From positions 2,176,001 to 2,240,000 of the forward strand of contig OZ242374.1 in assembly GCA_965209055.1 (NCBI GenBank): a stretch of 64,000 nucleotides of DNA, read 5' to 3'. A program made the translations under genes and the position numbers. Below the pieces are notes generated by a model. It saw only the letters and a list, made by a program, of their open reading frames with translations. It ran no database searches and was not told the DNA's origin. Below are positions 1 through 64,000 of this stretch, one piece after another. The DNA comes from Acidobacteriota bacterium. Its GTDB lineage: Bacteria; Acidobacteriota; UBA6911; RPQK01; JAJDTT01. Position 1 is the stretch's first letter, and each line of letters starts with the position of its first letter.

Positions 1-340
1 CAAACACCTTGGCAAGCCAGGAACTTCGAGCAAAGAGGTGAGGCTTCTCGTCGTATTCCCTGGACTCGATGCAGTCAACGAACTCCGAGCGAGGGAAGGT
101 GACTCTCACCGGGATGGTGGTTTGAACACCACCATCGACAAGCCATTCCAACTCGATGGCGTCTCCTCGTTCCCGAGTTCTTGCCGCGGTCACGAACAAG
201 ACGGATCCAGGTTGCGGTTCATCCACACCACGATTCTCGATGACTTTGTTCAACCACACCTCGTATGCGTTCCTCCACTTCTCATCCATCAAGTAGAGAG
301 CTTGTCCGAGTGGGATGTCCTCGAAACGCAGGTGCCTCAT
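1..340 (-). CDS. Hypothetical protein, 3'-truncated by the window edge (MRHLRFEDIPLGQALYLMDEKWRNAYEVWLNK...)
   Basis: Manual translation of the minus strand from ATG at 340 stays open to position 1. It is absent from the ORF track because no stop lies in the window. Lower GC than the neighbouring genes. Confidence 0.5.
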   Translation of the reverse strand, partial: MRHLRFEDIPLGQALYLMDEKWRNAYEVWLNKVIENRGVDEPQPGSVLFVTAARTRERGDAIELEWLVDGGVQTTIPVRVTFPRSEFVDCIESREYDEKPHLFARSSWLAKVF

Positions 341-457
341 GATCTCATCTTCTTTCGATACGCGATCAACCCAGACGGAACTCGCATGGTCATAATTGTA
401 CGCTTGTGTGAGTTAACGTTTCTATCCGCAAAAAGACGAACCGCTGCGATGAAGAAT

Positions 458-480
458 GGAGGGACGATTCAACAGTCGCC
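458..480 (+). repeat. Degenerate REP-like palindrome
   Basis: GGAGGGACGATTCAACAGTCGCC resembles the GGAGCGGCGA..TCGCC repeats at 37.6, 48.2 and 50.9 kb. Confidence 0.3.
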
Positions 481-535
481 TATTTCGCCAATCTCCCGCG
501 CCATCCCTCAACCGTGTTCCATCTAACGGCCGTGT

Positions 536-2290
536 TTACCTTGGCCTTCCCTTCTCGTTCGTTGTCCCTCCGCCGGCAAGATTCTCCAGCGCCAGGGAGC
601 GGAACTCCCTCATCCGTCTCGCCCACAATTCCTTCAGCCGGCCGACCTTGCCGGGGTGCCCCGAGGCCAGATCGGTGGTCTCGGTGCGGTCGGACTCCAG
701 ATCGTAGAGCTCCCACGGCCCTTCCGGGCCTTCAGAGACAAACTTCCAGCGGCCGGACCGCACCGCCCGGTTTTTCTCGTGGTACCACCAGAGATGGTCG
801 CGAGCGACTGTGCCATCTTCGGCGAGTACGGGAAGGAGGCTCTTTCCCGGAAAGGGAGGAGCCGCAACCGGTCTTCCTGTCCAGTTCCGCCAATCCGAGG
901 GTCCGGTCAGTTCCAGGACGGTGGGGACGAAATCGATCACGTGCCCCACGTTGTGGCGGAGCTCGTTTCGGGATGAGATGCCGCGGGGCCAGTGCACGAT
1001 CATCGGCGTGGCGATGCCGCCCTCGTGGACCCACATCTTGTGGCGCCGGAAGGGGGTGTTGGCGACGGTCGAACCACCCGGGCCCAGGCACAGGAATGTG
1101 CCGGCCGAGCCAGGGTCCGCCTCCGGGTCGTGGCCGTCACTGCGGACGATGAGCTCGCAACTGGCGCCGTTGTCGGAGAGGAAGAGGATCAACGTGTCCT
1201 CGAAGGCGTCCATGCGGCGAAGTTGATCCAGGACCCGCCCGATCTCCCGGTCCATGCTGTGGATCATGGCGGCATGGATGGCCATCTTCGCCGCTTGAAA
1301 CTCGCGCTGCGCGGCGGTCAGCCGGCTCCAGGGAAGCGGCCGGTTCACCTCGCCCGGTCCCAGCGCCTCCAGGGTTCCGGGGAATTCCCGGATCGGGCCC
1401 ACGCCGGGTTCCATTTCGGGCAGCCGGCCGGAGACGATGCCCATCTCGCGGATCCGTCGCCACCGGTCCCGGCGGACTTCATCCCAGTCGCGCCGGTACC
1501 GGTCGCGGTATCGGGAGATGTCCCCGGGCAGGGCGTGGAGCGGGAAATGGGGTGCGGTGAATGCCAGGTAGTGGAAGAAGGGCCGGCCGCCGAATTCGGC
1601 CGCATGTTGCCTGAGGGTCCGGATGGCGTGATCGGCAATGGCGGTGGTGGCGTAATAGCCGCTGCCGGGCTCGATGGGCGGCAGTTTCCCATCGTCCTCC
1701 CAGTGGACCTGCGGATTGAAGAACCGTCCCTGGTCCCGCAGGTAGTAGGACCGATGGAATCCGTTGGCCACGGGCATCCCGTCGATGTGCCACTTGCCCG
1801 AGTGGTAGGAGCGGTACCCGAGCGGCCGGAGCATATCGGGAAGCAGGCGGGCCCAATCCGGACGTTCGCCCCTTCCGCCGGGGACACCGGGCAATTTATC
1901 CCGTCCCACCTGCTGGGCATAGTAACCGGTGAGCAGCGCGGCGCGGGTGGGCCAGCACCTCGCCGTGTTGTAGAACTGGGTGAAGCGGAGGCCGCCTCGG
2001 GCCAATCCGTCCAGGTTCGGCGTCTCGATCTCGCCCCCGTAGCACCCGAGATCGGAAAATCCCAGGTCATCGGCCAGGATGACCATGATGTTGGGACGGT
2101 TGGGCTCTGTCAGGACAAGGAACAGTATCGTGCATAAAGCACAAAATGGCAGAAAAGCACCAAGCACCAGATTCCAAACGGCATTCGGCCGCCCGGGCAC
2201 AAAACGCCGGGGACGTGTCTCGGTGTCACGGGGATTGGATTCAGAGAATTCAGATTTCATCCGGGCGTCGACGTGAGGACTCCTCGGCAT
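536..2290 (-). CDS. Arylsulfatase (formylglycine-dependent sulfatase); true start probably downstream of 2290
   Basis: RPNIMVILADDLG, CWPTR (CxPxR) with ALLTG, GKWH, LSDNG, HEGGIATP and WELYDL sulfatase motifs. Confidence 0.95.
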   Translation of the reverse strand: MPRSPHVDARMKSEFSESNPRDTETRPRRFVPGRPNAVWNLVLGAFLPFCALCTILFLVLTEPNRPNIMVILADDLGFSDLGCYGGEIETPNLDGLARGGLRFTQFYNTARCWPTRAALLTGYYAQQVGRDKLPGVPGGRGERPDWARLLPDMLRPLGYRSYHSGKWHIDGMPVANGFHRSYYLRDQGRFFNPQVHWEDDGKLPPIEPGSGYYATTAIADHAIRTLRQHAAEFGGRPFFHYLAFTAPHFPLHALPGDISRYRDRYRRDWDEVRRDRWRRIREMGIVSGRLPEMEPGVGPIREFPGTLEALGPGEVNRPLPWSRLTAAQREFQAAKMAIHAAMIHSMDREIGRVLDQLRRMDAFEDTLILFLSDNGASCELIVRSDGHDPEADPGSAGTFLCLGPGGSTVANTPFRRHKMWVHEGGIATPMIVHWPRGISSRNELRHNVGHVIDFVPTVLELTGPSDWRNWTGRPVAAPPFPGKSLLPVLAEDGTVARDHLWWYHEKNRAVRSGRWKFVSEGPEGPWELYDLESDRTETTDLASGHPGKVGRLKELWARRMREFRSLALENLAGGGTTNEKGRPR

Positions 2291-2402
2291 TGTCCGATTT
2301 CCTCGTGGATGCTTGAATTTGATCGTACGTTACACTGTCGGTACTGACAACGACTGCGGCACGGGGTTAGTCCGGATCTGCCCCAATCATTCCAGGTCAA
2401 CG

Positions 2403-3974
2403 ATGGTTTCACCTATGGAAAACAGACTCGACCGGCGGCGGCGCTGGACCGGATCCCGCAGAGACTTCCTGAGGATCTCCTCACTCGGGTTCGGGTCGCT
2501 GCCGTTGATTCAACCGGCACGGATTATGGCGTCCGGCGCCCGCCGGTCATCTCCGCAAGTGCGCGAGATCGGGTCGCGGCTCGAGCTGTTCGTGGACGAC
2601 TGGCTGATCGAGACCATGAAGGGGGTGGAGCTGAAGCTGCACCGTCCCGTACCCCGGGAGGTGGTCCTCGAGTTCGATCGTCCCTGGGAGGGCTCCCTGA
2701 GTTACGCCCCGGTCTACATGAAGGAGGGAGACCGCTACCGGCTCTGGTACCGGGGAGGCGGCGTATGGGACGGGATCCGGGCGGATCGGCGCCCGGAGCC
2801 GTGCACCTGCTATGCCGAGAGCCGCGACGGCATCCATTGGGAGAGGCCGGTCCTGGGGATCCACGAAACCCGGGGCATCCGCGGATTCGAGCCCTCCAGA
2901 GACAACAACATCGTGATCCACGGAAGCACCGCCCAGCACGTCTGTGTCTTCAAGGACAGCAACCCGGCGGCGCGCGAGCGCGAACGCTACAAGGCCATCG
3001 GCCTCTCGTCCGGGTTCGACCCGCCGGGAACGCTCCGCGGCCTCGTTTCGCCGGACGGACTTCACTGGACGGTGCTGGACAAGGACCCCATCCTCACTGC
3101 ACCCGGAGACGACCACTGGCCCCATTTTGACTCCCACAACACAGCTTTGTGGGATCCCAATCTCGGGCAGTACGTGGCCTACATGCGGGGAATGGACCCG
3201 CGGTTCGGAGTCTTCGAGACCTACCCGCCCGGAATCCGCTCCATCCGGCGCAGCGTTTCTACCGACTTCAGAACCTGGTCCAAGCCGCAGTTCATCGAGT
3301 TGGGCGATGCTCCCGTCGAGCATCTCTACATGAACGCTTGCGACCTGTACTACCGGGCGCCTCACCTCTACCTCATGTTTCCCAAGCGCTTCTTCCCGAA
3401 ACGCAAGGTCCGCCAAGACTGGACAGCGAGCGGAATTTCCGAAAGCGTGTTCATGACCAGCCGCGACGGCATCCACTGGGACCGGCGTTTCATGGAGGCG
3501 TTCCTGCGCCCCGGGCCCGACCCGGACAACTGGACCGACCGGAACATGTACAAGGGGGTCGGCATCGTGCCCACCGGACCGGCGGAGATGTCCATCTACT
3601 ACGTCGAGCACTACCGGCACCCCTCGGTCCGGCTGCGGAGGGGGACTCTCCGCATTGACGGATTCGTGTCGGTGAACGGAGCCTGGTCCGGCGGGGAGCT
3701 CCTGACGCGGCCCCTTGTTTTCCAGGGCAGGGAGTTGGTCCTGAACTACGCCACTTCGGCGGCGGGCAGTCTGCGGGTGGAGGTTCAGGACGGTCAGGGA
3801 AGGTCCGTAGACGGCTTTGGGCTGGCCGACTGCGGGGAACTCGTGGGGGACGAGATCGAACGGGTCGTCGCCTGGCGGCCTGGACGCGATTTGAGTTCGT
3901 TGTCGGGGACACCCGTCCGGCTGCGGTTCGCCGTGAAAGACGCGGACCTGTATTCCATTCGGTTCCGGACCTGA
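2403..3974 (+). CDS. Tat-exported GH32/43-like five-bladed beta-propeller protein (paralogue 1)
   Basis: SRRDFLR twin-arginine signal, ELFVDD, YAESRDGIHW, FDSHN, SRDGIHW, and C-terminal DGFVS..LNYATSAAGS..DADLYSIRF domain. Confidence 0.8.
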   Translation: MVSPMENRLDRRRRWTGSRRDFLRISSLGFGSLPLIQPARIMASGARRSSPQVREIGSRLELFVDDWLIETMKGVELKLHRPVPREVVLEFDRPWEGSLSYAPVYMKEGDRYRLWYRGGGVWDGIRADRRPEPCTCYAESRDGIHWERPVLGIHETRGIRGFEPSRDNNIVIHGSTAQHVCVFKDSNPAARERERYKAIGLSSGFDPPGTLRGLVSPDGLHWTVLDKDPILTAPGDDHWPHFDSHNTALWDPNLGQYVAYMRGMDPRFGVFETYPPGIRSIRRSVSTDFRTWSKPQFIELGDAPVEHLYMNACDLYYRAPHLYLMFPKRFFPKRKVRQDWTASGISESVFMTSRDGIHWDRRFMEAFLRPGPDPDNWTDRNMYKGVGIVPTGPAEMSIYYVEHYRHPSVRLRRGTLRIDGFVSVNGAWSGGELLTRPLVFQGRELVLNYATSAAGSLRVEVQDGQGRSVDGFGLADCGELVGDEIERVVAWRPGRDLSSLSGTPVRLRFAVKDADLYSIRFRT

Positions 3975-3999
3975 CGCCGGCACGGGCTGGGAGGGAAAG

Positions 4000-5739
4000 A
4001 TGAGACTGCATCGCTGGTTGACGCTCCTTTTCGGTGTCATGTTCGCAACCGTCGCCTGCTCTCCCCAGGGAGGAGGAGAAGGCGGCGGCGCCGAAGGGAC
4101 GGTCTTCCCCAAGGACCGGAAGCGGCGGATCCTCTACTACGACGCCGCCTCGCAGGAAACCTGGGGTTACATCGACCAGGGTCGCAAGATCCCCTACACC
4201 AAGCTGATCGCCGACATCACCGACCATCAGGCCTTCCTCGACGCCCGCACCAACATGACCTTCGGCACCCAGGTGGACACCTACGTCTTCCACGTCGGCA
4301 ACGGCGCGGACCCTCCCTACAACACCTCGACGGAGATGCTCTGGCCCTGTTTCAGTTCCTACGAGGAGGTGCGGGACCTGGTCATCGAAGCCTGCCACGC
4401 CCGCGGAATGGAGGTGTGGGCCTCCCTGAGGATGAACGATCTGCACGCATCCTGGCGGTCCGTCTCCCTCCATGATCTGGACGATCCCTTCAAGATCGAG
4501 CATCCGGAATTCCTGCTGGCCCCTGAAAGCAGTCGGCACCTGGCCTCCGAACTGACCGAACACATGCTGTGGTCCGGGTTCAACTTCGTCCATCCGGAGG
4601 TCCGGAAACACCGGCTGGACTTCATCGAGCGGACCGCCGCGGCCCATGATTTCGACGGCTACGAGCTGGACTTCAACCGCATGGGCATCAGTTTCCCGCT
4701 GGGACAGGAGCGGCAAAACGCGCACCTGTTGACCGAAATGATGCGCGAGGCGCGGCAGCGGCTGGATGCCGTGGGGGAGCGGCGGGGACGTCCCTACACC
4801 CTGGCCGTCCATGTCGTGGACTCCCTGGAACGGTCGCAGGAGCTGGGCATGGAGGTCGATGTGTGGGTCCGGGAGGGGCTGGTGGACGTGCTGCTTGTGG
4901 GCATGGGCCACCTCCCCAGCCGGCTGCGGCTGGACCAGTTCCTGAGTCTGGGGCGGGCCCACGGGGTTCCCGTCTACGCCACCCTCAACGGCAACTCCTA
5001 TCGGGCCGGGGCCTGGGACGGGCTCTACGGGCGGCCGGTGTTTCGGGAAGGCATGCGGGCCAGCGCCGCCTTTTACCACCAGGAGGGTGCGGACGGCGTC
5101 TACCTGTTCAACTACGTCAACGAGCCGACCCAGGAACTGACCCGGGAGGAGTTCGTCTCGGCCCTCAGCGAACTGGGGGAGGCCGGGACTCTGGCGGGCA
5201 AGAACAAGGTCTACGGCATCCACTCCACGGCCCACACCGGAGGACCCATCATCCAGGGGTCCGAGTCGGCCCTCCTGCCCGTGGTCCTGGATCGGGTGGA
5301 GACCAAGCTGCCGCTGCTGATGGGACCGGACGGCGACGATGAGAACGCCCGTTTCCGCATCAGCCTCTGGACGGCCGACAGTCGAGAGGACACCCGCATC
5401 TGGGTCCGGCTGAACCACACCCTGCTTGCCGCGCCGACCCGGGAGGAGCCCTGGTATCACCTGGACGTTCCCGCCGGGATCATGCGCAGCGGCAACAACG
5501 AGTTGGGCATCATTTCGGACGTTCCGGCGGGAGGACCGTTCCCCGGGATCGTGGCTCCACCCGGCGTCAAGCGAAAGGACTGGCTGGGTTGGAAACGGAA
5601 CGAGGGGACCCTGGTGGACGAGTTCGCGGAGGGTCGATTGGTTCGGGACCCGGATACGGAAGGTAGAGACGGACCCGACAAGAGGCGTCCGGTGATCGTG
5701 CACCAGATCTTCGTGACCGTGGAGTATCCGAATCGATAG
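4000..5739 (+). CDS. GHL10-like (family 10 glycosyl hydrolase-like) TIM-barrel lipoprotein
   Basis: Lipobox VACS; ACHARGMEVWASLRMNDLH, FDGYELDFNR and GADGVYLFNY motifs. Confidence 0.7.
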   Translation: MRLHRWLTLLFGVMFATVACSPQGGGEGGGAEGTVFPKDRKRRILYYDAASQETWGYIDQGRKIPYTKLIADITDHQAFLDARTNMTFGTQVDTYVFHVGNGADPPYNTSTEMLWPCFSSYEEVRDLVIEACHARGMEVWASLRMNDLHASWRSVSLHDLDDPFKIEHPEFLLAPESSRHLASELTEHMLWSGFNFVHPEVRKHRLDFIERTAAAHDFDGYELDFNRMGISFPLGQERQNAHLLTEMMREARQRLDAVGERRGRPYTLAVHVVDSLERSQELGMEVDVWVREGLVDVLLVGMGHLPSRLRLDQFLSLGRAHGVPVYATLNGNSYRAGAWDGLYGRPVFREGMRASAAFYHQEGADGVYLFNYVNEPTQELTREEFVSALSELGEAGTLAGKNKVYGIHSTAHTGGPIIQGSESALLPVVLDRVETKLPLLMGPDGDDENARFRISLWTADSREDTRIWVRLNHTLLAAPTREEPWYHLDVPAGIMRSGNNELGIISDVPAGGPFPGIVAPPGVKRKDWLGWKRNEGTLVDEFAEGRLVRDPDTEGRDGPDKRRPVIVHQIFVTVEYPNR

Positions 5740-5748
5740 GGGGGAATC

Positions 5749-7374
5749 ATGCGCGCCCTCGGACGAATTCCGCTGTTTGGGCTGGGAATCTTGTTGTGCC
5801 TCGTCTCCACCGCCGGATCGGCCCGGGGTCAGGCCGAGACCCGGATCAAGGAACCGCCGGGCCGCTTCGACGGGACGGGGCACATCGTCACCGGCGACAA
5901 GCTCTCCGCTTCCAAGTACGTGAAGGGGACCTCCATCGAGGGCTCTTGGGCGGTGTTGCCGACGCCGCCTCTCGAGATCGGGAACCGGCGCCAGTTGCTC
6001 ATGGACGGCTACGTCGTCGAGGACCTGGCCGGCTGCCGGAGGGTGGTCCATCGGCCCCGGCGGCACCCGGAGAACCCCCTCATCACCGGCGGCGCCTCAC
6101 CGGACCACAGGCAGACCCACGTGGTGAGCACTCCCAGTGTCGTTTACGACCGGGAGCGGGGCCTCTACCGCATGTGGGCCAACGGCTACCGGATGTATCG
6201 CACCGCAGGCCAACACTTCGGACTCTATTTCGAGTCGCGGGACGGATTGACCTGGACGGCGCCCGACCTGAAGCTGCCCCGGATCGAGGGCCTTTCGGCT
6301 CCCAACATCTTCTTCACCCAGCCGGGACGGAGCGCCTCCATCGCGGTCACCGAGTTGCCCGCCGAATGGCGCCGCAAGGGGCGCTATCTGCTGGCCTACC
6401 ACAGCGGAGAACTGGGCCGGAACCCCGCCACCCTGCAGATGCCCGGAGGAGGAATGGAGGTCCGGATCGCCCTGAGCGAAGACGGCATCCACTTCCGGGA
6501 CCAGGAGGAGAACCCCATCTTCCGGGGCCAGAGCGACTGTGAGAACCAGATTCTCTACAACCCGGAGCGGAAGGTCTTCATGCTCTACCGGAGGCCGCCC
6601 ATCAATGCCAGCCGAATCCGGAAGATCGCCTATTCGGAAAGCTCCGATCTCGTCAACTGGACCCAACCCGCCGTGATCCTCAGGCCCGACGAACTGGACC
6701 CCTCCTCGTTCTATGGAATGACGGTGGCGCGCTACGAAGGGCTCTACCTGGGATTTCTGGAGAATTTCTACTACAAGCAGCCGTTCGACGTGGAATCCAA
6801 GCCGGCCAAGCACATGCAGATCGACATCCAGTTGGCCTGGAGCCGGAACGGCATCCACTGGGAGCGCCATCCGTCCCGTCCTCTCTTCCTGGAGACGGGA
6901 CCCGCCGGCACCTACGACTGGGGCATGGTCTTTCCGCCGGTGGGCCTGATTCAGCGGGAGGACCGGATCGACTTCTACTACGTGGGGCGCGAGCAGCTCC
7001 ATGTCCGCATGCCGGGCAACTCGCACATCTGCCTGGCCACCCTGCGCAGGGACGGCTTCGTCTCCATCGAGGCGCCCCAGGAGGGGTTTCTCCTGACCCG
7101 GCCCCTCAAGCACCCGGGCGGACGGTTGCACATCAACGCGAAAACTTCCGCCGCCGGCTCCATCCGGGTGGCCGTCCGGAATGGAGACGGCGAACTGGAC
7201 GGGCAATGGCTGCCGGAGTGGGACTACGACCGGTCCCGCACCTTCACCGGCGATTCCACCGACCACGTCATGGTCTGGAATGAAATGGAGGACCTGGAAT
7301 CACTCAATGCAAAGAGTATCCGCCTCCAATTCTGGCTGCGAGAAGCTCATCTCTTCTCGTTCTGGTTCGAGTAG
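5749..7374 (+). CDS. Secreted GH32/43-like beta-propeller protein (paralogue 2)
   Basis: Signal peptide, QLLMDG, FESRDGLTW, SRNGIHW, LRRDGFVS..LTRPL..LFSFWF. Confidence 0.8.
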   Translation: MRALGRIPLFGLGILLCLVSTAGSARGQAETRIKEPPGRFDGTGHIVTGDKLSASKYVKGTSIEGSWAVLPTPPLEIGNRRQLLMDGYVVEDLAGCRRVVHRPRRHPENPLITGGASPDHRQTHVVSTPSVVYDRERGLYRMWANGYRMYRTAGQHFGLYFESRDGLTWTAPDLKLPRIEGLSAPNIFFTQPGRSASIAVTELPAEWRRKGRYLLAYHSGELGRNPATLQMPGGGMEVRIALSEDGIHFRDQEENPIFRGQSDCENQILYNPERKVFMLYRRPPINASRIRKIAYSESSDLVNWTQPAVILRPDELDPSSFYGMTVARYEGLYLGFLENFYYKQPFDVESKPAKHMQIDIQLAWSRNGIHWERHPSRPLFLETGPAGTYDWGMVFPPVGLIQREDRIDFYYVGREQLHVRMPGNSHICLATLRRDGFVSIEAPQEGFLLTRPLKHPGGRLHINAKTSAAGSIRVAVRNGDGELDGQWLPEWDYDRSRTFTGDSTDHVMVWNEMEDLESLNAKSIRLQFWLREAHLFSFWFE

Positions 7375-7389
7375 GAGGGGAAACCCCAA

Positions 7390-9114
7390 ATGAAGAGAGT
7401 GAACCTGAACCGACGCCGTTTCCTCAGCCGGACGCTGGGCGCCGGCGCCCTCGCCTCTGTCTCCCCGGGTCTTCACGGAGCCGCGTTGTCCGCACCGTCC
7501 CCCGGCCGGCGCAGCCGAATGCGCTCCCTTGACGCCGTTGCCGACCGGCAAGTCACGGTCTGGCGGCCCCAGGGGCGCTTCACCAAGAACCCCGACCTGA
7601 TCCGGTTTCCCGGCGGGAAGCTGATGCTGGTCTACAACGACTGCGACGCCCACTGGCCGCAGGAGACGACCCGGCTCACGATCCTCGAAAGCCATGACAA
7701 TGGAAAGACCTGGGGGACTCCCCGGGTCGTCTCGGAGGCGGACCCTCGAAAGGGCGAGGAGCGCTGGGTGACCCCGCGGATCAGCCGACTCAGCGACGGG
7801 CGGCTGGTCATCATCTGCGACCAGAACGACTTCAGCCACATCCACGAGGACCAGCCCCCCGGGATCTGGAGCTGGTTCAGTTCGGACGAGGGGCGGACTT
7901 GGAGCGTGCCCCGGCTGACAGGGGTTCCCGGTTTCGAGCCGGACCGGATCGTGGAGCTGCCGGACGGAACCCTGCTCATGGCCTCCCAGATCTTCTTCAA
8001 GGCCACGCGCAAGATCGGCGTCCTGGTCATGCGCTCCACCGACGGCGGGATGACCTGGAAAGACCGGAGCATCGTCGCGGCCGACACGGTCCACCATCAT
8101 TCGGAAGCCGCCATCGTGGTCCTTTCCGACGGCTCCCTCGCCTGTGTGCTGAGGGAGAGCAACCATCACGGCTATCCCTCGTACCTCTGCTTCTCCAACG
8201 ACGGGGGCCGGAACTGGAGCCGGCCCGAACCCATGCCCTTCGCGGGAGACCGTCCCTACGCCAAGCAACTTCCCGACGGACGGGTCCTGGTCACCTACCG
8301 GAACCGGTCGGGGAACCGGGGCACCCACGCCTGGATCGGAGATCTGCGCCGCAATCCCGGATTCCAGCCGGGCGGAGTCCACTACCACGACCGGGTCAAG
8401 CTCGAATCGGGGGAACTGCGCGTCGATGACGTTCCCGGCGGCGTGACCCAGTACATTCTTCTTCCTCCCGAGAACTTCCGGAGCGACCTGTTTCTGGAAG
8501 CGGTGCTTCGAGTTGAGGGCCCACCCGATCAGCCCGTCGCCTCCTTGGAGATCGGCCGTCTGGAACGGAGGCTGGACGTCTGCAGCAACGGCCTCCGGCT
8601 CTATGCGCCCAAGCGGGACCTGGGACCCGACCGGGCCAGCGGCGGCCGCATCGACCTGAAGCACGAACTGGACATGACGAAGCCGAGAAACGTCCGGCTC
8701 AACGCCTGGAAGGGACTGTTCACCGTCCAGGTCGACGGCAAGGTGGTCATGAGCCGGGCTCTCTACAACGACTTTCCGCTGCTGGAGACGTGGTTCGGGC
8801 GGGCGGAGAACGGCAAAGGCACGAGCTGGTGGAGCCGCGCCGCCTACCAGGTCAGCAACGACACCGAGCCGCATCACCAGTGGGAGTGGCGGGCCGACAG
8901 CGGCGAGCATCCCGACCAGTACCAGTTGGACCACATGCTGGAGCTCCACGCCAATACGCCTTCCGCCACCCACCGGCCCGACAACGGTTACTCCTCCTGG
9001 GTGGAGCTGGAGGACGGACGGATTTTCATGGTGGACTACAGCAACCGGGGCGACCCCCGGACCAAGGCCCATCTCTACGGGGTCTATTTCTCACCCGGGG
9101 ACTTCCTCACATGA
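7390..9114 (+). CDS. Tat-exported BNR/Asp-box sialidase-family protein
   Basis: NRRRFL Tat motif; Asp boxes SHDNGKTW, SSDEGRTW, STDGGMTW, SNDGGRNW; C-terminal DNGYSSWVEL. Confidence 0.85.
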   Translation: MKRVNLNRRRFLSRTLGAGALASVSPGLHGAALSAPSPGRRSRMRSLDAVADRQVTVWRPQGRFTKNPDLIRFPGGKLMLVYNDCDAHWPQETTRLTILESHDNGKTWGTPRVVSEADPRKGEERWVTPRISRLSDGRLVIICDQNDFSHIHEDQPPGIWSWFSSDEGRTWSVPRLTGVPGFEPDRIVELPDGTLLMASQIFFKATRKIGVLVMRSTDGGMTWKDRSIVAADTVHHHSEAAIVVLSDGSLACVLRESNHHGYPSYLCFSNDGGRNWSRPEPMPFAGDRPYAKQLPDGRVLVTYRNRSGNRGTHAWIGDLRRNPGFQPGGVHYHDRVKLESGELRVDDVPGGVTQYILLPPENFRSDLFLEAVLRVEGPPDQPVASLEIGRLERRLDVCSNGLRLYAPKRDLGPDRASGGRIDLKHELDMTKPRNVRLNAWKGLFTVQVDGKVVMSRALYNDFPLLETWFGRAENGKGTSWWSRAAYQVSNDTEPHHQWEWRADSGEHPDQYQLDHMLELHANTPSATHRPDNGYSSWVELEDGRIFMVDYSNRGDPRTKAHLYGVYFSPGDFLT

Positions 9115-10646
9115 CCTCGCGTCCGGCACGGGGCTGGTTGTTGGCCGCCGGCCTGCTCTTCTGCGGGCTGTTTTCGACGGGCTTCCCGGTTCCCTCCGAA
9201 GTGCGGGAAGTGGGAAGCGAGCTCCAGCCCCTCTGGGACGACTGGCTGATCGAAAGCCTGGAGAACGTCCGGCATGTTCTTCACCGGCCGGAGCCGCGGG
9301 AGGTCGTTCTGCGGCGCGACCGTCCCTGGGAGGACCACGCCATCTACAACCCGGTGGTCATCAAGGACGGATACCGGTACCGGATGTGGTATCGGGCCCG
9401 GGCGGTGGAGAAACCGATCCTGACCGCCTACGCCGAGAGTCTGGACGGGATCCATTGGGTGAAGCCCAAGCTGGGCCTCATCGAGCACGACGGGTCGAAG
9501 GAGAACAACCTCGTCTGGCCGGTGCCCGGGGGCATCGGCCGGTCCGTCTCCGTCGTCAAGGACGGAAACCCCGAGGCGGACCCTCAGGAGCGCTACAAGG
9601 CCATCACCAACCAGGGGACCAAGCTGCCTTCGGGCCGGGAGATCGCCCTGCTCTACGGCCTGGTCTCCCCCGACGGCCTGCGCTGGCGCATGGTCCGGCA
9701 GGGACCCATCGTCGTGCCGCCGCTGGGAGACGGAGCCTTCGATTCCCACAACATCATCCTGTGGGACGAAGCCCGGGGGTGCTATTCCATCTACGCACGG
9801 GGCTGGTACCGCCGCGGAAGCAGGCCGCTGGACGGAAAGACGGTGGGCAGGGGACCCTACCATGTCCTGATTGGGCGCCCCTCGGGATTGGTCGAGAAAA
9901 TCAGCCGGATCCGGGACATCCGCCGTTTCACTTCAAAGGACTTCCGGGACTGGTCCGAGCCCGAGTACATCGGTCTCGGCGAGACGCCCCTGGAGCACCT
10001 CTACAAGAACTCGGCCGTGCCCTACTATCGGCGTCCCGACCTGATCCTCATGTTCCCGAAACGGTATCACCCCACCCGGAAGTTTCACGCCGACTGGCCG
10101 GCGCCCGGACAGTCGGAGGTGGTTTTCATGTTCAGCCGGGACGGCGTGAATTTCGACCGGCGCTTCATGGAGGCGTTCCTCCGGCCCGGCCCGAACCCCT
10201 TGAACTGGCATGAACGGGCCATCCAGGTGGGCCCGACGCTGGTCCCCACGGCACCGGGCGAGATGTCCCTGTACTACGCCGAGCAGGGCAAGACGGACCA
10301 GGTCCGGATCCGCCGCGCGGTGCTTCGTGAGGATGGATTCGTGTCCCTTCGCGCTCCCTACCCGGGAGGCGCCGTTCGAACCCGGCCCCTCGCGTTCTCC
10401 GGGTCGAGGCTGTTCCTCAACTACTCGACCTCCGCAGCCGGAAGCATCCGGGTGGAGATCCAGGATGAGGCGGGCAATCCGTTCCCGGGCTACGCCTTTG
10501 AGGATTGCCCGGAGATCTACGGGGATGAGATCGAAGGGGAGGTGAAGTGGCGGGATGGAGCCGGAGTGGAGAAACTCGCGGGCCGAACCGTCCGCCTCAA
10601 GATCTCCATGAGAGACGCTGACCTCTACTCCCTGCGTTTCCGGTAG
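9111..10646 (+). CDS. Secreted GH32/43-like beta-propeller protein (paralogue 3); its 3' end is the insertion target
   Basis: ATG 9111 overlaps the upstream TGA (ATGA); signal peptide; YAESLDGIHW, FDSHN, DGFVS, DADLYSLRFR. Its TAG stop is part of a GTAG REP start. Confidence 0.85.
   Translation: MTSRPARGWLLAAGLLFCGLFSTGFPVPSEVREVGSELQPLWDDWLIESLENVRHVLHRPEPREVVLRRDRPWEDHAIYNPVVIKDGYRYRMWYRARAVEKPILTAYAESLDGIHWVKPKLGLIEHDGSKENNLVWPVPGGIGRSVSVVKDGNPEADPQERYKAITNQGTKLPSGREIALLYGLVSPDGLRWRMVRQGPIVVPPLGDGAFDSHNIILWDEARGCYSIYARGWYRRGSRPLDGKTVGRGPYHVLIGRPSGLVEKISRIRDIRRFTSKDFRDWSEPEYIGLGETPLEHLYKNSAVPYYRRPDLILMFPKRYHPTRKFHADWPAPGQSEVVFMFSRDGVNFDRRFMEAFLRPGPNPLNWHERAIQVGPTLVPTAPGEMSLYYAEQGKTDQVRIRRAVLREDGFVSLRAPYPGGAVRTRPLAFSGSRLFLNYSTSAAGSIRVEIQDEAGNPFPGYAFEDCPEIYGDEIEGEVKWRDGAGVEKLAGRTVRLKISMRDADLYSLRFR
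10596..10646 (+). repeat. Left copy of a 51-bp imperfect direct repeat (3' end of paralogue 3)
   Basis: CTCAAGATCTCCATGAGAGACGCTGACCTCTACTCCCTGCGTTTCCGGTAG is 44/51 identical to 24783-24833. Confidence 0.9.
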
Positions 10647-10711
10647 GAGGGGGGACATTCTTGTCCCCCGTTCCTCATCACTCAAGGAGCGGGGGATTTC
10701 CTATCCCGACT
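10643..10711 (+). repeat. Pair of REP-like palindromes (GTAG-initiated); the second is interrupted by the island
   Basis: GTAGGAGGGGGGACATTCTTGTCCCCCG hairpin followed by GGAGCGGGGGATTTCCTA. Confidence 0.7.
10687..10711 (+). mobile_element. Putative attL (core GGATTTCCTA at 10694-10703)
   Basis: GAGCGGGGGATTTCCTATCCCGACT is 21/25 identical to 23869-23893, which lies just downstream of the integrase. Confidence 0.7.
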
Positions 10712-10815
10712 GTTCCACAGTCAACAACTACCAAAGGTTAATTTTTTCAATGGATTACCGGGTTCTTCGCCGAATCGGTAAAGTGGTTGACTCCCAACGT
10801 TCGACGTTCTGAACA

Positions 10816-10830
10816 GGCAACAAACAGGCA
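10816..10830 (+). repeat. Putative integrase arm-type binding site (left)
   Basis: GGCAACAAACAGGCA is identical to 23766-23780. Each copy lies about 100 bp inside a core site. Confidence 0.7.
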
Positions 10831-11173
10831 GCAGGATTCGGCTCGTCAAAGCCGCGACATCCTTCTTCGTTCCGATCAGCCCTACCGGACAGAACCGCTT
10901 AATATACTTTATACAGATCTAATCCAATCCCAGAGCGTCGCCCGCTTTCTCCCGCCAACGATCCGGCGACATCTCATCCGCCCGCCACGCTTGGAGGCGA
11001 CCTGTTCCAACCGGGGCTTTGTTTCCTGAAGACAGCGCCGGTAGAAGTCCTCGACCCTCACTAGCCGGGACTCGTTCTTCCTCTTCATGCTCCCGGTCGG
11101 TCTGTTGGAACTCCCCGCTGCCGTCCAGTTTGCTGGACTTGTGTGCAATGGCGGGCGCGATCATCCTTGGGGA

Positions 11174-11548
11174 TCATCTCGAGCATGCGTTATAGACTCT
11201 ACTCAATTCTTCGCTCCAACACCTGAGCTCATCGTCCGCATCGCGGCCCAGCAATCGGGCTAACGTGAAAAAGCCGGGTCCGGGTCTCCCATCGCGCTTG
11301 TTCACGACCACGGCGGAGAGCATCCCTCGGCCTGCTTCATTCTCTTCAGTCGAGATATCCTCGATCATCTGTGCCAAGCGAGGGTCATGGGGCTCGAGAG
11401 TGCAACTCTTAATCTTTTTGTATGCGAGGTCTGAATAAGTAATCACCCTGGCAGCCTGAGCCACAGCAATCATGGCTTCGCGAGCTTCTTTCTTCGCCGC
11501 GTTCCAGGCGATTTCAGTAAATCCATGATTGAAGGTTTCACGCTTCAT
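11174..11548 (-). CDS. Hypothetical 124-aa protein, possibly winged-helix
   Basis: ATG 11548 with AGGGAG RBS; ITYSDLA..GRGMLSAVVV..GRPGPGFF pattern, which I recall from small conserved hypothetical proteins. Confidence 0.7.
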   Translation of the reverse strand: MKRETFNHGFTEIAWNAAKKEAREAMIAVAQAARVITYSDLAYKKIKSCTLEPHDPRLAQMIEDISTEENEAGRGMLSAVVVNKRDGRPGPGFFTLARLLGRDADDELRCWSEELSRVYNACSR

Positions 11549-11880
11549 GTGCTTCTCCCTTCTGGCAGATCGGACGACTGTCTCGGGGCAGCGTCCATTG
11601 ACGGCCCCTTTCTCTTGATACCCTCCCCCCCGATGAGCGTTTACGGTAACGGACTGAACCGGCAATAATTCGCGGCCCCCGCCCCGGCTTGCAGGATGCC
11701 CGTAGCGCTTCCGGATCTGGCACGCCAGTGCCAAGAGTCGGGCCAATTCGCCGGTCCCGGACCGACTTCGCCCGCTCCCGAGAAACGAGACGCTCTCAGG
11801 AATCCTGTGTTGGCTTAGCGCGTCCGGACTGCGGAGTCCGCAGCACTGGGAACGCTGTGGGACGGTCACTGAAACCGTCT

Positions 11881-11997
11881 GGCGCCGGAGGGACCGTAGA
11901 TTACCCCCAAGCTGCCAACGTGACTTTCAAGCGAGGAAGGCGAATAAGACCCAAGTTGTCGAAGAAGCAGAATCACCTACCAATGAAGCCTGACTGA
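11881..11997 (+). pseudogene. 3' remnant of a probable DNA methyltransferase/restriction gene
   Basis: TVDYPQAANVTFKRGRR resembles the (I/V)DYP..NVTFK(K/R)A tail of MTase-Mrr fusion proteins as I recall it; no matching upstream coding region. Confidence 0.35.
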
Positions 11998-12081
11998 ACC
12001 GCCTCCACCTAATGCTTGGTTGTCAGCTTGACTTCGTAGGTTGTGTTCCGCTCCAAGTCTGCAAATCAGCATATGGCCTAA

Positions 12082-12318
12082 CTAACCGACACGGACTTCT
12101 TCGTTGTCCAAATGTGATTGCACAATCGCCCCATTATGATCAGCCACGGCCTTTTCTACGAGCGACCTAAAGTTCATTGCGTCGTTTGGATTGTCGAAGC
12201 TTACTCTGCATGAATAACGGTAATCTACCTTTGTTACCGTCTCTGTCTGGCTTAGCTTTGCCTTCCCAAGCCCCGGTATGCCCAATTCGATCTCGGATTT
12301 TTTTTCTTTGAGGCTCAC
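12082..12318 (-). CDS. Hypothetical 78-aa protein
   Basis: Low-GC ORF 6 bp downstream of 12325..13098; protein-like composition. Confidence 0.55.
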   Translation of the reverse strand: MSLKEKKSEIELGIPGLGKAKLSQTETVTKVDYRYSCRVSFDNPNDAMNFRSLVEKAVADHNGAIVQSHLDNEEVRVG

Positions 12319-12324
12319 GGCAAC

Positions 12325-13098
12325 TCACCCGAGTCTTTCGACCGCTTTTTGGCCTTCGTTTCCAGTGTGTACTACATGGAACAACACACCCGGTGGATGT
12401 TGCACAATGACGCCAAGAGGGGTTTCCGAAAAAAAAGCGGAGGCCATGTCTTTTTCATACTTGAGACGCGCCCCTTTAAACATCTCGGAAGTGGTCGGGC
12501 TTGGCAGTCTTCGTATCGCTTCAGATAGCTCATTGCTTCGCCCAGTAATTTCCCCAACGATGTCGTAGTTGTTCGCGGCGAACATAAACGGAATAGGCTT
12601 CATCGAAGATTGAAAACCATAGCTTCTTGGGCTGTTTTTGATATGCCAGCGAGTTTGGATGCGATCAGTATCCGTTTGCCATCCGACGTAAATGTGTGTA
12701 GAGCAGAAGTGGGTATTATGATGATGGAACGTGAGGACCGTCGACTCTGTAAGCCCTTGGTCGTCGCCCTTTCCTTCGATCGAATGTTGATGGGGAGAGA
12801 AATTCTGATAGAACCAAGATGATCCGCCTGACGCGCCGATTCCACCGACGATATCCAACAAGGCATCTTCCACATTATCTGCTGGACCTACGACGGGCGT
12901 ACCCTTCGGGACACGTTCCTGCAAGATAGCCCTTCTTTCATTCACCAACGCGATAAGCCCATTTTCCGTCCTCCCACCTATCGCCAAGGTGACTCGTTTA
13001 CTGAACGGGCGTTCCCCTACGTCCACGACAGACGGCACATCAGGCTGCTTCGATGAGAACCGTATGCTAGCCAAGGTTTTTCTCCTTTCTTGGCACAA
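12325..13098 (-). CDS. Hypothetical ~250-aa protein
   Basis: Long ORF in low-GC DNA, so unlikely to be a shadow ORF; no recognised motif; start uncertain. Confidence 0.6.
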   Translation of the reverse strand: MCQERRKTLASIRFSSKQPDVPSVVDVGERPFSKRVTLAIGGRTENGLIALVNERRAILQERVPKGTPVVGPADNVEDALLDIVGGIGASGGSSWFYQNFSPHQHSIEGKGDDQGLTESTVLTFHHHNTHFCSTHIYVGWQTDTDRIQTRWHIKNSPRSYGFQSSMKPIPFMFAANNYDIVGEITGRSNELSEAIRRLPSPTTSEMFKGARLKYEKDMASAFFSETPLGVIVQHPPGVLFHVVHTGNEGQKAVERLG

Positions 13099-14411
13099 GC
13101 AAGGTGCAGTGTAGTCCCTCCAGTCAGCCCGTGGAGGTCCCCAGATCGATCATGTTCCCCATTCTATCATTGGGGGTGCAGCGCTTGGGGCAGTTTATCC
13201 TAGCGGATCGTAGCGTCCGTGGTCTCCACGGGCCCTTCCCTAGGGATCAATGAGAAGTGAGCGACTCCAAACAGGGAAAATAGTATATCAGCCCAGCCCG
13301 ATGGGGAAGTGCTGTGGGTGCCGCCGTCCCTCAGTGGAGCGCTACCCCCTCATGTCCTATGCTGGTCTGGTTCCCGTACAGGTGTTGGCGGCCATGTGAA
13401 AGTACAGGAAAAGTGGCCGTCGAAAATGCCAAGCCTCAAGAGTGTGACAGATTGATGGCTGGACCGCAGGATTTGCGTGTCCGGGAGGGAGGCCGGCGGG
13501 GTCCATTGGCAACCGTTGACAAAAGTAGAAGAGCACTCCATCGGGATGCCCATCAGCGACTCTACGACTTGGGGGTCGACCAAGTCGTCGGGATCGAGGG
13601 ACAAGGAAGTTCCGCCGTATCGATCCGGGAGTTGAAGGACTACTCCGTCTGCTGGCATCCAACCCCAGCGCTCCCTTCGTTTCTGTGGGAATGTGTCCAT
13701 GAGTTTCGAGCAAGCGGATCCGCAAGGACGGGCAACACCAATTCCTATTGAGGACAAGGGGTCCCAGGGAAGGTTTCCCCGGCAAGAGCTTTCATAGAGG
13801 GAAAGCAGGCCTCGCCCCATTCTCTCCCGTCACGGGCCAGGAGCACAAAAAGTATCTCTTGTATTTCATATCGTAATTGTAGGGAAACGTACGGCTTGTG
13901 AGACGTCCCCGGAGACCCGCGGGTCTCCAGGGCGTGGCTGGCCGGCCGCGAGGACCGGGCGCTGGAGCAACCCGAAACGGTCCGGCGCCACTGGGTCAGG
14001 GCCTCCGGCCCCAAGGTTGGCACACGGGATCGTTCGACGGCCAGAGAGTCCGCCAGGATCAAACGCGCCGTACTCATGGCAAACACGGCCGTCGTCAATT
14101 CCTACGGCGGCGTGCCGCCCGCGTTGAAACGGGCCATTGTTGTTGGGGAACCGTTGGCCAAGGGCTGTTCCTTCGGAGTCGTGATTGACGGCGACTCGAC
14201 TTGGCGGTCGATACGATTGCTGGGGACTCATTTCGGAGGGGCACAAAAGGACTTTCGCGCCCGATCCGGGATGTGAATGGGACATAGGGGGTGGATTCAC
14301 AAAAAGCGGTCCCGGTGACTCACAAATGCACTCTCCCCGATCTTGTTTCCTTTCAGTCAGTTACGGCCCAATTTCCGGCCGCCGGGTGGCCGCACGAGGA
14401 AAATGGAGGTG

Positions 14412-14509
14412 GACGGGAGCGACCCCCCCTTTTTGTTGCCCGGTGCGGGCGCGGGGGTGTTGCGCAATTCACATTTGCGCAGCACCCCCTGGGGGGGGTC
14501 GCTCCCGTC
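14412..14509. repeat. Nested inverted repeats forming a branched hairpin
   Basis: Perfect 18-bp arms 14412-14429/14492-14509, inner 15-bp arms 14453-14467/14475-14489 (one G-T), and a mini-stem at 14438-14450. Confidence 0.85.
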
Positions 14510-14817
14510 TCAATTATCCCTGCCGGGAAGGCTCCAATAAGGCTGGCTCTGGCAACCCGTGTAGTCAATCCTCTATGGGCCACCGCAGGCCACCGGTCTT
14601 GCTGATCCGGGGTGGAAAGTGGATCTGGTTGAACGCTCGATCTGGAATGGGAACCAGGACTTCGTTGAAGCGCTGGAGCAGAATGCCGATAGACAAATGA
14701 GATTAGCTGACCTTGGCGATCGGTGACGAATTGGGAAAGGTCCAAGTGGTACTCCGCCTTGCTCCGGTGAGCCGAATTGGCCAAGATTGACGTTTGACAT
14801 CAACTGTTACGAGTCGC

Positions 14818-15002
14818 TTGCGGGTGCTAAGCGCGAAAGACGCGAAGTACGGCTTCGGCCGACTCATCGACCTCGCCCGCGCAGCGCCCGTCACAGTGAC
14901 CAAGCACGGGCGGTTGTCGTAGTGCTCTCGGTCTAGGAATATGAGCGGCTGAAGGCGCTCAACACACCTGAGACGCGCCCGGGAACGGTGGAACGGGAAT
15001 GA
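14818..15002 (+). pseudogene. Phd/YefM-family antitoxin pseudogene
   Basis: (L)RVLSAKDAKYGFGRLIDLARAAPVTVTKHGR, then a frameshift to VVVLSV*EYERLKAL with an in-frame TAG. Confidence 0.8.
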
Positions 15003-15033
15003 CGTGGGACAGAACCGGAGGCCGCTGAACCGG

Positions 15034-17361
15034 ATGGACAAGCGAGACCTCTCAGAACGCGACATCTGCATGAAGTTCATCACGCCCGCCCTGCGCAATG
15101 CCGGGTGGGACGAGATGTCTCAGATTCGCGAGGAGGTGAGCTTCACCAAGGGCCGCATCATCGTGCGGGGCAAGCTGGTCGCACGCGGCAAGGGTAAACG
15201 CGCCGACTACATCCTTTACTTCAAGCCAAACATCCCGATCGCGGTGATCGAGGCGAAGGACAATTCCCACAGCGTCGGCGACGGCATGCAGCAGGCTCTG
15301 GATTACGCTGAGATCCTGAACGTTCCCTTCGCGTTCTCTTCGAACGGCGACGGCTTCGTGTTCCACGACCGTACGGGGGCCAGTACACCGCTTGAGTCGA
15401 ACCTTTCTCTCGAAGACTTTCCGTCACCCACCGACCTGTGGGCGCGCTATCGGGTCTGGAAGAGCCTGACGCCGGAAGCCGAGGAGATCGTCCTTCAAGA
15501 CTATTTCGAGGACGGCAGCGGCAAGACGCCGCGCTATTACCAGGTTAACGCCATCAACGCGACAATCGAGGCCATCGCCAAGGGGCAGGACCGTATCCTG
15601 CTCGTCATGGCCACGGGTACGGGCAAGACGTACACTGCCTTCCAGATCATCTGGAGGCTGTGGAAGGCGCGCCGCAAGAGACGCATCCTGTTCCTCGCCG
15701 ACCGCAACGTGCTCGTCGACCAGACGATGACGAACGATTTCCGCCCGTTCGGCGGCACGATGACCAAGCTCTCGCGCCGCATCGACCCCGCCTACGAGGT
15801 CTATCTCGGCCTCTATCAGGCAATCACCGGACCGGAGGAACGCCAGAAGACGTACCGAAAGTTCTCGCCGGAGTTCTTCGATCTGATCGTGATCGACGAA
15901 TGTCACCGGGGCAGTGCCGCCGCCGATTCGGCATGGCGCGAGATCCTCGAGTACTTCTCCTCCGCAACCCAGATCGGCCTGACCGCCACGCCGAAGGAGA
16001 CGAAGTACGTCTCCAACATCGCCTATTTCGGGAAGCCGGTTTACTCCTACTCCTTGAAACAGGGCATCCAAGACGGTTTCCTCGCGCCCTACAAAGTGGT
16101 CAAGATCCATATCGATCGCGACATCGAAGGCTACCGCCCAGAGAAGGGCAAGCTCGACCGCGACGGCGCGAAAATCGAGGACCGCATCTACAACCTTACG
16201 GACTTCGACCGGACGCTGGTCATCGACGAACGAACAACAGTCGTCGCGCATAAGGTCACGACTTTCCTGAAGGAGAGTGGCGACCGCTTCCAGAAAGCGA
16301 TCATCTTTTGCGTCGATCAGGAACACGCCGCGCGGATGCGCCAGGCACTGATCAACGAGAACGCGGATCTCGTCGAGGGCAACTCACGTTACGTCATGCG
16401 GATCACCGGTGGCGATGCTGCGGGACAGGCCGAGCTCGGGAACTTCATCGACCCGGAATCGAGATATCCTGTTCTGGTCACCACGTCGCGCCTGCTATCC
16501 ACCGGCGTCGATGTCCAGACTTGCCGGTTGATCGTTCTCGACCGAAAGGTGGGGTCGATGACCGAGTTCAAGCAGATCGTCGGACGCGGTACCCGCGTTC
16601 ACGAAGACACAGGAAAGTTCTACTTCACGCTTATCGACTTTCGGGGGGCCACCGATCATTTCGCCGACCCGGATTTCGACGGCGAGCCGGCCCAGATCTA
16701 CAGGCCGGAAGAAGGCGGTCCGATCGTGCCACCCGATGGGCCGGATACTGGCGGCGACGGGAACGGCGAGGTGGATACACCGCTGCCTGGACCACAGAAG
16801 AAAGTCTATGTCGATGGTGTTGAAGTGGCCATCGTCGCCGCCCGGGTGCAATACCTCGACGGGCACGGCAAGCTGGTTACGGAGTCGTTACGTGATTTCA
16901 CGAGGAAAGCCCTGCGCCGGCGCTTCGCGAGCCTTGACGACTTCCTGAACCGTTGGAACGCCGCAGAGCGCAAGCAGGCGATCATTGATGAAATGGAGGC
17001 CGAGGGCCTGCCGCTGACCGTGATCGCCCAAGAGCTGGACAAGGATCTCGACCCCTTCGATCTCGTCTGTCACATCGCCTTCGACGCCAAACCGCTGACC
17101 CGCCGCGAGCGAGCCGAGAACGTCAAGAAGCGGGATGTGATTACGAAATACGGAGGTCAGGCTCGCGCTGTGCTGGACGCGTTGCTCGACAAGTACTCTG
17201 ACGAGGCTATGCTAAATCTGGACGACGCCAACGTGCTGAAGATCCCGCCCCTCGATAGCCTCGGAACGCCGGTCGAACTGGTCCGCGCCTTCGGCGGGAA
17301 GCCCGGTTTTCAGCAGGCCGTGCATGATCTTCAGTCCGCTCTCTACCGGGAGATCGCCTGA
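15034..17361 (+). CDS. hsdR: Type I restriction enzyme R subunit (EcoAI-like)
   Basis: MDKRDLSERDIC N-terminus, ADY..VIEAK nuclease motif, MATGTGKT, DECHR, TATP, QIVGRGTR helicase motifs, EcoEI-type C-terminus. Confidence 0.97.
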   Translation: MDKRDLSERDICMKFITPALRNAGWDEMSQIREEVSFTKGRIIVRGKLVARGKGKRADYILYFKPNIPIAVIEAKDNSHSVGDGMQQALDYAEILNVPFAFSSNGDGFVFHDRTGASTPLESNLSLEDFPSPTDLWARYRVWKSLTPEAEEIVLQDYFEDGSGKTPRYYQVNAINATIEAIAKGQDRILLVMATGTGKTYTAFQIIWRLWKARRKRRILFLADRNVLVDQTMTNDFRPFGGTMTKLSRRIDPAYEVYLGLYQAITGPEERQKTYRKFSPEFFDLIVIDECHRGSAAADSAWREILEYFSSATQIGLTATPKETKYVSNIAYFGKPVYSYSLKQGIQDGFLAPYKVVKIHIDRDIEGYRPEKGKLDRDGAKIEDRIYNLTDFDRTLVIDERTTVVAHKVTTFLKESGDRFQKAIIFCVDQEHAARMRQALINENADLVEGNSRYVMRITGGDAAGQAELGNFIDPESRYPVLVTTSRLLSTGVDVQTCRLIVLDRKVGSMTEFKQIVGRGTRVHEDTGKFYFTLIDFRGATDHFADPDFDGEPAQIYRPEEGGPIVPPDGPDTGGDGNGEVDTPLPGPQKKVYVDGVEVAIVAARVQYLDGHGKLVTESLRDFTRKALRRRFASLDDFLNRWNAAERKQAIIDEMEAEGLPLTVIAQELDKDLDPFDLVCHIAFDAKPLTRRERAENVKKRDVITKYGGQARAVLDALLDKYSDEAMLNLDDANVLKIPPLDSLGTPVELVRAFGGKPGFQQAVHDLQSALYREIA

Positions 17362-17364
17362 GAG

Positions 17365-18816
17365 ATGTCCGTCAGCACACTCGTCAAGTCGATTCAGAAC
17401 ATCATGCGCCAGGACGTGGGCGTCGATGGCGATGCGCAGCGCATCAGCCAACTGTGCTGGATGTTCTTCCTCAAGATCATCGACGATCAAGACCAGGAGC
17501 TCGCAGTTCTCAAAGACGGATACCGTTCGCCCGTACCTGACCCTTTGCAATGGCGGAGCTGGGCCGGCGACCCGGAAGGCATCACGGGCGATGATCTGCT
17601 CGACTTCGTCAACGGCGATCTCTTTCCGAAGCTGAAGGAACTTCCGCGCAGGGCCGGCCCTCGCGCCAGCGTCGTGCGCGACGTGTTCGAGGACGCATAC
17701 AACTACATGAAGTCCGGCCAGCTGCTGCGGCAGGTCGTCAACAAGATCAACGGAATCGACTTCAACAACCTGACCGACCGGCGGCACTTCGGAGACATCT
17801 ACGAGCAAGTCTTGAACGATCTGCAATCGGCCGGCAATGCGGGCGAATACTACACGCCACGCGCCGTGACCTCGTTCATGGCCCAAATGATCGACCCGAA
17901 GCCGGGCGAGACCCTGCTCGATCCGGCGTGCGGCACGGGCGGGTTCCTCACCTGCGCCGTCCGGCACATGCGCGAACGGTACGTGAAGCGGCCGGCGGAC
18001 GAGGCGAGAATGCAAACCTCCCTTCGGGCGGTAGAGAAGAAGCCGCTTCCCCACATGCTTGCTGTCACGAACATGCTCCTGCACAGCATCGAGGATCCGT
18101 CCTTCCTGAGCCACGACAACACGCTGGCGCGCCCCTACATCTCCTGGGGCCGGGACGAGCGCGTGGACATCGTGCTGACCAATCCGCCGTTCGGCGGCAA
18201 GGAGGAGGACGGCATCGAGTCGAACTTCCCGAAGCACTTCCAGACGCGCGAGACGGCGGACCTGTTTCTCGCCCTGATCATCCGACTTCTGAAACTCGGC
18301 GGCAGGGCTGCCGTGGTCCTTCCTGACGGCTCCTTGTTCGGCGAGGGTGTCAAGACACGGCTCAAAGAGCACCTGATGAGGGAATGCAACCTTCACACCA
18401 TCGTGCGCCTGCCGAACTCGGTGTTCCGTCCCTACGCTTCGATCGGGACGAACTTGTTGTTCTTCGAGAAGGGAAAATCGACCAAGGACGTCTGGTTCTG
18501 GGAACATCTCGTTCCCGAAGGCCAGAAGGCCTATTCCATGACCCGGCCCATACAGCTGGAGCATCTCAAGGACTGTGCCGCTTGGTGGGGCGGGGAGGAA
18601 CGTAAGAGCCGCGAGGAAGGTGAACGAGCTTGGAAGGTGACTGCCGAAGAGATCACGGCGCGCGGCTACAACCTCGACATCAAGAATCCTCACACCGAAG
18701 AAGATGACCTTGGCGATCCCGAGACGCTTCTGGAGGAGCTGACGCGTGCCGAGACCGAGGTGATATCAGTACGAAACCAGTTGAAAGGAATCCTGACAGA
18801 GGCGCTGTTGCGGTGA
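17365..18816 (+). CDS. hsdM: Type I R-M N6-adenine methyltransferase subunit
   Basis: GEYYTPR, DPACGTGGF (motif I) and NPPF (motif IV). Confidence 0.97.
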   Translation: MSVSTLVKSIQNIMRQDVGVDGDAQRISQLCWMFFLKIIDDQDQELAVLKDGYRSPVPDPLQWRSWAGDPEGITGDDLLDFVNGDLFPKLKELPRRAGPRASVVRDVFEDAYNYMKSGQLLRQVVNKINGIDFNNLTDRRHFGDIYEQVLNDLQSAGNAGEYYTPRAVTSFMAQMIDPKPGETLLDPACGTGGFLTCAVRHMRERYVKRPADEARMQTSLRAVEKKPLPHMLAVTNMLLHSIEDPSFLSHDNTLARPYISWGRDERVDIVLTNPPFGGKEEDGIESNFPKHFQTRETADLFLALIIRLLKLGGRAAVVLPDGSLFGEGVKTRLKEHLMRECNLHTIVRLPNSVFRPYASIGTNLLFFEKGKSTKDVWFWEHLVPEGQKAYSMTRPIQLEHLKDCAAWWGGEERKSREEGERAWKVTAEEITARGYNLDIKNPHTEEDDLGDPETLLEELTRAETEVISVRNQLKGILTEALLR

Positions 18817-20609
18817 ATGCCGACCGCCTTTTCGCTCTCTACGACCGTGTTGCCGAGGCCCCGGCCGCCGTTGACCGCCTGCGCCGCTTCGTGCTGGATC
18901 TCGCTGTGCGCGGCAAGCTGGTGGAGCAGGATCCGGTGGATGAACCGGCATTGGAATTGCTGAACCGGATTGATAAGGCGAAAGATCTACTGGCAGGATT
19001 CAACCGGGCTAAGAAATCACGAGCACTACCACCGATTAACCCGAGGGAGGTCCCGTTCGAGTTGCCACCAGCTTGGCAATGGGTGTATTTCGGGGACATC
19101 GTCGATTTTTCCGCAGGCCGGACGCCCCCACGGAAAGAACCATCGTATTGGAATACCGGTGATTTCCCATGGATCAGCATCGCCGACATGGCGGACGGAA
19201 AGACCCTTCGATCTACGAAGGAGACTGTAAGCACCGAGGCCCGTCTCAATGTCTTTAAGCGTGAGCCGGAGCCACCCGGCACAATGATCATGAGCTTTAA
19301 GCTCACAATTGGAAAGATCGCCAAGCTGGGCATCCCCGCGTTTCATAACGAGGCAATTATTTCCATTCGGCCACATGTCGGTGAGCTAAACTCCTACCTA
19401 TTCAAGGTTCTACCTGATCTTGCACGGGGCGCCAATACCAAAGGAGCAATCAAGGGCGCAACGCTTAACCGCAAGTCACTTTCGACCATAATGGTCCCGC
19501 TCCCACCCCTAGCTGAGCAGCGGCGCATCGTTGCGAAGGTCGATGAACTCATGGCGGTTTGCGACCGGTTGGAGGAAACACGCACAGCGCGGGAGGAAAC
19601 CCGCGATCGGCTGACCAAGGCCAGCCTGACTCGTCTGATCGAACCCGACATCGACGCGCCGACGTTTCGTTCTCACGCGCACTTTGCTGTTGATGCCCTG
19701 CCAGCGCTGACTGCCCGCGCCGATCAGATCAAGCATCTGCGTCAGACGATTCTCAACCTCGCCGTGCGGGGGAAGCTCGTGGAGCAGGATCCGTCGGATG
19801 AACCGGCGTCAGAACTGATCAAGCGGATCGATGCCGAAAAGCGACGGCTAGTAAAGGCGGGCGTGATTAGGAAGCCGAAACCACTCCCGTCTCTCGAAGG
19901 CACCGAAACCCCGTTCGATCTCCCAGAAGGATGGGCATGGACTCGGCTCGGCCACCTTAGTCAGTTCGTGACCAGCGGTTCTCGCGGTTGGGCTAAGCAC
20001 TATTCCGACCAAGGCGCGATCTTTGTTCGGATGGGGAATCTGTCCAAGGACCACTATCGCCTCCGCCTCGATCAAATCCAGCGGGTGAAGCCGCCGCTGG
20101 GTGGCGAGGGCACTCGAACCCGCTTGAAGGGTGGCGATATCCTCATCTCGATAACGGGCAACGTGGGGATGCTTGGGCTGATTCCAAAGGGGTTTGGTGA
20201 AGCGTACATTAACCAGCACACGGCTATGGTGCGCCCTATGCCCGAGATGAAGGGCCGCTACCTTGCGGAACTGTTCCGTTCGCCGTTCGCGCAGAAACAG
20301 TTCAACAAACCCCAGCGGGGCATCAAGAACAGCTTTCGGTTGACGGATGTGACCCAGCTCTCGATCCCCCTCCCGCCCCTCGCTGAGCAGCGCCGCATCG
20401 TTGCCAAGGTCGATGAACTCATGGCCCTCTGCGGTCGTATGGAGACCGGTCTCGCTGCCACAGATGGCACCCGTACTCGCCTTCTCGATTCCCTTCTACA
20501 TGACGCGCTGGCCTCCGCCGCGTACGAAACCGCGAAGACTACGAGGCCTGAAGCACGAAGTACTTGGCCCGAGAGGGCACGGAGCGGGGGTGTCCCATCA
20601 AGGAGTTAG
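18813..20609 (+). CDS. hsdS: Type I R-M specificity subunit
   Basis: Two variable TRDs, each preceded by LAVRGKLVEQDP..PF(E/D)LP..W and followed by PLPPLAEQRRIVAKVDELMA; GTG start overlaps the hsdM stop. Confidence 0.95.
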   Translation: MNADRLFALYDRVAEAPAAVDRLRRFVLDLAVRGKLVEQDPVDEPALELLNRIDKAKDLLAGFNRAKKSRALPPINPREVPFELPPAWQWVYFGDIVDFSAGRTPPRKEPSYWNTGDFPWISIADMADGKTLRSTKETVSTEARLNVFKREPEPPGTMIMSFKLTIGKIAKLGIPAFHNEAIISIRPHVGELNSYLFKVLPDLARGANTKGAIKGATLNRKSLSTIMVPLPPLAEQRRIVAKVDELMAVCDRLEETRTAREETRDRLTKASLTRLIEPDIDAPTFRSHAHFAVDALPALTARADQIKHLRQTILNLAVRGKLVEQDPSDEPASELIKRIDAEKRRLVKAGVIRKPKPLPSLEGTETPFDLPEGWAWTRLGHLSQFVTSGSRGWAKHYSDQGAIFVRMGNLSKDHYRLRLDQIQRVKPPLGGEGTRTRLKGGDILISITGNVGMLGLIPKGFGEAYINQHTAMVRPMPEMKGRYLAELFRSPFAQKQFNKPQRGIKNSFRLTDVTQLSIPLPPLAEQRRIVAKVDELMALCGRMETGLAATDGTRTRLLDSLLHDALASAAYETAKTTRPEARSTWPERARSGGVPSRS

Positions 20610-20666
20610 ACTCGCGGAGTACTCCCCACGTCCGGTCCGGCCGGATTGTTTTGCAAGGATAAGGCT

Positions 20667-21815
20667 ATGATTCGCGTTCCAGTGCCCCCTAAGATGCTTC
20701 GCTGGGCCTGCGAACGTGCCGGTTATGACGTGGCGCACCTTGCGGAACGCATGCCACAGCTTCGGGCCTGGGTCCGACGCGAGAGACAGCCGACGCTGAA
20801 GCAGTTGGAAAAGCTGGCCATAGCTACGCACACGCCCCTCGGCTACCTGTTACTCCCTGAGCCGCCGGAGGAACGCCTTCCGGTCCCGGATTATCGCACC
20901 GTGACGGGCGCTAGGCGAGACAGACCGAGCCCCGACCTGCTTGACACACTCTACACGATGCAACGCCGACAGGAGTGGCTGCGGGAGTCTCTCGTCGAGA
21001 ACGACGCGGAACCATTGGCGTTCGTTGGAAGCGCTCGTCTTGCCGATGATCCGGACGCTGTGGGTCAGGAGATGCGGCGGGCGCTCGGTCTCGATCATGG
21101 ATGGGCTGCGGGGGTCCGCACGTGGCAGGATGCCGTGAGCGAGTTGCGCCGGACGATTGAGCAGATCGGCGTGATGGCGGTGATCAACGGTGTGGTGGGG
21201 AACAACACGCATCGCCGGCTGAGCGTACAAGAGTTTCGCGGCTTCGCGCTCACCGATCCTTACGCGCCGCTGATCTTCGTGAACGGTGCGGATGCGAAGT
21301 CGGCGCAGATGTTCACGCTCGCTCACGAACTGGCTCATATCTGGCTTGGCACGGAGGGGCTCTCCGGCTTCGAGTCTCTTCTTCCAGGTGGTACGGATGT
21401 GGAGGACTGGTGCAATGTGGCGGCGGGCGAGTTCCTCGCACCGGAACGGGAACTCAGAGCGCGTTGGGGGCAAGTCAGACGGGAGGCGAGTCCCTTCCAA
21501 GAACTCGCTCGGACGTTCAAAGTGAGCCCTGTAGTTGCCGCACGCCGAACCTTCGACCTGAATCTCGTCGACCGCAACACCTTCTTCGATTTCTACAAGC
21601 TCTACGTCAATCGAGAACACAAGGCCGGCACGAAGTCGAGTGGGGGCGATTTCTACAACAACCAGAACACTCGTGTTGGCGAGTTCTTTGGGACCCAGGT
21701 GCTGCGCGCAGCGATGGAGGGCCGTATCGGTTTCAAGGAAGCCTATGACCTGACAGGACTGCGTGGGGGAACCTTTCAGAAGTACGCCAAGCGGCTGGGC
21801 GTGGATCTCCCATGA
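20667..21815 (+). CDS. XRE-HTH plus ImmA/IrrE (COG2856) zinc metallopeptidase
   Basis: N-terminal HTH (..RQPTLKQLEKLA) and FTLAHELAH (HExxH) motif. Confidence 0.9.
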   Translation: MIRVPVPPKMLRWACERAGYDVAHLAERMPQLRAWVRRERQPTLKQLEKLAIATHTPLGYLLLPEPPEERLPVPDYRTVTGARRDRPSPDLLDTLYTMQRRQEWLRESLVENDAEPLAFVGSARLADDPDAVGQEMRRALGLDHGWAAGVRTWQDAVSELRRTIEQIGVMAVINGVVGNNTHRRLSVQEFRGFALTDPYAPLIFVNGADAKSAQMFTLAHELAHIWLGTEGLSGFESLLPGGTDVEDWCNVAAGEFLAPERELRARWGQVRREASPFQELARTFKVSPVVAARRTFDLNLVDRNTFFDFYKLYVNREHKAGTKSSGGDFYNNQNTRVGEFFGTQVLRAAMEGRIGFKEAYDLTGLRGGTFQKYAKRLGVDLP

Positions 21816-22336
21816 TGGCGGATCGGACCTATCTCGTGGATTCGGATGTCTTCATCACGGCAAAGAATCTGTATTACTCGTTCGACATCTGCCCCGGTTT
21901 CTGGAAGTGCTTGGTTCACCACCACCGGGAAGGCCGAGTCTTCAGCGTCGACAGGGTACGCAGTGAACTCCTCGCGGGTCACAGGAAGGAGGATCTGGTC
22001 CGGTGGGTGAGGGACGTAGTCCCGAAGGGTTTCTTCCTCCCAGTGGACACCGGCGTGGTCGTTCGTGCGTATATGAACATCATGATGTGGGTCCAACGCC
22101 ATCCGAGATATTTTAACCATGCGAAGGCGAAGTTCGCGACGGGCGCGGACGGCTGGTTGGTCGCATACGCTCAGGTTCACGGCGCAACCATCGTCACCAA
22201 CGAGCAGAGTGCCCCGGAGTCCAGAAAGGAGATCAAGCTGCCCGATGTATGCGATCAGTTCAAAGTGCGGCGGGACAACACGTTTTCCATGCTTCGGGCG
22301 CTGGACATCCACTTCGATTGGGTGGGTGACCGCTGA
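21812..22336 (+). CDS. DUF4411-family PIN-like protein
   Basis: YLVDSDVFITAKNLYYSFDICPGFW, ADGWLVAYA, IVTNE, KLPDVC; translationally coupled to the peptidase gene. Confidence 0.88.
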   Translation: MMADRTYLVDSDVFITAKNLYYSFDICPGFWKCLVHHHREGRVFSVDRVRSELLAGHRKEDLVRWVRDVVPKGFFLPVDTGVVVRAYMNIMMWVQRHPRYFNHAKAKFATGADGWLVAYAQVHGATIVTNEQSAPESRKEIKLPDVCDQFKVRRDNTFSMLRALDIHFDWVGDR

Positions 22337-22719
22337 GCGAGTTGTTTCATCCGTAAGTTACCTTCGATCTCTCTCGTCTCAACTACCCCCCGTCTCCGGT
22401 AGATGCCCATCGTCGGAAAGATTCACCGATCGCCGGAGATATCCGCAGTCTCTCAAATCCTGACCCGATAATGGAGATTATGACCAGTGCGTACGCTTCT
22501 CCTGGATCGTACCTCAAGTATGCGAAGACTACCCCCTAAAATGGGGCCGACGGGAAGCGTGATGATGAAGGTGTACACAAGAGCGCGCCAGTGGAACAGC
22601 CAGAAAATCCGCACGCCTTACTCCAGGTGATTCCTCTCCAAAGTTTCCGCATTGTGACTTGGAGCCGTGGTACGATTCGCCCCACGGCGAAGAACCCGGA
22701 TCCGGAAAGGAGGAGATGC

Positions 22720-23805
22720 ATGGGCATCTATAAGGTGAAGGATCGCCGGGGGAGACGACGTTTCGTCGTCAGCAAGTACTGGCCGCACGGATCCGGTCGG
22801 CTTCGAATGTACGCCCCCAATTACCGAAGCGCACAGGCGCTTCAAACACGAATCGAGTCCAGCATCCTGGACGGCACATGGAAGCAACTCAAGCGGGAAC
22901 TCGCCGGTGGGAAACGCACCATCTGGACGGTCCGGAGCTTCTACGAGCGTTTTTTCGAGGAGTATTGCAAACCTCGTCTGCGCTGCTTGCGCCGCTACGC
23001 GCTCTCTTTCAATAGCCTCAACACCATGCTGGGGAACATTCCCCTGAAGGAGTTCCGACGCAAAGACCTGCACCGCTACGTCGCCAAGAGAAAGAAGCAA
23101 GTGCAGCCGGCCACGGTGAACCGCGACATTGCCGCCATCAGCAAGCTGTTTTCCTACGCGCTGGAGTGCGGGGAAGTGGACACGCACCCGCTGGTGAGAT
23201 TCCCCAAACTGAAGGAGCCCAAGAAGGTGTTCCGGCCTTTGACGGTTCAACAGTTCCGCGACCTGGTCGAGGCGGTGGACAACCCCTACCTGCAAGCTAT
23301 GGTTGCGGTGATCGGCGAGACGGGGATACGGAAAGGCGAAGCGTTGTCGCTCACCTGGAGCCGGGTGGACCTGAGTCGGCGGATGTTGTGGGTGGAGTTC
23401 ACCAAGGACGACGAGCCGAGGGAGATCCCGCTCTCGAAGTACGCCACGGGATATCTGGCCGGACTGGTTCGTTACCTGAACACTCCGTACGTCTTTGTCA
23501 ACAGCCGGACCGGAACAAGATGGGTGAATCCCGACAAGTCTCTACGTCGCGCGGCCGAGAGGGTGGGGTTGAAGGTCGGATTTCACGACCTGCGGCGATT
23601 CCGGTGCAGCCACTGGCTGATGCAGGGTGTGGACGTGAGGACGGTGCAGAAGCTGATGGGACACTCATCCATCAGCACGACGATGCGCTACGCGGGGTAC
23701 GTCAGTTCGCATGCGCTCGCAAGCATTCGAGAGGCACAGGCTACCGAAGACTCACAAACGCAACCGGCAACAAACAGGCAACGGGTCGGAAACAAGGGAC
23801 AATGA
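22720..23805 (+). CDS. Tyrosine recombinase/integrase
   Basis: AGGAGG RBS; catalytic R (TGIRKGE), K, HxxR (FHDLRR), H (LMGH) and Y (TMRY); basic N-terminal arm-binding-like region. Confidence 0.95.
   Translation: MGIYKVKDRRGRRRFVVSKYWPHGSGRLRMYAPNYRSAQALQTRIESSILDGTWKQLKRELAGGKRTIWTVRSFYERFFEEYCKPRLRCLRRYALSFNSLNTMLGNIPLKEFRRKDLHRYVAKRKKQVQPATVNRDIAAISKLFSYALECGEVDTHPLVRFPKLKEPKKVFRPLTVQQFRDLVEAVDNPYLQAMVAVIGETGIRKGEALSLTWSRVDLSRRMLWVEFTKDDEPREIPLSKYATGYLAGLVRYLNTPYVFVNSRTGTRWVNPDKSLRRAAERVGLKVGFHDLRRFRCSHWLMQGVDVRTVQKLMGHSSISTTMRYAGYVSSHALASIREAQATEDSQTQPATNRQRVGNKGQ
23766..23780 (+). repeat. Putative integrase arm-type binding site (right)
   Basis: GGCAACAAACAGGCA, identical to 10816-10830, inside the integrase 3' end. 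Confidence 0.7.
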
Positions 23806-23868
23806 TTAGAAGAAAAACTGGGATAAAGGGTTGAGAAGAAAGGATTATTCTTTTAGATCAGTTAGACA

Positions 23869-23893
23869 GAGCAGCGGATTTCCTACCCCCACT
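23869..23893 (+). mobile_element. Putative attR (core GGATTTCCTA at 23876-23885)
   Basis: GAGCAGCGGATTTCCTACCCCCACT; 21/25 identical to attL; core lies 70 bp after the integrase stop. Confidence 0.7.
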
Positions 23894-23962
23894 TCCGGTC
23901 CTCCATTTCCACATGCTCATTCCGCCGGGTGTTCGCTGACTCGCCGCCTGGAAAGCGGAATT

Positions 23963-23996
23963 TGTGTAGATCACTGTGTAATATAGTGTGTAGAGT
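23963..23996 (+). promoter_or_regulatory. vapBC promoter/operator
   Basis: TGTGTA three times at an exact 12-bp period (23963, 23975, 23987), overlapping TATAGT/TAGAGT -10-like hexamers just before the vapB ATG. Confidence 0.55.
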
Positions 23997-24004
23997 GTGA
24001 CACG

Positions 24005-24205
24005 ATGGCAACGAACCTTGGAATAGATCCGGATCTGCTCGAACAAGCCTTGGCGGTCAGTGGCGAAAAGACCAAGAAGGCCACCGTCAACCGCGCCTTG
24101 CGGGAATTCATTGCCCGCCGTAGTCAGGAACGACTGCTCGGTCTGTTCGGCACACTGGATTGGAACGACGACTACAACTACAAGCGCGAGCGTTCCCGTC
24201 AGTGA
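24005..24205 (+). CDS. vapB: VapB-family antitoxin
   Basis: MATNLGIDPDLLEQAL..KTKKATVNRALREFI (RHH-type); overlaps the PIN gene. Confidence 0.9.
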   Translation: MATNLGIDPDLLEQALAVSGEKTKKATVNRALREFIARRSQERLLGLFGTLDWNDDYNYKRERSRQ

Positions 24206-24606
24206 ACCTGTTCGTGGATACGAGTGTCTGGTCTCTTGCACTCAGGCGTGATTCACCGCCGGAGGTTTCCGAGGTGCGGCGCCTCCGGAAAGCTCTCGTC
24301 GGGGGCACGGTTTACACGACTGGACTAGTGCTTCAGGAATTGTTGCAGGGTTTCCACGGTCCGCGCGCCCGGACACAGCTCATCGAGCGCTTCTCGGACA
24401 TGGCCATGATCGTGCCGACGCGCGGCGATCACATCTCCGCGGCCCGCCTGCGCAACGAATGCCGTCGCCGCGGAATACAGGTGGGAACCATCGATGCGTT
24501 GCTCGCCCAGCTCTGCATCAGCCACAAGCTCGTCATGTTGTCGACTGACCGGGATTTCAGTCATATCGCAACCTGCACGACACTTCGGCTGTGGGGGGCG
24601 AACTAA
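24202..24606 (+). CDS. vapC: VapC PIN-domain toxin
   Basis: GTGA overlap; VDTSVW, QELLQG, IDALLA, TDRDF acidic PIN motifs. Confidence 0.92.
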   Translation: MNLFVDTSVWSLALRRDSPPEVSEVRRLRKALVGGTVYTTGLVLQELLQGFHGPRARTQLIERFSDMAMIVPTRGDHISAARLRNECRRRGIQVGTIDALLAQLCISHKLVMLSTDRDFSHIATCTTLRLWGAN

Positions 24607-24698
24607 CGAACCGCAGAGGTGACTCGCTCGTCGCCTGTTTCTTGTTCTCCTGGCACTCCATGCACCCATTTCGTTTTGTGATGGGTTGCTCGGGAGTG

Positions 24699-24783
24699 CG
24701 GCGGCAAGAAGGTCGCCGTTGCCCCAGTTTCGTTCCGGATTCCCCCAGACTCCCCCGGCAGGGAAATTCCCCACTCCTCCTAC
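24699..24783 (-). repeat. Pair of degenerate REP-like palindromes in inverted orientation
   Basis: Minus strand reads GTAGGAGGAGTGGGGAATTTCCCTGCCGGG and GGCAACGGCGACCTTCTTGCCGCCG; GTAGGAGG mirrors 10643-10650. Confidence 0.55.
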
Positions 24784-24833
24784 TCAAGATCTCCGTGGGA
24801 GACGCCGACCTCTACTCCCTTCGTTTCCAGTGA
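24783..24833 (+). repeat. Right copy of the 51-bp repeat: orphan gene 3' end (LKISVGDADLYSLRFQ*)
   Basis: 44/51 identical to 10596-10646; reading frame and stop position are preserved. Confidence 0.9.
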
Positions 24834-24963
24834 ACGGGAGCGATTGGCGGAAGGGCGCTGAACCGGCCAGTGGTGCGGGTATCCCGATCGCCAGCCAAGT
24901 GGCGGCGACTGCGCTGTGTACGGTGGCGTCGCAGGTGGCCCGCCGATGGGGCGGCCCGATCCG

Positions 24964-25917
24964 TCAAGTCCGCTCCCTGCGAATCCTCGCCATCAGTTCG
25001 AACGGATTGCCGGGTTGCACGGTCGAACCGAACTCCCGATACAGGGTCGCGACGTTGACGACGATCCGCTCCGCATCGCCCCACGATTCGAAGTCGGCGA
25101 GCGAGATGTCCATCGCCGCATCGTAGACGCTCAGACCGGCGTCGAAGCGGGCCTTGGCCTCGTCTCTCACATACACCAGGTAGTCCCGCACGGCTGCGAC
25201 GCCCCGCTTGCCGGTGATCGGACCGTGGCCGGGAACAACAGTCTCAACGGGCAACCCAAGTATGTGGTCGCAGGCCGCGATCCAGTTTTCGGCTGGTCCT
25301 GTCCAGAGGATCGGGTGTCCCTCGATGAACAGGATATCGCCGGTGAAGATCAGCTTGTCGTAGGGTACGTAAACCAGGACATCGCCCGTTGTGTGGCACG
25401 GCCCGACCTCCTTCAGGACGACACGCTTGTCGCCCACGCGCGTGGAGTAGTCGCCCTCGAACGTGGTGGTCGGGAGCGTCTGCGTGATGCCGTCGAAGTC
25501 GAATTCTCCGAACGCTTCCATGAGGAACTGGCCCGTCTCGCCCATGCCGGGGGCCTGGCGCATGAGCGCGGCGAGCCGGTCCGGGCTCTCGGAGGCCATC
25601 TCCTCGGCTGCTGCCCTGGAGGCGATGATCTCCGCCTCGGCCACCAACTCGTTGCCGTTGCAGTGGTCGGGGTTGGCGTGAGTATTGACCAGCTTGTCGA
25701 ACCGGCGCGTGGCCACGGGTTCCGCGCTGCGCATACCGGCCAGCATCGCGCGAGTCAGATCGAGGTCGAACAGCGTGTCCACCAGCAGGCTCCGGTCGCC
25801 GTCGACGACGAGCCCCGCATTGCTCCAGCCCCAGCCGCCATCCGGCTGGATCCACGCGTAGCATCCCGTCCCGACGTCGTGAAGACCGTAACTGAAGGGT
25901 CTGATCCCCAGCGTCAT
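24964..25917 (-). CDS. MBL-fold metallo-hydrolase (cyclase-like)
   Basis: WGWSNAG, LVDT, THANPDH, PCHT, FTGD and VVPGHG motifs. Confidence 0.9.
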   Translation of the reverse strand: MTLGIRPFSYGLHDVGTGCYAWIQPDGGWGWSNAGLVVDGDRSLLVDTLFDLDLTRAMLAGMRSAEPVATRRFDKLVNTHANPDHCNGNELVAEAEIIASRAAAEEMASESPDRLAALMRQAPGMGETGQFLMEAFGEFDFDGITQTLPTTTFEGDYSTRVGDKRVVLKEVGPCHTTGDVLVYVPYDKLIFTGDILFIEGHPILWTGPAENWIAACDHILGLPVETVVPGHGPITGKRGVAAVRDYLVYVRDEAKARFDAGLSVYDAAMDISLADFESWGDAERIVVNVATLYREFGSTVQPGNPFELMARIRRERT

Positions 25918-25942
25918 GTCTCAATTGTGGGAAATAACCGGG

Positions 25943-26875
25943 TCAACGCACAAGATGTGCGTGCATGCCAAAGGCCAACCAAGTCGCGGCGACGGCACTG
26001 ACGATCAGGCACAAAGCACCGAGCCGCCGTGTACGTTTGAGTTGCCACCACATGAACAAGCCCGACAAGCCCCAGAACGTCATGGTGACGAACATGGCAT
26101 CGACGGCGACCGCCCAGAACCAACGTGCGTTTCGCTCGGCGGGGTAGCCGCGAGACGTGTGCAGCCTGAGCAGGTAGCTGCGCCAACCCAGCTCTTCCGC
26201 GCCCTTTCCCACGAGAGTCACGCGACCGGATTGAATCCCTTTTCCCGGCCGGGACGTATTCGCCGCCACTGGCCTTCTTCGGCTCGTTGCAAATCGTGCT
26301 CGATGGATCTCTCCATTCTCTTCCAGGTCGAATTCTACGGCGGGGACAGTGCGAAAAGTGATGGCTCCATGCTCCAGGCCAAGTTCCTTCAGAGTTGCCG
26401 ACATGGTCTGGCGCACGTCTTTTCTCAACTCTTCCACCGGAACGGAAACGGTTCGACCCTGCTCCAGAGGCGTCAAACCTTCTTCGTTCGGTTCCTTGTG
26501 TGGATCCTGCCGCTGGCGCACGTAGCCGTCGCCCTGACCCAGGTTCATGACCAGAGTGTAGCGGCTGCCATGGGTCCGGGCCGTGGCGATTGCCGGATGG
26601 GTGAAAGTTGAGTCTTGGGGATTGACGAGTCGGTAGGTGGGCGGTCCATTCGTTTTATCCTCTGCGTTGAGCTCGCCCACGACGAGATCCGCCATGGCCG
26701 CCGCGGCCGGAATGCCGGCGCTTTCAGGGACTCGTGCCTGGAAGCGGTGAATGCTGGTGTCCGGCCCCGGCAGAAGAGTCGAGTGGTTGAACAGCAGCGC
26801 CGTGAAACCATAGAGCAATACCCATGGAAACATCAGCAAGCCGGCGTAGAGATGGATGCGGCGTATCAATTTCAT
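25943..26875 (-). CDS. PepSY-associated TM-helix membrane protein
   Basis: RRIHLYAGL..GFTALLFNH N-terminus; LRLHTSRGY..W..AVD..WGLSGLFMW C-terminus. Confidence 0.85.
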   Translation of the reverse strand: MKLIRRIHLYAGLLMFPWVLLYGFTALLFNHSTLLPGPDTSIHRFQARVPESAGIPAAAAMADLVVGELNAEDKTNGPPTYRLVNPQDSTFTHPAIATARTHGSRYTLVMNLGQGDGYVRQRQDPHKEPNEEGLTPLEQGRTVSVPVEELRKDVRQTMSATLKELGLEHGAITFRTVPAVEFDLEENGEIHRARFATSRRRPVAANTSRPGKGIQSGRVTLVGKGAEELGWRSYLLRLHTSRGYPAERNARWFWAVAVDAMFVTMTFWGLSGLFMWWQLKRTRRLGALCLIVSAVAATWLAFGMHAHLVR

Positions 26876-26985
26876 CGAACTGGCGCTATCCCGAGGAAAT
26901 GGAAATCGGTCTTTCGGAGGTCCACGGCGACCGGTTCCCCTGATCGGTTCAGCATGTCAACGGATTCGAGGCACCGGAGACGAGA

Positions 26986-28662
26986 TCACTTCAGACTGGA
27001 CAGTTCCACCGTCTCGAAGTGAAGGCGCTTGCCGCTCCGCATGCTCGCCCCGCCGACGAGCAGCAGGCGGCTTTCGTAGGGCAGCATGCGGTGGAAAAAC
27101 CGGTCATCCTGGAGCTGGGCCGCGATCTTCCACTCGCCGCCCGCTGTCTCCAACACCTGGACGTTTCCGTTGTACGTGCTGACGATGAGACGGCCGCCCA
27201 GGGTGTAGGCCGAGGCGCCGAAGCCTTCCATGCCCTTGCCGCGTTTGGCGTCGGCGCGCGTATCGATCAAGCTGGGCCCCTGCGACCATTTGCCTTTGGC
27301 GGGGTCAAAGACGTCGACTCGCGTCGTCGGACCGCCCTTGGGTCGCATCCCGCCGATGACGTAGAGCTTGCCGTCCAAGTGCCCCAGAGAAAGGGCGCGC
27401 CGCTTGAAGGGAGGTTGGGGAAGCTGGATCCAGGCAATCTCGTCCTTCGACAGGTCCGCCATCCAAGCCGTCTCGTGCCAATCGGGCTTGTCTCCGCCGA
27501 GTCGCCATCCCCCCACGACATAGAGCCTGTCCTGGATCACGACTGCGTCGTGGGAAGAGCGGGGCTCCGGCAGTTCCGCCAAGGACTCCCATTTCCCCGT
27601 CTCCGGGTCGAAGCGGACGAAATCCGAGATGGATCGCAAGTCATGCTCATCGCCCTCGTCGTTGTGGGCCGTGAATCCGCCCACGCGGTACAGCTTGCCG
27701 CCATGGGCGACCATGGCCAAACCTTGCAGCCGCGGACCCTGGGCGACGACTTCCCAGTCTCCGGGCGTCGTCAGATTCAAGCGGCTAAGCTGATTGGATT
27801 GACTGGTGTTGGAGTAGTGGTGAGCCCGGCCGAAGTGTCCGCCGTAGACGTACATCCAATCGCCGATCACCGCCGCGCCGAAACTCGTGATCCCCCGCGG
27901 CAGGTCGGTGAGCCGGGGACTCGCGGCCGGCCCCGTGCCGGCACTTGCTTGGGAGTCGTCCGAAGTGGACTTTGACGTGTCGAAGGTGACCGCCGAATAG
28001 TGCCTGGCTTCAGCATATCGTTCCTCCTCGAACCAGCCGGCTTCTTTCTCGATCCACCGGGCCCGGATCTCGTAGCGGCCGGGGACCGGCGACTTGAGAC
28101 GCGCCGTCCCCTCGGCATCGGTCGTGAGCTCCACCGGTTCCCCTCCCGGAGACGTCACCATGACTTGTGAGTCGGAAGCGGGCTGTCCCTTCCAGAAAAC
28201 GCCGATCTGAATCTCCCCGTTGGACAGGCTCGGCGAAACATCCAGATCCAGTTTCCGGGACCGTCTCTGGTCGGCCCCCGCGTCCGAACTCAGCGACTTG
28301 GTGTAGTAGTGGAGCAACATGGTCTGGTCGCTGTGGGAGAAGGTGCCGTAGAGGCACTCCGCTTCGATGTTTCCCCGGTCCGAGCTCACGGCGCCGGCAA
28401 GCAATCCGCCGTCTTCTGTCTCGACCTTGCGGAGTTGGAGAGGGGAGTACTCGCCTTCGGGAGTGCGGTGCCAAGCCTGCAGCCGGGTCAGCCGGTCCAG
28501 GAATTCGGCGGAATCCGGCGTGGCGGTCTCGCTGAAATAGAGCCGGGCTTGTGGACCTCCGCTCTCCGTTTTCTCCATCACGGCCCAGATGAAATGGCCG
28601 TACAGAGATCCCGTCATCAGGAACAGTCCCAACAGGGACCCGATCGCGCTTCGAATGTTCAT
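26986..28662 (-). CDS. Secreted DUF4198-like plus Kelch-repeat protein
   Basis: Signal peptide with mature N-terminal His (G-HFIW); Kelch repeats YVYGG, YRVGG, YVVGG, YVIGG. Confidence 0.82.
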   Translation of the reverse strand: MNIRSAIGSLLGLFLMTGSLYGHFIWAVMEKTESGGPQARLYFSETATPDSAEFLDRLTRLQAWHRTPEGEYSPLQLRKVETEDGGLLAGAVSSDRGNIEAECLYGTFSHSDQTMLLHYYTKSLSSDAGADQRRSRKLDLDVSPSLSNGEIQIGVFWKGQPASDSQVMVTSPGGEPVELTTDAEGTARLKSPVPGRYEIRARWIEKEAGWFEEERYAEARHYSAVTFDTSKSTSDDSQASAGTGPAASPRLTDLPRGITSFGAAVIGDWMYVYGGHFGRAHHYSNTSQSNQLSRLNLTTPGDWEVVAQGPRLQGLAMVAHGGKLYRVGGFTAHNDEGDEHDLRSISDFVRFDPETGKWESLAELPEPRSSHDAVVIQDRLYVVGGWRLGGDKPDWHETAWMADLSKDEIAWIQLPQPPFKRRALSLGHLDGKLYVIGGMRPKGGPTTRVDVFDPAKGKWSQGPSLIDTRADAKRGKGMEGFGASAYTLGGRLIVSTYNGNVQVLETAGGEWKIAAQLQDDRFFHRMLPYESRLLLVGGASMRSGKRLHFETVELSSLK

Positions 28663-28771
28663 TTCTCATCTCCTGGTTGCATGGAACGGATCCGGCACGG
28701 CTCGGGCCGCGACCACCGTGGGGTTCGAACGTCCCCACAAGGCAGGGGGCATCCCCGAACGGTTCCGGTTC

Positions 28772-28999
28772 TCACTGAATGAGTTCTTGGGTGTTCCGGC
28801 CGGTGGTGCCCTGGCCGGCAATCTGCTGAGCCGATTCGGCCAGCAATTCCATCATCTTCCAGTATTGATCCGTCGAGAGTCTCAAGGCCGTATTTCCGAC
28901 ACAGATGTGAATGCAGCCGTTGGGGCATTGAGCCACGACCCCGAAATTCTCGCGCCGGGAAAGGACTTGGAATTCATACTTTTGACATTGATCCAACAT
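28772..28999 (-). CDS. Small Cys/His-rich hypothetical protein
   Basis: AAGGAG RBS, CPNGCIHIC motif, in-operon position. Confidence 0.7.
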   Translation of the reverse strand: MLDQCQKYEFQVLSRRENFGVVAQCPNGCIHICVGNTALRLSTDQYWKMMELLAESAQQIAGQGTTGRNTQELIQ

Positions 29000-29030
29000 G
29001 GTCGTCTCTCCTTAGTATTGGGGGCTAAGA

Positions 29031-30251
29031 TCAGGCGATCTTGATCAGCCTTTCGCCGTAGCGGATCAGGAAAGCGGCATCGGCCGCTGCGACGCCGTAC
29101 TGACGGCCGGCCGCCAGCGGAGGATTCTCGGCCAGCTTCTCGAAGCGGCTCGAGGCGCGCAGGACATCGGTTCCCTGTCTCATTGAGAAAAAATAGATCT
29201 GGTCTCCCGCGCCGATGGGGGAGACCCAGTTCTGGCCTTGGAGCCGTTGGGTCCAGAGCTCTTCTCCGGTGGCCAGGCTCAGGCAATAGGCGACACCGGA
29301 CTTGTTGACGAAATAGGCCTGGTCCCGATAGACCAGCGGCGAGCAGAAATAGGTGGTGGCGCTCGCGGCTCTCCACAGGATTGAGGGGCCGGCCTCGTCC
29401 TCTCCCGGGAAGCGAATGGCCAGGTTGTGCCCCCTCTTGCTGGAGCCGACGATGGCGCCGCCGGGGAAAGGAGTCGGGGAGGGGACCCGGTTCCCTTCCA
29501 ATCCGTCCAGGCTCCAGAGCATCTTTCCGTCCCGGCTGCGAAAGGCGTCGAGCCGGTCGCCGCTTCCGGCCAGAATGATCTCTTGGTTCCGGTGCCGGCA
29601 GACGGCCGGCGTGCTCCAGGCGATGCCTTGGGGCCGCTCCGTTCTCCAGAGGTTCTCCCCGGTTTTCTTGTCCGCCGACAACAGGAAGCTGGGACCGCTG
29701 TGGGCCGCCAGCGCCACGACACCGTTCTCCGTGAGCCGCAAGGAGCTGCCGATGCCGTGACGCCCCTGGAACTCGCCGTACTCCTCGACCAGGCTTCGTT
29801 GCCAGCGAATCTCTCCCGCATGGCTGAGCGCCAGGAACTCCCCGGTCTCGAAGAAGACGTAGACGGAATCGGCGTCCGCGGCGGGCGTCGGGGCGGCCTT
29901 GCTGACCATGTTGCTGACCTTGATCCGCTGGGTCGGCGAGACGTTCCTCCGCCAGAGGAGTTCTCCCGTCTCCAGACTCAGCGACAGGATCGAAAGAGTC
30001 TCCTTGTAGGGACCCTCCAATGCCGTCAGAAACACCTGAGAGCCATGGAGCACCGGACTCGACTGGCCGTATCCGGGAAGTTGAGTGTCCCACGCCAGGT
30101 TCTTCCCGGGGGACCACTCGAGCGGATAGCCGTTTCCCGAGGCCTGGCTCGTCCCCTCCCCGCGAAACCCCGTCCACCGGGCGGCTTGGGAGGGAACGGC
30201 AAGGCAGGCCGCAAGAAATCTCCGGCGTGAGTGGTGCGGCATTCGTTTCAT
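29031..30251 (-). CDS. PQQ-binding-like (BamB-type) beta-propeller protein with Tat-like signal
   Basis: SRRRFL, WTGFRG, PGYGQSSPV and repeated TGE.LW motifs. Confidence 0.88.
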   Translation of the reverse strand: MKRMPHHSRRRFLAACLAVPSQAARWTGFRGEGTSQASGNGYPLEWSPGKNLAWDTQLPGYGQSSPVLHGSQVFLTALEGPYKETLSILSLSLETGELLWRRNVSPTQRIKVSNMVSKAAPTPAADADSVYVFFETGEFLALSHAGEIRWQRSLVEEYGEFQGRHGIGSSLRLTENGVVALAAHSGPSFLLSADKKTGENLWRTERPQGIAWSTPAVCRHRNQEIILAGSGDRLDAFRSRDGKMLWSLDGLEGNRVPSPTPFPGGAIVGSSKRGHNLAIRFPGEDEAGPSILWRAASATTYFCSPLVYRDQAYFVNKSGVAYCLSLATGEELWTQRLQGQNWVSPIGAGDQIYFFSMRQGTDVLRASSRFEKLAENPPLAAGRQYGVAAADAAFLIRYGERLIKIA

Positions 30252-30296
30252 ACGGCGCTTCCTCTTTCTGGATCTACGACTCGTTTGAGGAGGGGG

Positions 30297-32564
30297 TCAT
30301 TCACGGTTGAAGCTCCAGCGCAGGCCGACCCGGACCAATCGCCCCGGGTCCGCACGCAAGAACGAGGGGCTGTTGAGGTCCACGGCGGGGTCCTGGCTGT
30401 CCAGCAGGTTGTCCACGACGAAGTACATCTCCACACCCCGGGCGATCGGTTTTGCCACGTACCAGTCCCAGATCTGGTGGGCGTCGCCGATCAGCAAACC
30501 TCCCCGGCCCGAAACCGGCCATTTGCTGAAGTAGGTGCCCCGCAGGTTCGTTCGCCACCCGCCGAACCGGGTCGAGCTGTAGAAGATGCGGAAGTTTCCA
30601 TGGTGGCGGTGCCGTCCGCTGAGGAATGCATTGGTCGCCTTGTCCCGGGCGTCCAGGTAGGCGTGCCCGACCGAGATCAGCAGGTTGCGGGCCAGCCTCA
30701 GCTCCAGTTTGCTCTCGATGCCCGAGGTATAGACGTTGTCCACGTTCCGGTAGAGGTAGAAGGCACGGAAGAGGGCGGGACTGAACTCGGTCGCGATGTT
30801 GTAGGTTCGGAGCAGGCCCTGCATTTCTCCGGGATTGGTGGGAAAGCCGATGTACTCTGCCTGAATCAGTTCTTGAATGTCGTTGCGGAAAAAGTTGGTG
30901 GCGAAACGAAACTTGTTCGTGTCGTAGTCGAAACCGGCCTGGTATGTGGTCGACCGCTCCGGTTGCAGGTGCGTGTTTCCGATCACCTGGTAGTGGTGCG
31001 TCGGGTTCTGGAACCGGAAGAAGAGTTGTCCCAGGTCGGGCGCGCGAAAACCCCGGCCCACGGTTCCTCGAAGCCGGAAGTTCCCGGCGACCCGGAACAG
31101 GCCGCTGGCGCGCGGCACGAAATGGCTCCCATAGAGGTTGTGGCGATTGAAACGGCTGCCCAAGGTCAGAACGAACCGTTCGTGGACGGAGACGCGATCA
31201 TTGATCCAGAGATCGACCATGTTGATCCCCTGGCCGCTGTTGTCGCCCAAGACCCGGTTGAATCCCCGGTATTCGTCCTGTGTCCACTCTACCCCGCCCT
31301 GCAGCAACTGTCGCGCTCCGAGGACGTGGGAAATGGAACTGTCGAAGCGGTAGAGGCGCTGATTGAGATTGGCCACCGAATTGACGGGGCCCGGTTCGGG
31401 CAGGATGTCCAGAGCCGAGCTCTCGTCGTATTTTCCGTAGAAACCCCGGAGGTTCCAATTGGTCAGGGGAGTCAGGCCGATGTCCGCCGAAAGGGCGTAA
31501 TGTTGGGCGGTGTCGTCGGTAATGCTGTCGGTGGGGCCGGATGAACTGTAATAGCCTCCCTTGTCCTGGTTGACGAAGGCGTGGGCCATGGCCCTGAGCT
31601 TGAAGCGGTCCGAGAATTCGTAGCCGAGCTTCCCCAAATAATCGTAGCGATGAAAGCCGGGTGCGGTGGTTCCGTACCGGGCGGGAACCAGGCTGAAGGG
31701 ATTCTGCTTGTGGCGTTCGGCCTCGAAGAAACCGCTCCACTTGTCCTTTACGAAACCCACGTCGGCCCGCGTGTCGAAACGGTTCAGAGAGCCTCCGCTG
31801 GTGGTGACGCTGGCTTCCAGGGGATACCGGGGTTCGCGGGTGATCATGTTGATGACGCCGCCGATGGCGTCGGACCCGTAGACGGCCGAGGAGGCGCCCT
31901 TGACGATCTCGATCCGCTCCAGGCGGCCGACCGACTGCCGGTCCATGTTGAGAATGCCCCGCTTGATTCCCTTGGCGCCGACCACGGGGAGACCGTCGAC
32001 GAGGATCAGGCTCTGGCGTGAATCGATTCCCTGGATCTGGGTCTCGGAACGGCTGGCGGAGGAGCCGCTCCGGGTGACGATTCCGGGTTCCTCCGCCAGG
32101 ACGTCCCGCACCGTTTCGTATCCCGAGTCGTGCAGCATCCTCTTGGGAATGACATCCACCTTGGTGGTGGAGTTCTCGATCAACTCCTGTTCCCGGGAGC
32201 CGGAGACGACGACGACCTGAGTGTCCAGAGCGGCCGGCGCGAGTTGGAGGCGCAGGTCGGCCGGTCCGCTCTCCTCCAGATCCAGGTCCTGGGTCGCGCT
32301 GTCGAAGCCGGACATGGCCGCCGTGATCTGGAAACGGCCCCTCTCAGCCAGGAACTGGAATCGGCCCTCATTGCCGGTGACCTGGTGAATCTCGAGTCCC
32401 GAGTCCAGGTCCCGGAGAAAGACGTCGGCTCCCACCAGGACCCGGCCGGAGGAGTCGAATACCGTTCCTTCCACTGGAACCCTGCCATCCTGGGCCGCCA
32501 GGGGTCCCAGAGAGGAAATGATCAGGAAGATGAATCCGATCGCGATTCGAGCTGTCGTGCTCAT
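30297..32564 (-). CDS. TonB-dependent outer-membrane receptor (CirA/heme-siderophore-like)
   Basis: Signal peptide, carboxypeptidase-regulatory-like N-domain, plug ERIEIVKGASSAVYGSDAIGGVIN, FRAP..GNTHLQPE motifs, GR..GLRWSF C-terminus. Confidence 0.95.
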   Translation of the reverse strand: MSTTARIAIGFIFLIISSLGPLAAQDGRVPVEGTVFDSSGRVLVGADVFLRDLDSGLEIHQVTGNEGRFQFLAERGRFQITAAMSGFDSATQDLDLEESGPADLRLQLAPAALDTQVVVVSGSREQELIENSTTKVDVIPKRMLHDSGYETVRDVLAEEPGIVTRSGSSASRSETQIQGIDSRQSLILVDGLPVVGAKGIKRGILNMDRQSVGRLERIEIVKGASSAVYGSDAIGGVINMITREPRYPLEASVTTSGGSLNRFDTRADVGFVKDKWSGFFEAERHKQNPFSLVPARYGTTAPGFHRYDYLGKLGYEFSDRFKLRAMAHAFVNQDKGGYYSSSGPTDSITDDTAQHYALSADIGLTPLTNWNLRGFYGKYDESSALDILPEPGPVNSVANLNQRLYRFDSSISHVLGARQLLQGGVEWTQDEYRGFNRVLGDNSGQGINMVDLWINDRVSVHERFVLTLGSRFNRHNLYGSHFVPRASGLFRVAGNFRLRGTVGRGFRAPDLGQLFFRFQNPTHHYQVIGNTHLQPERSTTYQAGFDYDTNKFRFATNFFRNDIQELIQAEYIGFPTNPGEMQGLLRTYNIATEFSPALFRAFYLYRNVDNVYTSGIESKLELRLARNLLISVGHAYLDARDKATNAFLSGRHRHHGNFRIFYSSTRFGGWRTNLRGTYFSKWPVSGRGGLLIGDAHQIWDWYVAKPIARGVEMYFVVDNLLDSQDPAVDLNSPSFLRADPGRLVRVGLRWSFNRE

Positions 32565-32883
32565 GGTGCTCTCCTTCATTAACCGTGCCGGTTTTCAGTT
32601 TGTCGCCGGGGGGCTACCCGGCGACGGAGAGCCGCAAGCGTGATCGAGCGGGCCGTTTGGCGTCGTGGGACTCTACGGTTAGTGGTAGAATCAAAGGGTC
32701 AAACAGTCGCCCGAGTCTCTCTCGCGGCTGTATGGCGAGCAGGAGTCCGGGTCGTCGGGGAGCGGAAACTCACGTGCGACCCGGCTCTTGCGTCAAGCCC
32801 TTCACATTTTTCTCTGTGCTGCCTCCTTCGTTCTTTCCTGGACTCCAGCCGAATCCTGGAGCCGCCGAAAAATAGTACCGAAG

Positions 32884-32900
32884 TTGAAATTCATTTTCAA
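32884..32900. promoter_or_regulatory. Fur-box-like palindrome
   Basis: TTGAAATTCATTTTCAA, an AT-rich inverted repeat upstream of the TonB receptor operon. Confidence 0.65.
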
Positions 32901-33061
32901 TAAGAAATTTTCCGGCGGCTTTTTGATCTCTGGATTCAGCCGAATATCGCCTTGCCCGGGACCGGCTTCGATTGATCCGGTACCCCCCGAGGGGTAACAT
33001 GAACCTCAGCAGTTCGTGGTGGAAGTCCTGCCGCGCCAAACGCGAAACCGGAGGTGGGCCC

Positions 33062-34165
33062 ATGGCGGAACAGACCAGATCCAAGATACGTATCCGGCCC
33101 AGGATTTTGATCCTCTTCCTGCTTTTGGGGATCCCACCCTTGATCATCGGACATGTGGTGCTGATCAACGGCGCACGCACCACCTACACCGAGGTGGTGG
33201 CCAACCACTTCAGCGAGTCGGCCGACAGCGCCCAGACCCAGCTCATGAACTACCTGGAGCGGATCAGCAACGAGGTGGGCAACCTGACCCGCGTGTCCGA
33301 GATCCTGGAGGCCGTGTCCGCTTCCAACCGGAACCGGTTGGAAGGGACCGAACTCGACAGCCAAGTGGAGACAAGGGAAGGGGATTGGCTGACCCAGGAT
33401 CCGGAAAACTCCCGGTTGCAGTCCGGGATCCTGAACAACGAGGCGTCCCGATTCGTCCGCAAGTTCAACAGCATCACCGCCGATTTCCGGGAGATTCTGG
33501 TGACCGATGCCCTGGGGCGCCTGGTCGCCGCCAGCAACAAGACCAGCGACTATTTTCAGGGAGACGAGCGGTGGTGGCAGCGCGCCTATCAGGAGGGGCA
33601 GGGAAACCCCTTCCACGGAGACATCCAGTTCGACGAGAGCGCCAACGTCTACGGTATGGAGATCGCCTACCCGGTTCGGGATCCCGCCTCGAACGAGGTC
33701 ATCGGTGTGATCAAGGCGATCGCTGACGCCCACGAGATCTCGGCGCTGGTGGGTGCGACCCGGTTGGGGCCGAACACCGAGGCGGTGATCATCGCAGCCG
33801 ACGGCACAGGGATTCTGGGCCCGGAACGGACGGTGCGCTACCGGTTCCCGGAGGCCGTCTCTCTGGATCAACCGGGCCGGCGCTACGTCGAAGCGACCGA
33901 AATTCGGGCTTTGCCGGCGGAGGAACGCCAGGTCTTTTTGGGATTGCCGCAGTTTCGGATCCGGGACCGGATGGCGGAGTTGGACTGGATCCTGGTGGTG
34001 CAGGAGCCTTACGAAGAGGTCTATTCCCCCTTTCGGAACCTGAACAGTTGGTTCATTTATTTCGCCGTGTTCGGCGTCGCGTTGGTGCTGGTGCTGGCGT
34101 TGATCTTTTCCCGAATCCTCTCCGGTCCCGTGATCGAGGCCGACCCCCATCTGGAGCGAATCTGA
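33062..34165 (+). CDS. Membrane-anchored Cache-domain protein with no cytoplasmic output domain
   Basis: TM1, dCache motifs (EILVTDALGRLVAAS..DYFQGDERWW, IAYPV..IGVIK), TM2, then a stop after about 16 residues. Confidence 0.8.
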   Translation: MAEQTRSKIRIRPRILILFLLLGIPPLIIGHVVLINGARTTYTEVVANHFSESADSAQTQLMNYLERISNEVGNLTRVSEILEAVSASNRNRLEGTELDSQVETREGDWLTQDPENSRLQSGILNNEASRFVRKFNSITADFREILVTDALGRLVAASNKTSDYFQGDERWWQRAYQEGQGNPFHGDIQFDESANVYGMEIAYPVRDPASNEVIGVIKAIADAHEISALVGATRLGPNTEAVIIAADGTGILGPERTVRYRFPEAVSLDQPGRRYVEATEIRALPAEERQVFLGLPQFRIRDRMAELDWILVVQEPYEEVYSPFRNLNSWFIYFAVFGVALVLVLALIFSRILSGPVIEADPHLERI

Positions 34166-34199
34166 CCACGGCCGATCTCCGCTCGAATTCGATTGAAGG

Positions 34200-35156
34200 A
34201 TGATTCGTACCGTCCTCGGAGAGATACCGGAAGACAAACTCGGACCCGCGCTGGCCCACGAGCATCTCTACTGCAACATCGCCCGCCACTCCGGCAACCT
34301 CGACAACGCCATGATTGACTGGGAGTTGATCGTCCGCGAACTGGGTTCGTTCAAGGCAGCCGGCGGACGGGGCATTCTGGAGGTGACCCCGGTGGACCTG
34401 GACGGAGACGCCGAGGCCCTGCGCCGGATCAGCGAAGCGTCCGGCGTCCACATCGTTCGCGGCATCGCCTTCTACCAGGAGGACAGTTATCCCCGGTGGC
34501 TGCACACGGCCACCGTCGATGTGATCGAGGACTTCTTCGTTCGGGAGATCGAGGAGGGCGGGGCGGGCATTCCGGCCGGCTTCATCGGCGAGATCGGAAG
34601 CCACAACCGGCCCGAACCTGATTTCCTCGGATACCGTCTGACGGAAGGAGAGACGCGGGTGTTTCAGGCGGCCGCCGGTGCCCAGAAAAGGACCGGCGCC
34701 CTCATCTCCACCCACGCCGCCCTGGGACGGGCGGGCCATGCCCAGTTGAACGTCCTGGAGGCTGCGGGAGCCGACCTGTCCCGCGTGGTCATCGGACATT
34801 GTGACGCCCACTACCACGACGACGAGGAAAAGGACCTGGAATACTATCTGCCCATTCTGGACCGGGGCGCTTACGTGGAATTCGATCTCATCGGCTGGGT
34901 CGATGAGTGGCCCGGCTGTCCGACCGATGAGATCCGGGCTCTCCGCCTGGCCTCGCTGGTCCGTTTGGGTTACCAGGACCAAATTCTGGTGGCCACGGAT
35001 ACCTGCCGTCTCTCCCAACTGCGGGCGAACGGTGGCAGGGGATACGATTATTTCTGGAGCGAATTTCTGCCGCGACTGCGGCGGGAGGGAGTCGGACAGG
35101 ACGCCGTGGACGCCATCCTGATCCGTAATCCCGGCCGGGCGGCGAACATTTCCTGA
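34200..35156 (+). CDS. Phosphotriesterase-family amidohydrolase
   Basis: IRTVLG, AHEHL, IGEIG, STH, IGHCD, ATD and NP motifs. Confidence 0.9.
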   Translation: MIRTVLGEIPEDKLGPALAHEHLYCNIARHSGNLDNAMIDWELIVRELGSFKAAGGRGILEVTPVDLDGDAEALRRISEASGVHIVRGIAFYQEDSYPRWLHTATVDVIEDFFVREIEEGGAGIPAGFIGEIGSHNRPEPDFLGYRLTEGETRVFQAAAGAQKRTGALISTHAALGRAGHAQLNVLEAAGADLSRVVIGHCDAHYHDDEEKDLEYYLPILDRGAYVEFDLIGWVDEWPGCPTDEIRALRLASLVRLGYQDQILVATDTCRLSQLRANGGRGYDYFWSEFLPRLRREGVGQDAVDAILIRNPGRAANIS

Positions 35157-35212
35157 GTTGACGATTGAAGGTCCGTGACGATTTGATCCGCTGACTAACA
35201 AGGGGGAATCGG

Positions 35213-36286
35213 ATGAAGAGAAGGAAGTTTTTTCGAAATGCCGGCAGCGCTCTGGGAGGAGTCGCGGCCTATGGGCTGACCTCGTCCGCCGGGGAAGCCC
35301 GGCCGGCGGCGGGGCCCCCGGCGGAAATGGACCGGTACCGGTTCAAGCTGGGGATGTACCTGCCCGAGCTTCAACTCCCCTTCGACGAGGCGTTGGCCAC
35401 AGCCAAGGAGATCGGCGTGGAGTCGGTCTGGTTCAACCGGCTCAAGGATGAGGTCGATGTCGCCCGGATGAGTGACGCCGAGGCGGACCGCATGGCGGAA
35501 CGGGTGCAGCGCCAAGGGCTGGAGATCTTCCTGCTGAGTGCCGGCTCCAGCTTCAAGCACATTCACCTGACCGACCTGAAGAAGGACAAGCTCACCGAGC
35601 ACGAAGGGTTCCGAACCCACTTGGCGGAGCTGGAGCGGTGCATGGAGATCGCCTCCCGGATCGGCGTCGGCGCCGTGGGGTCCTTCACCTTCGCCTGGCC
35701 CGGAGAGTACAAGGCGGGCAAGCCGACCTGGCCCATGCGCTGGCTGACCCGGGGCGGGTACATCGCCAGGGTCGACATGGAGAAGCTGGTGGAGGCCTTC
35801 ACGCTGGTGGCGGATGCGGCCGAGAAGCACGGGGTGGATGTGGCGCTCTCCATGATGCCCTGGAACTACACCAACACCACCGGCAACTTCCGGCGGGTGG
35901 TGGAGGCCGTGGGCTCCTCCCGGTTGAAGGTCATGTGGGGGCCGGCCGACAACTTCAATTCGGGCGAATGGGACGTGGCCACGGCCGGATTCAACAACAT
36001 TCGCCCCTACCTGCACGGCCTGCACCTGAAGGACCTTCACGTCATGGACGGCCTGAACCTGAAGTTCGAGTATCGAGCCTTGGGCGACGGCGACGTGGAC
36101 TACCCGGAGATCCTCCGCCGGTTGCAGGACCATCGTTCGGATGCGGTCCTGTCGCTGGCGACCCACTTCATTCCACCGGGCGGAACCCGGATCGATGCCA
36201 TGAAGATCAACTACCAGAGGCTCAGCGGGATGATCCGGAAGGTCCAGGCTGAAAACATTTCCAACCAAGAGGGAGGGAAGGCATGA
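35213..36286 (+). CDS. Tat-exported sugar-phosphate isomerase/epimerase (AP endonuclease 2 TIM barrel)
   Basis: KRRKFF signal; LHLKD and GDGDVDY motifs. Confidence 0.82.
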   Translation: MKRRKFFRNAGSALGGVAAYGLTSSAGEARPAAGPPAEMDRYRFKLGMYLPELQLPFDEALATAKEIGVESVWFNRLKDEVDVARMSDAEADRMAERVQRQGLEIFLLSAGSSFKHIHLTDLKKDKLTEHEGFRTHLAELERCMEIASRIGVGAVGSFTFAWPGEYKAGKPTWPMRWLTRGGYIARVDMEKLVEAFTLVADAAEKHGVDVALSMMPWNYTNTTGNFRRVVEAVGSSRLKVMWGPADNFNSGEWDVATAGFNNIRPYLHGLHLKDLHVMDGLNLKFEYRALGDGDVDYPEILRRLQDHRSDAVLSLATHFIPPGGTRIDAMKINYQRLSGMIRKVQAENISNQEGGKA

Positions 36287-37584
36287 AGAGCGTCACCCGC
36301 CGGGAATTCATGAACGTGTCGGTTGCCGGCGCGGCCACAGTCTCGTCTCTGGCGGCCACGGCCCGCCGGGTTTCGGCCAACGACCGGGTCGTGGCGGCCG
36401 TCATCGGACTTCGGGGCATGGGCCGCGTCCACGTGAGCCGTCTCGTGGAGGTCCCGGATGCCGTCTGCGCCACCCTTTGCGACGTGGACCAGAGCATGTT
36501 GGAGCGGGAGTCCAAGAAGGTCCGCGACGCCACCGGACAGTCGCCCAAGTTGGTCAAGGACTTCCGGCACGTCCTGGACGACTCCTCCATCGACGCCGTA
36601 GTGATCGCCACGCCCCATCACTGGCACGTCCCCATGGCGGTCCGGGCCCTTCGAGCCGGCAAGGACGTCTACCTGGAGAAGCCGGGCTCCCACGTCTTTC
36701 GGGAAGGACGCGTCCTGGTCGATACGGTGGAGGAGACCGGCCGCATCGTCCAGCACGGCACGCAGATGCGCTCCAGCCGGGTCACGGCCAAGGCCCGTGA
36801 ACTCCTGGATGCGGGGGTCATCGGCGAGGTCAAGATGTCCAAGGCCTGGAACAAGCAGCGGCACAAGCACCGGAAGGCGGTGCCGGACGCCCCGGTCCCG
36901 GCGGGAGTCGACTACGACATGTGGCTGGGTCCCGCGCCCAGGCGGCCCTTCAATCCCAACCGCTTTCACGGTTACTGGAACTGGTATCGCGACTACGGCA
37001 ACGGGGACATCGGCGGAGACGGCATTCACGACCTGGACATGGCGCATTTCGGCCTCGCTCCCCAGACCCATCCGGTCCGGATCACGGCGCATGGGAGCCG
37101 GGTCCACGTGGAGGGCGTGGAGCGGGAGTTTCCCGACAACATGATGGTGGCCTACCACTTCGCCGAGGGTAAGGTGCTCATCTACGAAGACCGGGCCTGG
37201 ACCCCCTACGGAAGTTTCGGCGTGGACAGCGGCAACGCCTTCTACGGAACCGAGGGATTCATGGTCTTCTCCCGCCGGGGTTTCTTCCAGGTCTACCTGG
37301 GCCGAAAGGAAGAGAAAGGCCCCTCCATGGGAGTCGGAGACGCCGTCCGCGACCGGGGCAAAGGCACGCACCTGTCCAACTTCCTGGACTGCGTCCGGAC
37401 CCGCAACCAACCGTTGGCCCCCGCCCTTCAGGTCCATCGGTCCTGCGCGCTGGTCCACCTGGGCGAGGTCGCCTACCGGACGGGCAAGGTGCTGGAGTTC
37501 GATCCGGAGACCGAGACCATCACCAATCACCCGGGCGCCAACCGGCTCTTGACAAAAGATTACCGTGGCCCGTGGTCGGTGTGA
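36283..37584 (+). CDS. Gfo/Idh/MocA oxidoreductase, Tat signal
   Basis: TRREF, IGLRGMG, ATPHHWH, YLEKP, GTQMRS, WLGPAP. Confidence 0.93.
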   Translation: MKSVTRREFMNVSVAGAATVSSLAATARRVSANDRVVAAVIGLRGMGRVHVSRLVEVPDAVCATLCDVDQSMLERESKKVRDATGQSPKLVKDFRHVLDDSSIDAVVIATPHHWHVPMAVRALRAGKDVYLEKPGSHVFREGRVLVDTVEETGRIVQHGTQMRSSRVTAKARELLDAGVIGEVKMSKAWNKQRHKHRKAVPDAPVPAGVDYDMWLGPAPRRPFNPNRFHGYWNWYRDYGNGDIGGDGIHDLDMAHFGLAPQTHPVRITAHGSRVHVEGVEREFPDNMMVAYHFAEGKVLIYEDRAWTPYGSFGVDSGNAFYGTEGFMVFSRRGFFQVYLGRKEEKGPSMGVGDAVRDRGKGTHLSNFLDCVRTRNQPLAPALQVHRSCALVHLGEVAYRTGKVLEFDPETETITNHPGANRLLTKDYRGPWSV

Positions 37585-37586
37585 CA

Positions 37587-37690
37587 GGAACGGCGATATC
37601 CAACCGCCGGGAGCGGCGATATCCTTGTCGCCGAACGGGGCGGCGATATCCTTATCGCCGAACGGAACGGCGATATCCTTATCGCCGAAC
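37587..37690 (+). repeat. Tandem array of four REP-like palindromes
   Basis: CGGCGATATCC...CGCCG units start at 37591, 37614, 37641 and 37668 (spacing 23, 27, 27). Confidence 0.9.
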
Positions 37691-37812
37691 TCCCGACCAA
37701 CAATGAACTCAACAACCAACGGCGGACCCCAACCCGCCCTCCGGAACGACCACTCGTCCCTCTGGAAATTGAAACTTCGAGTCTGAATCTCGGTCTATCC
37801 TAGGAGCGTAAC

Positions 37813-38553
37813 GTGACACAACAGAACGACAATCCAGGACTCTGCACCCGGGAAAGATCCACTGGAACCGGTCCCGCCATCTGGCTGGCCGGCGATCCGG
37901 CGGACCTGGAGAAATGGCTGCCGCTGGGAGCGGCGGGCATCGTCACCAACACGGTGGTCCTGAACCAGATGGTCCAGAAGTACGGCCAGATCGTGGACGT
38001 CGCCCAGCGCTACCTGGACATCACCGACAAACCGGTGGTGATGGAGATCGACGGCCACTCCACCGAAGAGCTGCTCCGCGTCGGCGAGGTCTTCACCCGC
38101 CTGTCGGATCGGATCATCCTCAAGATCCCCTGCACCGTCCACGGCCTCGGCGCCTTCCGTGAACTGAAGCGCCAGGGCGTCGAGACCTTCTGCACCACCG
38201 TCTTCTCCCTGACCCAGGCGGCGGCCGTGGCCCAGGCCGGCGCCACCCACATTCTCCCCTTCTGCGAGCCGGTCAAGGAGGTGGGAGGCGATCCCACCCA
38301 GTTGGTCCGGGAGTGTGTGGCCATGTTCCGGGGATGGGAGCACCGCCCGTTCATCACCGCCGCCCTGGTCCGCTCCGCCGACACGGCGTACCGGGCGCTC
38401 CGGGACGGCGCCGACGGCATCATCATCTTCTGGAACATCTTCCAGGAAATGATGAAACATCCCCTGACGGAGACCTGGAACCAGACCTTTCTGGACGAGT
38501 GGAACGCCATGCACGATGCGGGACTGCTGAATGGCGTGCCGGTGGAACATTGA
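37813..38553 (+). CDS. Transaldolase/fructose-6-phosphate aldolase family protein (divergent)
   Basis: GIVTN, ILKIP (Schiff-base Lys), TTVFSLTQA..AGA, GAD, HPLT. Confidence 0.85.
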   Translation: MTQQNDNPGLCTRERSTGTGPAIWLAGDPADLEKWLPLGAAGIVTNTVVLNQMVQKYGQIVDVAQRYLDITDKPVVMEIDGHSTEELLRVGEVFTRLSDRIILKIPCTVHGLGAFRELKRQGVETFCTTVFSLTQAAAVAQAGATHILPFCEPVKEVGGDPTQLVRECVAMFRGWEHRPFITAALVRSADTAYRALRDGADGIIIFWNIFQEMMKHPLTETWNQTFLDEWNAMHDAGLLNGVPVEH

Positions 38554-38576
38554 TCCGTCGATTCCGAGGCTGAACC

Positions 38577-39593
38577 GTGAACCAGCGCTACTCGCGTCAG
38601 ATCCTCTTCCCTCCCATCGGCGCCGGGGGACAGGAACGCCTGGCCCGGTCGAGGGTGGTGATTGTCGGCTGCGGGGCCCTGGGCAGCGTGGCCGCGGAGC
38701 AGTTGGTCCGAGCCGGGATCGGCTCCTTGCGCCTGATCGACCGCGACTTCGTGGAAGAGAGCAATCTGCAGCGGCAGTGCCTCTTCACTGAGGACCATGC
38801 CCGCCTGGCCCTGCCCAAGGCGGTGGCGGCCGAGTCGATTCTCGGCGCCATGAACTCCCAGGTCACGGTCGACGGCGTGGTCGAGGACCTGACTCATCGA
38901 AACGCGGAGGCTCTCTGTGCCGGCAGCGACCTCATTCTGGACGGCACCGACAACTTCGAAACCCGGTACCTGTTGAACGACTACTCCCTCCTTACCGGCC
39001 GGACCTGGGTCTATGGAGCCTGCGTCGGCAGTTACGGAACGGCCTTCGCGTTCCGCCCCCGGGTCACGCCCTGCCTCCAGTGCCTCTTTCCGCAGCCGCC
39101 GGCGCCCGGCAGCGCCGAGACGTGCGACACCAGCGGAATCCTGGCGCCAGTCGTCCATCTCGTGGCCTCCTACCAGGTCGCCCAGGTTCTGAAGATTCTG
39201 GTGGGCGCCGAGCCGGCGTCCACCATGCTGAAGGCGGATGTCTGGGAGAACCGGATGAAACTGGTCTCGCTGGAGGGTGCGCGCGTCCCGGACTGTCCCT
39301 GTTGCGGGGCGCTCGAGCTGCGCTTTCTGAAGGGAACGGAGGAGCGCCGTTCGGTTCGACTCTGCGGCCGGAACGCGGTCCAGGTCCAGGCGGGCGGAGA
39401 CTCGCGAACGGACCTGTCCCAAGTCGCCCGGCGGCTCCGGCCCAGTGGCAGCGTGAGCCTGAACGACTATATGATGAAATTGGAGGTCAACGGCTACGAG
39501 CTGGCTCTGTTCCGCGACGGACGGGCCATTATCCGGGGAACGGAGGACGAGAAGGAGGCCCGGGCCGTCTACGCTCGCTACATTGGCTGTTAG
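38577..39593 (+). CDS. ThiF/MoeB-family adenylyltransferase
   Basis: RYSRQ, GCGALG, DRDFVEESNLQRQ, DGTDNFETR and two CxxC motifs. Confidence 0.93.
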   Translation: MNQRYSRQILFPPIGAGGQERLARSRVVIVGCGALGSVAAEQLVRAGIGSLRLIDRDFVEESNLQRQCLFTEDHARLALPKAVAAESILGAMNSQVTVDGVVEDLTHRNAEALCAGSDLILDGTDNFETRYLLNDYSLLTGRTWVYGACVGSYGTAFAFRPRVTPCLQCLFPQPPAPGSAETCDTSGILAPVVHLVASYQVAQVLKILVGAEPASTMLKADVWENRMKLVSLEGARVPDCPCCGALELRFLKGTEERRSVRLCGRNAVQVQAGGDSRTDLSQVARRLRPSGSVSLNDYMMKLEVNGYELALFRDGRAIIRGTEDEKEARAVYARYIGC

Positions 39594-39603
39594 AGGGGTA
39601 ATC

Positions 39604-40533
39604 ATGTTGGAGAGATTACGGAGATCATGTCGTTGGCGCGGTTGGTTCACAGTCGGGGCGGGGATTCTGGCGACCACTCTTGTGATGCCGTCGCTGGCCC
39701 GGGAGTCGGGAGAGGAGAAGGCGCGGAAGGTGATCGACGCGGCGGTGACGGCCATGGGCGGCGACGCCTACCTGGAGGTCCGGAACTCCCAATCGTCCGG
39801 CCGTTACTTCTTCTTCCGGAAGGGCCGCAAGGGGTTCACCCGGTATCGGGACTGGACCGTCTACGATCCCGTCAAGTCCCGCTTCGAATTGGGGAAGAAA
39901 GAGAAGGAGCAGCGAGTCTCCGTCCACAACATGGAGTTGAACAAGGGTTGGACGCTGGAAGGCGAGTTCGACGTCGAGGAGATCCCGGACAAGGAATTGG
40001 ACTCCTGGATGAAGTTGGTTCGGAAGGACCTCAACTTCCTCATCAAGCAGCGCCTCGACGAAGAAGGAATGAGCCTTTACTACTACGGACCCGACGACAT
40101 TGCGGGACAGGGTGAGTTCGAGGCGGTGGAGTTTCTGGACGCCTCCAACAACTCGGTGGTGGTCTTTTTCAACCTGACCAGCCACCTCCCCGAAAAGGTG
40201 GAGAACGAGTACACGGACGACACCGGGTTGCGCCACAAGAAGGAGTGGGAGTTTTACAACTGGCATACCATCCAGGGAGTGCACACGCCCCTGCGGACGG
40301 ACATCTACCTGGACGGAGACATTTCCCAACAGCTCTTCATAGAAGACCTGGCCTACAACCTGCAGATTCCCGAATCCCACTTCCTGGAGCCGGCCATCGA
40401 CGAGAAGAAGAAGGCCAAGTGGGAAGAGAAGATGGCCAAGCGGTTGAGGAAGCAGGAGGAACGGGACGCCAAGGCGCAACGGGAAGCGGAGAAGGAGCGG
40501 GAGAAGAGAAGAAAAGGCCGGCGGAGCGACTGA
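39604..40533 (+). CDS. Hypothetical secreted protein (LolA-like) with a charged C-terminal tail
   Basis: Signal peptide; ARKVIDAAVTAMGG N-terminal pattern; coding-like codon usage. Confidence 0.7.
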   Translation: MLERLRRSCRWRGWFTVGAGILATTLVMPSLARESGEEKARKVIDAAVTAMGGDAYLEVRNSQSSGRYFFFRKGRKGFTRYRDWTVYDPVKSRFELGKKEKEQRVSVHNMELNKGWTLEGEFDVEEIPDKELDSWMKLVRKDLNFLIKQRLDEEGMSLYYYGPDDIAGQGEFEAVEFLDASNNSVVVFFNLTSHLPEKVENEYTDDTGLRHKKEWEFYNWHTIQGVHTPLRTDIYLDGDISQQLFIEDLAYNLQIPESHFLEPAIDEKKKAKWEEKMAKRLRKQEERDAKAQREAEKEREKRRKGRRSD

Positions 40534-40689
40534 TCCCGGCCGGAAACCCGCCGGTGGCAGACGGCTTTTGCCATGGACCGACATGTGTCCTGCGGTCCAC
40601 ACCATTGTGGACTCCAGGTCACAGTCTGCGCTCCCCGCAGCGGCGTTCGAATTACGAAATCCACTGAAAATAAAGGCTTTCCTCGTTTT

Positions 40690-40705
40690 TGGCCTGAAAC
40701 GTGCA
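40690..40705 (+). promoter_or_regulatory. Putative sigma54 -24/-12 promoter of lpxC
   Basis: TGGCCTGAAACGTGCA with GG-N10-GC spacing; AT-rich stretch upstream. Confidence 0.5.
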
Positions 40706-40721
40706 ACACGGTGCAGGCCAG

Positions 40722-41591
40722 ATGCAGAGGACCATCCGCCGGCCGTTCAAACTCAAGGGAATCGGGCTCCACACCGGATGCCGGGTGGCGGTCGAATTGA
40801 AGCCCGCGCCGGCGGGGACCGGCGTCGTCTTCCGCCGCGTCGACCTGCAGGGTTTCGAGATTGAGGCCTCCCGCCGGTACGTCTCCCGCGTGGTCCTGGC
40901 CACGACCCTCATGAAACGCGGAGTGATGCTCTCGACGGTGGAGCATCTTTTGTCGGCGGTCTACGGCCTCGGCCTGGACAACCTCTACATCGACATCGAT
41001 TCCCTGGAGGTCCCCATTCTGGACGGGTCCTCTCAGCCCTTCGTGGAGGGGATTCAGGGTGTCGGGATCGAGGAGCAGGATGCCCCTCGGACCTTCATCA
41101 AGGTAGAAAAGCCGATCCGGCTGACGGACGGGGAGAAGTTCGTCTCCATCGAGCCTTCGCCGGTGTTCCGCGTGACCTACGAGATCGATTTCACCCATCC
41201 CGTCATCGGCCGCCAACGGCTGGACCTGGAGGTGACCCCCGGGGTCTACGCACGGGAGATCTCTTTTTCCCGGACCTTCGGATTCTATCGTGAAGTCCGC
41301 CAACTCCTGGAAAACAATCTGATCCGGGGCGGCTCCTTCGAAAACGCGGTGGTGCTGAGCGACGACGGCGTCATGAGCGGTGAACTCCGGGCGCCCGACG
41401 AGTTCGTTCGCCACAAGGTCCTGGATCTGATCGGCGACGTCTCTCTCTGCGGCAGCCCGGTGATCGGGCATGTCCGCGCCTACAAGGCCGGACACGCCCT
41501 GCACACCGATCTGGCGACGGCGTTGTTTCGAAACGCGTCCCGCTGGCGTGTCGCCGAATCGGAGCTGGATGCGTTCGCCGCCACCGGTTGA
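40722..41591 (+). CDS. lpxC: UDP-3-O-acyl-N-acetylglucosamine deacetylase
   Basis: MQRTI..GIGLHTG, STVEHLLSA, RTFGF, RHKVLDLIGD, GH motifs. Confidence 0.97.
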   Translation: MQRTIRRPFKLKGIGLHTGCRVAVELKPAPAGTGVVFRRVDLQGFEIEASRRYVSRVVLATTLMKRGVMLSTVEHLLSAVYGLGLDNLYIDIDSLEVPILDGSSQPFVEGIQGVGIEEQDAPRTFIKVEKPIRLTDGEKFVSIEPSPVFRVTYEIDFTHPVIGRQRLDLEVTPGVYAREISFSRTFGFYREVRQLLENNLIRGGSFENAVVLSDDGVMSGELRAPDEFVRHKVLDLIGDVSLCGSPVIGHVRAYKAGHALHTDLATALFRNASRWRVAESELDAFAATG

Positions 41592-41645
41592 GTTTGACAG
41601 CCGGGGGCAAAAGTCGCCGTACCCCTTCCACTATAATTGCGCCTG

Positions 41646-43373
41646 ATGCCGTGTCCTCCGCTGTACGCTTCCGGAATTCGGGGTGAATCGGGGAGGGGGT
41701 GTCCGTTTCCCTGCCTCAAACGCCTGTTCCGCCTGGCCGCGGCCGCCGGTTGGATGCTGGTCTTTCTCGGTCCCGAATTGCCAGCCCAGAATCGGCGAGA
41801 GCTGCTGCTGGACCTGGGGAGCCGAAGGGCGGCGGTGGCGATGGAGCAGCGGTCCGGCGAGCCCTACGTCAGCCTCAAGGACATGATTTCCGCCCTCCGG
41901 CTCGAAGGCCGGGAGTCGAAGGACCGGTTCAATCTGTCCGGTCCCGGCGGAGAGCTCCTTTTTCTGGACGGGAGACCGCTGGTTCGGGGGGGAGTCGACT
42001 ATCTGCTCATGTCCTCCGCGGCATGGAAGAAAGGCCCTTCCGACTGGTACATCCCGGAGGATTTCCTGATTCGGGCGCTGGCGCCGGTCCTTCCGGGGCG
42101 TTTCTCCAAGACCGGCGTCGCCAGGTATCGGTTCGAACCCCGGGACCTGAACCGGGTAAAGGTGGAGGTGACGAATCATCCCGGTCACGTCCGGATCGAG
42201 TTCACCACCAGCCAGCCGGGGCCGATCCGGGTCCACGACCGGCGGGGCTACGTCGAAGTGGAGTTCGGGCCTTATCGGGTTCGTCCCGGCGCCAAGCGGG
42301 GAACCGCTTCGTCCCGTCTGGTGTCCTCGCTGAAGTTCAACTCCCGGGACCCCTTCGGCACGTTTCGCATCCACAAGGGTCAGGACTATCGCCGGTTCCG
42401 CGACGTCGGAGCCAGCGGCGCTTCGAGCAGGGTCGTGGAGATCCACGGCAGTATGCGGAGGGCTCGGGCCAGCGCCTCGAGAGCGGTCCCGGCCACTGCC
42501 GGAAGTCCCGATCCGGCTCCGGCGCGGCGATCCCGTCTCAGCAGGACCCGGCGCCCGCGGGAGAGGCCGGTCATTGTCGTCGATCCGGGTCATGGCGGAA
42601 GCGATTCCGGAGGCATCTGGGAAGGAGATCTGGGGGAGCAGGGGTTTGTCGAGAAGGATCTGGCCCTCCAGTTTGCGCTGCAGTTGCGAGACGAATTTCG
42701 GAAACGGGGCCTGGAGGTGGTTCTGACCCGGGACCGGGACGTGAATCTCTCCGCGGCCCAGCGCAGCGCCGTGGGCAACTCAAATCGAACTCGAGCCTAC
42801 CTGAGCCTCCATCTGGGACGTGCGCCGGACGCAGAGATGCGGGGCGGCGTGGTCTATTTTCATGGGAAACCCCCAGTCATACCTCCGCCGGAGCCGGAGG
42901 AACCCGACGAGGAGTCGTTGGCTCTCCAGGACGGCGAGACTCCGGACCTGCCGCAACCGGAATCGGAACCGGAGGCGGGCGAGGAGGAGGACGTCGAGAT
43001 CGTGGTGAGCCAACCGGACCCTGAATCGGACCCTGAATCGGACCCCGAACCGGAGCCCGAAGAGGAGGGAAAGTTCGTTCTCTGGGAAATGGGCCAGGAA
43101 CGATACCAGCCGCGCAGCCGGGATCTGGCCGCGGCGGTTCAGGAGAGCCTGAATCAAGCTTACGAGGTTGAGAATCAGGTCATCGAAGCCCCATTGACGG
43201 TGCTGCAGCCGGTGGCGGCCGCGGGAATCGTCGTGGAGTTCGGGCAATTGACCAACGCGGTGGACCGGTTGAACCTGACCATGCAACTCTTCCAACAGCG
43301 TCTGATTTCGGCCTTGGCTTCGGGGGTCGTTGCCTTCCTGGAAGGCCCTTCTGACGGGAGTGATCCGGAATGA
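41646..43373 (+). CDS. N-acetylmuramoyl-L-alanine amidase (Amidase_3) with an acidic insertion; start uncertain
   Basis: VDPGHGG, VEKD, VVLTR, LSLH, VVEFG; TATAAT at 41632-41637 just upstream. Confidence 0.88.
   Translation: MPCPPLYASGIRGESGRGCPFPCLKRLFRLAAAAGWMLVFLGPELPAQNRRELLLDLGSRRAAVAMEQRSGEPYVSLKDMISALRLEGRESKDRFNLSGPGGELLFLDGRPLVRGGVDYLLMSSAAWKKGPSDWYIPEDFLIRALAPVLPGRFSKTGVARYRFEPRDLNRVKVEVTNHPGHVRIEFTTSQPGPIRVHDRRGYVEVEFGPYRVRPGAKRGTASSRLVSSLKFNSRDPFGTFRIHKGQDYRRFRDVGASGASSRVVEIHGSMRRARASASRAVPATAGSPDPAPARRSRLSRTRRPRERPVIVVDPGHGGSDSGGIWEGDLGEQGFVEKDLALQFALQLRDEFRKRGLEVVLTRDRDVNLSAAQRSAVGNSNRTRAYLSLHLGRAPDAEMRGGVVYFHGKPPVIPPPEPEEPDEESLALQDGETPDLPQPESEPEAGEEEDVEIVVSQPDPESDPESDPEPEPEEEGKFVLWEMGQERYQPRSRDLAAAVQESLNQAYEVENQVIEAPLTVLQPVAAAGIVVEFGQLTNAVDRLNLTMQLFQQRLISALASGVVAFLEGPSDGSDPE
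43015..43062 (+). repeat. Intragenic 12-bp tandem repeat (DPES/DPEP)
   Basis: CGGACCCTGAAT twice, followed by two degenerate copies. Confidence 0.8.
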
Positions 43374-43954
43374 GCGAGCTGCGGATCGCGCTCTCCCTGT
43401 TCCTGTTGATCATCATCGCTCTGGGAGTCGGGTACTACCTCACCGAGGCGGAGTTGCAACGGCAGCGAAGAGTCGGCCTGGAGGAGCCGCAGGTTACCCA
43501 GCCGGTTCGCATGCCGTCCCGCTCGGGAACTTCCTCGCGTGAAATGGAGGTTCGTGTCTTCTTCTGCGCGCCCGGCGCCACGGCTCCCGGCGAAGGGTTT
43601 CTCGTGTCCGAAGATCGCACCGTCCTGCAGACGGGTGAGCCGGTGTTCAACGCGCGGCAGATCGTGGACGAACTGATTCAGGGCCCCGAGGAAGAGGGTG
43701 TCCCGATCTTTCGGCAGGACGCCACGATTCGGCAGATCTTCGTTCTGGAGGACAAGACGGCGGTGGTGGACATCAGCCGCAAGACGGCCGAGAACCTGGC
43801 CGGCGGGATCCGAATGGAATTGTGCGCCATCCATTCCATCACCAGGTCGCTGGTCGAGAACCTGGGGGAGATCGATCAGGTCCGGTTCCTGGTGGGGGGC
43901 AAGCCGGAACTCACGCTTTCCGGCCACGTTTCCATAGGGGAACCCTTCCTGTAA
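43370..43954 (+). CDS. GerMN-domain protein
   Basis: N-terminal TM, ELIQGP, AVVD, SITRSL..VRFLVGG..TLSGHV. Confidence 0.88.
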   Translation: MSELRIALSLFLLIIIALGVGYYLTEAELQRQRRVGLEEPQVTQPVRMPSRSGTSSREMEVRVFFCAPGATAPGEGFLVSEDRTVLQTGEPVFNARQIVDELIQGPEEEGVPIFRQDATIRQIFVLEDKTAVVDISRKTAENLAGGIRMELCAIHSITRSLVENLGEIDQVRFLVGGKPELTLSGHVSIGEPFL

Positions 43955-43987
43955 CATGGCCCCTCCCGGGCGGAGAGACGACTGACA

Positions 43988-44791
43988 GTGATGAATCGCA
44001 GAAACGACGGACGGCGTCCCGACGATTTGAGGCCGGTGAAAGTCACCACCGGCTTTACCAGGCATGCGGAAGGATCGGTCCTGATGGAGTGCGGAGACAC
44101 CCGGGTCCTCTGCACGGCAAGCGTCGAGAAGAAGGTCCCCCCCTTCTTGCGGGGAGCCGGCCAGGGTTGGATCACCGCCGAGTATGGGATGCTTCCCCGG
44201 TCGACCCACACCCGCATGATTCGCGAGGTGGCCAAGGGAAAGCTCTCCGGGAGGAGCCAGGAGATTCAGCGCCTGATCGGGCGGTCGTTGCGGGCGGTCG
44301 TGGACCTTCACCTCCTGGGAGAGCGGACCATCTGGTTGGACTGTGACGTGCTTCAGGCGGACGGGGGCACCCGCACCACCTCCATCACCGGGGCTTTCCT
44401 GGCACTGGCCCTGGCCCTGGATCGGTTGCATGGGGAGCGGACTCTTCAGGAACCGGTCCTCCTGTCTCCCGTGGCCGCGGTCAGCGTGGGAATCCTGGGA
44501 GACGAACCGGTGTTGGATCTGAACTACCGGGAAGATTTCGCCGCCGAAGTGGACATGAACGTGGTCATGACCGGTCAGGACGAGTACGTCGAAGTCCAGG
44601 GGACCGCGGAAGGAACTCCCTTCGGCCAGGGACAACTGGATCGGCTCCTGGAATTGGCCCGCGGCGGAATCCGGCAACTGATCTCCAGGCAGCGGGCCGT
44701 ATTGGAAGACACGACGGAAGATGCCGCCCGGCTGTTCCGGCCCGATCCCGCCTCCAATCGTTTTGCGATTCCTGTTGGCAACTCGAAATAA
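43988..44791 (+). CDS. rph: Ribonuclease PH
   Basis: [44 protein letters not shown]. Confidence 0.98.
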
Positions 44792-45350
44792 GGGAAAGGT
44801 GGCGGAGGTCCTCCACGCCCTGGAAGGACTCCCGGTCCAGGTGGACCTGCTGCCGGACCATCCCCGGATCCCCGAACCGGAGGAAACCGGCCTGACCTTC
44901 CGCGAGAATGCGGCGCTCAAGTCCCGCTACTACTCCCGTCTCACGGGTGTCCCCACTCTCTCGGAGGATTCCGGACTGGCCGTGGAGGTGCTGGACGGAC
45001 GTCCGGGCGTCCGTTCGGCCCGCCTGGCCCCCACCGACGGCGAGCGAATCCAGACCCTGCTGAAGCTGATTGCGGAGGCCGATCCGGAGTGGCCCGATTC
45101 CCGTCCCCGGGCCCGCTTCGTCTCGGCGATGTGCCTGTCCCTGCCGGAGGAGCGCATCCAGGTACAGGGGGAGGTCTGGGGACGGATCGTTCCCGAGGCC
45201 CGGGGAGCCAACGGCTTCGGCTACGACCCGGTCTTCTTCTATCCGCCCCTGAACCGGACCTTCGCCCAACTCACCATCGAGCAGAAGAGCCGGATCTCCC
45301 ATCGATCCCGGGCATTGCGGAAGCTTCGGGCCCGGCTCAAGGCATTCTGA
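44763..45350 (+). CDS. rdgB: Non-canonical purine NTP pyrophosphatase; start may be 44721
   Basis: [34 protein letters not shown]; follows rph. Confidence 0.95.
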
Positions 45351-45356
45351 TCCGAA

Positions 45357-47429
45357 TCAGCCTGCCGCCCCGATGGCCTGCTTCAGTTCTTCCGCCGTGA
45401 AAACCGGCCTCCGGCAGACGAAGTTCCGGCAGACGTAGGCGGCGGCCCCGCCGTCGGCGGAGGTTTTTCCCGCCAGGAGGGGGATCTGGTATCCAATGCC
45501 ATCGTCCTCGCCCGACGCGACCGCCAGGATCTTGTTGGGCAGGTACTGATCCCTCACCACCTGGACCAGCGGGGCCCGCTGTGTTTCGCTCCCGACCACG
45601 GCGATCTCGTGAACCGGGCCCAGGTAGTGGTCCAGAGCCTGTAGCCAGTAGCCGAACGCCAGTGGATGGCGTTCCAGGGCCAGGGAGACACGCCGGAGCA
45701 TGCTCTCCGCCTTCTCCAGGTAGCCGGATCGCCCCAGCAGCTTGTGGAGGCGGAGCAGGTTCAGGCAGGAGACGGCGTTCCCGCTGGGGGTGGCATTGTC
45801 CATGAACTCCTTGTGGCGAATCACCAGGCGTTCGTGGTTCCTGGAGGTGAAATGGAAGTCTCCTTGCTCAGCGTCCCAGAACAGTTCCAACTGGGCTTCC
45901 GTGACTTCGACGGCGCGGTCCACCCAGACCGGGTCGCCGGTGGCCTGGTACAGGGCCAGCCAACCCTCGACCACTTGGGCGTAGTCATCGAGATAGCCGT
46001 TGAGGCGCGCCCGGCCCATGGTCCAGCTCCGGTGTAGGCGGTCGCCGGTCCACATCTCCGAATAGAGGAACTCCCCGTTCCTCAAGCTGATTTCCAGGTA
46101 CTCGGAACTGTCGAAGGCGAAGGCGGCCTCGGCGAAAGCGGTGAGCATCATGCCGTTCCAGGAAGCCAGGACCTTGTCGTCCAATCCCGGCCGGATCCGC
46201 TTCCTCCGGATCGCGAACAGCCGCCGTCTGGCCCCCGCCAGGAGCCGGTCCAACTCTTCGGGCGCCATCCCCAGACTCTCGGCGTAGGGCTCCCGTTCCA
46301 GCCGGGGGTGCAGGATGTTGGAGCCCTCGAAGTTTCCGTGGGAGGTGACGTCGTAGTAGTCGCAGAAGATCCGCGCGGTCTTCGAATCCAGGGCGGATTC
46401 CACCTCTTCGAGGCTCCAGACGTAGAACTTCCCTTCGTGGCCTTCGCTGTCGGCGTCCTCGGCCGAGTAGAAGCCGCCTTCTTCGTTATCCCACATCTCC
46501 CGCTGAACGTAACCCAGGGTCTCGTCGACGATCTGCCGGTAGAAACGGTTGTCCGTCAGTTGCCAGGCCTCCAGGTAGACTCGCGCCAGGAGCGCGTTGT
46601 CGTAGAGCATCTTCTCGAAGTGGGGCACCAGCCAGCGGTCGTCCACCGAGTAGCGGTGGAACCCGCCGCCCAACTGGTCGTAGAGCCCGCCCCGGGCCAT
46701 CTCGCTGAGCGTCACGTCGACCATCCGAAGGGCGGACGTTCGTTCGGTTCTCCTGCAATAACGCACCAGGAACGCGAGAACCATGGAACTGGGGAACTTG
46801 GGGGCTTGCCCGAAGCCGCCCAGGCGATGGTCGAACTGCTGGTAGCAGCGATCGTGGGCCTGATCCAGGATATTCGAGTCCAGGTCGCCTGGGGCCAGTC
46901 CCCACGAGAAGGCCTCTTCCAGCCGTTGCAGCGTCCGGCTCCGCCCGGCTTCGATCTCCTGGCGGCGCTCCACGAAGGCGTCCTTCACGCCCTGGAGGAT
47001 GCGGGCGAAGCCGGGACGTCCATAGCGGTCCTCGGGAGGAAAGTAGGTTCCCCCATAGAAGGGGACCAGGTCCGGCGTCAGGAAGACCGTCAACGGCCAA
47101 CCGCCGCTCCCGGTGGTCATCTGGACGAAGCTCATGTAGATGGAGTCCACGTCGGGCCGCTCCTCCCGGTCGACCTTGATGTTGATGAATCCCTCGTTCA
47201 TCAGGGCGGCGATGCGCTCGTTCTCGAAGGATTCGTGCTCCATGACGTGGCACCAGTGACAGGAGGAGTATCCGATGCTCAGCAGAATGGGCTTGTCCTG
47301 TTCCTTCGACTTGTACAGGGCATCGTCATTCCAGGCATGCCAGTCCACCGGGTTGTAGGCGTGTTGGGTCAGATAGGGACTGGTCTCGTCAATCAGCCGG
47401 TTGGGGCGGTGAGTGCCGAATGCGGTCAT
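45357..47429 (-). CDS. Thioredoxin-domain protein YyaL/SPATA20 (DUF255)
   Basis: [47 protein letters not shown]. Confidence 0.95.
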
Positions 47430-47472
47430 GTTCGAGCTCCCTTGAAAGCTGGGTCCTGCGCTTTGAATCCGT

Positions 47473-48186
47473 TCATTGGGCGCCGATCGATCCCGGGATG
47501 CCGGCGGGCGCCGAGTCCGGCCGTCTCCGGTAGACGGTGGGGTCCGCAACACCGGCGCGGGCGAAGGCGCCGGATCGCTCCATGCAGGTCCCGCACCGGC
47601 CGCAGTGCAGATCCTCACCCCGGTAGCAGCTCCAGGTCAGACCGAACGGAACGTCCAACCGGGTCCCGAGGCGGACGATGTCGACCTTGGTGAGGTGCAG
47701 GAACGGGACCGTCAGTTCGATGGGCTCGTAGTGGCAAAGGCCGGCGGTCCTGGCCAGAGCCCGGACGAATTCGGGGCGGCAGTCGGGATAGACCTCGTGG
47801 TCTCCGGCATGGGCGGCGTAGGCGACCGTGCCGCAATCGGAAGAGATGGCCCAGGCCAGGGCCACGGCCAGCATCAACATGTTGCGGTTGGGGACCACGG
47901 TGACCTTCATGCTCTCCGGATCGTACTCCCCCGACGGGATCTCGACGTCCGGGCTGGTGAGGGCGCTCCCCGCCAGGAATCCCGTGACCGCGGAAAGATC
48001 GGCGCTCTTGAAGGAAACTCCCACCCGGGCGCAGATTCCGGCGGCTGCGCCGAGTTCCTTGCGATGCCGTTGTCCGTAGTCGATGCCCAGAGCTTGGACA
48101 TGATGCCCCTGGGAGAGAAGCTGATACAGAAGCGTGGTGGAGTCCATCCCTCCCGAAAGCGTCAGAACGACTCGTTTTCGAACCAC
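47473..48186 (-). CDS. queC: 7-cyano-7-deazaguanine synthase
   Basis: SGGMDS, YGQRH, VPNRN, YPDCR, TWSCY..CGRCGTC. Confidence 0.96.
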
Positions 48187-48232
48187 GGCTTCCCTTCGCT
48201 CAACCGGCCCATGCAGAGACTAGCACAGGGGG

Positions 48233-48356
48233 GGAGCGGCGGTTTCCAACCGCCGAACTCCGGTGGAGCATGGAGGAATGGGAGGCTTCCAGTCACCCAC
48301 GAAACGCGTTCGGTCAAGGCTACTCCGGAAGCCGGCGGTCAGGAAACCGCTGCTCC
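48233..48356. repeat. REP-like palindromes
   Basis: GGAGCGGCGGTTTCCAACCGCCGAAC on +, a degenerate copy at 48275-48300, and an inverted copy near 48332-48356. Confidence 0.75.
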
Positions 48357-49961
48357 TTTCCTCATGCACCGCTGGATCCAACTGACCGCGCAGCCGGCCG
48401 CCAGGCCCACGGGAAGCGATACCGGCAGGATCCACTGAAAGCTGAAGTCCACGATTCCGGTCCGTTCCGACAACGGAACCCAACCCAGGTCCAGGGTCAT
48501 CTGGTTCAGCGAACCCCAGTAGGCCACGCAGGCCGCCGCCAGAAGGGCCGACAGCGATCCTGCGATAGTTCCCGAAGCGGTGGAGAAGGGTACGAATATG
48601 GCGAGAAAGAAGAGCAGAAAGAGGGCGCCGACGTACAGGTGAAGGGTTCGTTGCGCGATTTCCACGAAGTTGCCCGGCACGTTTCCCACCAGGAACGAGG
48701 ATCCCAGGACCACGATCAGCCCGATGGCGAGAGCCAGCGCCTGCGAGAGGCGGACTCGCGCGATTTCGCTCAGTGCGCGCCGCCGGAACCGGCCGACGAA
48801 ATCGGTCACCACCACCGCCGTGAGCGAATTGACTCCGGAGTCGACGCTCGACATGGCCGCGGCGAAGAGGCCGGAAATCACGAGGCCCGATACGCCGATG
48901 GGAAGCAGGTGAACGATGTAGTAGGGAAACACCCGATCGGCATCGACGCCTGCGGGCAGGAGTTCCGGACGAGCCTCGAAGAAACCCAGCAGTGAGAAGG
49001 CCACCAGGGCCAGAATCACGTTCACCAGGATGCCGGCGAACGAATTCAGCAGAAAGGATCGCCGCGCCGCCTTGACGTCCCGAACCGACATGAAGCGTTG
49101 GACCGCCGTTTGGTCCCCTCCGGCGGTGCAGACCCACCAGAGGGTTCCCGACACGATGGACCAGAACGCCGTGACCCGGACGTTGGGGTCCAGGCTGAAC
49201 AGGGGTTGAGTGTCCCAGGAGGGGCTCCATTCGGTGGGGAACCAACCGAATCCGCCGAGGCGAACCGTCACCGTGATCACCACCAGCAGCGCCCCGCCGC
49301 ACAGGAGGCAGAACTGCAGGAAGTCGGTGATGACCACGGCCCGCAGACCGCCGAAGGACGCATAGGTGATGGCCACGGCTCCGATCACCAGCGCCACGTA
49401 GGGAAGCTTGTCCTGCTCGAGACCCAGCATCAGAAGCATGGCTTGAGCGCTCAGGTGGATGAGCAGCGACATCCAGGTCAACCGGAGCATGATGAACAGG
49501 ACGGCGCCGGTCAGGCGGACGCTCAGGCCTTTTTTCTGCTCCAGCAGTTCGTAGGCGCTGATCAGCCGAAAGCGCATGTAGGCCGGGACGATCAGGTAAC
49601 CCACGATGAGGTAGTAGAAGGGGATCGAGAGAGACGAAGTCAGGATGGCGGGCCCCTTTCCGTAGACTTCGCCCGGTGTCGCCAGGAAGGAGATGGTGCT
49701 GAAGAGGGTCACGAACATGGAGATGCCGATGAGCCCCGGGTTCATGGTCCGGTTGCCCACGAAGTACTCGTCCAGGCTCTTCTGGCGCCGCCGGTAGTAC
49801 CAGCCCAGGGAGATCATCCCCAGGGCGTAGACGGCGATGATGACTCCGTCGATCCAGTGCAAGCCGCTGCCCGCGAAGCCGGCCGCCGCCGCGCCGGCCT
49901 CGGGTTGACCCAGTACCTGCCCCATGGACAGGGTTGCCGCCGCCAGGAACCACTTCATCAT
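48339..49961 (-). CDS. Sodium:solute symporter (SSS; SiaT/NanT-like)
   Basis: EYFVGNR, STISFLATPG, SAYELLE, GGLRAVVITD, DQTAVQR, FAAAMSS; many TM helices. Confidence 0.93.
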   Translation of the reverse strand: MMKWFLAAATLSMGQVLGQPEAGAAAAGFAGSGLHWIDGVIIAVYALGMISLGWYYRRRQKSLDEYFVGNRTMNPGLIGISMFVTLFSTISFLATPGEVYGKGPAILTSSLSIPFYYLIVGYLIVPAYMRFRLISAYELLEQKKGLSVRLTGAVLFIMLRLTWMSLLIHLSAQAMLLMLGLEQDKLPYVALVIGAVAITYASFGGLRAVVITDFLQFCLLCGGALLVVITVTVRLGGFGWFPTEWSPSWDTQPLFSLDPNVRVTAFWSIVSGTLWWVCTAGGDQTAVQRFMSVRDVKAARRSFLLNSFAGILVNVILALVAFSLLGFFEARPELLPAGVDADRVFPYYIVHLLPIGVSGLVISGLFAAAMSSVDSGVNSLTAVVVTDFVGRFRRRALSEIARVRLSQALALAIGLIVVLGSSFLVGNVPGNFVEIAQRTLHLYVGALFLLFFLAIFVPFSTASGTIAGSLSALLAAACVAYWGSLNQMTLDLGWVPLSERTGIVDFSFQWILPVSLPVGLAAGCAVSWIQRCMRKGAAVS

Positions 49962-49990
49962 GCTTTGAGTAACCTGTTGAGAAATTCCGG

Positions 49991-50788
49991 CTAGTCGGCC
50001 ACCCAGTGACGGTAGAGCGGCTTGACCCGCGCCGGCAGAGACTCGTAGACGGACGCCGGAACCGGAACCTGCTCGTTTTCGTCTCCTCCCGTCTCGTCCA
50101 CCATTTGCGTGCGCTCGATCGAGCCGGGTCTCAAGATATCGATGTTGAGCCACCAGGGAGCGTAACGGACCGCCATTCCAACGCGGGGACGGCCGCTCCG
50201 ATTGGGAGCCGTCGAGTGCCAGAGCCGACTGTCGAAGATCAGCACGCTGCCGGCCCGTCCGGTGGCGTGGATCTCGGTGGGATACGCGCGGGTGGGATCG
50301 ACGCCGTTGTCGCCGGTAGGGTTGTTGGGAGACCGGTGACTTCCGGGCACGACCAGCGTGCCCCCGGTCTCTGCCGAGAAGGACGAAAGCATCCAGATGG
50401 TGGTCAGGTGGGCGACCATGTCGGGGTAGGGCGCCGGGATGTGGCCGGCGCTGTTCTGGTTGAAGGGCCAGTCGGCGTGCCAGCGGCCCCGCTCGTTCCC
50501 CGGATAGTTGATGATGGCCGTAGTGAAGGAGATCCGGACCGGCTTGCCCAGAAGGGCTTCTGCGATAGCCAGGATTCTCCGGTCCGCGAGATAGGGGCTG
50601 AATGACTGATCGAAGGCCAGAAGCCCGGTCCGGGCGCCCACGCCCTGAATCCTGACGGACCCGCCAGTGGATTCCACCGCCGACCGGACGCTCCGGCGGA
50701 TGTCGCGGACCCGGGACTCGGGGATGATCCCATCCAGGACGCACCATCCGTCCAACTTCAAGTGGTGCAATGCTTTATCCAGGTTCAT
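49991..50788 (-). CDS. Phytanoyl-CoA dioxygenase (PhyH)-family Fe/2-oxoglutarate oxygenase
   Basis: DGWCV, WHAD (HxD), GGTLVVPGSH, LWHS..NRS..R. Confidence 0.92.
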   Translation of the reverse strand: MNLDKALHHLKLDGWCVLDGIIPESRVRDIRRSVRSAVESTGGSVRIQGVGARTGLLAFDQSFSPYLADRRILAIAEALLGKPVRISFTTAIINYPGNERGRWHADWPFNQNSAGHIPAPYPDMVAHLTTIWMLSSFSAETGGTLVVPGSHRSPNNPTGDNGVDPTRAYPTEIHATGRAGSVLIFDSRLWHSTAPNRSGRPRVGMAVRYAPWWLNIDILRPGSIERTQMVDETGGDENEQVPVPASVYESLPARVKPLYRHWVAD

Positions 50789-50859
50789 AAGCCGTGTCCG
50801 CGGTTCATTTCCAGAGTCACAACCCGACAAAGATAACATGGTGGCCGTCGCTGGGAAGT

Positions 50860-50942
50860 GTAGAGGGGGGAGTGCCGTCCCCCCTACCCCCCTGTCGGCG
50901 ACAGGGATGTCGCCGCTCCCGGCGATTGGAAACCGCCGCTCC
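50860..50942 (-). repeat. REP-like doublet plus a GTAG hairpin
   Basis: Minus strand GGAGCGGCGGTTTCCAATCGCCGGGAGCGGCGACATCCCTGTCGCCGA matches 37587-37634; GTAGAGGGGGG..CCCCCCTAC hairpin. Confidence 0.85.
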
Positions 50943-50946
50943 TTGG

Positions 50947-53754
50947 TCATTGCGTCGGCACATATTGAATGTGCCGGATCCTGGGCGTGAACGAGTACAG
51001 TTCCGCCCTCTCAAGATGGAAACGCAGGCGGATGGGCCGGCCCTGGATCGGGTGGCAGTCCCGATTCCCGTTCCATTCCAGGACGTGCCGGACGCTGTCG
51101 GTGGTGAGGGGCTTGCAGTCTTCTCGGCCGAATCCCTCGATGACCCTTCCGTCCGGAGCCAGGACCTCCACCCGGATCGTCCCGCCTTCCGCGTCGGCGT
51201 TGACCTCCAACTCGTCGCCGATGAACACGAGGGGCTTGGTGGTGAGGGTTCCGGCTTTCGCAGCCTGGACTGCGACGAAGCCGTCCAGCCGCAGCGTGGC
51301 CAAGCCGACTCCGCTGGACTCCGTGTCGCCGTGGTAGCGGACTCCCCCGTGTCGGGTGGTGCTTCCCAGGTAGTAGATCCGGATCTGGTCGCCGACCGCC
51401 AGCGGCGGCTGAAAGGCGTAGACGCTGCCCCAATCCCAGTCCTGGCCATGCTCGCCGTAGGAGAGGATGGCGGATTCCCGGGCGATCCTCCGCCAGTCGC
51501 GCCCATCCTGTTCCAACTGGCCATGGGGGATGGCGCCCCGGGGTCCGACCCGGGTCCAGGTGAGGCCGTTGCGGCTGAAGGTCAACTGGGTGTCGGCCTT
51601 GTCCATCCAGAGCTTGTCCGCCGGGATGAGCGCGTCGGTCTGACCGTGGTAGGCCTCCAGCAATCCGATGTAGACCCCGTCGTAGAGCATGATCTTCATC
51701 CCGTAGTGCTGGGTTGCGAACGGCTCGTCCATCCTGGTCCGGCGGATCACAGTGAGCTTGGGAGACCAGTGAATGAAGTCCTCGCTCTGGGTTCTGGCGA
51801 TGAGCCGGATGTTGGGAGGGCCGAAGCGAAGGTAGCTCACGTAGGCGCCGGATCGCGGATCCCAGTGGACGGAGCAGATGGTGTCGCTGTGGGGAACCAC
51901 CGGGTTCAGGGGCTCCGGCGTCCAGCGGATGCCGTCGGGCGAGTAGGCGACGAAGGTGGCCCAGCCGTTGGGGACCTTGGGGTCCACGCCGCCGTACATC
52001 ATCTTGTAGCGGCGCCGGGGATCCGGATCGGCCGGGTCCTTGAAGACGGCCGGAGGATTGGCGTGGACGGGAGCGTCGGCGAGGTTGTTCCCGTCCCGGG
52101 TGTTGATGATCGGTTTGTCCCAGGCCAGTCCGTCCCGTGAGGTGGCATACCCCAGAACGCCCTCGATCTCCCAGCCGTCCGCCGTCTTCTCCTCCTTGAC
52201 GAAGTAGGGGTACCACATCTTGAAGATCCCCTCCGGCTCGTCATAGAGGACCGCGCCCCGGTTGAGCTTCTGGGTCTCCCAGGGCCGGTCGGGGACCATC
52301 AGGGGATTGCCGCGGTGCTTCACGGCCCGCTTCAGGACTCTGCGGGCTCCCTTGAGCTCCTGGATGATGTGGTCGTCGATAAACAACTCCTTGCCGCTGA
52401 CGATGACGGCGTCCCCCAGGATCGCGTCGTCCAAGTCCCGGAACGGTCCCGAAGCCGACGGCTCGGGGATGCCATCCCTCGCGGTGGTTCGTTCCCTCCG
52501 CCTCACGTCACCGGCGTCCGGCTGAGGCCCCTCGTTTCGCCACCAGCGCAGTTCCTGGCTCCCGCGCTCGGCGCAGGCGACGATGTCGAGCCTCCCGTCG
52601 CCGTTCAGGTCGGCCAGCAGCAATTGATTGGCGCTGCGCCAATCCTCCTTCAGGACCCGGGTCCGCCAGGGACGGCCTGGGAGGCCCGGGTTTTCGAACC
52701 ACGCGACACGGCCGGGAGAACGCCAGGACGTGGCCGCGGCGTCGAGGTCTCCGTCTCCATCCAAATCGCCGGCCACCACTTCGAAGGCGTCCTGAAAACC
52801 CCGGGCCAGCACGTGCTTGGGCCAGGCTCCCGCCGCTGGGTTTCCGGTGTTTTCGTACCAGGCGACCTGATGGGTGTTGGTGTCCCCGGGATCCGCGTGC
52901 ATGCCCAGGGCCATGACAATGTCCATGTCGCCGTCGCGGTCCATGTCCACCGGCTGTCCGTGGGTCGGGTAAGGCGTCTCGGCGTCCACGGAATGACGCT
53001 TCCACGACACGTTTCCGCGGTCCCGGCCTCTCTGGTTCTCGTACCAGACCACCAGGTCCGCCTCATGAACCGTGGCCAGCAGGTCCTGGTCGCCGTCTCC
53101 GTCGAAGTCGGCGGCCCGGATGGTCAGGGTCTGGGCGGGGCCGTTGTCCCGTGCGCGAAGATCGTCCTCGATGCGGTGCCGCGGCCAGCCGCCGGTTCCG
53201 GGCCATCCCCGGTTCTCGAACCAGAAGAAGTGACTCCCCTTCCAGGCCGATGCGGCGGCATCCATGTCTCCGTCCCCGTCCAGATCGGCCAGCTCCACGT
53301 CGTAGGCGTAGGGCATGGCGCGGGTGATCACGAGACGCTGCCACAGCCGGCCGTCCCCCGGGTTCCCGCCATTGCGAAACCAGAGCAGGTTGCCATGGAG
53401 GTTCTTGACCGCCACCACGTCCAGGTTGCCGTCACCGTCCACGTCACCGATGGCGTGGCGCTCCAGGCGTTCGGGGTCGTCTCTGGCGATGAAATGCCGC
53501 CGGAAGTTTCCGGAGCCGTCGTTCTCCAGCCAGTAGAGGGAATCGTGTCCGAAGGCGTCGGAGCTGGTCAGGTCCAGGTCGCCGTCGCCGTCCAGGTCCG
53601 CCGCCGCCACGCCGAAGGCATAGGTGTAGTCGTCGAGGATCAGGTGCTCGGAGAACCTGGTGGCGTGTCCCGGCAGGGAAGAGCCGGGAACCAGGATGGC
53701 CAGGATGAAGAGAATCGGAAGTCGGGTGGGACCGGCCGGAAAGGCGAGACTCAT
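50947..53754 (-). CDS. FG-GAP/VCBS-repeat domain fused to a GH32/43-like beta-propeller (paralogue 4)
   Basis: Seven DxDGDGDxD-type repeats, then ELFIDD, YATSRDG.W, SPDGIRW, LRLDGFV..LYSF; ATGA overlap with the upstream gene. Confidence 0.88.
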   Translation of the reverse strand: MSLAFPAGPTRLPILFILAILVPGSSLPGHATRFSEHLILDDYTYAFGVAAADLDGDGDLDLTSSDAFGHDSLYWLENDGSGNFRRHFIARDDPERLERHAIGDVDGDGNLDVVAVKNLHGNLLWFRNGGNPGDGRLWQRLVITRAMPYAYDVELADLDGDGDMDAAASAWKGSHFFWFENRGWPGTGGWPRHRIEDDLRARDNGPAQTLTIRAADFDGDGDQDLLATVHEADLVVWYENQRGRDRGNVSWKRHSVDAETPYPTHGQPVDMDRDGDMDIVMALGMHADPGDTNTHQVAWYENTGNPAAGAWPKHVLARGFQDAFEVVAGDLDGDGDLDAAATSWRSPGRVAWFENPGLPGRPWRTRVLKEDWRSANQLLLADLNGDGRLDIVACAERGSQELRWWRNEGPQPDAGDVRRRERTTARDGIPEPSASGPFRDLDDAILGDAVIVSGKELFIDDHIIQELKGARRVLKRAVKHRGNPLMVPDRPWETQKLNRGAVLYDEPEGIFKMWYPYFVKEEKTADGWEIEGVLGYATSRDGLAWDKPIINTRDGNNLADAPVHANPPAVFKDPADPDPRRRYKMMYGGVDPKVPNGWATFVAYSPDGIRWTPEPLNPVVPHSDTICSVHWDPRSGAYVSYLRFGPPNIRLIARTQSEDFIHWSPKLTVIRRTRMDEPFATQHYGMKIMLYDGVYIGLLEAYHGQTDALIPADKLWMDKADTQLTFSRNGLTWTRVGPRGAIPHGQLEQDGRDWRRIARESAILSYGEHGQDWDWGSVYAFQPPLAVGDQIRIYYLGSTTRHGGVRYHGDTESSGVGLATLRLDGFVAVQAAKAGTLTTKPLVFIGDELEVNADAEGGTIRVEVLAPDGRVIEGFGREDCKPLTTDSVRHVLEWNGNRDCHPIQGRPIRLRFHLERAELYSFTPRIRHIQYVPTQ

Positions 53755-55013
53755 CGGGAGCCGCTTGCCTGGGAGCGTCCCGGCGGCCCCAGGTTTCGCC
53801 ACCAGCGCAGTTCCTGGGTGCCCTTTTCGGCACACGCCGCGATGTCCAGTCGGCCGTTGCCGTCCAGGTCCGCGATCAGGATCTGATTGGCGCTCCGCCA
53901 GTTCTCCTTCAATAGATGCAGGGTCCAAGGCTCGCCTTGGCGGCCGTGATTCCGGAACCACGCCACCCGGCCCGGGGTCCGCCACGAAGTGGCAGCCGCG
54001 TCCAGGTCGCCGTCGCCGTCCAGGTCCCCCGCCACCACCTCGAAGGCGTCCTGAAATCCGTCCCGGATCAGGTGCTTGGGCCAGGCGCCCGCAGCCGGAG
54101 TCCCGTTGTTCTCGTACCACGCGATCTGGTGAGTGGTCCTGTCCCCGGGCTTCCCGTGCATGCCCATGGCCATCAGGATGTCCAGGTCGCCGTCACCGTC
54201 CATGTCCACCGGCTGTCCGTGGATGGGATTGCGGGTGCGGCCGTCCACGACGTGTTTGGTCCAGAGGACGGGGGTCGGCTGCAAGCGCGGCCACGGCGCC
54301 TCGGTCGCCGTGGAGCGCCGGTTTTCATACCAGACGGTGAGGTCGGCCCCGGGCGCGGTGCCCAGGAGGTCCAGGTCCCCATCCCCGTCGAAGTCCCCGG
54401 CCCGCATGGCCCGGGTCCGGGAGGGTCCGTTGTCGCGGCCGCGGATATCGGCCTCGATCCGGTGCCTGGGCCAGCCTCTACGCCCCGGCCAGCCCGTATT
54501 CTCGAACCAGTAGAAGTGGGCTCCCTTCCAGCCGGAGGCGGCCGCATCCAGATCGCCGTCGCCGTCCAGGTCGCCCAGCACCACGTCGTAGGCGTAGGGC
54601 ATACCCTGGGTGAGGACGACCCTCTGCCAGAGCCGGCCATCCTGGGGCGTCCCGTTGTTCCGGAACCAGAGGAGGTCTCCGTAGAGGTTCTTGACGATGA
54701 CCACGTCCAGGTCCCCGTCACCGTCGACGTCCCCCAGGGCATGGCGTTCCAGCCGCTCGGGATCGTCTCGTTGAATGAAAAACTTCGTGAATTCTCCGGT
54801 CCCGTCGTTCTGGAACCAGTAGAGGGAATCGTGCCCGAAGGCGTCGGCGCTGGTCAGGTCCACGTCGCCGTCGCCGTCCAGGTCGCCGGCTCCGACTCCG
54901 TAGGTGTAGGTGTAGCCGTCCTGGATCAGGTGCTCCGAGAATCGTGGCGCCTGGGCCAGGAGCGGTGGTGCCAGAAAGAAGGCGGTGAAAACGAGGGCAA
55001 CAGCGCCGTTCAT
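53751..55013 (-). CDS. Secreted FG-GAP/VCBS-repeat protein
   Basis: Signal peptide, repeated DLDGDGDLD motifs, AGGAG RBS. Confidence 0.92.
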   Translation of the reverse strand: MNGAVALVFTAFFLAPPLLAQAPRFSEHLIQDGYTYTYGVGAGDLDGDGDVDLTSADAFGHDSLYWFQNDGTGEFTKFFIQRDDPERLERHALGDVDGDGDLDVVIVKNLYGDLLWFRNNGTPQDGRLWQRVVLTQGMPYAYDVVLGDLDGDGDLDAAASGWKGAHFYWFENTGWPGRRGWPRHRIEADIRGRDNGPSRTRAMRAGDFDGDGDLDLLGTAPGADLTVWYENRRSTATEAPWPRLQPTPVLWTKHVVDGRTRNPIHGQPVDMDGDGDLDILMAMGMHGKPGDRTTHQIAWYENNGTPAAGAWPKHLIRDGFQDAFEVVAGDLDGDGDLDAAATSWRTPGRVAWFRNHGRQGEPWTLHLLKENWRSANQILIADLDGNGRLDIAACAEKGTQELRWWRNLGPPGRSQASGSR

Positions 55014-55113
55014 GGTGTCTCCTTAGCCCGCAATCTGTCACAGTCGGTGTCCCATTGCAACGGGCCGAACGGTGACGCCCACAGGATTGGGAGTGACAGG
55101 TACGAAAGAAGGT

Positions 55114-55371
55114 ATGTTGCCAATCCATCACTTCACACTGATTGTCGATGGTGCCGACCTGCAGGATGATGCGGTCATCGACGCGTTGTTCGAAGCGGGG
55201 TGCGACGACGCGACGGTTGGCCGAACCGACGGAATCCAATATCTCGACTTTGACCGCGAAGCAGCCACCCGGGCCGAGGCGATCCGATCAGCAGTGACCG
55301 GTGTAGAACGTGTCGATGGTGTCCATGTCGTTCGGATTGCAACCGCCGAACCGCGACCTGCGGTTACGTGA
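55114..55371 (+). CDS. Small antitoxin-like protein, probably C-terminally truncated
   Basis: HHFTLIVDG..DALFEAGCDDA..LDFDREA..AIRSA pattern, which I recall usually being followed by an HTH that is absent here. Confidence 0.6.
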   Translation: MLPIHHFTLIVDGADLQDDAVIDALFEAGCDDATVGRTDGIQYLDFDREAATRAEAIRSAVTGVERVDGVHVVRIATAEPRPAVT

Positions 55372-55394
55372 GACTTTGTTTCGCGAAACGGGTC

Positions 55395-57131
55395 TCAGTC
55401 GGAATGCGGAGCTTGTTCGATTGCCTGTTCTTGTCGAGTGGGTCCCGCAGCGCCACCGCCGGGACGGGATGAGTATGACCTGCCGCGCACCTCTCGTCCC
55501 TTGAGGCGAAGAGGTTCGAGCTCCGCCCCCTCCTTTAGACGGTAGTGAAGATTGGCCGCGACTCCGTCAAAGGTCTGTACCGCGCCGCTACGCCAACGGA
55601 CGATCAGCTTCTTCGCCTCCGCCAACTCTCCCAGGCCGAAGTGAAGGCGGAAGTCGTTGGTGGCCTGGTAGCTGGATCCCCCCTGGACCTCCTGCAACTG
55701 GCTCCAGTCCCCGGCCTGAAGGATCACCCGGGTGCCGATGGCGCTCCGGTTTGAGGGTTGTCCCTCCAGTGCCAGGTTCAGCCAGTGTCCGGCGCCTCCC
55801 GCGCCCTCGTTGCGGTAAAGGGAGGCGCGTTCGTCCAGGTTGTTGACGGCCACGTCCAGGTCGCCGTCATTGTCGAAATCGGCGAAGGCCGCTCCCCGGC
55901 TGGACCAGGGCCGGGAGAGGTCCTCGCCCCATTCCCCGGCCGTCTCCCGGAATTTCCCGTTCCCCTGATTCCGAAAGAGGAGCTTGCGCTGGGCGAAGCG
56001 GGTGCCCGTCTCGTAGCCGTCCACCTGCGGATAGATGTGCCCGTTGGAAACGAACAGATCCAGCCAGCCGTCGTTGTCCAGATCGGCGAATTGGACTCCC
56101 CAGCCGAGGAACTGCCAACTGGGGAAGGCCACTTCCGCAGCGTAGGTGACGTCTCGAAACAGCCGTCCTCTCCGGTTGCGGTAAAGGGTGTGGTAATCGT
56201 CCGAGAAATTGGTCACATAGAGATCCAGAAAGCCGTCCCGGTCATAATCGCCGAAGGCCACTCCCATGCCCGCCTGCTCCCGGCCGTCCTGGTTGTAGGC
56301 GACTCCTCCCAGCGCCGCTACCTCCAGGAAACGTCCGTCCCCCCGGTTTTGGAACAGGAAGTTGGCCATGGAGTCGTTGGCCACGTAGAGGTCCGGGTCG
56401 CCGTCGTTGTCGTAGTCGCCCCAGACGGCTCCGAGGCCGTAGGCGGGAGTCACCGCCAGGCCCGCCTCGGAAGTCACTTGGGTGAAGGTCCCGTCGCCGC
56501 GGTTTCGGTAGAGCGCGTCGGGGGCGGCGGTCATCTCTTTGGGGCCGCAGTGGACCGTGATCCCCCGGTAGTTGCACTCGGGCGGGCGCGGGGAATGGGG
56601 ATCGAATACCACATAGTTGGTGACGTAAAGGTCGATCCACCCGTCCCCGTCGTAGTCGCTGAAGGCGGCCGACGAGCTCCAGCGGGAATTCCCGGCGCCG
56701 CTCGTGGCGGTGACGTCGGTGAAGGTGCCATCGCCGTTGTTTCTATAGAGGATGTTGGGACCGAAGTTGCACAGGTAGAGGTCGGGCCAGCCGTCGTTGT
56801 CCACGTCGCCCACCGCGGCTCCCATGCCCCAGTGGGGACTGGTCAGGCCGGATCCGGCAGTGACGTCGGCGAAGGTGCCGTCGCCGTTGTTGCGGTAGAG
56901 GGCGTTGGAGACGCTCCGCGTGCCGGCCAGCAGCTCGTCCCACTTGCCTCCGTTCACCAGGTAGAGGTCGGGCCAGCCGTCCCGGTCGTAGTCGATCCAG
57001 GCGACCCCGCCACCGATGGTCTCCAGGATGTAATTCTTCTCGGGACCTCCGCTGTGGTGCTGAAAATCGAGGCCCGCCTCAGGGGCGATGTCCAGGAAAC
57101 GGATGCTCAGCAGAAGAAGGAACGGGATCAT
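55395..57131 (-). CDS. CRTAC1-family protein (FG-GAP plus ASPIC/UnbV)
   Basis: ETIGGGVAWIDYDRDGWPDLY, repeated DxDNDG, SRGAAFADFDNDGD, NRSAIG..GSSY..LHFGLG. Confidence 0.93.
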   Translation of the reverse strand: MIPFLLLLSIRFLDIAPEAGLDFQHHSGGPEKNYILETIGGGVAWIDYDRDGWPDLYLVNGGKWDELLAGTRSVSNALYRNNGDGTFADVTAGSGLTSPHWGMGAAVGDVDNDGWPDLYLCNFGPNILYRNNGDGTFTDVTATSGAGNSRWSSSAAFSDYDGDGWIDLYVTNYVVFDPHSPRPPECNYRGITVHCGPKEMTAAPDALYRNRGDGTFTQVTSEAGLAVTPAYGLGAVWGDYDNDGDPDLYVANDSMANFLFQNRGDGRFLEVAALGGVAYNQDGREQAGMGVAFGDYDRDGFLDLYVTNFSDDYHTLYRNRRGRLFRDVTYAAEVAFPSWQFLGWGVQFADLDNDGWLDLFVSNGHIYPQVDGYETGTRFAQRKLLFRNQGNGKFRETAGEWGEDLSRPWSSRGAAFADFDNDGDLDVAVNNLDERASLYRNEGAGGAGHWLNLALEGQPSNRSAIGTRVILQAGDWSQLQEVQGGSSYQATNDFRLHFGLGELAEAKKLIVRWRSGAVQTFDGVAANLHYRLKEGAELEPLRLKGREVRGRSYSSRPGGGAAGPTRQEQAIEQAPHSD

Positions 57132-57159
57132 GAGTGACCATATGGTTCCCCAGGAAAAC

Positions 57160-57207
57160 CTCAGTGTCGAGTGCTGCCGGTCGGCCGCCCGCATCGACCG
57201 GAATCAA
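57160..57207 (-). pseudogene. Remnant of a PIN/VapC toxin
   Basis: AAGGAGG RBS, TTGA overlap with the antitoxin stop, (M)IPVDAG then frameshifted AADRQHS, and nothing further. Confidence 0.55.
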
Positions 57208-57452
57208 GAGCCGCCTCCTTTTCGCTGCAGCAGGGATTCGGCGAACGCGCGTCCCGATCTCCGGGCGCGTTCACCTTTGCTCTGAATGGTTCCGGCGACA
57301 TCGATCACCCTTGCATCAAGCCGGTCTCCCAGGATGGAACGGCAACGATCCTGCACCGCCCGGCGGATGATGCTGGAGACCGATTCACCGCTGATTCGTG
57401 CCGCCTCTTCAAGTTCGGATTCCATCTGTTCACTTAGTCGCACGCGCTTCAT
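57204..57452 (-). CDS. CopG/ribbon-helix-helix antitoxin-like protein
   Basis: VRLSEQMESELEEAARISGESVSSIIRRAV RHH pattern. Confidence 0.8.
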   Translation of the reverse strand: MKRVRLSEQMESELEEAARISGESVSSIIRRAVQDRCRSILGDRLDARVIDVAGTIQSKGERARRSGRAFAESLLQRKGGGS

Positions 57453-57627
57453 CTTTTCCCTTTTGTTTCACAATAATGGGGAAAGTCCCGAACCGGAAGC
57501 CCATTGACCCCGGTCCGGGCGACGCAGACAATTGCAGGGATGTCTTTGGGTTGTCCAAAACCCATGCCACTTTCATAATGGACTTCCAGCACTCACCTGA
57601 TAGCCAGAAGTTGATGGAGAAGAAAAA

Positions 57628-59103
57628 ATGACGAAACAGTGGAAGCGCCGGAGTTTTCTCAGCACTGCGGGCCGCGTTGCGGCGGGGTTGGTGATTCTCC
57701 CCAACAGCCGTTCGGTCCGGGGCTACCCGGCCAACGAAAGGCTCAATATCGCCGTTGTCGGCGTCGGCGGCATGGGGGCGTGGAACCTTGCCCACTTCGC
57801 GGGGGAGAACGTGGAGTACTCGACGGGTATGAGGGTCAAGCCGTCGTCACAGCCGAAGATGACCGGAGAGAACATCGTGGCGATCTGCGACACGGACGAG
57901 CGGTCAGCCGGCGAATCGGCTCCCAGGCGCCGGAATCCTCCCGGGCACGCCCTCGCCCGCTATGGACAAGCGAAGAAGTTCAACGACTACCGGCAGATGC
58001 TCGACGAGATGGACCGCGAGATCGACGCCGTGGTGGTGTCTACTCCCGATCACACCCACGCGCCGGCCAGTCTTGCGGCGATGCAGCGCGGCAAGCACGT
58101 CTACAGCGAAAAGCCGGGAGCCATCTCGGTCTACGAAGCCCGCATGCTGGCCAAGCTCGCTGCCGAGAAGAAGGTGGCGACGCAGTTGGGAACCCAGATC
58201 CACGCCTCGGACAACTTCCGCCGCATCGTCGAGCTGGTCCGCGGCGGAGCCATCGGCGCGGTGGAGGAATGCCATATCTATGTCGGCGGGAGACGCAGGA
58301 CGCGCGAACGCCCGACGGAGACGCCGCCCGTCCCCAAAGGGCTTCACTGGGACCTCTTCGTGGGAACGGCGCCTTACCGTCCCTATCATCCCACCTATTC
58401 CCGCGGCTGCGGCGGCAACTGGCAGGGCTGGTGGGATTTCGGCATCGGGGGTCTCGGCAACACCGCCACCCACTACTTCAACCTGGCCTTCTGGGCGCTG
58501 GATCTCCGTTATCCCATCTCGGTGGAGGCCGAGGGGCCGCCACCGCATCCTGAGAGGTCTCCCGAGCAGATCCATGTCCGCTACCGGTTCCCGGCCCGCG
58601 GAGAGATGCCGCCCGTCACCCTGACCTGGACGCGAGGCGATCAACTGCCTCCGGTGGTTGCCGAGAACGACTTCCCCGACTGGGCCTGGGGGGTCTTCGT
58701 GGGCACCGAGGGAATGCTGCTGGTGAATTACCCGCAGCGGATGCTCTGGCCTGCGGACAAGTTCGCCAAATTCCAGCCGCCCAAGCCCAGCATCCCGCCC
58801 TCCATCGGCAAGGAAATCGGCCGTCGTCCCGAGTGGATGGCCGCCTACAAGCATCACGAGGAATGGCGTCGAACGGCCGAGGTGGGCCATCGCGCCGAGT
58901 GGATCGCCGCCTGCAAGACAGGGAGCCCGACGAGCAGCCACTTCGGCTATTCCGGGCCCCTCTCGGAGGCGGTCAACCTGGGCGTTGTGGCCCACCGCAG
59001 CGGCGCCAAACTCGAGTGGGACGCCGAGAACCTGCGGGTGACCAACTCTCCGGAGGCGACCGCGTTGCTGAGACGGGAATACCGGGCCGGTTGGACGTTG
59101 TAA
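57628..59103 (+). CDS. Gfo/Idh/MocA oxidoreductase, Tat signal
   Basis: KRRSFL, VGVGGMG, STPDHTH, YSEKP, TQLGTQ, RREYRAGW. Confidence 0.93.
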   Translation: MTKQWKRRSFLSTAGRVAAGLVILPNSRSVRGYPANERLNIAVVGVGGMGAWNLAHFAGENVEYSTGMRVKPSSQPKMTGENIVAICDTDERSAGESAPRRRNPPGHALARYGQAKKFNDYRQMLDEMDREIDAVVVSTPDHTHAPASLAAMQRGKHVYSEKPGAISVYEARMLAKLAAEKKVATQLGTQIHASDNFRRIVELVRGGAIGAVEECHIYVGGRRRTRERPTETPPVPKGLHWDLFVGTAPYRPYHPTYSRGCGGNWQGWWDFGIGGLGNTATHYFNLAFWALDLRYPISVEAEGPPPHPERSPEQIHVRYRFPARGEMPPVTLTWTRGDQLPPVVAENDFPDWAWGVFVGTEGMLLVNYPQRMLWPADKFAKFQPPKPSIPPSIGKEIGRRPEWMAAYKHHEEWRRTAEVGHRAEWIAACKTGSPTSSHFGYSGPLSEAVNLGVVAHRSGAKLEWDAENLRVTNSPEATALLRREYRAGWTL

Positions 59104-59122
59104 ATCCGATTGAGAATCCGGT

Positions 59123-60646
59123 TCAGCGGAAGCGCAACGAAAAGAGGTCGGCGTCGGTCATGACGAACCTCAGGCGCACAGTCATGCCGGCCAAGCGCCG
59201 GAGTTGGTCCCGATTCCGGCCGCCGGCCCGGCGCCACCGCGCGGTTCCCTCGATTTCGTCTCCCCAGATGGGGATCGAGTCCTGGAGGGAGAAGCCGGCC
59301 AACGGTTTTCCGCCCTCATCCTGGATCTCCACCTGAATGCTTCCCGCCGCCGCCGTGGCGTAGTTCAACACCAGGTTCTTTCCTTGAAAAACCAGGGGCC
59401 GGGTCGTGAACTCGCCGCCGGGATAACCGGCGCTGACCGAGACGAACCCGTCCAGCCTCAGGCTCATCCGCTGCAGGTGGACGCTGGGATAGGTGTAGTG
59501 ACGGGTCACGTACAGCGAGATCTCGTCATCCGCGCTCCGGATGATTCCACGGCCCACGAAGTTGGTCCGGTGGATCCAATTCCGCCGGTCCCGTCCGGGC
59601 CGGATGAAGGCCTCCACGAAACGATGCCAGCGCAGGCCGTCGCGGCTGCTCATGAAGACCCCTTCGGAGAGCCCCGGCCGCTCGGTGGCGCTGGCGTAGT
59701 CGTAGTGTTGGGGACTCCTCCAGGGCACGAACCGCTTGGGAAAAGCCACGTAGATGTGGGGAGCGCGAAAATAGGGGACGGTCGCGTTGGTGTAGAGATG
59801 CTCCTGAGGCGCGTCTCCGTAATCGACCCACGAGCCCTCGGTCCATTCGACGAAGTCCTTCGAGGTGGCGTATTTGAGTGAGCGCACCCCGTGGGCGAAG
59901 TCCCGGTACAGCGCCACGTAGTGTCCCCGGACGCCGTCCCAGAAGGCCACGTTGTGGGAATCGAAATACCCGTCGGTGATGACCGGGTCCCGGGCCATCC
60001 AGGTCCAGCGCACGCCGTCGGAGGACTGGAGGGGAATCAGGCCTCTCTCCTTCGAGTGGGGCGGGGCGCCGGGAACGGTCCGGTAGAAGCCGATCCCCTT
60101 GTAACGGGCCGAATCGGGAGCATCGGGGTTCTCGTCGCGAAAGGGATTGAGCTTGGTGACGCCCCCCAAGTCCAGAATGTTGTTGTCCCGCGAGCCCTGA
60201 AATTCCACTTGGCCCAGAGAGGGCCGGGTCCAGTGAATGCCGTCCCGGCTCTCGGCGTAGCAAGTCACCTTCGGGTGCTGGGGAACGATCTTTTCTCCCG
60301 GAAGCAGTTCCTCCCGGATGATGTAGTCCGGGTGGGCGCTGCCGCGGTAGTACAAGCGATAGATGCCGCCGTCGCGGAAGGCGGCGATATGGCCCGGAGT
60401 GTTTCCCTCCCAGGGCTGGTCGAAGTGGAATACCTTCTCCCGGGGTTGAGGTTGCCCCAGCTCCAGTTCTACGCCGTCCATGACTTCGATGAGATACCGG
60501 TCCACAAAGAGTTCCAGGCGGTTCCCGATGTCCAGGACCTCCGGGGAGCTTTCTTGCGGTTGGGACGCCAGGGCGCCCGTCGGGTCGAGCGCAACGGCGG
60601 CCGCCAGAAATGACCAGAGCAGCGATCGAGTCGAGAGATCCTTCAT
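59123..60646 (-). CDS. Secreted GH32/43-like beta-propeller protein (paralogue 5)
   Basis: ELFVD, YAESRDGIHW, FDSHN, HLYTN, FPKRF, DGFVS, DADLFSLRFR. Confidence 0.85.
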   Translation of the reverse strand: MKDLSTRSLLWSFLAAAVALDPTGALASQPQESSPEVLDIGNRLELFVDRYLIEVMDGVELELGQPQPREKVFHFDQPWEGNTPGHIAAFRDGGIYRLYYRGSAHPDYIIREELLPGEKIVPQHPKVTCYAESRDGIHWTRPSLGQVEFQGSRDNNILDLGGVTKLNPFRDENPDAPDSARYKGIGFYRTVPGAPPHSKERGLIPLQSSDGVRWTWMARDPVITDGYFDSHNVAFWDGVRGHYVALYRDFAHGVRSLKYATSKDFVEWTEGSWVDYGDAPQEHLYTNATVPYFRAPHIYVAFPKRFVPWRSPQHYDYASATERPGLSEGVFMSSRDGLRWHRFVEAFIRPGRDRRNWIHRTNFVGRGIIRSADDEISLYVTRHYTYPSVHLQRMSLRLDGFVSVSAGYPGGEFTTRPLVFQGKNLVLNYATAAAGSIQVEIQDEGGKPLAGFSLQDSIPIWGDEIEGTARWRRAGGRNRDQLRRLAGMTVRLRFVMTDADLFSLRFR

Positions 60647-60707
60647 GATTCGGAATTCTACATGCAGCGCCGCCCTCCTTTCCGTATTCTTTGCCCCGAG
60701 GAACGAG

Positions 60708-62198
60708 ATGATCCGATTCCCGTTTGGTCCCCTCAATTCATTCCGCTACGGGTCCGTCGCCTGCGGAGTCTGGACGGCTGTCTCCGTCATGGCGTTGGCG
60801 TCGGGTCCCTCGTCCGAGCCCATCGATCTGGGTTCCCGCCTGGAGCCCCTGGTGGATCGATTCCTGATCCAGTCATTGGCCGGCGGCGCACGCCTCCAGC
60901 TCCACAAGCCTCAACGGCGGGAAGTGGTCCTGGTGCACGATGCTCCCTGGGAGGGCAACCTCACCGCCCATCACACCCTCTTCCGGGACGGCGGCATCTA
61001 CCGCATGTACTACGGAGGCCGGCACTACCAGCCGGGGCGGAAGGTCCGGCACGTGTTGGTCTGCTATGCCGAGAGCCGGGACGGCATTCACTGGACGCGC
61101 CCCAACCTGGGACAGTTCGAATACGAAGGGTCCCGCGCCAACAACATCGTCTGGATGGACGATCCCTGGGCCGGCTCGGAACAGCGCAATCCCATGGCGG
61201 TCTTCAAGGACACCAGCCCGGACGCCGCGCCCGAAGCCCGGTACAAGTCGATCGCCCGGGGCGACGACGGCGTCTACGCCCTCAAGTCGCCCGACGGCAT
61301 CCACTGGTCCCTTCTGTCCAAGGAGCCGGTGATTCCCAAGGGGGACATGTCCCTCGACTCCCAGAACCTGGCTTTCTGGGACAGCCGGAGGGGCCGCTAC
61401 GTCTGCTATCTCCGAAGCGGGCGCACCCATCCCACGGGACAGCGCGTCCGTGACGTCAAGACCGCCGTCTCCCGCGACTTCCTGATCTGGTCCGAACCGG
61501 TCTTCCTGGAGTATCCGGGAGCGCCGGTGGAGCATCTGTACACCAACCAGATCCGGCCCTACGCTCGCGCTCCCCACATCTATCTGGGGTTCCCCAAACG
61601 GTTCGTTCCCGAAAGAAACCAGGACCGGAAATTCTCGGGAGTTTCGGACGGGGTTTTCATGAGCAGCCGGGACGGCATTCACTTTCGCCGCTGGGGAGAA
61701 GCGATCGTCCGGCCCGGGCTCCAGCCGGAGCGCTGGGTGACCCGCAACAACATGATCGGCTGGGGAATCCTCACACTTCCCTCATCCGTAGCGGGCGAAC
61801 CCGAAGAACTCTCCATCTACGCCACGGAAGGGTATTACTCGGGGCCGGCCAGCCGCCTGCGCCGTTACACCTACCGGCTGGACGGCTTCGTGTCGGTGCA
61901 GGCGCCTCTGGCCGGCGGCGAAATGACCACCCGGCTCATTCGCTTCAGCGGCTCCCGCCTGGTCCTGAACTATTCGACCTCGGCCGCGGGGAGCATCCGG
62001 GTCGAGATCCAGGACGAGACGGGCGGACCCGTTCCCGGATTCTCGCTACAGGATTCCCGGGAAATGTTCGGCGACTCGGTGGAACAGGCCGTGAGCTGGA
62101 AACGGACCAGCGATCTGGGCTCCCTGTCCGGCAGAACGGTGCGCCTTAGATTTCTCCTGAAAGACGCCGATCTCTACGCCCTCCGGTTTCTTCCCTGA
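60708..62198 (+). CDS. Secreted GH32/43-like beta-propeller protein (paralogue 6)
   Basis: YAESRDGIHW, LDSQN, HLYTN, FPKRF, DGFVS, DADLYALRF. Confidence 0.85.
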   Translation: MIRFPFGPLNSFRYGSVACGVWTAVSVMALASGPSSEPIDLGSRLEPLVDRFLIQSLAGGARLQLHKPQRREVVLVHDAPWEGNLTAHHTLFRDGGIYRMYYGGRHYQPGRKVRHVLVCYAESRDGIHWTRPNLGQFEYEGSRANNIVWMDDPWAGSEQRNPMAVFKDTSPDAAPEARYKSIARGDDGVYALKSPDGIHWSLLSKEPVIPKGDMSLDSQNLAFWDSRRGRYVCYLRSGRTHPTGQRVRDVKTAVSRDFLIWSEPVFLEYPGAPVEHLYTNQIRPYARAPHIYLGFPKRFVPERNQDRKFSGVSDGVFMSSRDGIHFRRWGEAIVRPGLQPERWVTRNNMIGWGILTLPSSVAGEPEELSIYATEGYYSGPASRLRRYTYRLDGFVSVQAPLAGGEMTTRLIRFSGSRLVLNYSTSAAGSIRVEIQDETGGPVPGFSLQDSREMFGDSVEQAVSWKRTSDLGSLSGRTVRLRFLLKDADLYALRFLP

Positions 62199-62209
62199 TC
62201 CTGCCTCTT

Positions 62210-63754
62210 TCATTCGACGGGGCCTCCGTCACCGTGCAGGTCCCGGAATTGAAAGGCGTACAGCTTCACGTCCCGGAGCTTCCAGTGGAGGCGCACCGGC
62301 CGTCCCGAAAGGGCCGACACATCCGGTCCCTTCCGCCAAGTCGCGATGCGCCGAACCGAATTCCCGCCCAGCACCTGCGAATCCTCCAGGGAATAGCCCG
62401 GGATCGGTTCCCCTTCCCGGTCCAATAGTGCGATCCGGACCGATCCCCCGGCGCCGGCGTCCATGTTCAACTCGAGACGGTTGCCGTGGAAGCGGATCGG
62501 CCGGGTGACGATCTCTCCCCCCCGGTAGTCGGCGTCGGCGGACACGAAGCCGTCCAGCCTCAGGACCAGCCGGCTGATCACGCCGTTGCCTCCCTGCTCC
62601 AGTGCGTCCCTGTCGCCGTGCGTGTAGTCGAATCCCACGTAGTACATCCACAGTTCGTCGCCTCGACGCAGCATGCCCCGTCCCATGTACATGTGACCGC
62701 TGTCGTAGGAACCGTCCCGGCCTCTTCGCACGAAGGGACTCCGGGAGGGGCGCGAGAAGTGAACCCCGTCGCGGCTCACCGCCAGTTGAATGTCCATGGT
62801 CCCGTCGTTGCGGCGCGCCGACTCGCCCACGAAGTGGTAGTAGGCGCTGGGAAATACGAAATAGGCCCGATCGGCGTACGGGTAGCGGACAGCGGCCGAA
62901 TTGTAGAAGTCGGCGTCCCTGCGGTCCCCCGAGTCCATGGCCAGCACGATCCTGGCGGGAGGCCACCGGTCCAGCCGGTCCGTCGTCATGCGCCAGATCT
63001 TCCGCCCCTTCCTCACGCCGGCGGGGAGGACTGGCCGAGCCAGCGCGCCCCGGGAATCGAAGTGACCGATGGTCTTGGTGTAGGCGACGTATCTTCCGAT
63101 GGCCGGATCCCAGAAGGCCACGTCGTGGGTGTCGCTGATCTGGCGCGTGGCCGGTCTTCCGTACAACGGCTTGAAGCTCAACCCGTCGGCGGAGGCGTAG
63201 ACCCAGGATCCGGCTCCGGCGACCCGGTCCTCAAGCATCGCCACGCGGTTTCTCCCGAAGTACTTGTATCGCTCCTCCGGCGGCGCGTTGGGATCGATGA
63301 ACACGCTCCCTGGGGCCGTTGGGATCGAGATGTTGTTCTGCCTGGAGCCCCGAAACGCGTAGGCGCCGACGATGGGCTTGCGCCAGTTGATGCCGTCGTC
63401 CGACTCGGCGTAGCAGACCGTGCGGTAGGGGAGCTGATCCTCCGGTTGACGGTCGTACATGGCGTCATACCACATCCGGAATTTTCCCTGGTCCTCCATG
63501 ACGGTACAGGGATAGCCCACACGGACTGCTTCCCAGGGACGATCCGGGCCGGGCGCGAGGTTCCGTTCCCGGGTCTTGTGAGGCGGGTTCACGGTCAGCC
63601 GGACACCGTGCCGGGAGGAGACGAACAAGTCGTCGACGAAGAGCTGTTTCTTCGATCCCACGTCGATGACGGTTCCGGCAGGAGAAGGGTTGGCGTAAAG
63701 GGGAAGCGGGTGCAGGAGCAGGAATGGAACCAGGCTGAAGATTGTCCGACTCAT
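62210..63754 (-). CDS. Secreted GH32/43-like beta-propeller protein (paralogue 7)
   Basis: QLFVDD, YAESDDGINW, SDTHD, SRDGVHF, LRLDGFVS, KLYAFQF. Confidence 0.85.
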   Translation of the reverse strand: MSRTIFSLVPFLLLHPLPLYANPSPAGTVIDVGSKKQLFVDDLFVSSRHGVRLTVNPPHKTRERNLAPGPDRPWEAVRVGYPCTVMEDQGKFRMWYDAMYDRQPEDQLPYRTVCYAESDDGINWRKPIVGAYAFRGSRQNNISIPTAPGSVFIDPNAPPEERYKYFGRNRVAMLEDRVAGAGSWVYASADGLSFKPLYGRPATRQISDTHDVAFWDPAIGRYVAYTKTIGHFDSRGALARPVLPAGVRKGRKIWRMTTDRLDRWPPARIVLAMDSGDRRDADFYNSAAVRYPYADRAYFVFPSAYYHFVGESARRNDGTMDIQLAVSRDGVHFSRPSRSPFVRRGRDGSYDSGHMYMGRGMLRRGDELWMYYVGFDYTHGDRDALEQGGNGVISRLVLRLDGFVSADADYRGGEIVTRPIRFHGNRLELNMDAGAGGSVRIALLDREGEPIPGYSLEDSQVLGGNSVRRIATWRKGPDVSALSGRPVRLHWKLRDVKLYAFQFRDLHGDGGPVE

Positions 63755-63832
63755 CGCTTCGCTCGTACGGACTCCTTGAGGCCCTTGGCGGGAGACGCCG
63801 TCCAGTGTACCGTTCGGACCGGGATCCTGCCC

Positions 63833-64000
63833 ATGAGTTTAGAGCCTCGATCCAGTCCTAAGCGCCCCGGCTCCGCCAGGAGCCGGTCTCGCCGGGAGGT
63901 CTTGAAGACGGCCGCAGCCTTGACCGGCGCCGCGGTGGGGGCCCCGTCGCTGCTCCGGGGCCGGGAGAGACGGCCCAACGTGCTGCTCATCATCGCCGAC
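63833..64000 (+). CDS. Tat-exported sulfatase, N-terminus only (runs off the window)
   Basis: SRREVLK twin-arginine signal followed by RPNVLLIIAD. Confidence 0.8.
   Translation, partial: MSLEPRSSPKRPGSARSRSRREVLKTAAALTGAAVGAPSLLRGRERRPNVLLIIAD

Follow-up and report, generated by a model that had tools for sequence, protein, structure and literature searches.

Tyrosine integrases are generally regarded as enzymes that act at a single site. The window, a stretch of 64,000 nucleotides from an Acidobacteriota genome, holds an island with such an integrase at its right end, and this locus raises the question of whether the enzyme uses REP palindromes, a multicopy host repeat, as attB. The source genome is a MAG consisting of one 6.08-Mb contig, with an estimated contamination of 7.4%. 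Our comparison of sequences suggested that the island is very probably a member of a family of integrative elements that use REP palindromes and carry a tRNA-Arg-derived tyrosine integrase.

Boundaries of the island

The core GGATTTCCTA was detected at 10694-10703 and 23876-23885, both of which had been proposed by the sequence-only reading. The surrounding 25-mers (10687-10711 and 23869-23893) are identical at 21/25 positions (84%) with a spacing of 13,182 bp, and 70 nt lie between the integrase stop at 23805 and the right core, again as that reading had stated. The island itself occupies window positions 10704-23885 (13,182 bp), with this imperfect 25-mer repeat at both ends. In attL (10687-10711, forward strand), half of the host palindrome extends to 10696, the overlap TTTCCTA covers 10697-10703 and the element starts at 10704. 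attR (23869-23893, forward strand) contains the last bases of the element, the same overlap at 23879-23885 and the other half of the host palindrome from 23886. The 10-mer by itself has no significance: two exact copies and four with at most one mismatch were found in the window versus 2.31 expected, and 19 of 100 shuffled sequences reached four. The significance of the core comes from the family evidence rather than from this count.

An empty orthologous site was found in G001, a genome of the same genus. Its left flank (2,708 nt at 89%) and right flank (669 nt at 88%) are 107 bp apart, compared with 13.2 kb in the source genome, and an intact palindrome stands between them. Such a clean empty site was seen in only one of the eight same-genus genomes; in G004 the left flank is joined to DNA that lies 2 kb past the island, and the remaining genomes have the right flank elsewhere. 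A VapB antitoxin and PIN (VapC) pair at 24005-24606 (forward strand) belongs to the host flank outside the element, and is also present beside the empty site of G001. Together with the empty site, the start of conservation in 30 left and 26 right ends places the boundaries at the core, as had been claimed. For the window copy, conservation of the left end relative to the other genome copies begins at 10691 or 10704.

As single-stranded DNA, the natural empty site folded at -10.9 kcal/mol (z -4.42), and none of 200 shuffled sequences folded equally well. The folds of attL (z -1.33) and attR (z -1.01) were weak, which agrees with the earlier statement that neither junction alone gives the stem. 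Joining the inner flanks gave an attP in which the 7 bp of the target are likewise flanked by an imperfect inverted repeat, which had also been predicted.

A family of elements in one genome

The genome contains 26 full-length copies of the integrase (84-94% amino acid identity) and 30 conserved left ends, and all 26 integrases are paired with a left end. The left end of the window copy (P' arm, 10704-10854, forward strand) belongs to these 30, which match over about 135-205 nt; an 18-mer from it has 28 copies in G000. The common core was located by script for 23 of the 26 copies and by eye for two more, the last copy being cut by the contig end. The 25 mapped elements, of 2.7-25 kb, together make up 4.26% of the genome. 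They split palindromes at 25 different loci, as the sequence-only reading had anticipated. When the outer flanks were joined, a central hairpin was restored in 22/23 cases, with different flanking DNA each time; the remaining target has a stem of only 4 bp, and its minimum-energy fold lacks the central hairpin. In three copies, the sequence shared by attL and attR is limited to TTTCCTA (7 nt).

Two pairs of elements are 100% identical and have different flanks (e15 and e23 over 2,771 bp, e7 and e13 over 10,509 bp). Identical elements at different loci point to recent movement. One asymmetric target is used in opposite orientations by the subfamilies with AAC and GTT centres, as predicted by overlap-directed tyrosine recombination. 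In a second genome, both of the testable elements gave a REP stem around new 7-nt centres, and at least eight different 7-nt centres were found across the two genomes. In the within-genome integrase tree, e0 and e22 were read in the wrong frame and e1, e13 and e21 had a wrong N-terminal extension, and its use is limited to the grouping of A with D and the mixing of B and C.

REP palindromes as targets

The GGAGC-stem-loop elements reported in the window were confirmed at 37610 (+), 48233 (+) and 50919 (-), and an additional one was found at 48356 (-). Genome-wide, hundreds of palindromes share one design, and the top classes with perfect stems have 81, 79, 58, 52 and 51 copies. A REP 17-mer has 79 copies in the source genome and none in the controls. 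It was found in 8/8 same-genus genomes, of which G002 has 42 copies yet no left-end motif. The genome also encodes a RAYT-like protein (PF01797, 30.8 bits versus a cut-off of 23) with an HUH-type PNHVHVL motif, and three REPs were found upstream of the gene, on the side that was examined. The palindromes of one design and the RAYT-like gene bear out the assignment of the targets to REPs, and sequence comparison indicates that they are variants of a genus-wide REP superfamily.

The supply of targets depends on the subfamily. For the TTTCCAA target 27-mer, a Hamming scan gave 6 exact unoccupied copies, 54 with at most two mismatches and 104 with at most four. For the variant used in the window, no exact site was found, and there were two sites within three mismatches and five within four. 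The idea of many neutral targets thus holds for the TTTCCAA subfamily, but not for the rare variant of the window. In the window copy, the GGAG that precedes the stem on its 5' side lines up with the AGAG of attP, but in other subfamilies it is shifted by one base, so that the half-site assignment is loose.

Integrase and cargo

The integrase gene (22720-23805, forward strand) is intact and encodes 361 residues, which match PF00589 at 94.2 bits (cut-off 27.1) and phrog_1 of PHROGs with an E-value of 6.8e-60. The 404-aa reading frame from 22591 is probably an over-extension. The catalytic residues R204, H289, R292, H315 and Y324, invariant across 29 homologues, are found in the window protein. 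The N-terminal arm-binding domain gave a sub-threshold match to Int_N (25.6 bits, cut-off 27). At 10758-10772 and 10812-10835, the left end has repeats that are candidates for arm-type or regulatory sites; repeats are conserved in both arms of attP and also in the G003 relative. Scores against the IntI and Xer equivalog models of NCBIfam were 60-105 bits, with cut-offs of 220-335, and none reached its cut-off. The minimal element has one conserved gene, that of the tyrosine integrase, and lacks a DDE/DEDD transposase as a conserved mobility gene; no excisionase gene was visible in the minimal elements.

The cargo is rich in defence genes by Pfam and PADLOC models, in agreement with the earlier description of a defence island. 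It contains restriction-modification and other defence genes. A type I restriction-modification system occupies 15004-20609 on the forward strand (hsdR 15004-17361, hsdM 17365-18816, hsdS 18813-20609), and two other elements of the genome hold DNA about 90-92% identical to it. An HTH and ImmA/IrrE metallopeptidase gene (20646-21815, forward strand; PF06114, RmrA and capP models) forms a cargo pair with the DUF4411 gene at 21812-22336 (forward strand, PF14367). Two unassigned ORFs on the reverse strand (11174-11869 and 12325-13098, span 11174-13098) lie in a stretch of low GC content (0.50-0.58) and had no matches in Pfam, PADLOC, NCBIfam or PHROGs.

tRNA-Arg ancestry of the integrase

The sequence-only reading had stated that no tRNA or tmRNA is present. 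ARAGORN indeed found neither in the window, but the right arm of attP (23840-23885, forward strand) is a vestigial 5' half of tRNA-Arg, with the D-arm-like AGATCAGTTAGACAGAGCA followed by the core. This relation is new with respect to that reading. The best tRNA match of the right arm was tRNA-Arg in 25/25 elements (TCT in 19), and the 7-bp common core stands at the anticodon-loop position of the vestigial tRNA. An origin of the cores from anticodon arms of the genome's own tRNAs was considered and rejected: the arms of tRNA-Gly, Trp, Asn and Val do not match, and TCC, CCA, GTT and AAC resemble anticodons only spuriously. It was the match to the D-arm that indicated tRNA-Arg.

Homologues of the integrase were compared by what lies next to them. 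At 89% identity or more, a downstream tRNA was found at 0/12 loci. A same-strand tRNA-Arg was found at 2/2 loci at 84-88% identity and at 3/5 loci at 73-76%, and at 36-63% identity a tRNA lay within 400 nt at 25/31 loci. Loci L015, L096 and L080-82 have a real tRNA-Arg at the homologous position. In these loci the element is integrated within a tRNA gene that it restores; this is not the case in the window, where the outer flank does not represent the 3' half of a tRNA. A strict DNA pattern of an integrase end followed by tRNA-Arg gave 0/76 genomes of the order, and the pattern is too strict, because it misses G003, where the arrangement exists.

In the integrase tree, the REP integrases form a single clade (99/93), whose sister is a tRNA-Arg(TCT) element of the same genus. 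The attL of this sister element joins a 43-nt tRNA 5' fragment to the same left end. The REP-inserting integrases are nested within tRNA-Arg-linked integrases, and this topology argues for descent from tRNA-Arg-targeting ancestors. The switch of target, from the anticodon arm of a tRNA to the hairpin of a REP, can be traced through living intermediates in one genus.

Proposed mechanism and alternatives

The family would be moved by a tyrosine integrase of the heterobivalent type. Its minimal element (2.7 kb) consists of the left end, a stretch of about 1.5 kb that is conserved and non-coding, the gene of the integrase and, at the right, the decayed tRNA-Arg 5' half. As the tree and the arms suggest, the ancestor may have inserted at the anticodon loop of a tRNA-Arg gene, whose 5' half it restored. 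Within the genus, the 7-bp overlap of attP would have changed until it matched the centre of host REP palindromes, giving TTTCCTA in the window and TTTCCAA, CTGTTAG or CTAACAG in sister subfamilies. The REP stems would then take the place of the anticodon stem and serve as two inverted half-sites flanking the overlap, at which ordinary double-strand site-specific exchange could occur. The multicopy nature of REPs gives the element many intergenic places in which to land. The family may thereby have reached 26 copies with varied cargo, largely restriction-modification and other defence genes.

The sites can be explained in other ways. That the two 25-mers of the island are unrelated REP copies with the true ends elsewhere, or that the element copies arose by segmental duplication and not by integration, might be suggested by the insignificance of the 10-mer and by the resemblance of the junctions to other REPs such as 48356 (-). 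This is already contradicted and has next to no probability, because the empty site lies exactly at the core, the conservation of the 30 left ends begins there and the flanks differ at every locus. The end palindromes, at least the rare GGGGG..CCCCC and GGGGGGACT..AGTCCCCCC types, might instead be footprints or solo sites seeded by the elements and not REPs spread by RAYT. Such variants are few, with 12 unoccupied exact cores versus 25 junction copies, and the window type has only two to five near matches. We regard this origin as very unlikely, because the TTTCCAA-type REP has 42 and 58 copies where left-end motifs number 0 and 1, the design of the large superfamily is common to all variants, and site-specific excision restores a target and makes no new ones.

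A different question is which form of the REP would be recombined. A folded single-stranded hairpin, as used in integron attC or in attP of the XerCD-dependent CTX phage, would fit the strong fold of the empty target described above, and single-strand enzymes that act on REPs are described in PMC8266576. The catalytic domain also gives a weak score against the integron-integrase model TIGR02249, but its 60.5 bits are far under the cut-off of 265. Moreover, relatives of the integrase target duplex tRNA genes at the anticodon loop, attP itself is an imperfect inverted repeat with the 7-bp overlap at its centre, and attL and attR, the products of both strands, are present and exact. These results make the hairpin substrate very unlikely. 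It is also unneeded, as the palindrome can be read as a core site of the ordinary kind. The most likely mechanism is tyrosine recombination of the usual double-strand type, in which REP stems mimic the anticodon stem. Our inferences concern where the integrase cuts, the double-strand nature of its substrate, whether the window copy is active today and how copy number rises.

Comparison with known systems

The Islander classes of tRNA-gene islands, for which Williams 2002 is cited, include those with an anticodon-centred attP. In the Islander table, 2,083 sites are centred on the anticodon, and a 5' tDNA fragment is recorded for 159 islands versus 3,760 with a 3' fragment (PMC4383910). The family resembles these islands in that the tyrosine integrase adjoins attP, crossover takes place at a loop of 7 nt between inverted repeats derived from stems, and attP carries part of a tRNA; its close relatives are real tRNA-Arg islands. 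In contrast, the target in the window is an intergenic palindrome and not a tRNA gene, the tRNA piece in attP is decayed and restores nothing, and there are 26 copies per genome.

Insertion into REP palindromes is known for IS1397 and ISKpn1 (IS3 family) and for IS621 and other IS110-family elements, for which REPs likewise offer many neutral intergenic targets. However, these use DDE or DEDD transposases, with a bridge RNA in IS110, whereas the elements here have a tyrosine recombinase, att sites and arms, and carry cargo of up to 25 kb. Integrons and Xer dif/pdif modules share tyrosine recombination at short imperfect palindromes and modular, often defence-related cargo; unlike integrons, the family has no cassette array at one attI, and each element has its own integrase and a dispersed site. 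Some elements integrate into several copies of one tRNA gene, for example ICEclc (tRNA-Gly genes) and tycheposons. They also combine one integrase with several equivalent chromosomal targets and variable cargo, but their targets are a handful of functional tRNA genes, while the REP population comprises tens to hundreds. A full-text search of the main texts of papers gave no precedent for a tyrosine integrase that uses REPs as attB. One preprint that combines 'REP element' and 'integrase' concerns guide RNAs aimed at REPs, not integration (bioRxiv 10.64898/2026.10.15.759431).

With about 26 related elements in REP-type palindromes, a site-specific integrase appears to spread much like a transposon: one integrase lineage acts like a transposon family, with a multicopy host repeat as landing pad. 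REPs may therefore be more than neutral repeats and can act as docking sites. The family, at 4.3% of the genome, scatters restriction-modification and defence genes, which bears on the formation of defence islands. If the 7-bp overlap and loosely defined stems set the specificity, the enzyme could be an easily re-aimed integrase scaffold.

A conserved non-coding module

A broader reading can be put forward only tentatively, and we consider it rather doubtful. It holds that the elements are a new class of dispersed cargo carriers, in which mimicry of an anticodon arm by the stems and 7-nt centres of REPs allowed a tRNA integrase to be re-aimed at them; that the attP overlap mainly sets the target, so that single changes switch the REP subfamily; and that a structured module of 350 nt is an RNA or DNA cofactor needed for mobility or control. 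This non-coding backbone module lies at 14169-14535 of the window and has a perfect 18-bp inverted repeat (14412-14429/14492-14509). In Rfam, no family matched window positions 10000-25000 at E<=1, and in two minimal elements the search gave no more than three matches, all weak, below threshold and at chance level (best E 0.056). A protein encoded in the 1.5 kb between left end and integrase was considered and rejected: this DNA has no codon periodicity and many indels, while the integrase gene is strongly periodic. The ORFs at 13866-14300 (-) and 14185-14700 (+) are therefore probably spurious. The module was found in 25/25 elements and also in the tRNA-targeting relative, with compensatory change at 11 of 64 predicted pairs.

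The island interrupts a palindrome that is intact in a related genome

The sequence-only reading had placed a short core, GGATTTCCTA, at both ends of the island. Both sites were found, at 10694–10703 and 23876–23885, spaced by 13,182 bp and embedded in 25-mers with 21/25 identity. The 10-mer alone was not significant (4 matches at ≤1 mismatch versus 2.31 expected; 4 were reached in 19 of 100 shuffles). GC content drops across the island from ~0.66 to 0.50–0.62. ARAGORN found neither tRNA nor tmRNA genes in the window, as had been stated, and the GGAGC-stem-loop family reported at 37.6, 48.2 and 50.9 kb was located at 37610(+), 48233(+) and 50919(−), plus 48356(−).

The whole region was searched for an empty site against 21 related genomes. 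In G001, a genome of the same genus, the left flank aligned over query 1–2708 (89%) up to G001:4169990 and the right flank over query 15942–16610 (88%) from 4170097, so that the flanks are 107 bp apart, compared with 13.2 kb in the window genome. Between them lies an intact palindrome with an 8-bp stem, AGCGGGGG/CCCCCGCT, around TTTTCCTA. As single-stranded DNA this empty site folds at −10.9 kcal/mol (z −4.42), whereas folding of the window's attL and attR is no stronger than that of shuffled sequences; the earlier claims that the boundaries lie at the core and that neither junction alone yields the stem thus both held. The island boundaries at the core are real. Among the 21 genomes, G001 was the one same-genus genome with a cleanly empty site: in G004 the left flank runs into sequence that lies 2 kb past the island, in G002, G003, G005, G006 and G007 the left flank alone lies nearby, and G008 is split across contigs there.

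A second REP-like hairpin (10648–10669, GGGGGGAC..GTCCCCC type) lies between the upstream gene stop and the split palindrome, and the target therefore sits within a small cluster of REPs, the short multicopy palindromes of the host. Directly to the right of the island, in host flank, is a VapB/PIN toxin-antitoxin pair (24005–24606), which adjoins the empty site in G001 too.

The plus strand of the island encodes hsdR (15004–17361), hsdM (17365–18816), hsdS (18813–20609), an HTH plus ImmA/IrrE protein (20646–21815), a DUF4411 protein (21812–22336) and the tyrosine integrase (22720–23805), which, read from its conserved ATG at 22720, is 361 aa long and retains its catalytic residues. Two minus-strand ORFs (11174–11869 and 12325–13098) had no family match in four libraries.

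The island belongs to a multicopy family

When the window integrase was compared by tblastn with its own 6.08-Mb single-contig genome (G000), 26 full-length copies (84–94% aa identity) and additional fragments were detected. The first 150–165 nt inside attL were conserved at 30 places, with conservation starting exactly at window position 10704, or at 10691 in copies that have the core in common. Every one of the 26 integrases has a same-strand left end 1.4–24 kb upstream, and four left ends lack such a partner. The island is a family member rather than an isolated case. The core was found at both ends of 23/26 elements by script and of 2 more by inspection; the remaining copy runs off the end of the contig. 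The 25 mapped elements, 2.7–25 kb each, sum to 258,883 bp (4.26% of the genome). Their outer flanks are different at each locus. Of 23 pairs of flanks that were joined, 22 formed the central hairpin, and the other has a stem of only 4 bp. Identity was 100% between e15 (4495143) and e23 (6054138) over 2,771 bp and between e7 (2810310) and e13 (3698756) over 10,509 bp, and 99.2% between e1 and e8 over 4,128 bp, while the flanks differ within each pair. Sequence comparison points to recent movement of these elements.

The left ends without a nearby full-length integrase (G000:C1:474732(+), 484589(−), 416690(+) and 4708655(−)) and the integrase fragments at other places (e.g. 2499791–2500674 and 463582–463787) are probably decayed elements. 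The contig end falls inside an element copy (G000:C1:6074476–6077182) with no continuation at the contig start; a cut or false closure of the assembly at this repeat is likely.

Four core types were present in G000. TTTCCTA is carried by the window island and three others, and one copy has TTTCCAA between G/C stems; GATTTCCAA/GATTTCTAA has five copies, GGACTAACAGTCC seven, and GGGACTGTTAGTCCC nine, including the one cut by the contig end. In three copies attL and attR share the 7 nt TTTCCTA and nothing more. The GGACTAACAGTCC and GGGACTGTTAGTCCC types occupy one asymmetric target in opposite orientations, and their attP sites differ solely in the central AAC versus GTT, which is the behaviour expected where the overlap sets orientation. 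In a tree of 25 integrases (two rows mis-extracted), these two types were intermixed and the two TTTCC types grouped together. A second genome had further centres, including CTTCCAG, TTTCTAG and CTTTTAG, and the rebuilt target was again a GGGGCGA/TCGCCC(C) stem in 2 of 2 elements with a known left end.

The targets are REPs

When hairpins with a perfect 7-bp stem were counted, one design dominated: GG(C/G)G(A/G).. stems around a GGAA/TTCC-containing centre, with 81, 79, 58, 52 and 51 copies in the top classes. The TTTCCAA-type target 27-mer was found unoccupied at 6 exact sites, and at 19, 54, 80 and 104 sites with up to 1, 2, 3 and 4 mismatches, respectively. The CTGTTAG-type 15-mer had 12 unoccupied copies versus 25 junction copies. 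The window's own target type had no exact site; 2 sites were found within 3 mismatches, and 5 when 4 were allowed. The proposal of multicopy REP targets thus applied to the TTTCCAA type but not to the window's own.

A RAYT-like gene, resembling those of REP-associated HUH transposases (G000:C1:1142807–1143728(−); PF01797, 30.8 bits; HUH-type ..PNHVHVL.. motif), is preceded by three REPs (upstream to 1143775), the first of which holds a GATTTCTAA-type element. A REP 17-mer was present in 8/8 same-genus genomes and 0/12 others searched. It had 79, 58, 43 and 42 copies in G000, G003, G004 and G002, and the element left-end 18-mer had 28, 1, 23 and 0, so REP numbers do not depend on element load. 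A tandem REP-pair array with a period of ~80 bp was also seen at G000:C1:3248844–3249318.

The REP-type integrases descend from a tRNA-Arg-targeting lineage

The 40 nt inside attR resemble a tRNA start (..CCCGTAGCTCAGTTGGACAGAGCA..) followed by the core. Among the genome's 68 ARAGORN calls, the attR arm was closest to a tRNA-Arg in 25/25 elements, and to tRNA-Arg(TCT) in 19. Fifty integrase loci, gathered by a homologue search and by profile-guided scanning of species genomes, were examined for tRNAs. Downstream of integrases with ≥89% identity to that of the window no tRNA was found (0/12 loci). At 84–88% identity, both loci had a complete same-strand tRNA-Arg(TCT) 30–50 nt past the stop; at 73–76%, three of five had a same-strand tRNA-Arg and the other two none; at 36–63%, 25/31 had a tRNA within 400 nt, mostly an opposite-strand tRNA-Leu.

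A maximum-likelihood tree was restricted to full-length loci (41 rows, three with internal stops); in it, the 18 REP-type rows formed a single clade (99/93). Its sister was L096, then L080–82, all with same-strand tRNA-Arg, then two integrases with an adjoining opposite-strand tRNA-Arg. L096 belongs to a ~47-kb element in G003, of the same genus, whose attL is a 43-nt 5' fragment of tRNA-Arg(TCT) plus the same conserved left end, and whose attR is the complete tRNA gene. The counts available from Islander (PMC4383910) include 2,083 anticodon-centred attP sites, with 159 islands carrying a 5' fragment versus 3,760 a 3' fragment; the ancestor would therefore be of a known but minority class.

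Alignment of attP, tRNA and REPs placed the 7-nt element centre at the anticodon-loop position, with GGA..TCC adjoining it on both sides in attP. REP stems may stand in for the anticodon stem. The mechanism we propose is canonical duplex recombination across a 7-bp overlap, in which the target switch would have required only overlap changes and half-site tolerance. An integrase-borne island is a known kind of element, and our full-text literature search brought up no account of tyrosine integrases with REPs as attB. Three features are new as far as could be seen: the class of target, a copy number like that of a transposon, and a change of target that can be traced back to tRNA.

A conserved backbone module

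A 350-nt module (window 14169–14535) was present in 25/25 elements and contains a perfect 18-bp inverted repeat (14412–14429 and 14492–14509). A minimal element has a left end and an integrase, separated by ~1.5 kb that is rich in indels and shows no codon periodicity. Relatives carry the module at 71–85% identity, including the tRNA-Arg-targeting element of G003 and homologue locus L036 (~900–1010). It is apparently non-coding, with nested hairpins and four TGTGAA/TTCACA motif copies. Compensatory change was seen in 11/64 predicted pairs versus 3–6 in shifted controls, and Rfam gave no credible family for it. The module may function as RNA, or else as a DNA site, for example an origin or a binding site for a protein. 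An ARAGORN 'tRNA-Val' call at G000:C1:5203736–5203820 is probably a false positive, because it matches the module hairpin consensus and lies inside an element; another, at 3841235–3841319, has nearly the same sequence and lies outside all 25 mapped elements.

Cargo

The elements contain 229 ORFs of ≥100 aa in 165 clusters, and the 120 cluster representatives of ≥140 aa were scanned. Pfam assigned 61 families, including several type I systems, N6_N4 methylases, NotI, GmrSD, AbiTii, Type ISP and MmeI, as well as DDE transposases; PADLOC detected type I, II and III methylases, specificity subunits and HEC-05. Both tables count families by member number, not per element. Together with the window's hsdR/hsdM/hsdS, these families bear out the suggested defence cargo, and the window's type I system recurs in two other elements at 90–92% DNA identity. 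One of the 120 representatives matched Cas1 (PF01867, E 3.3e-82).
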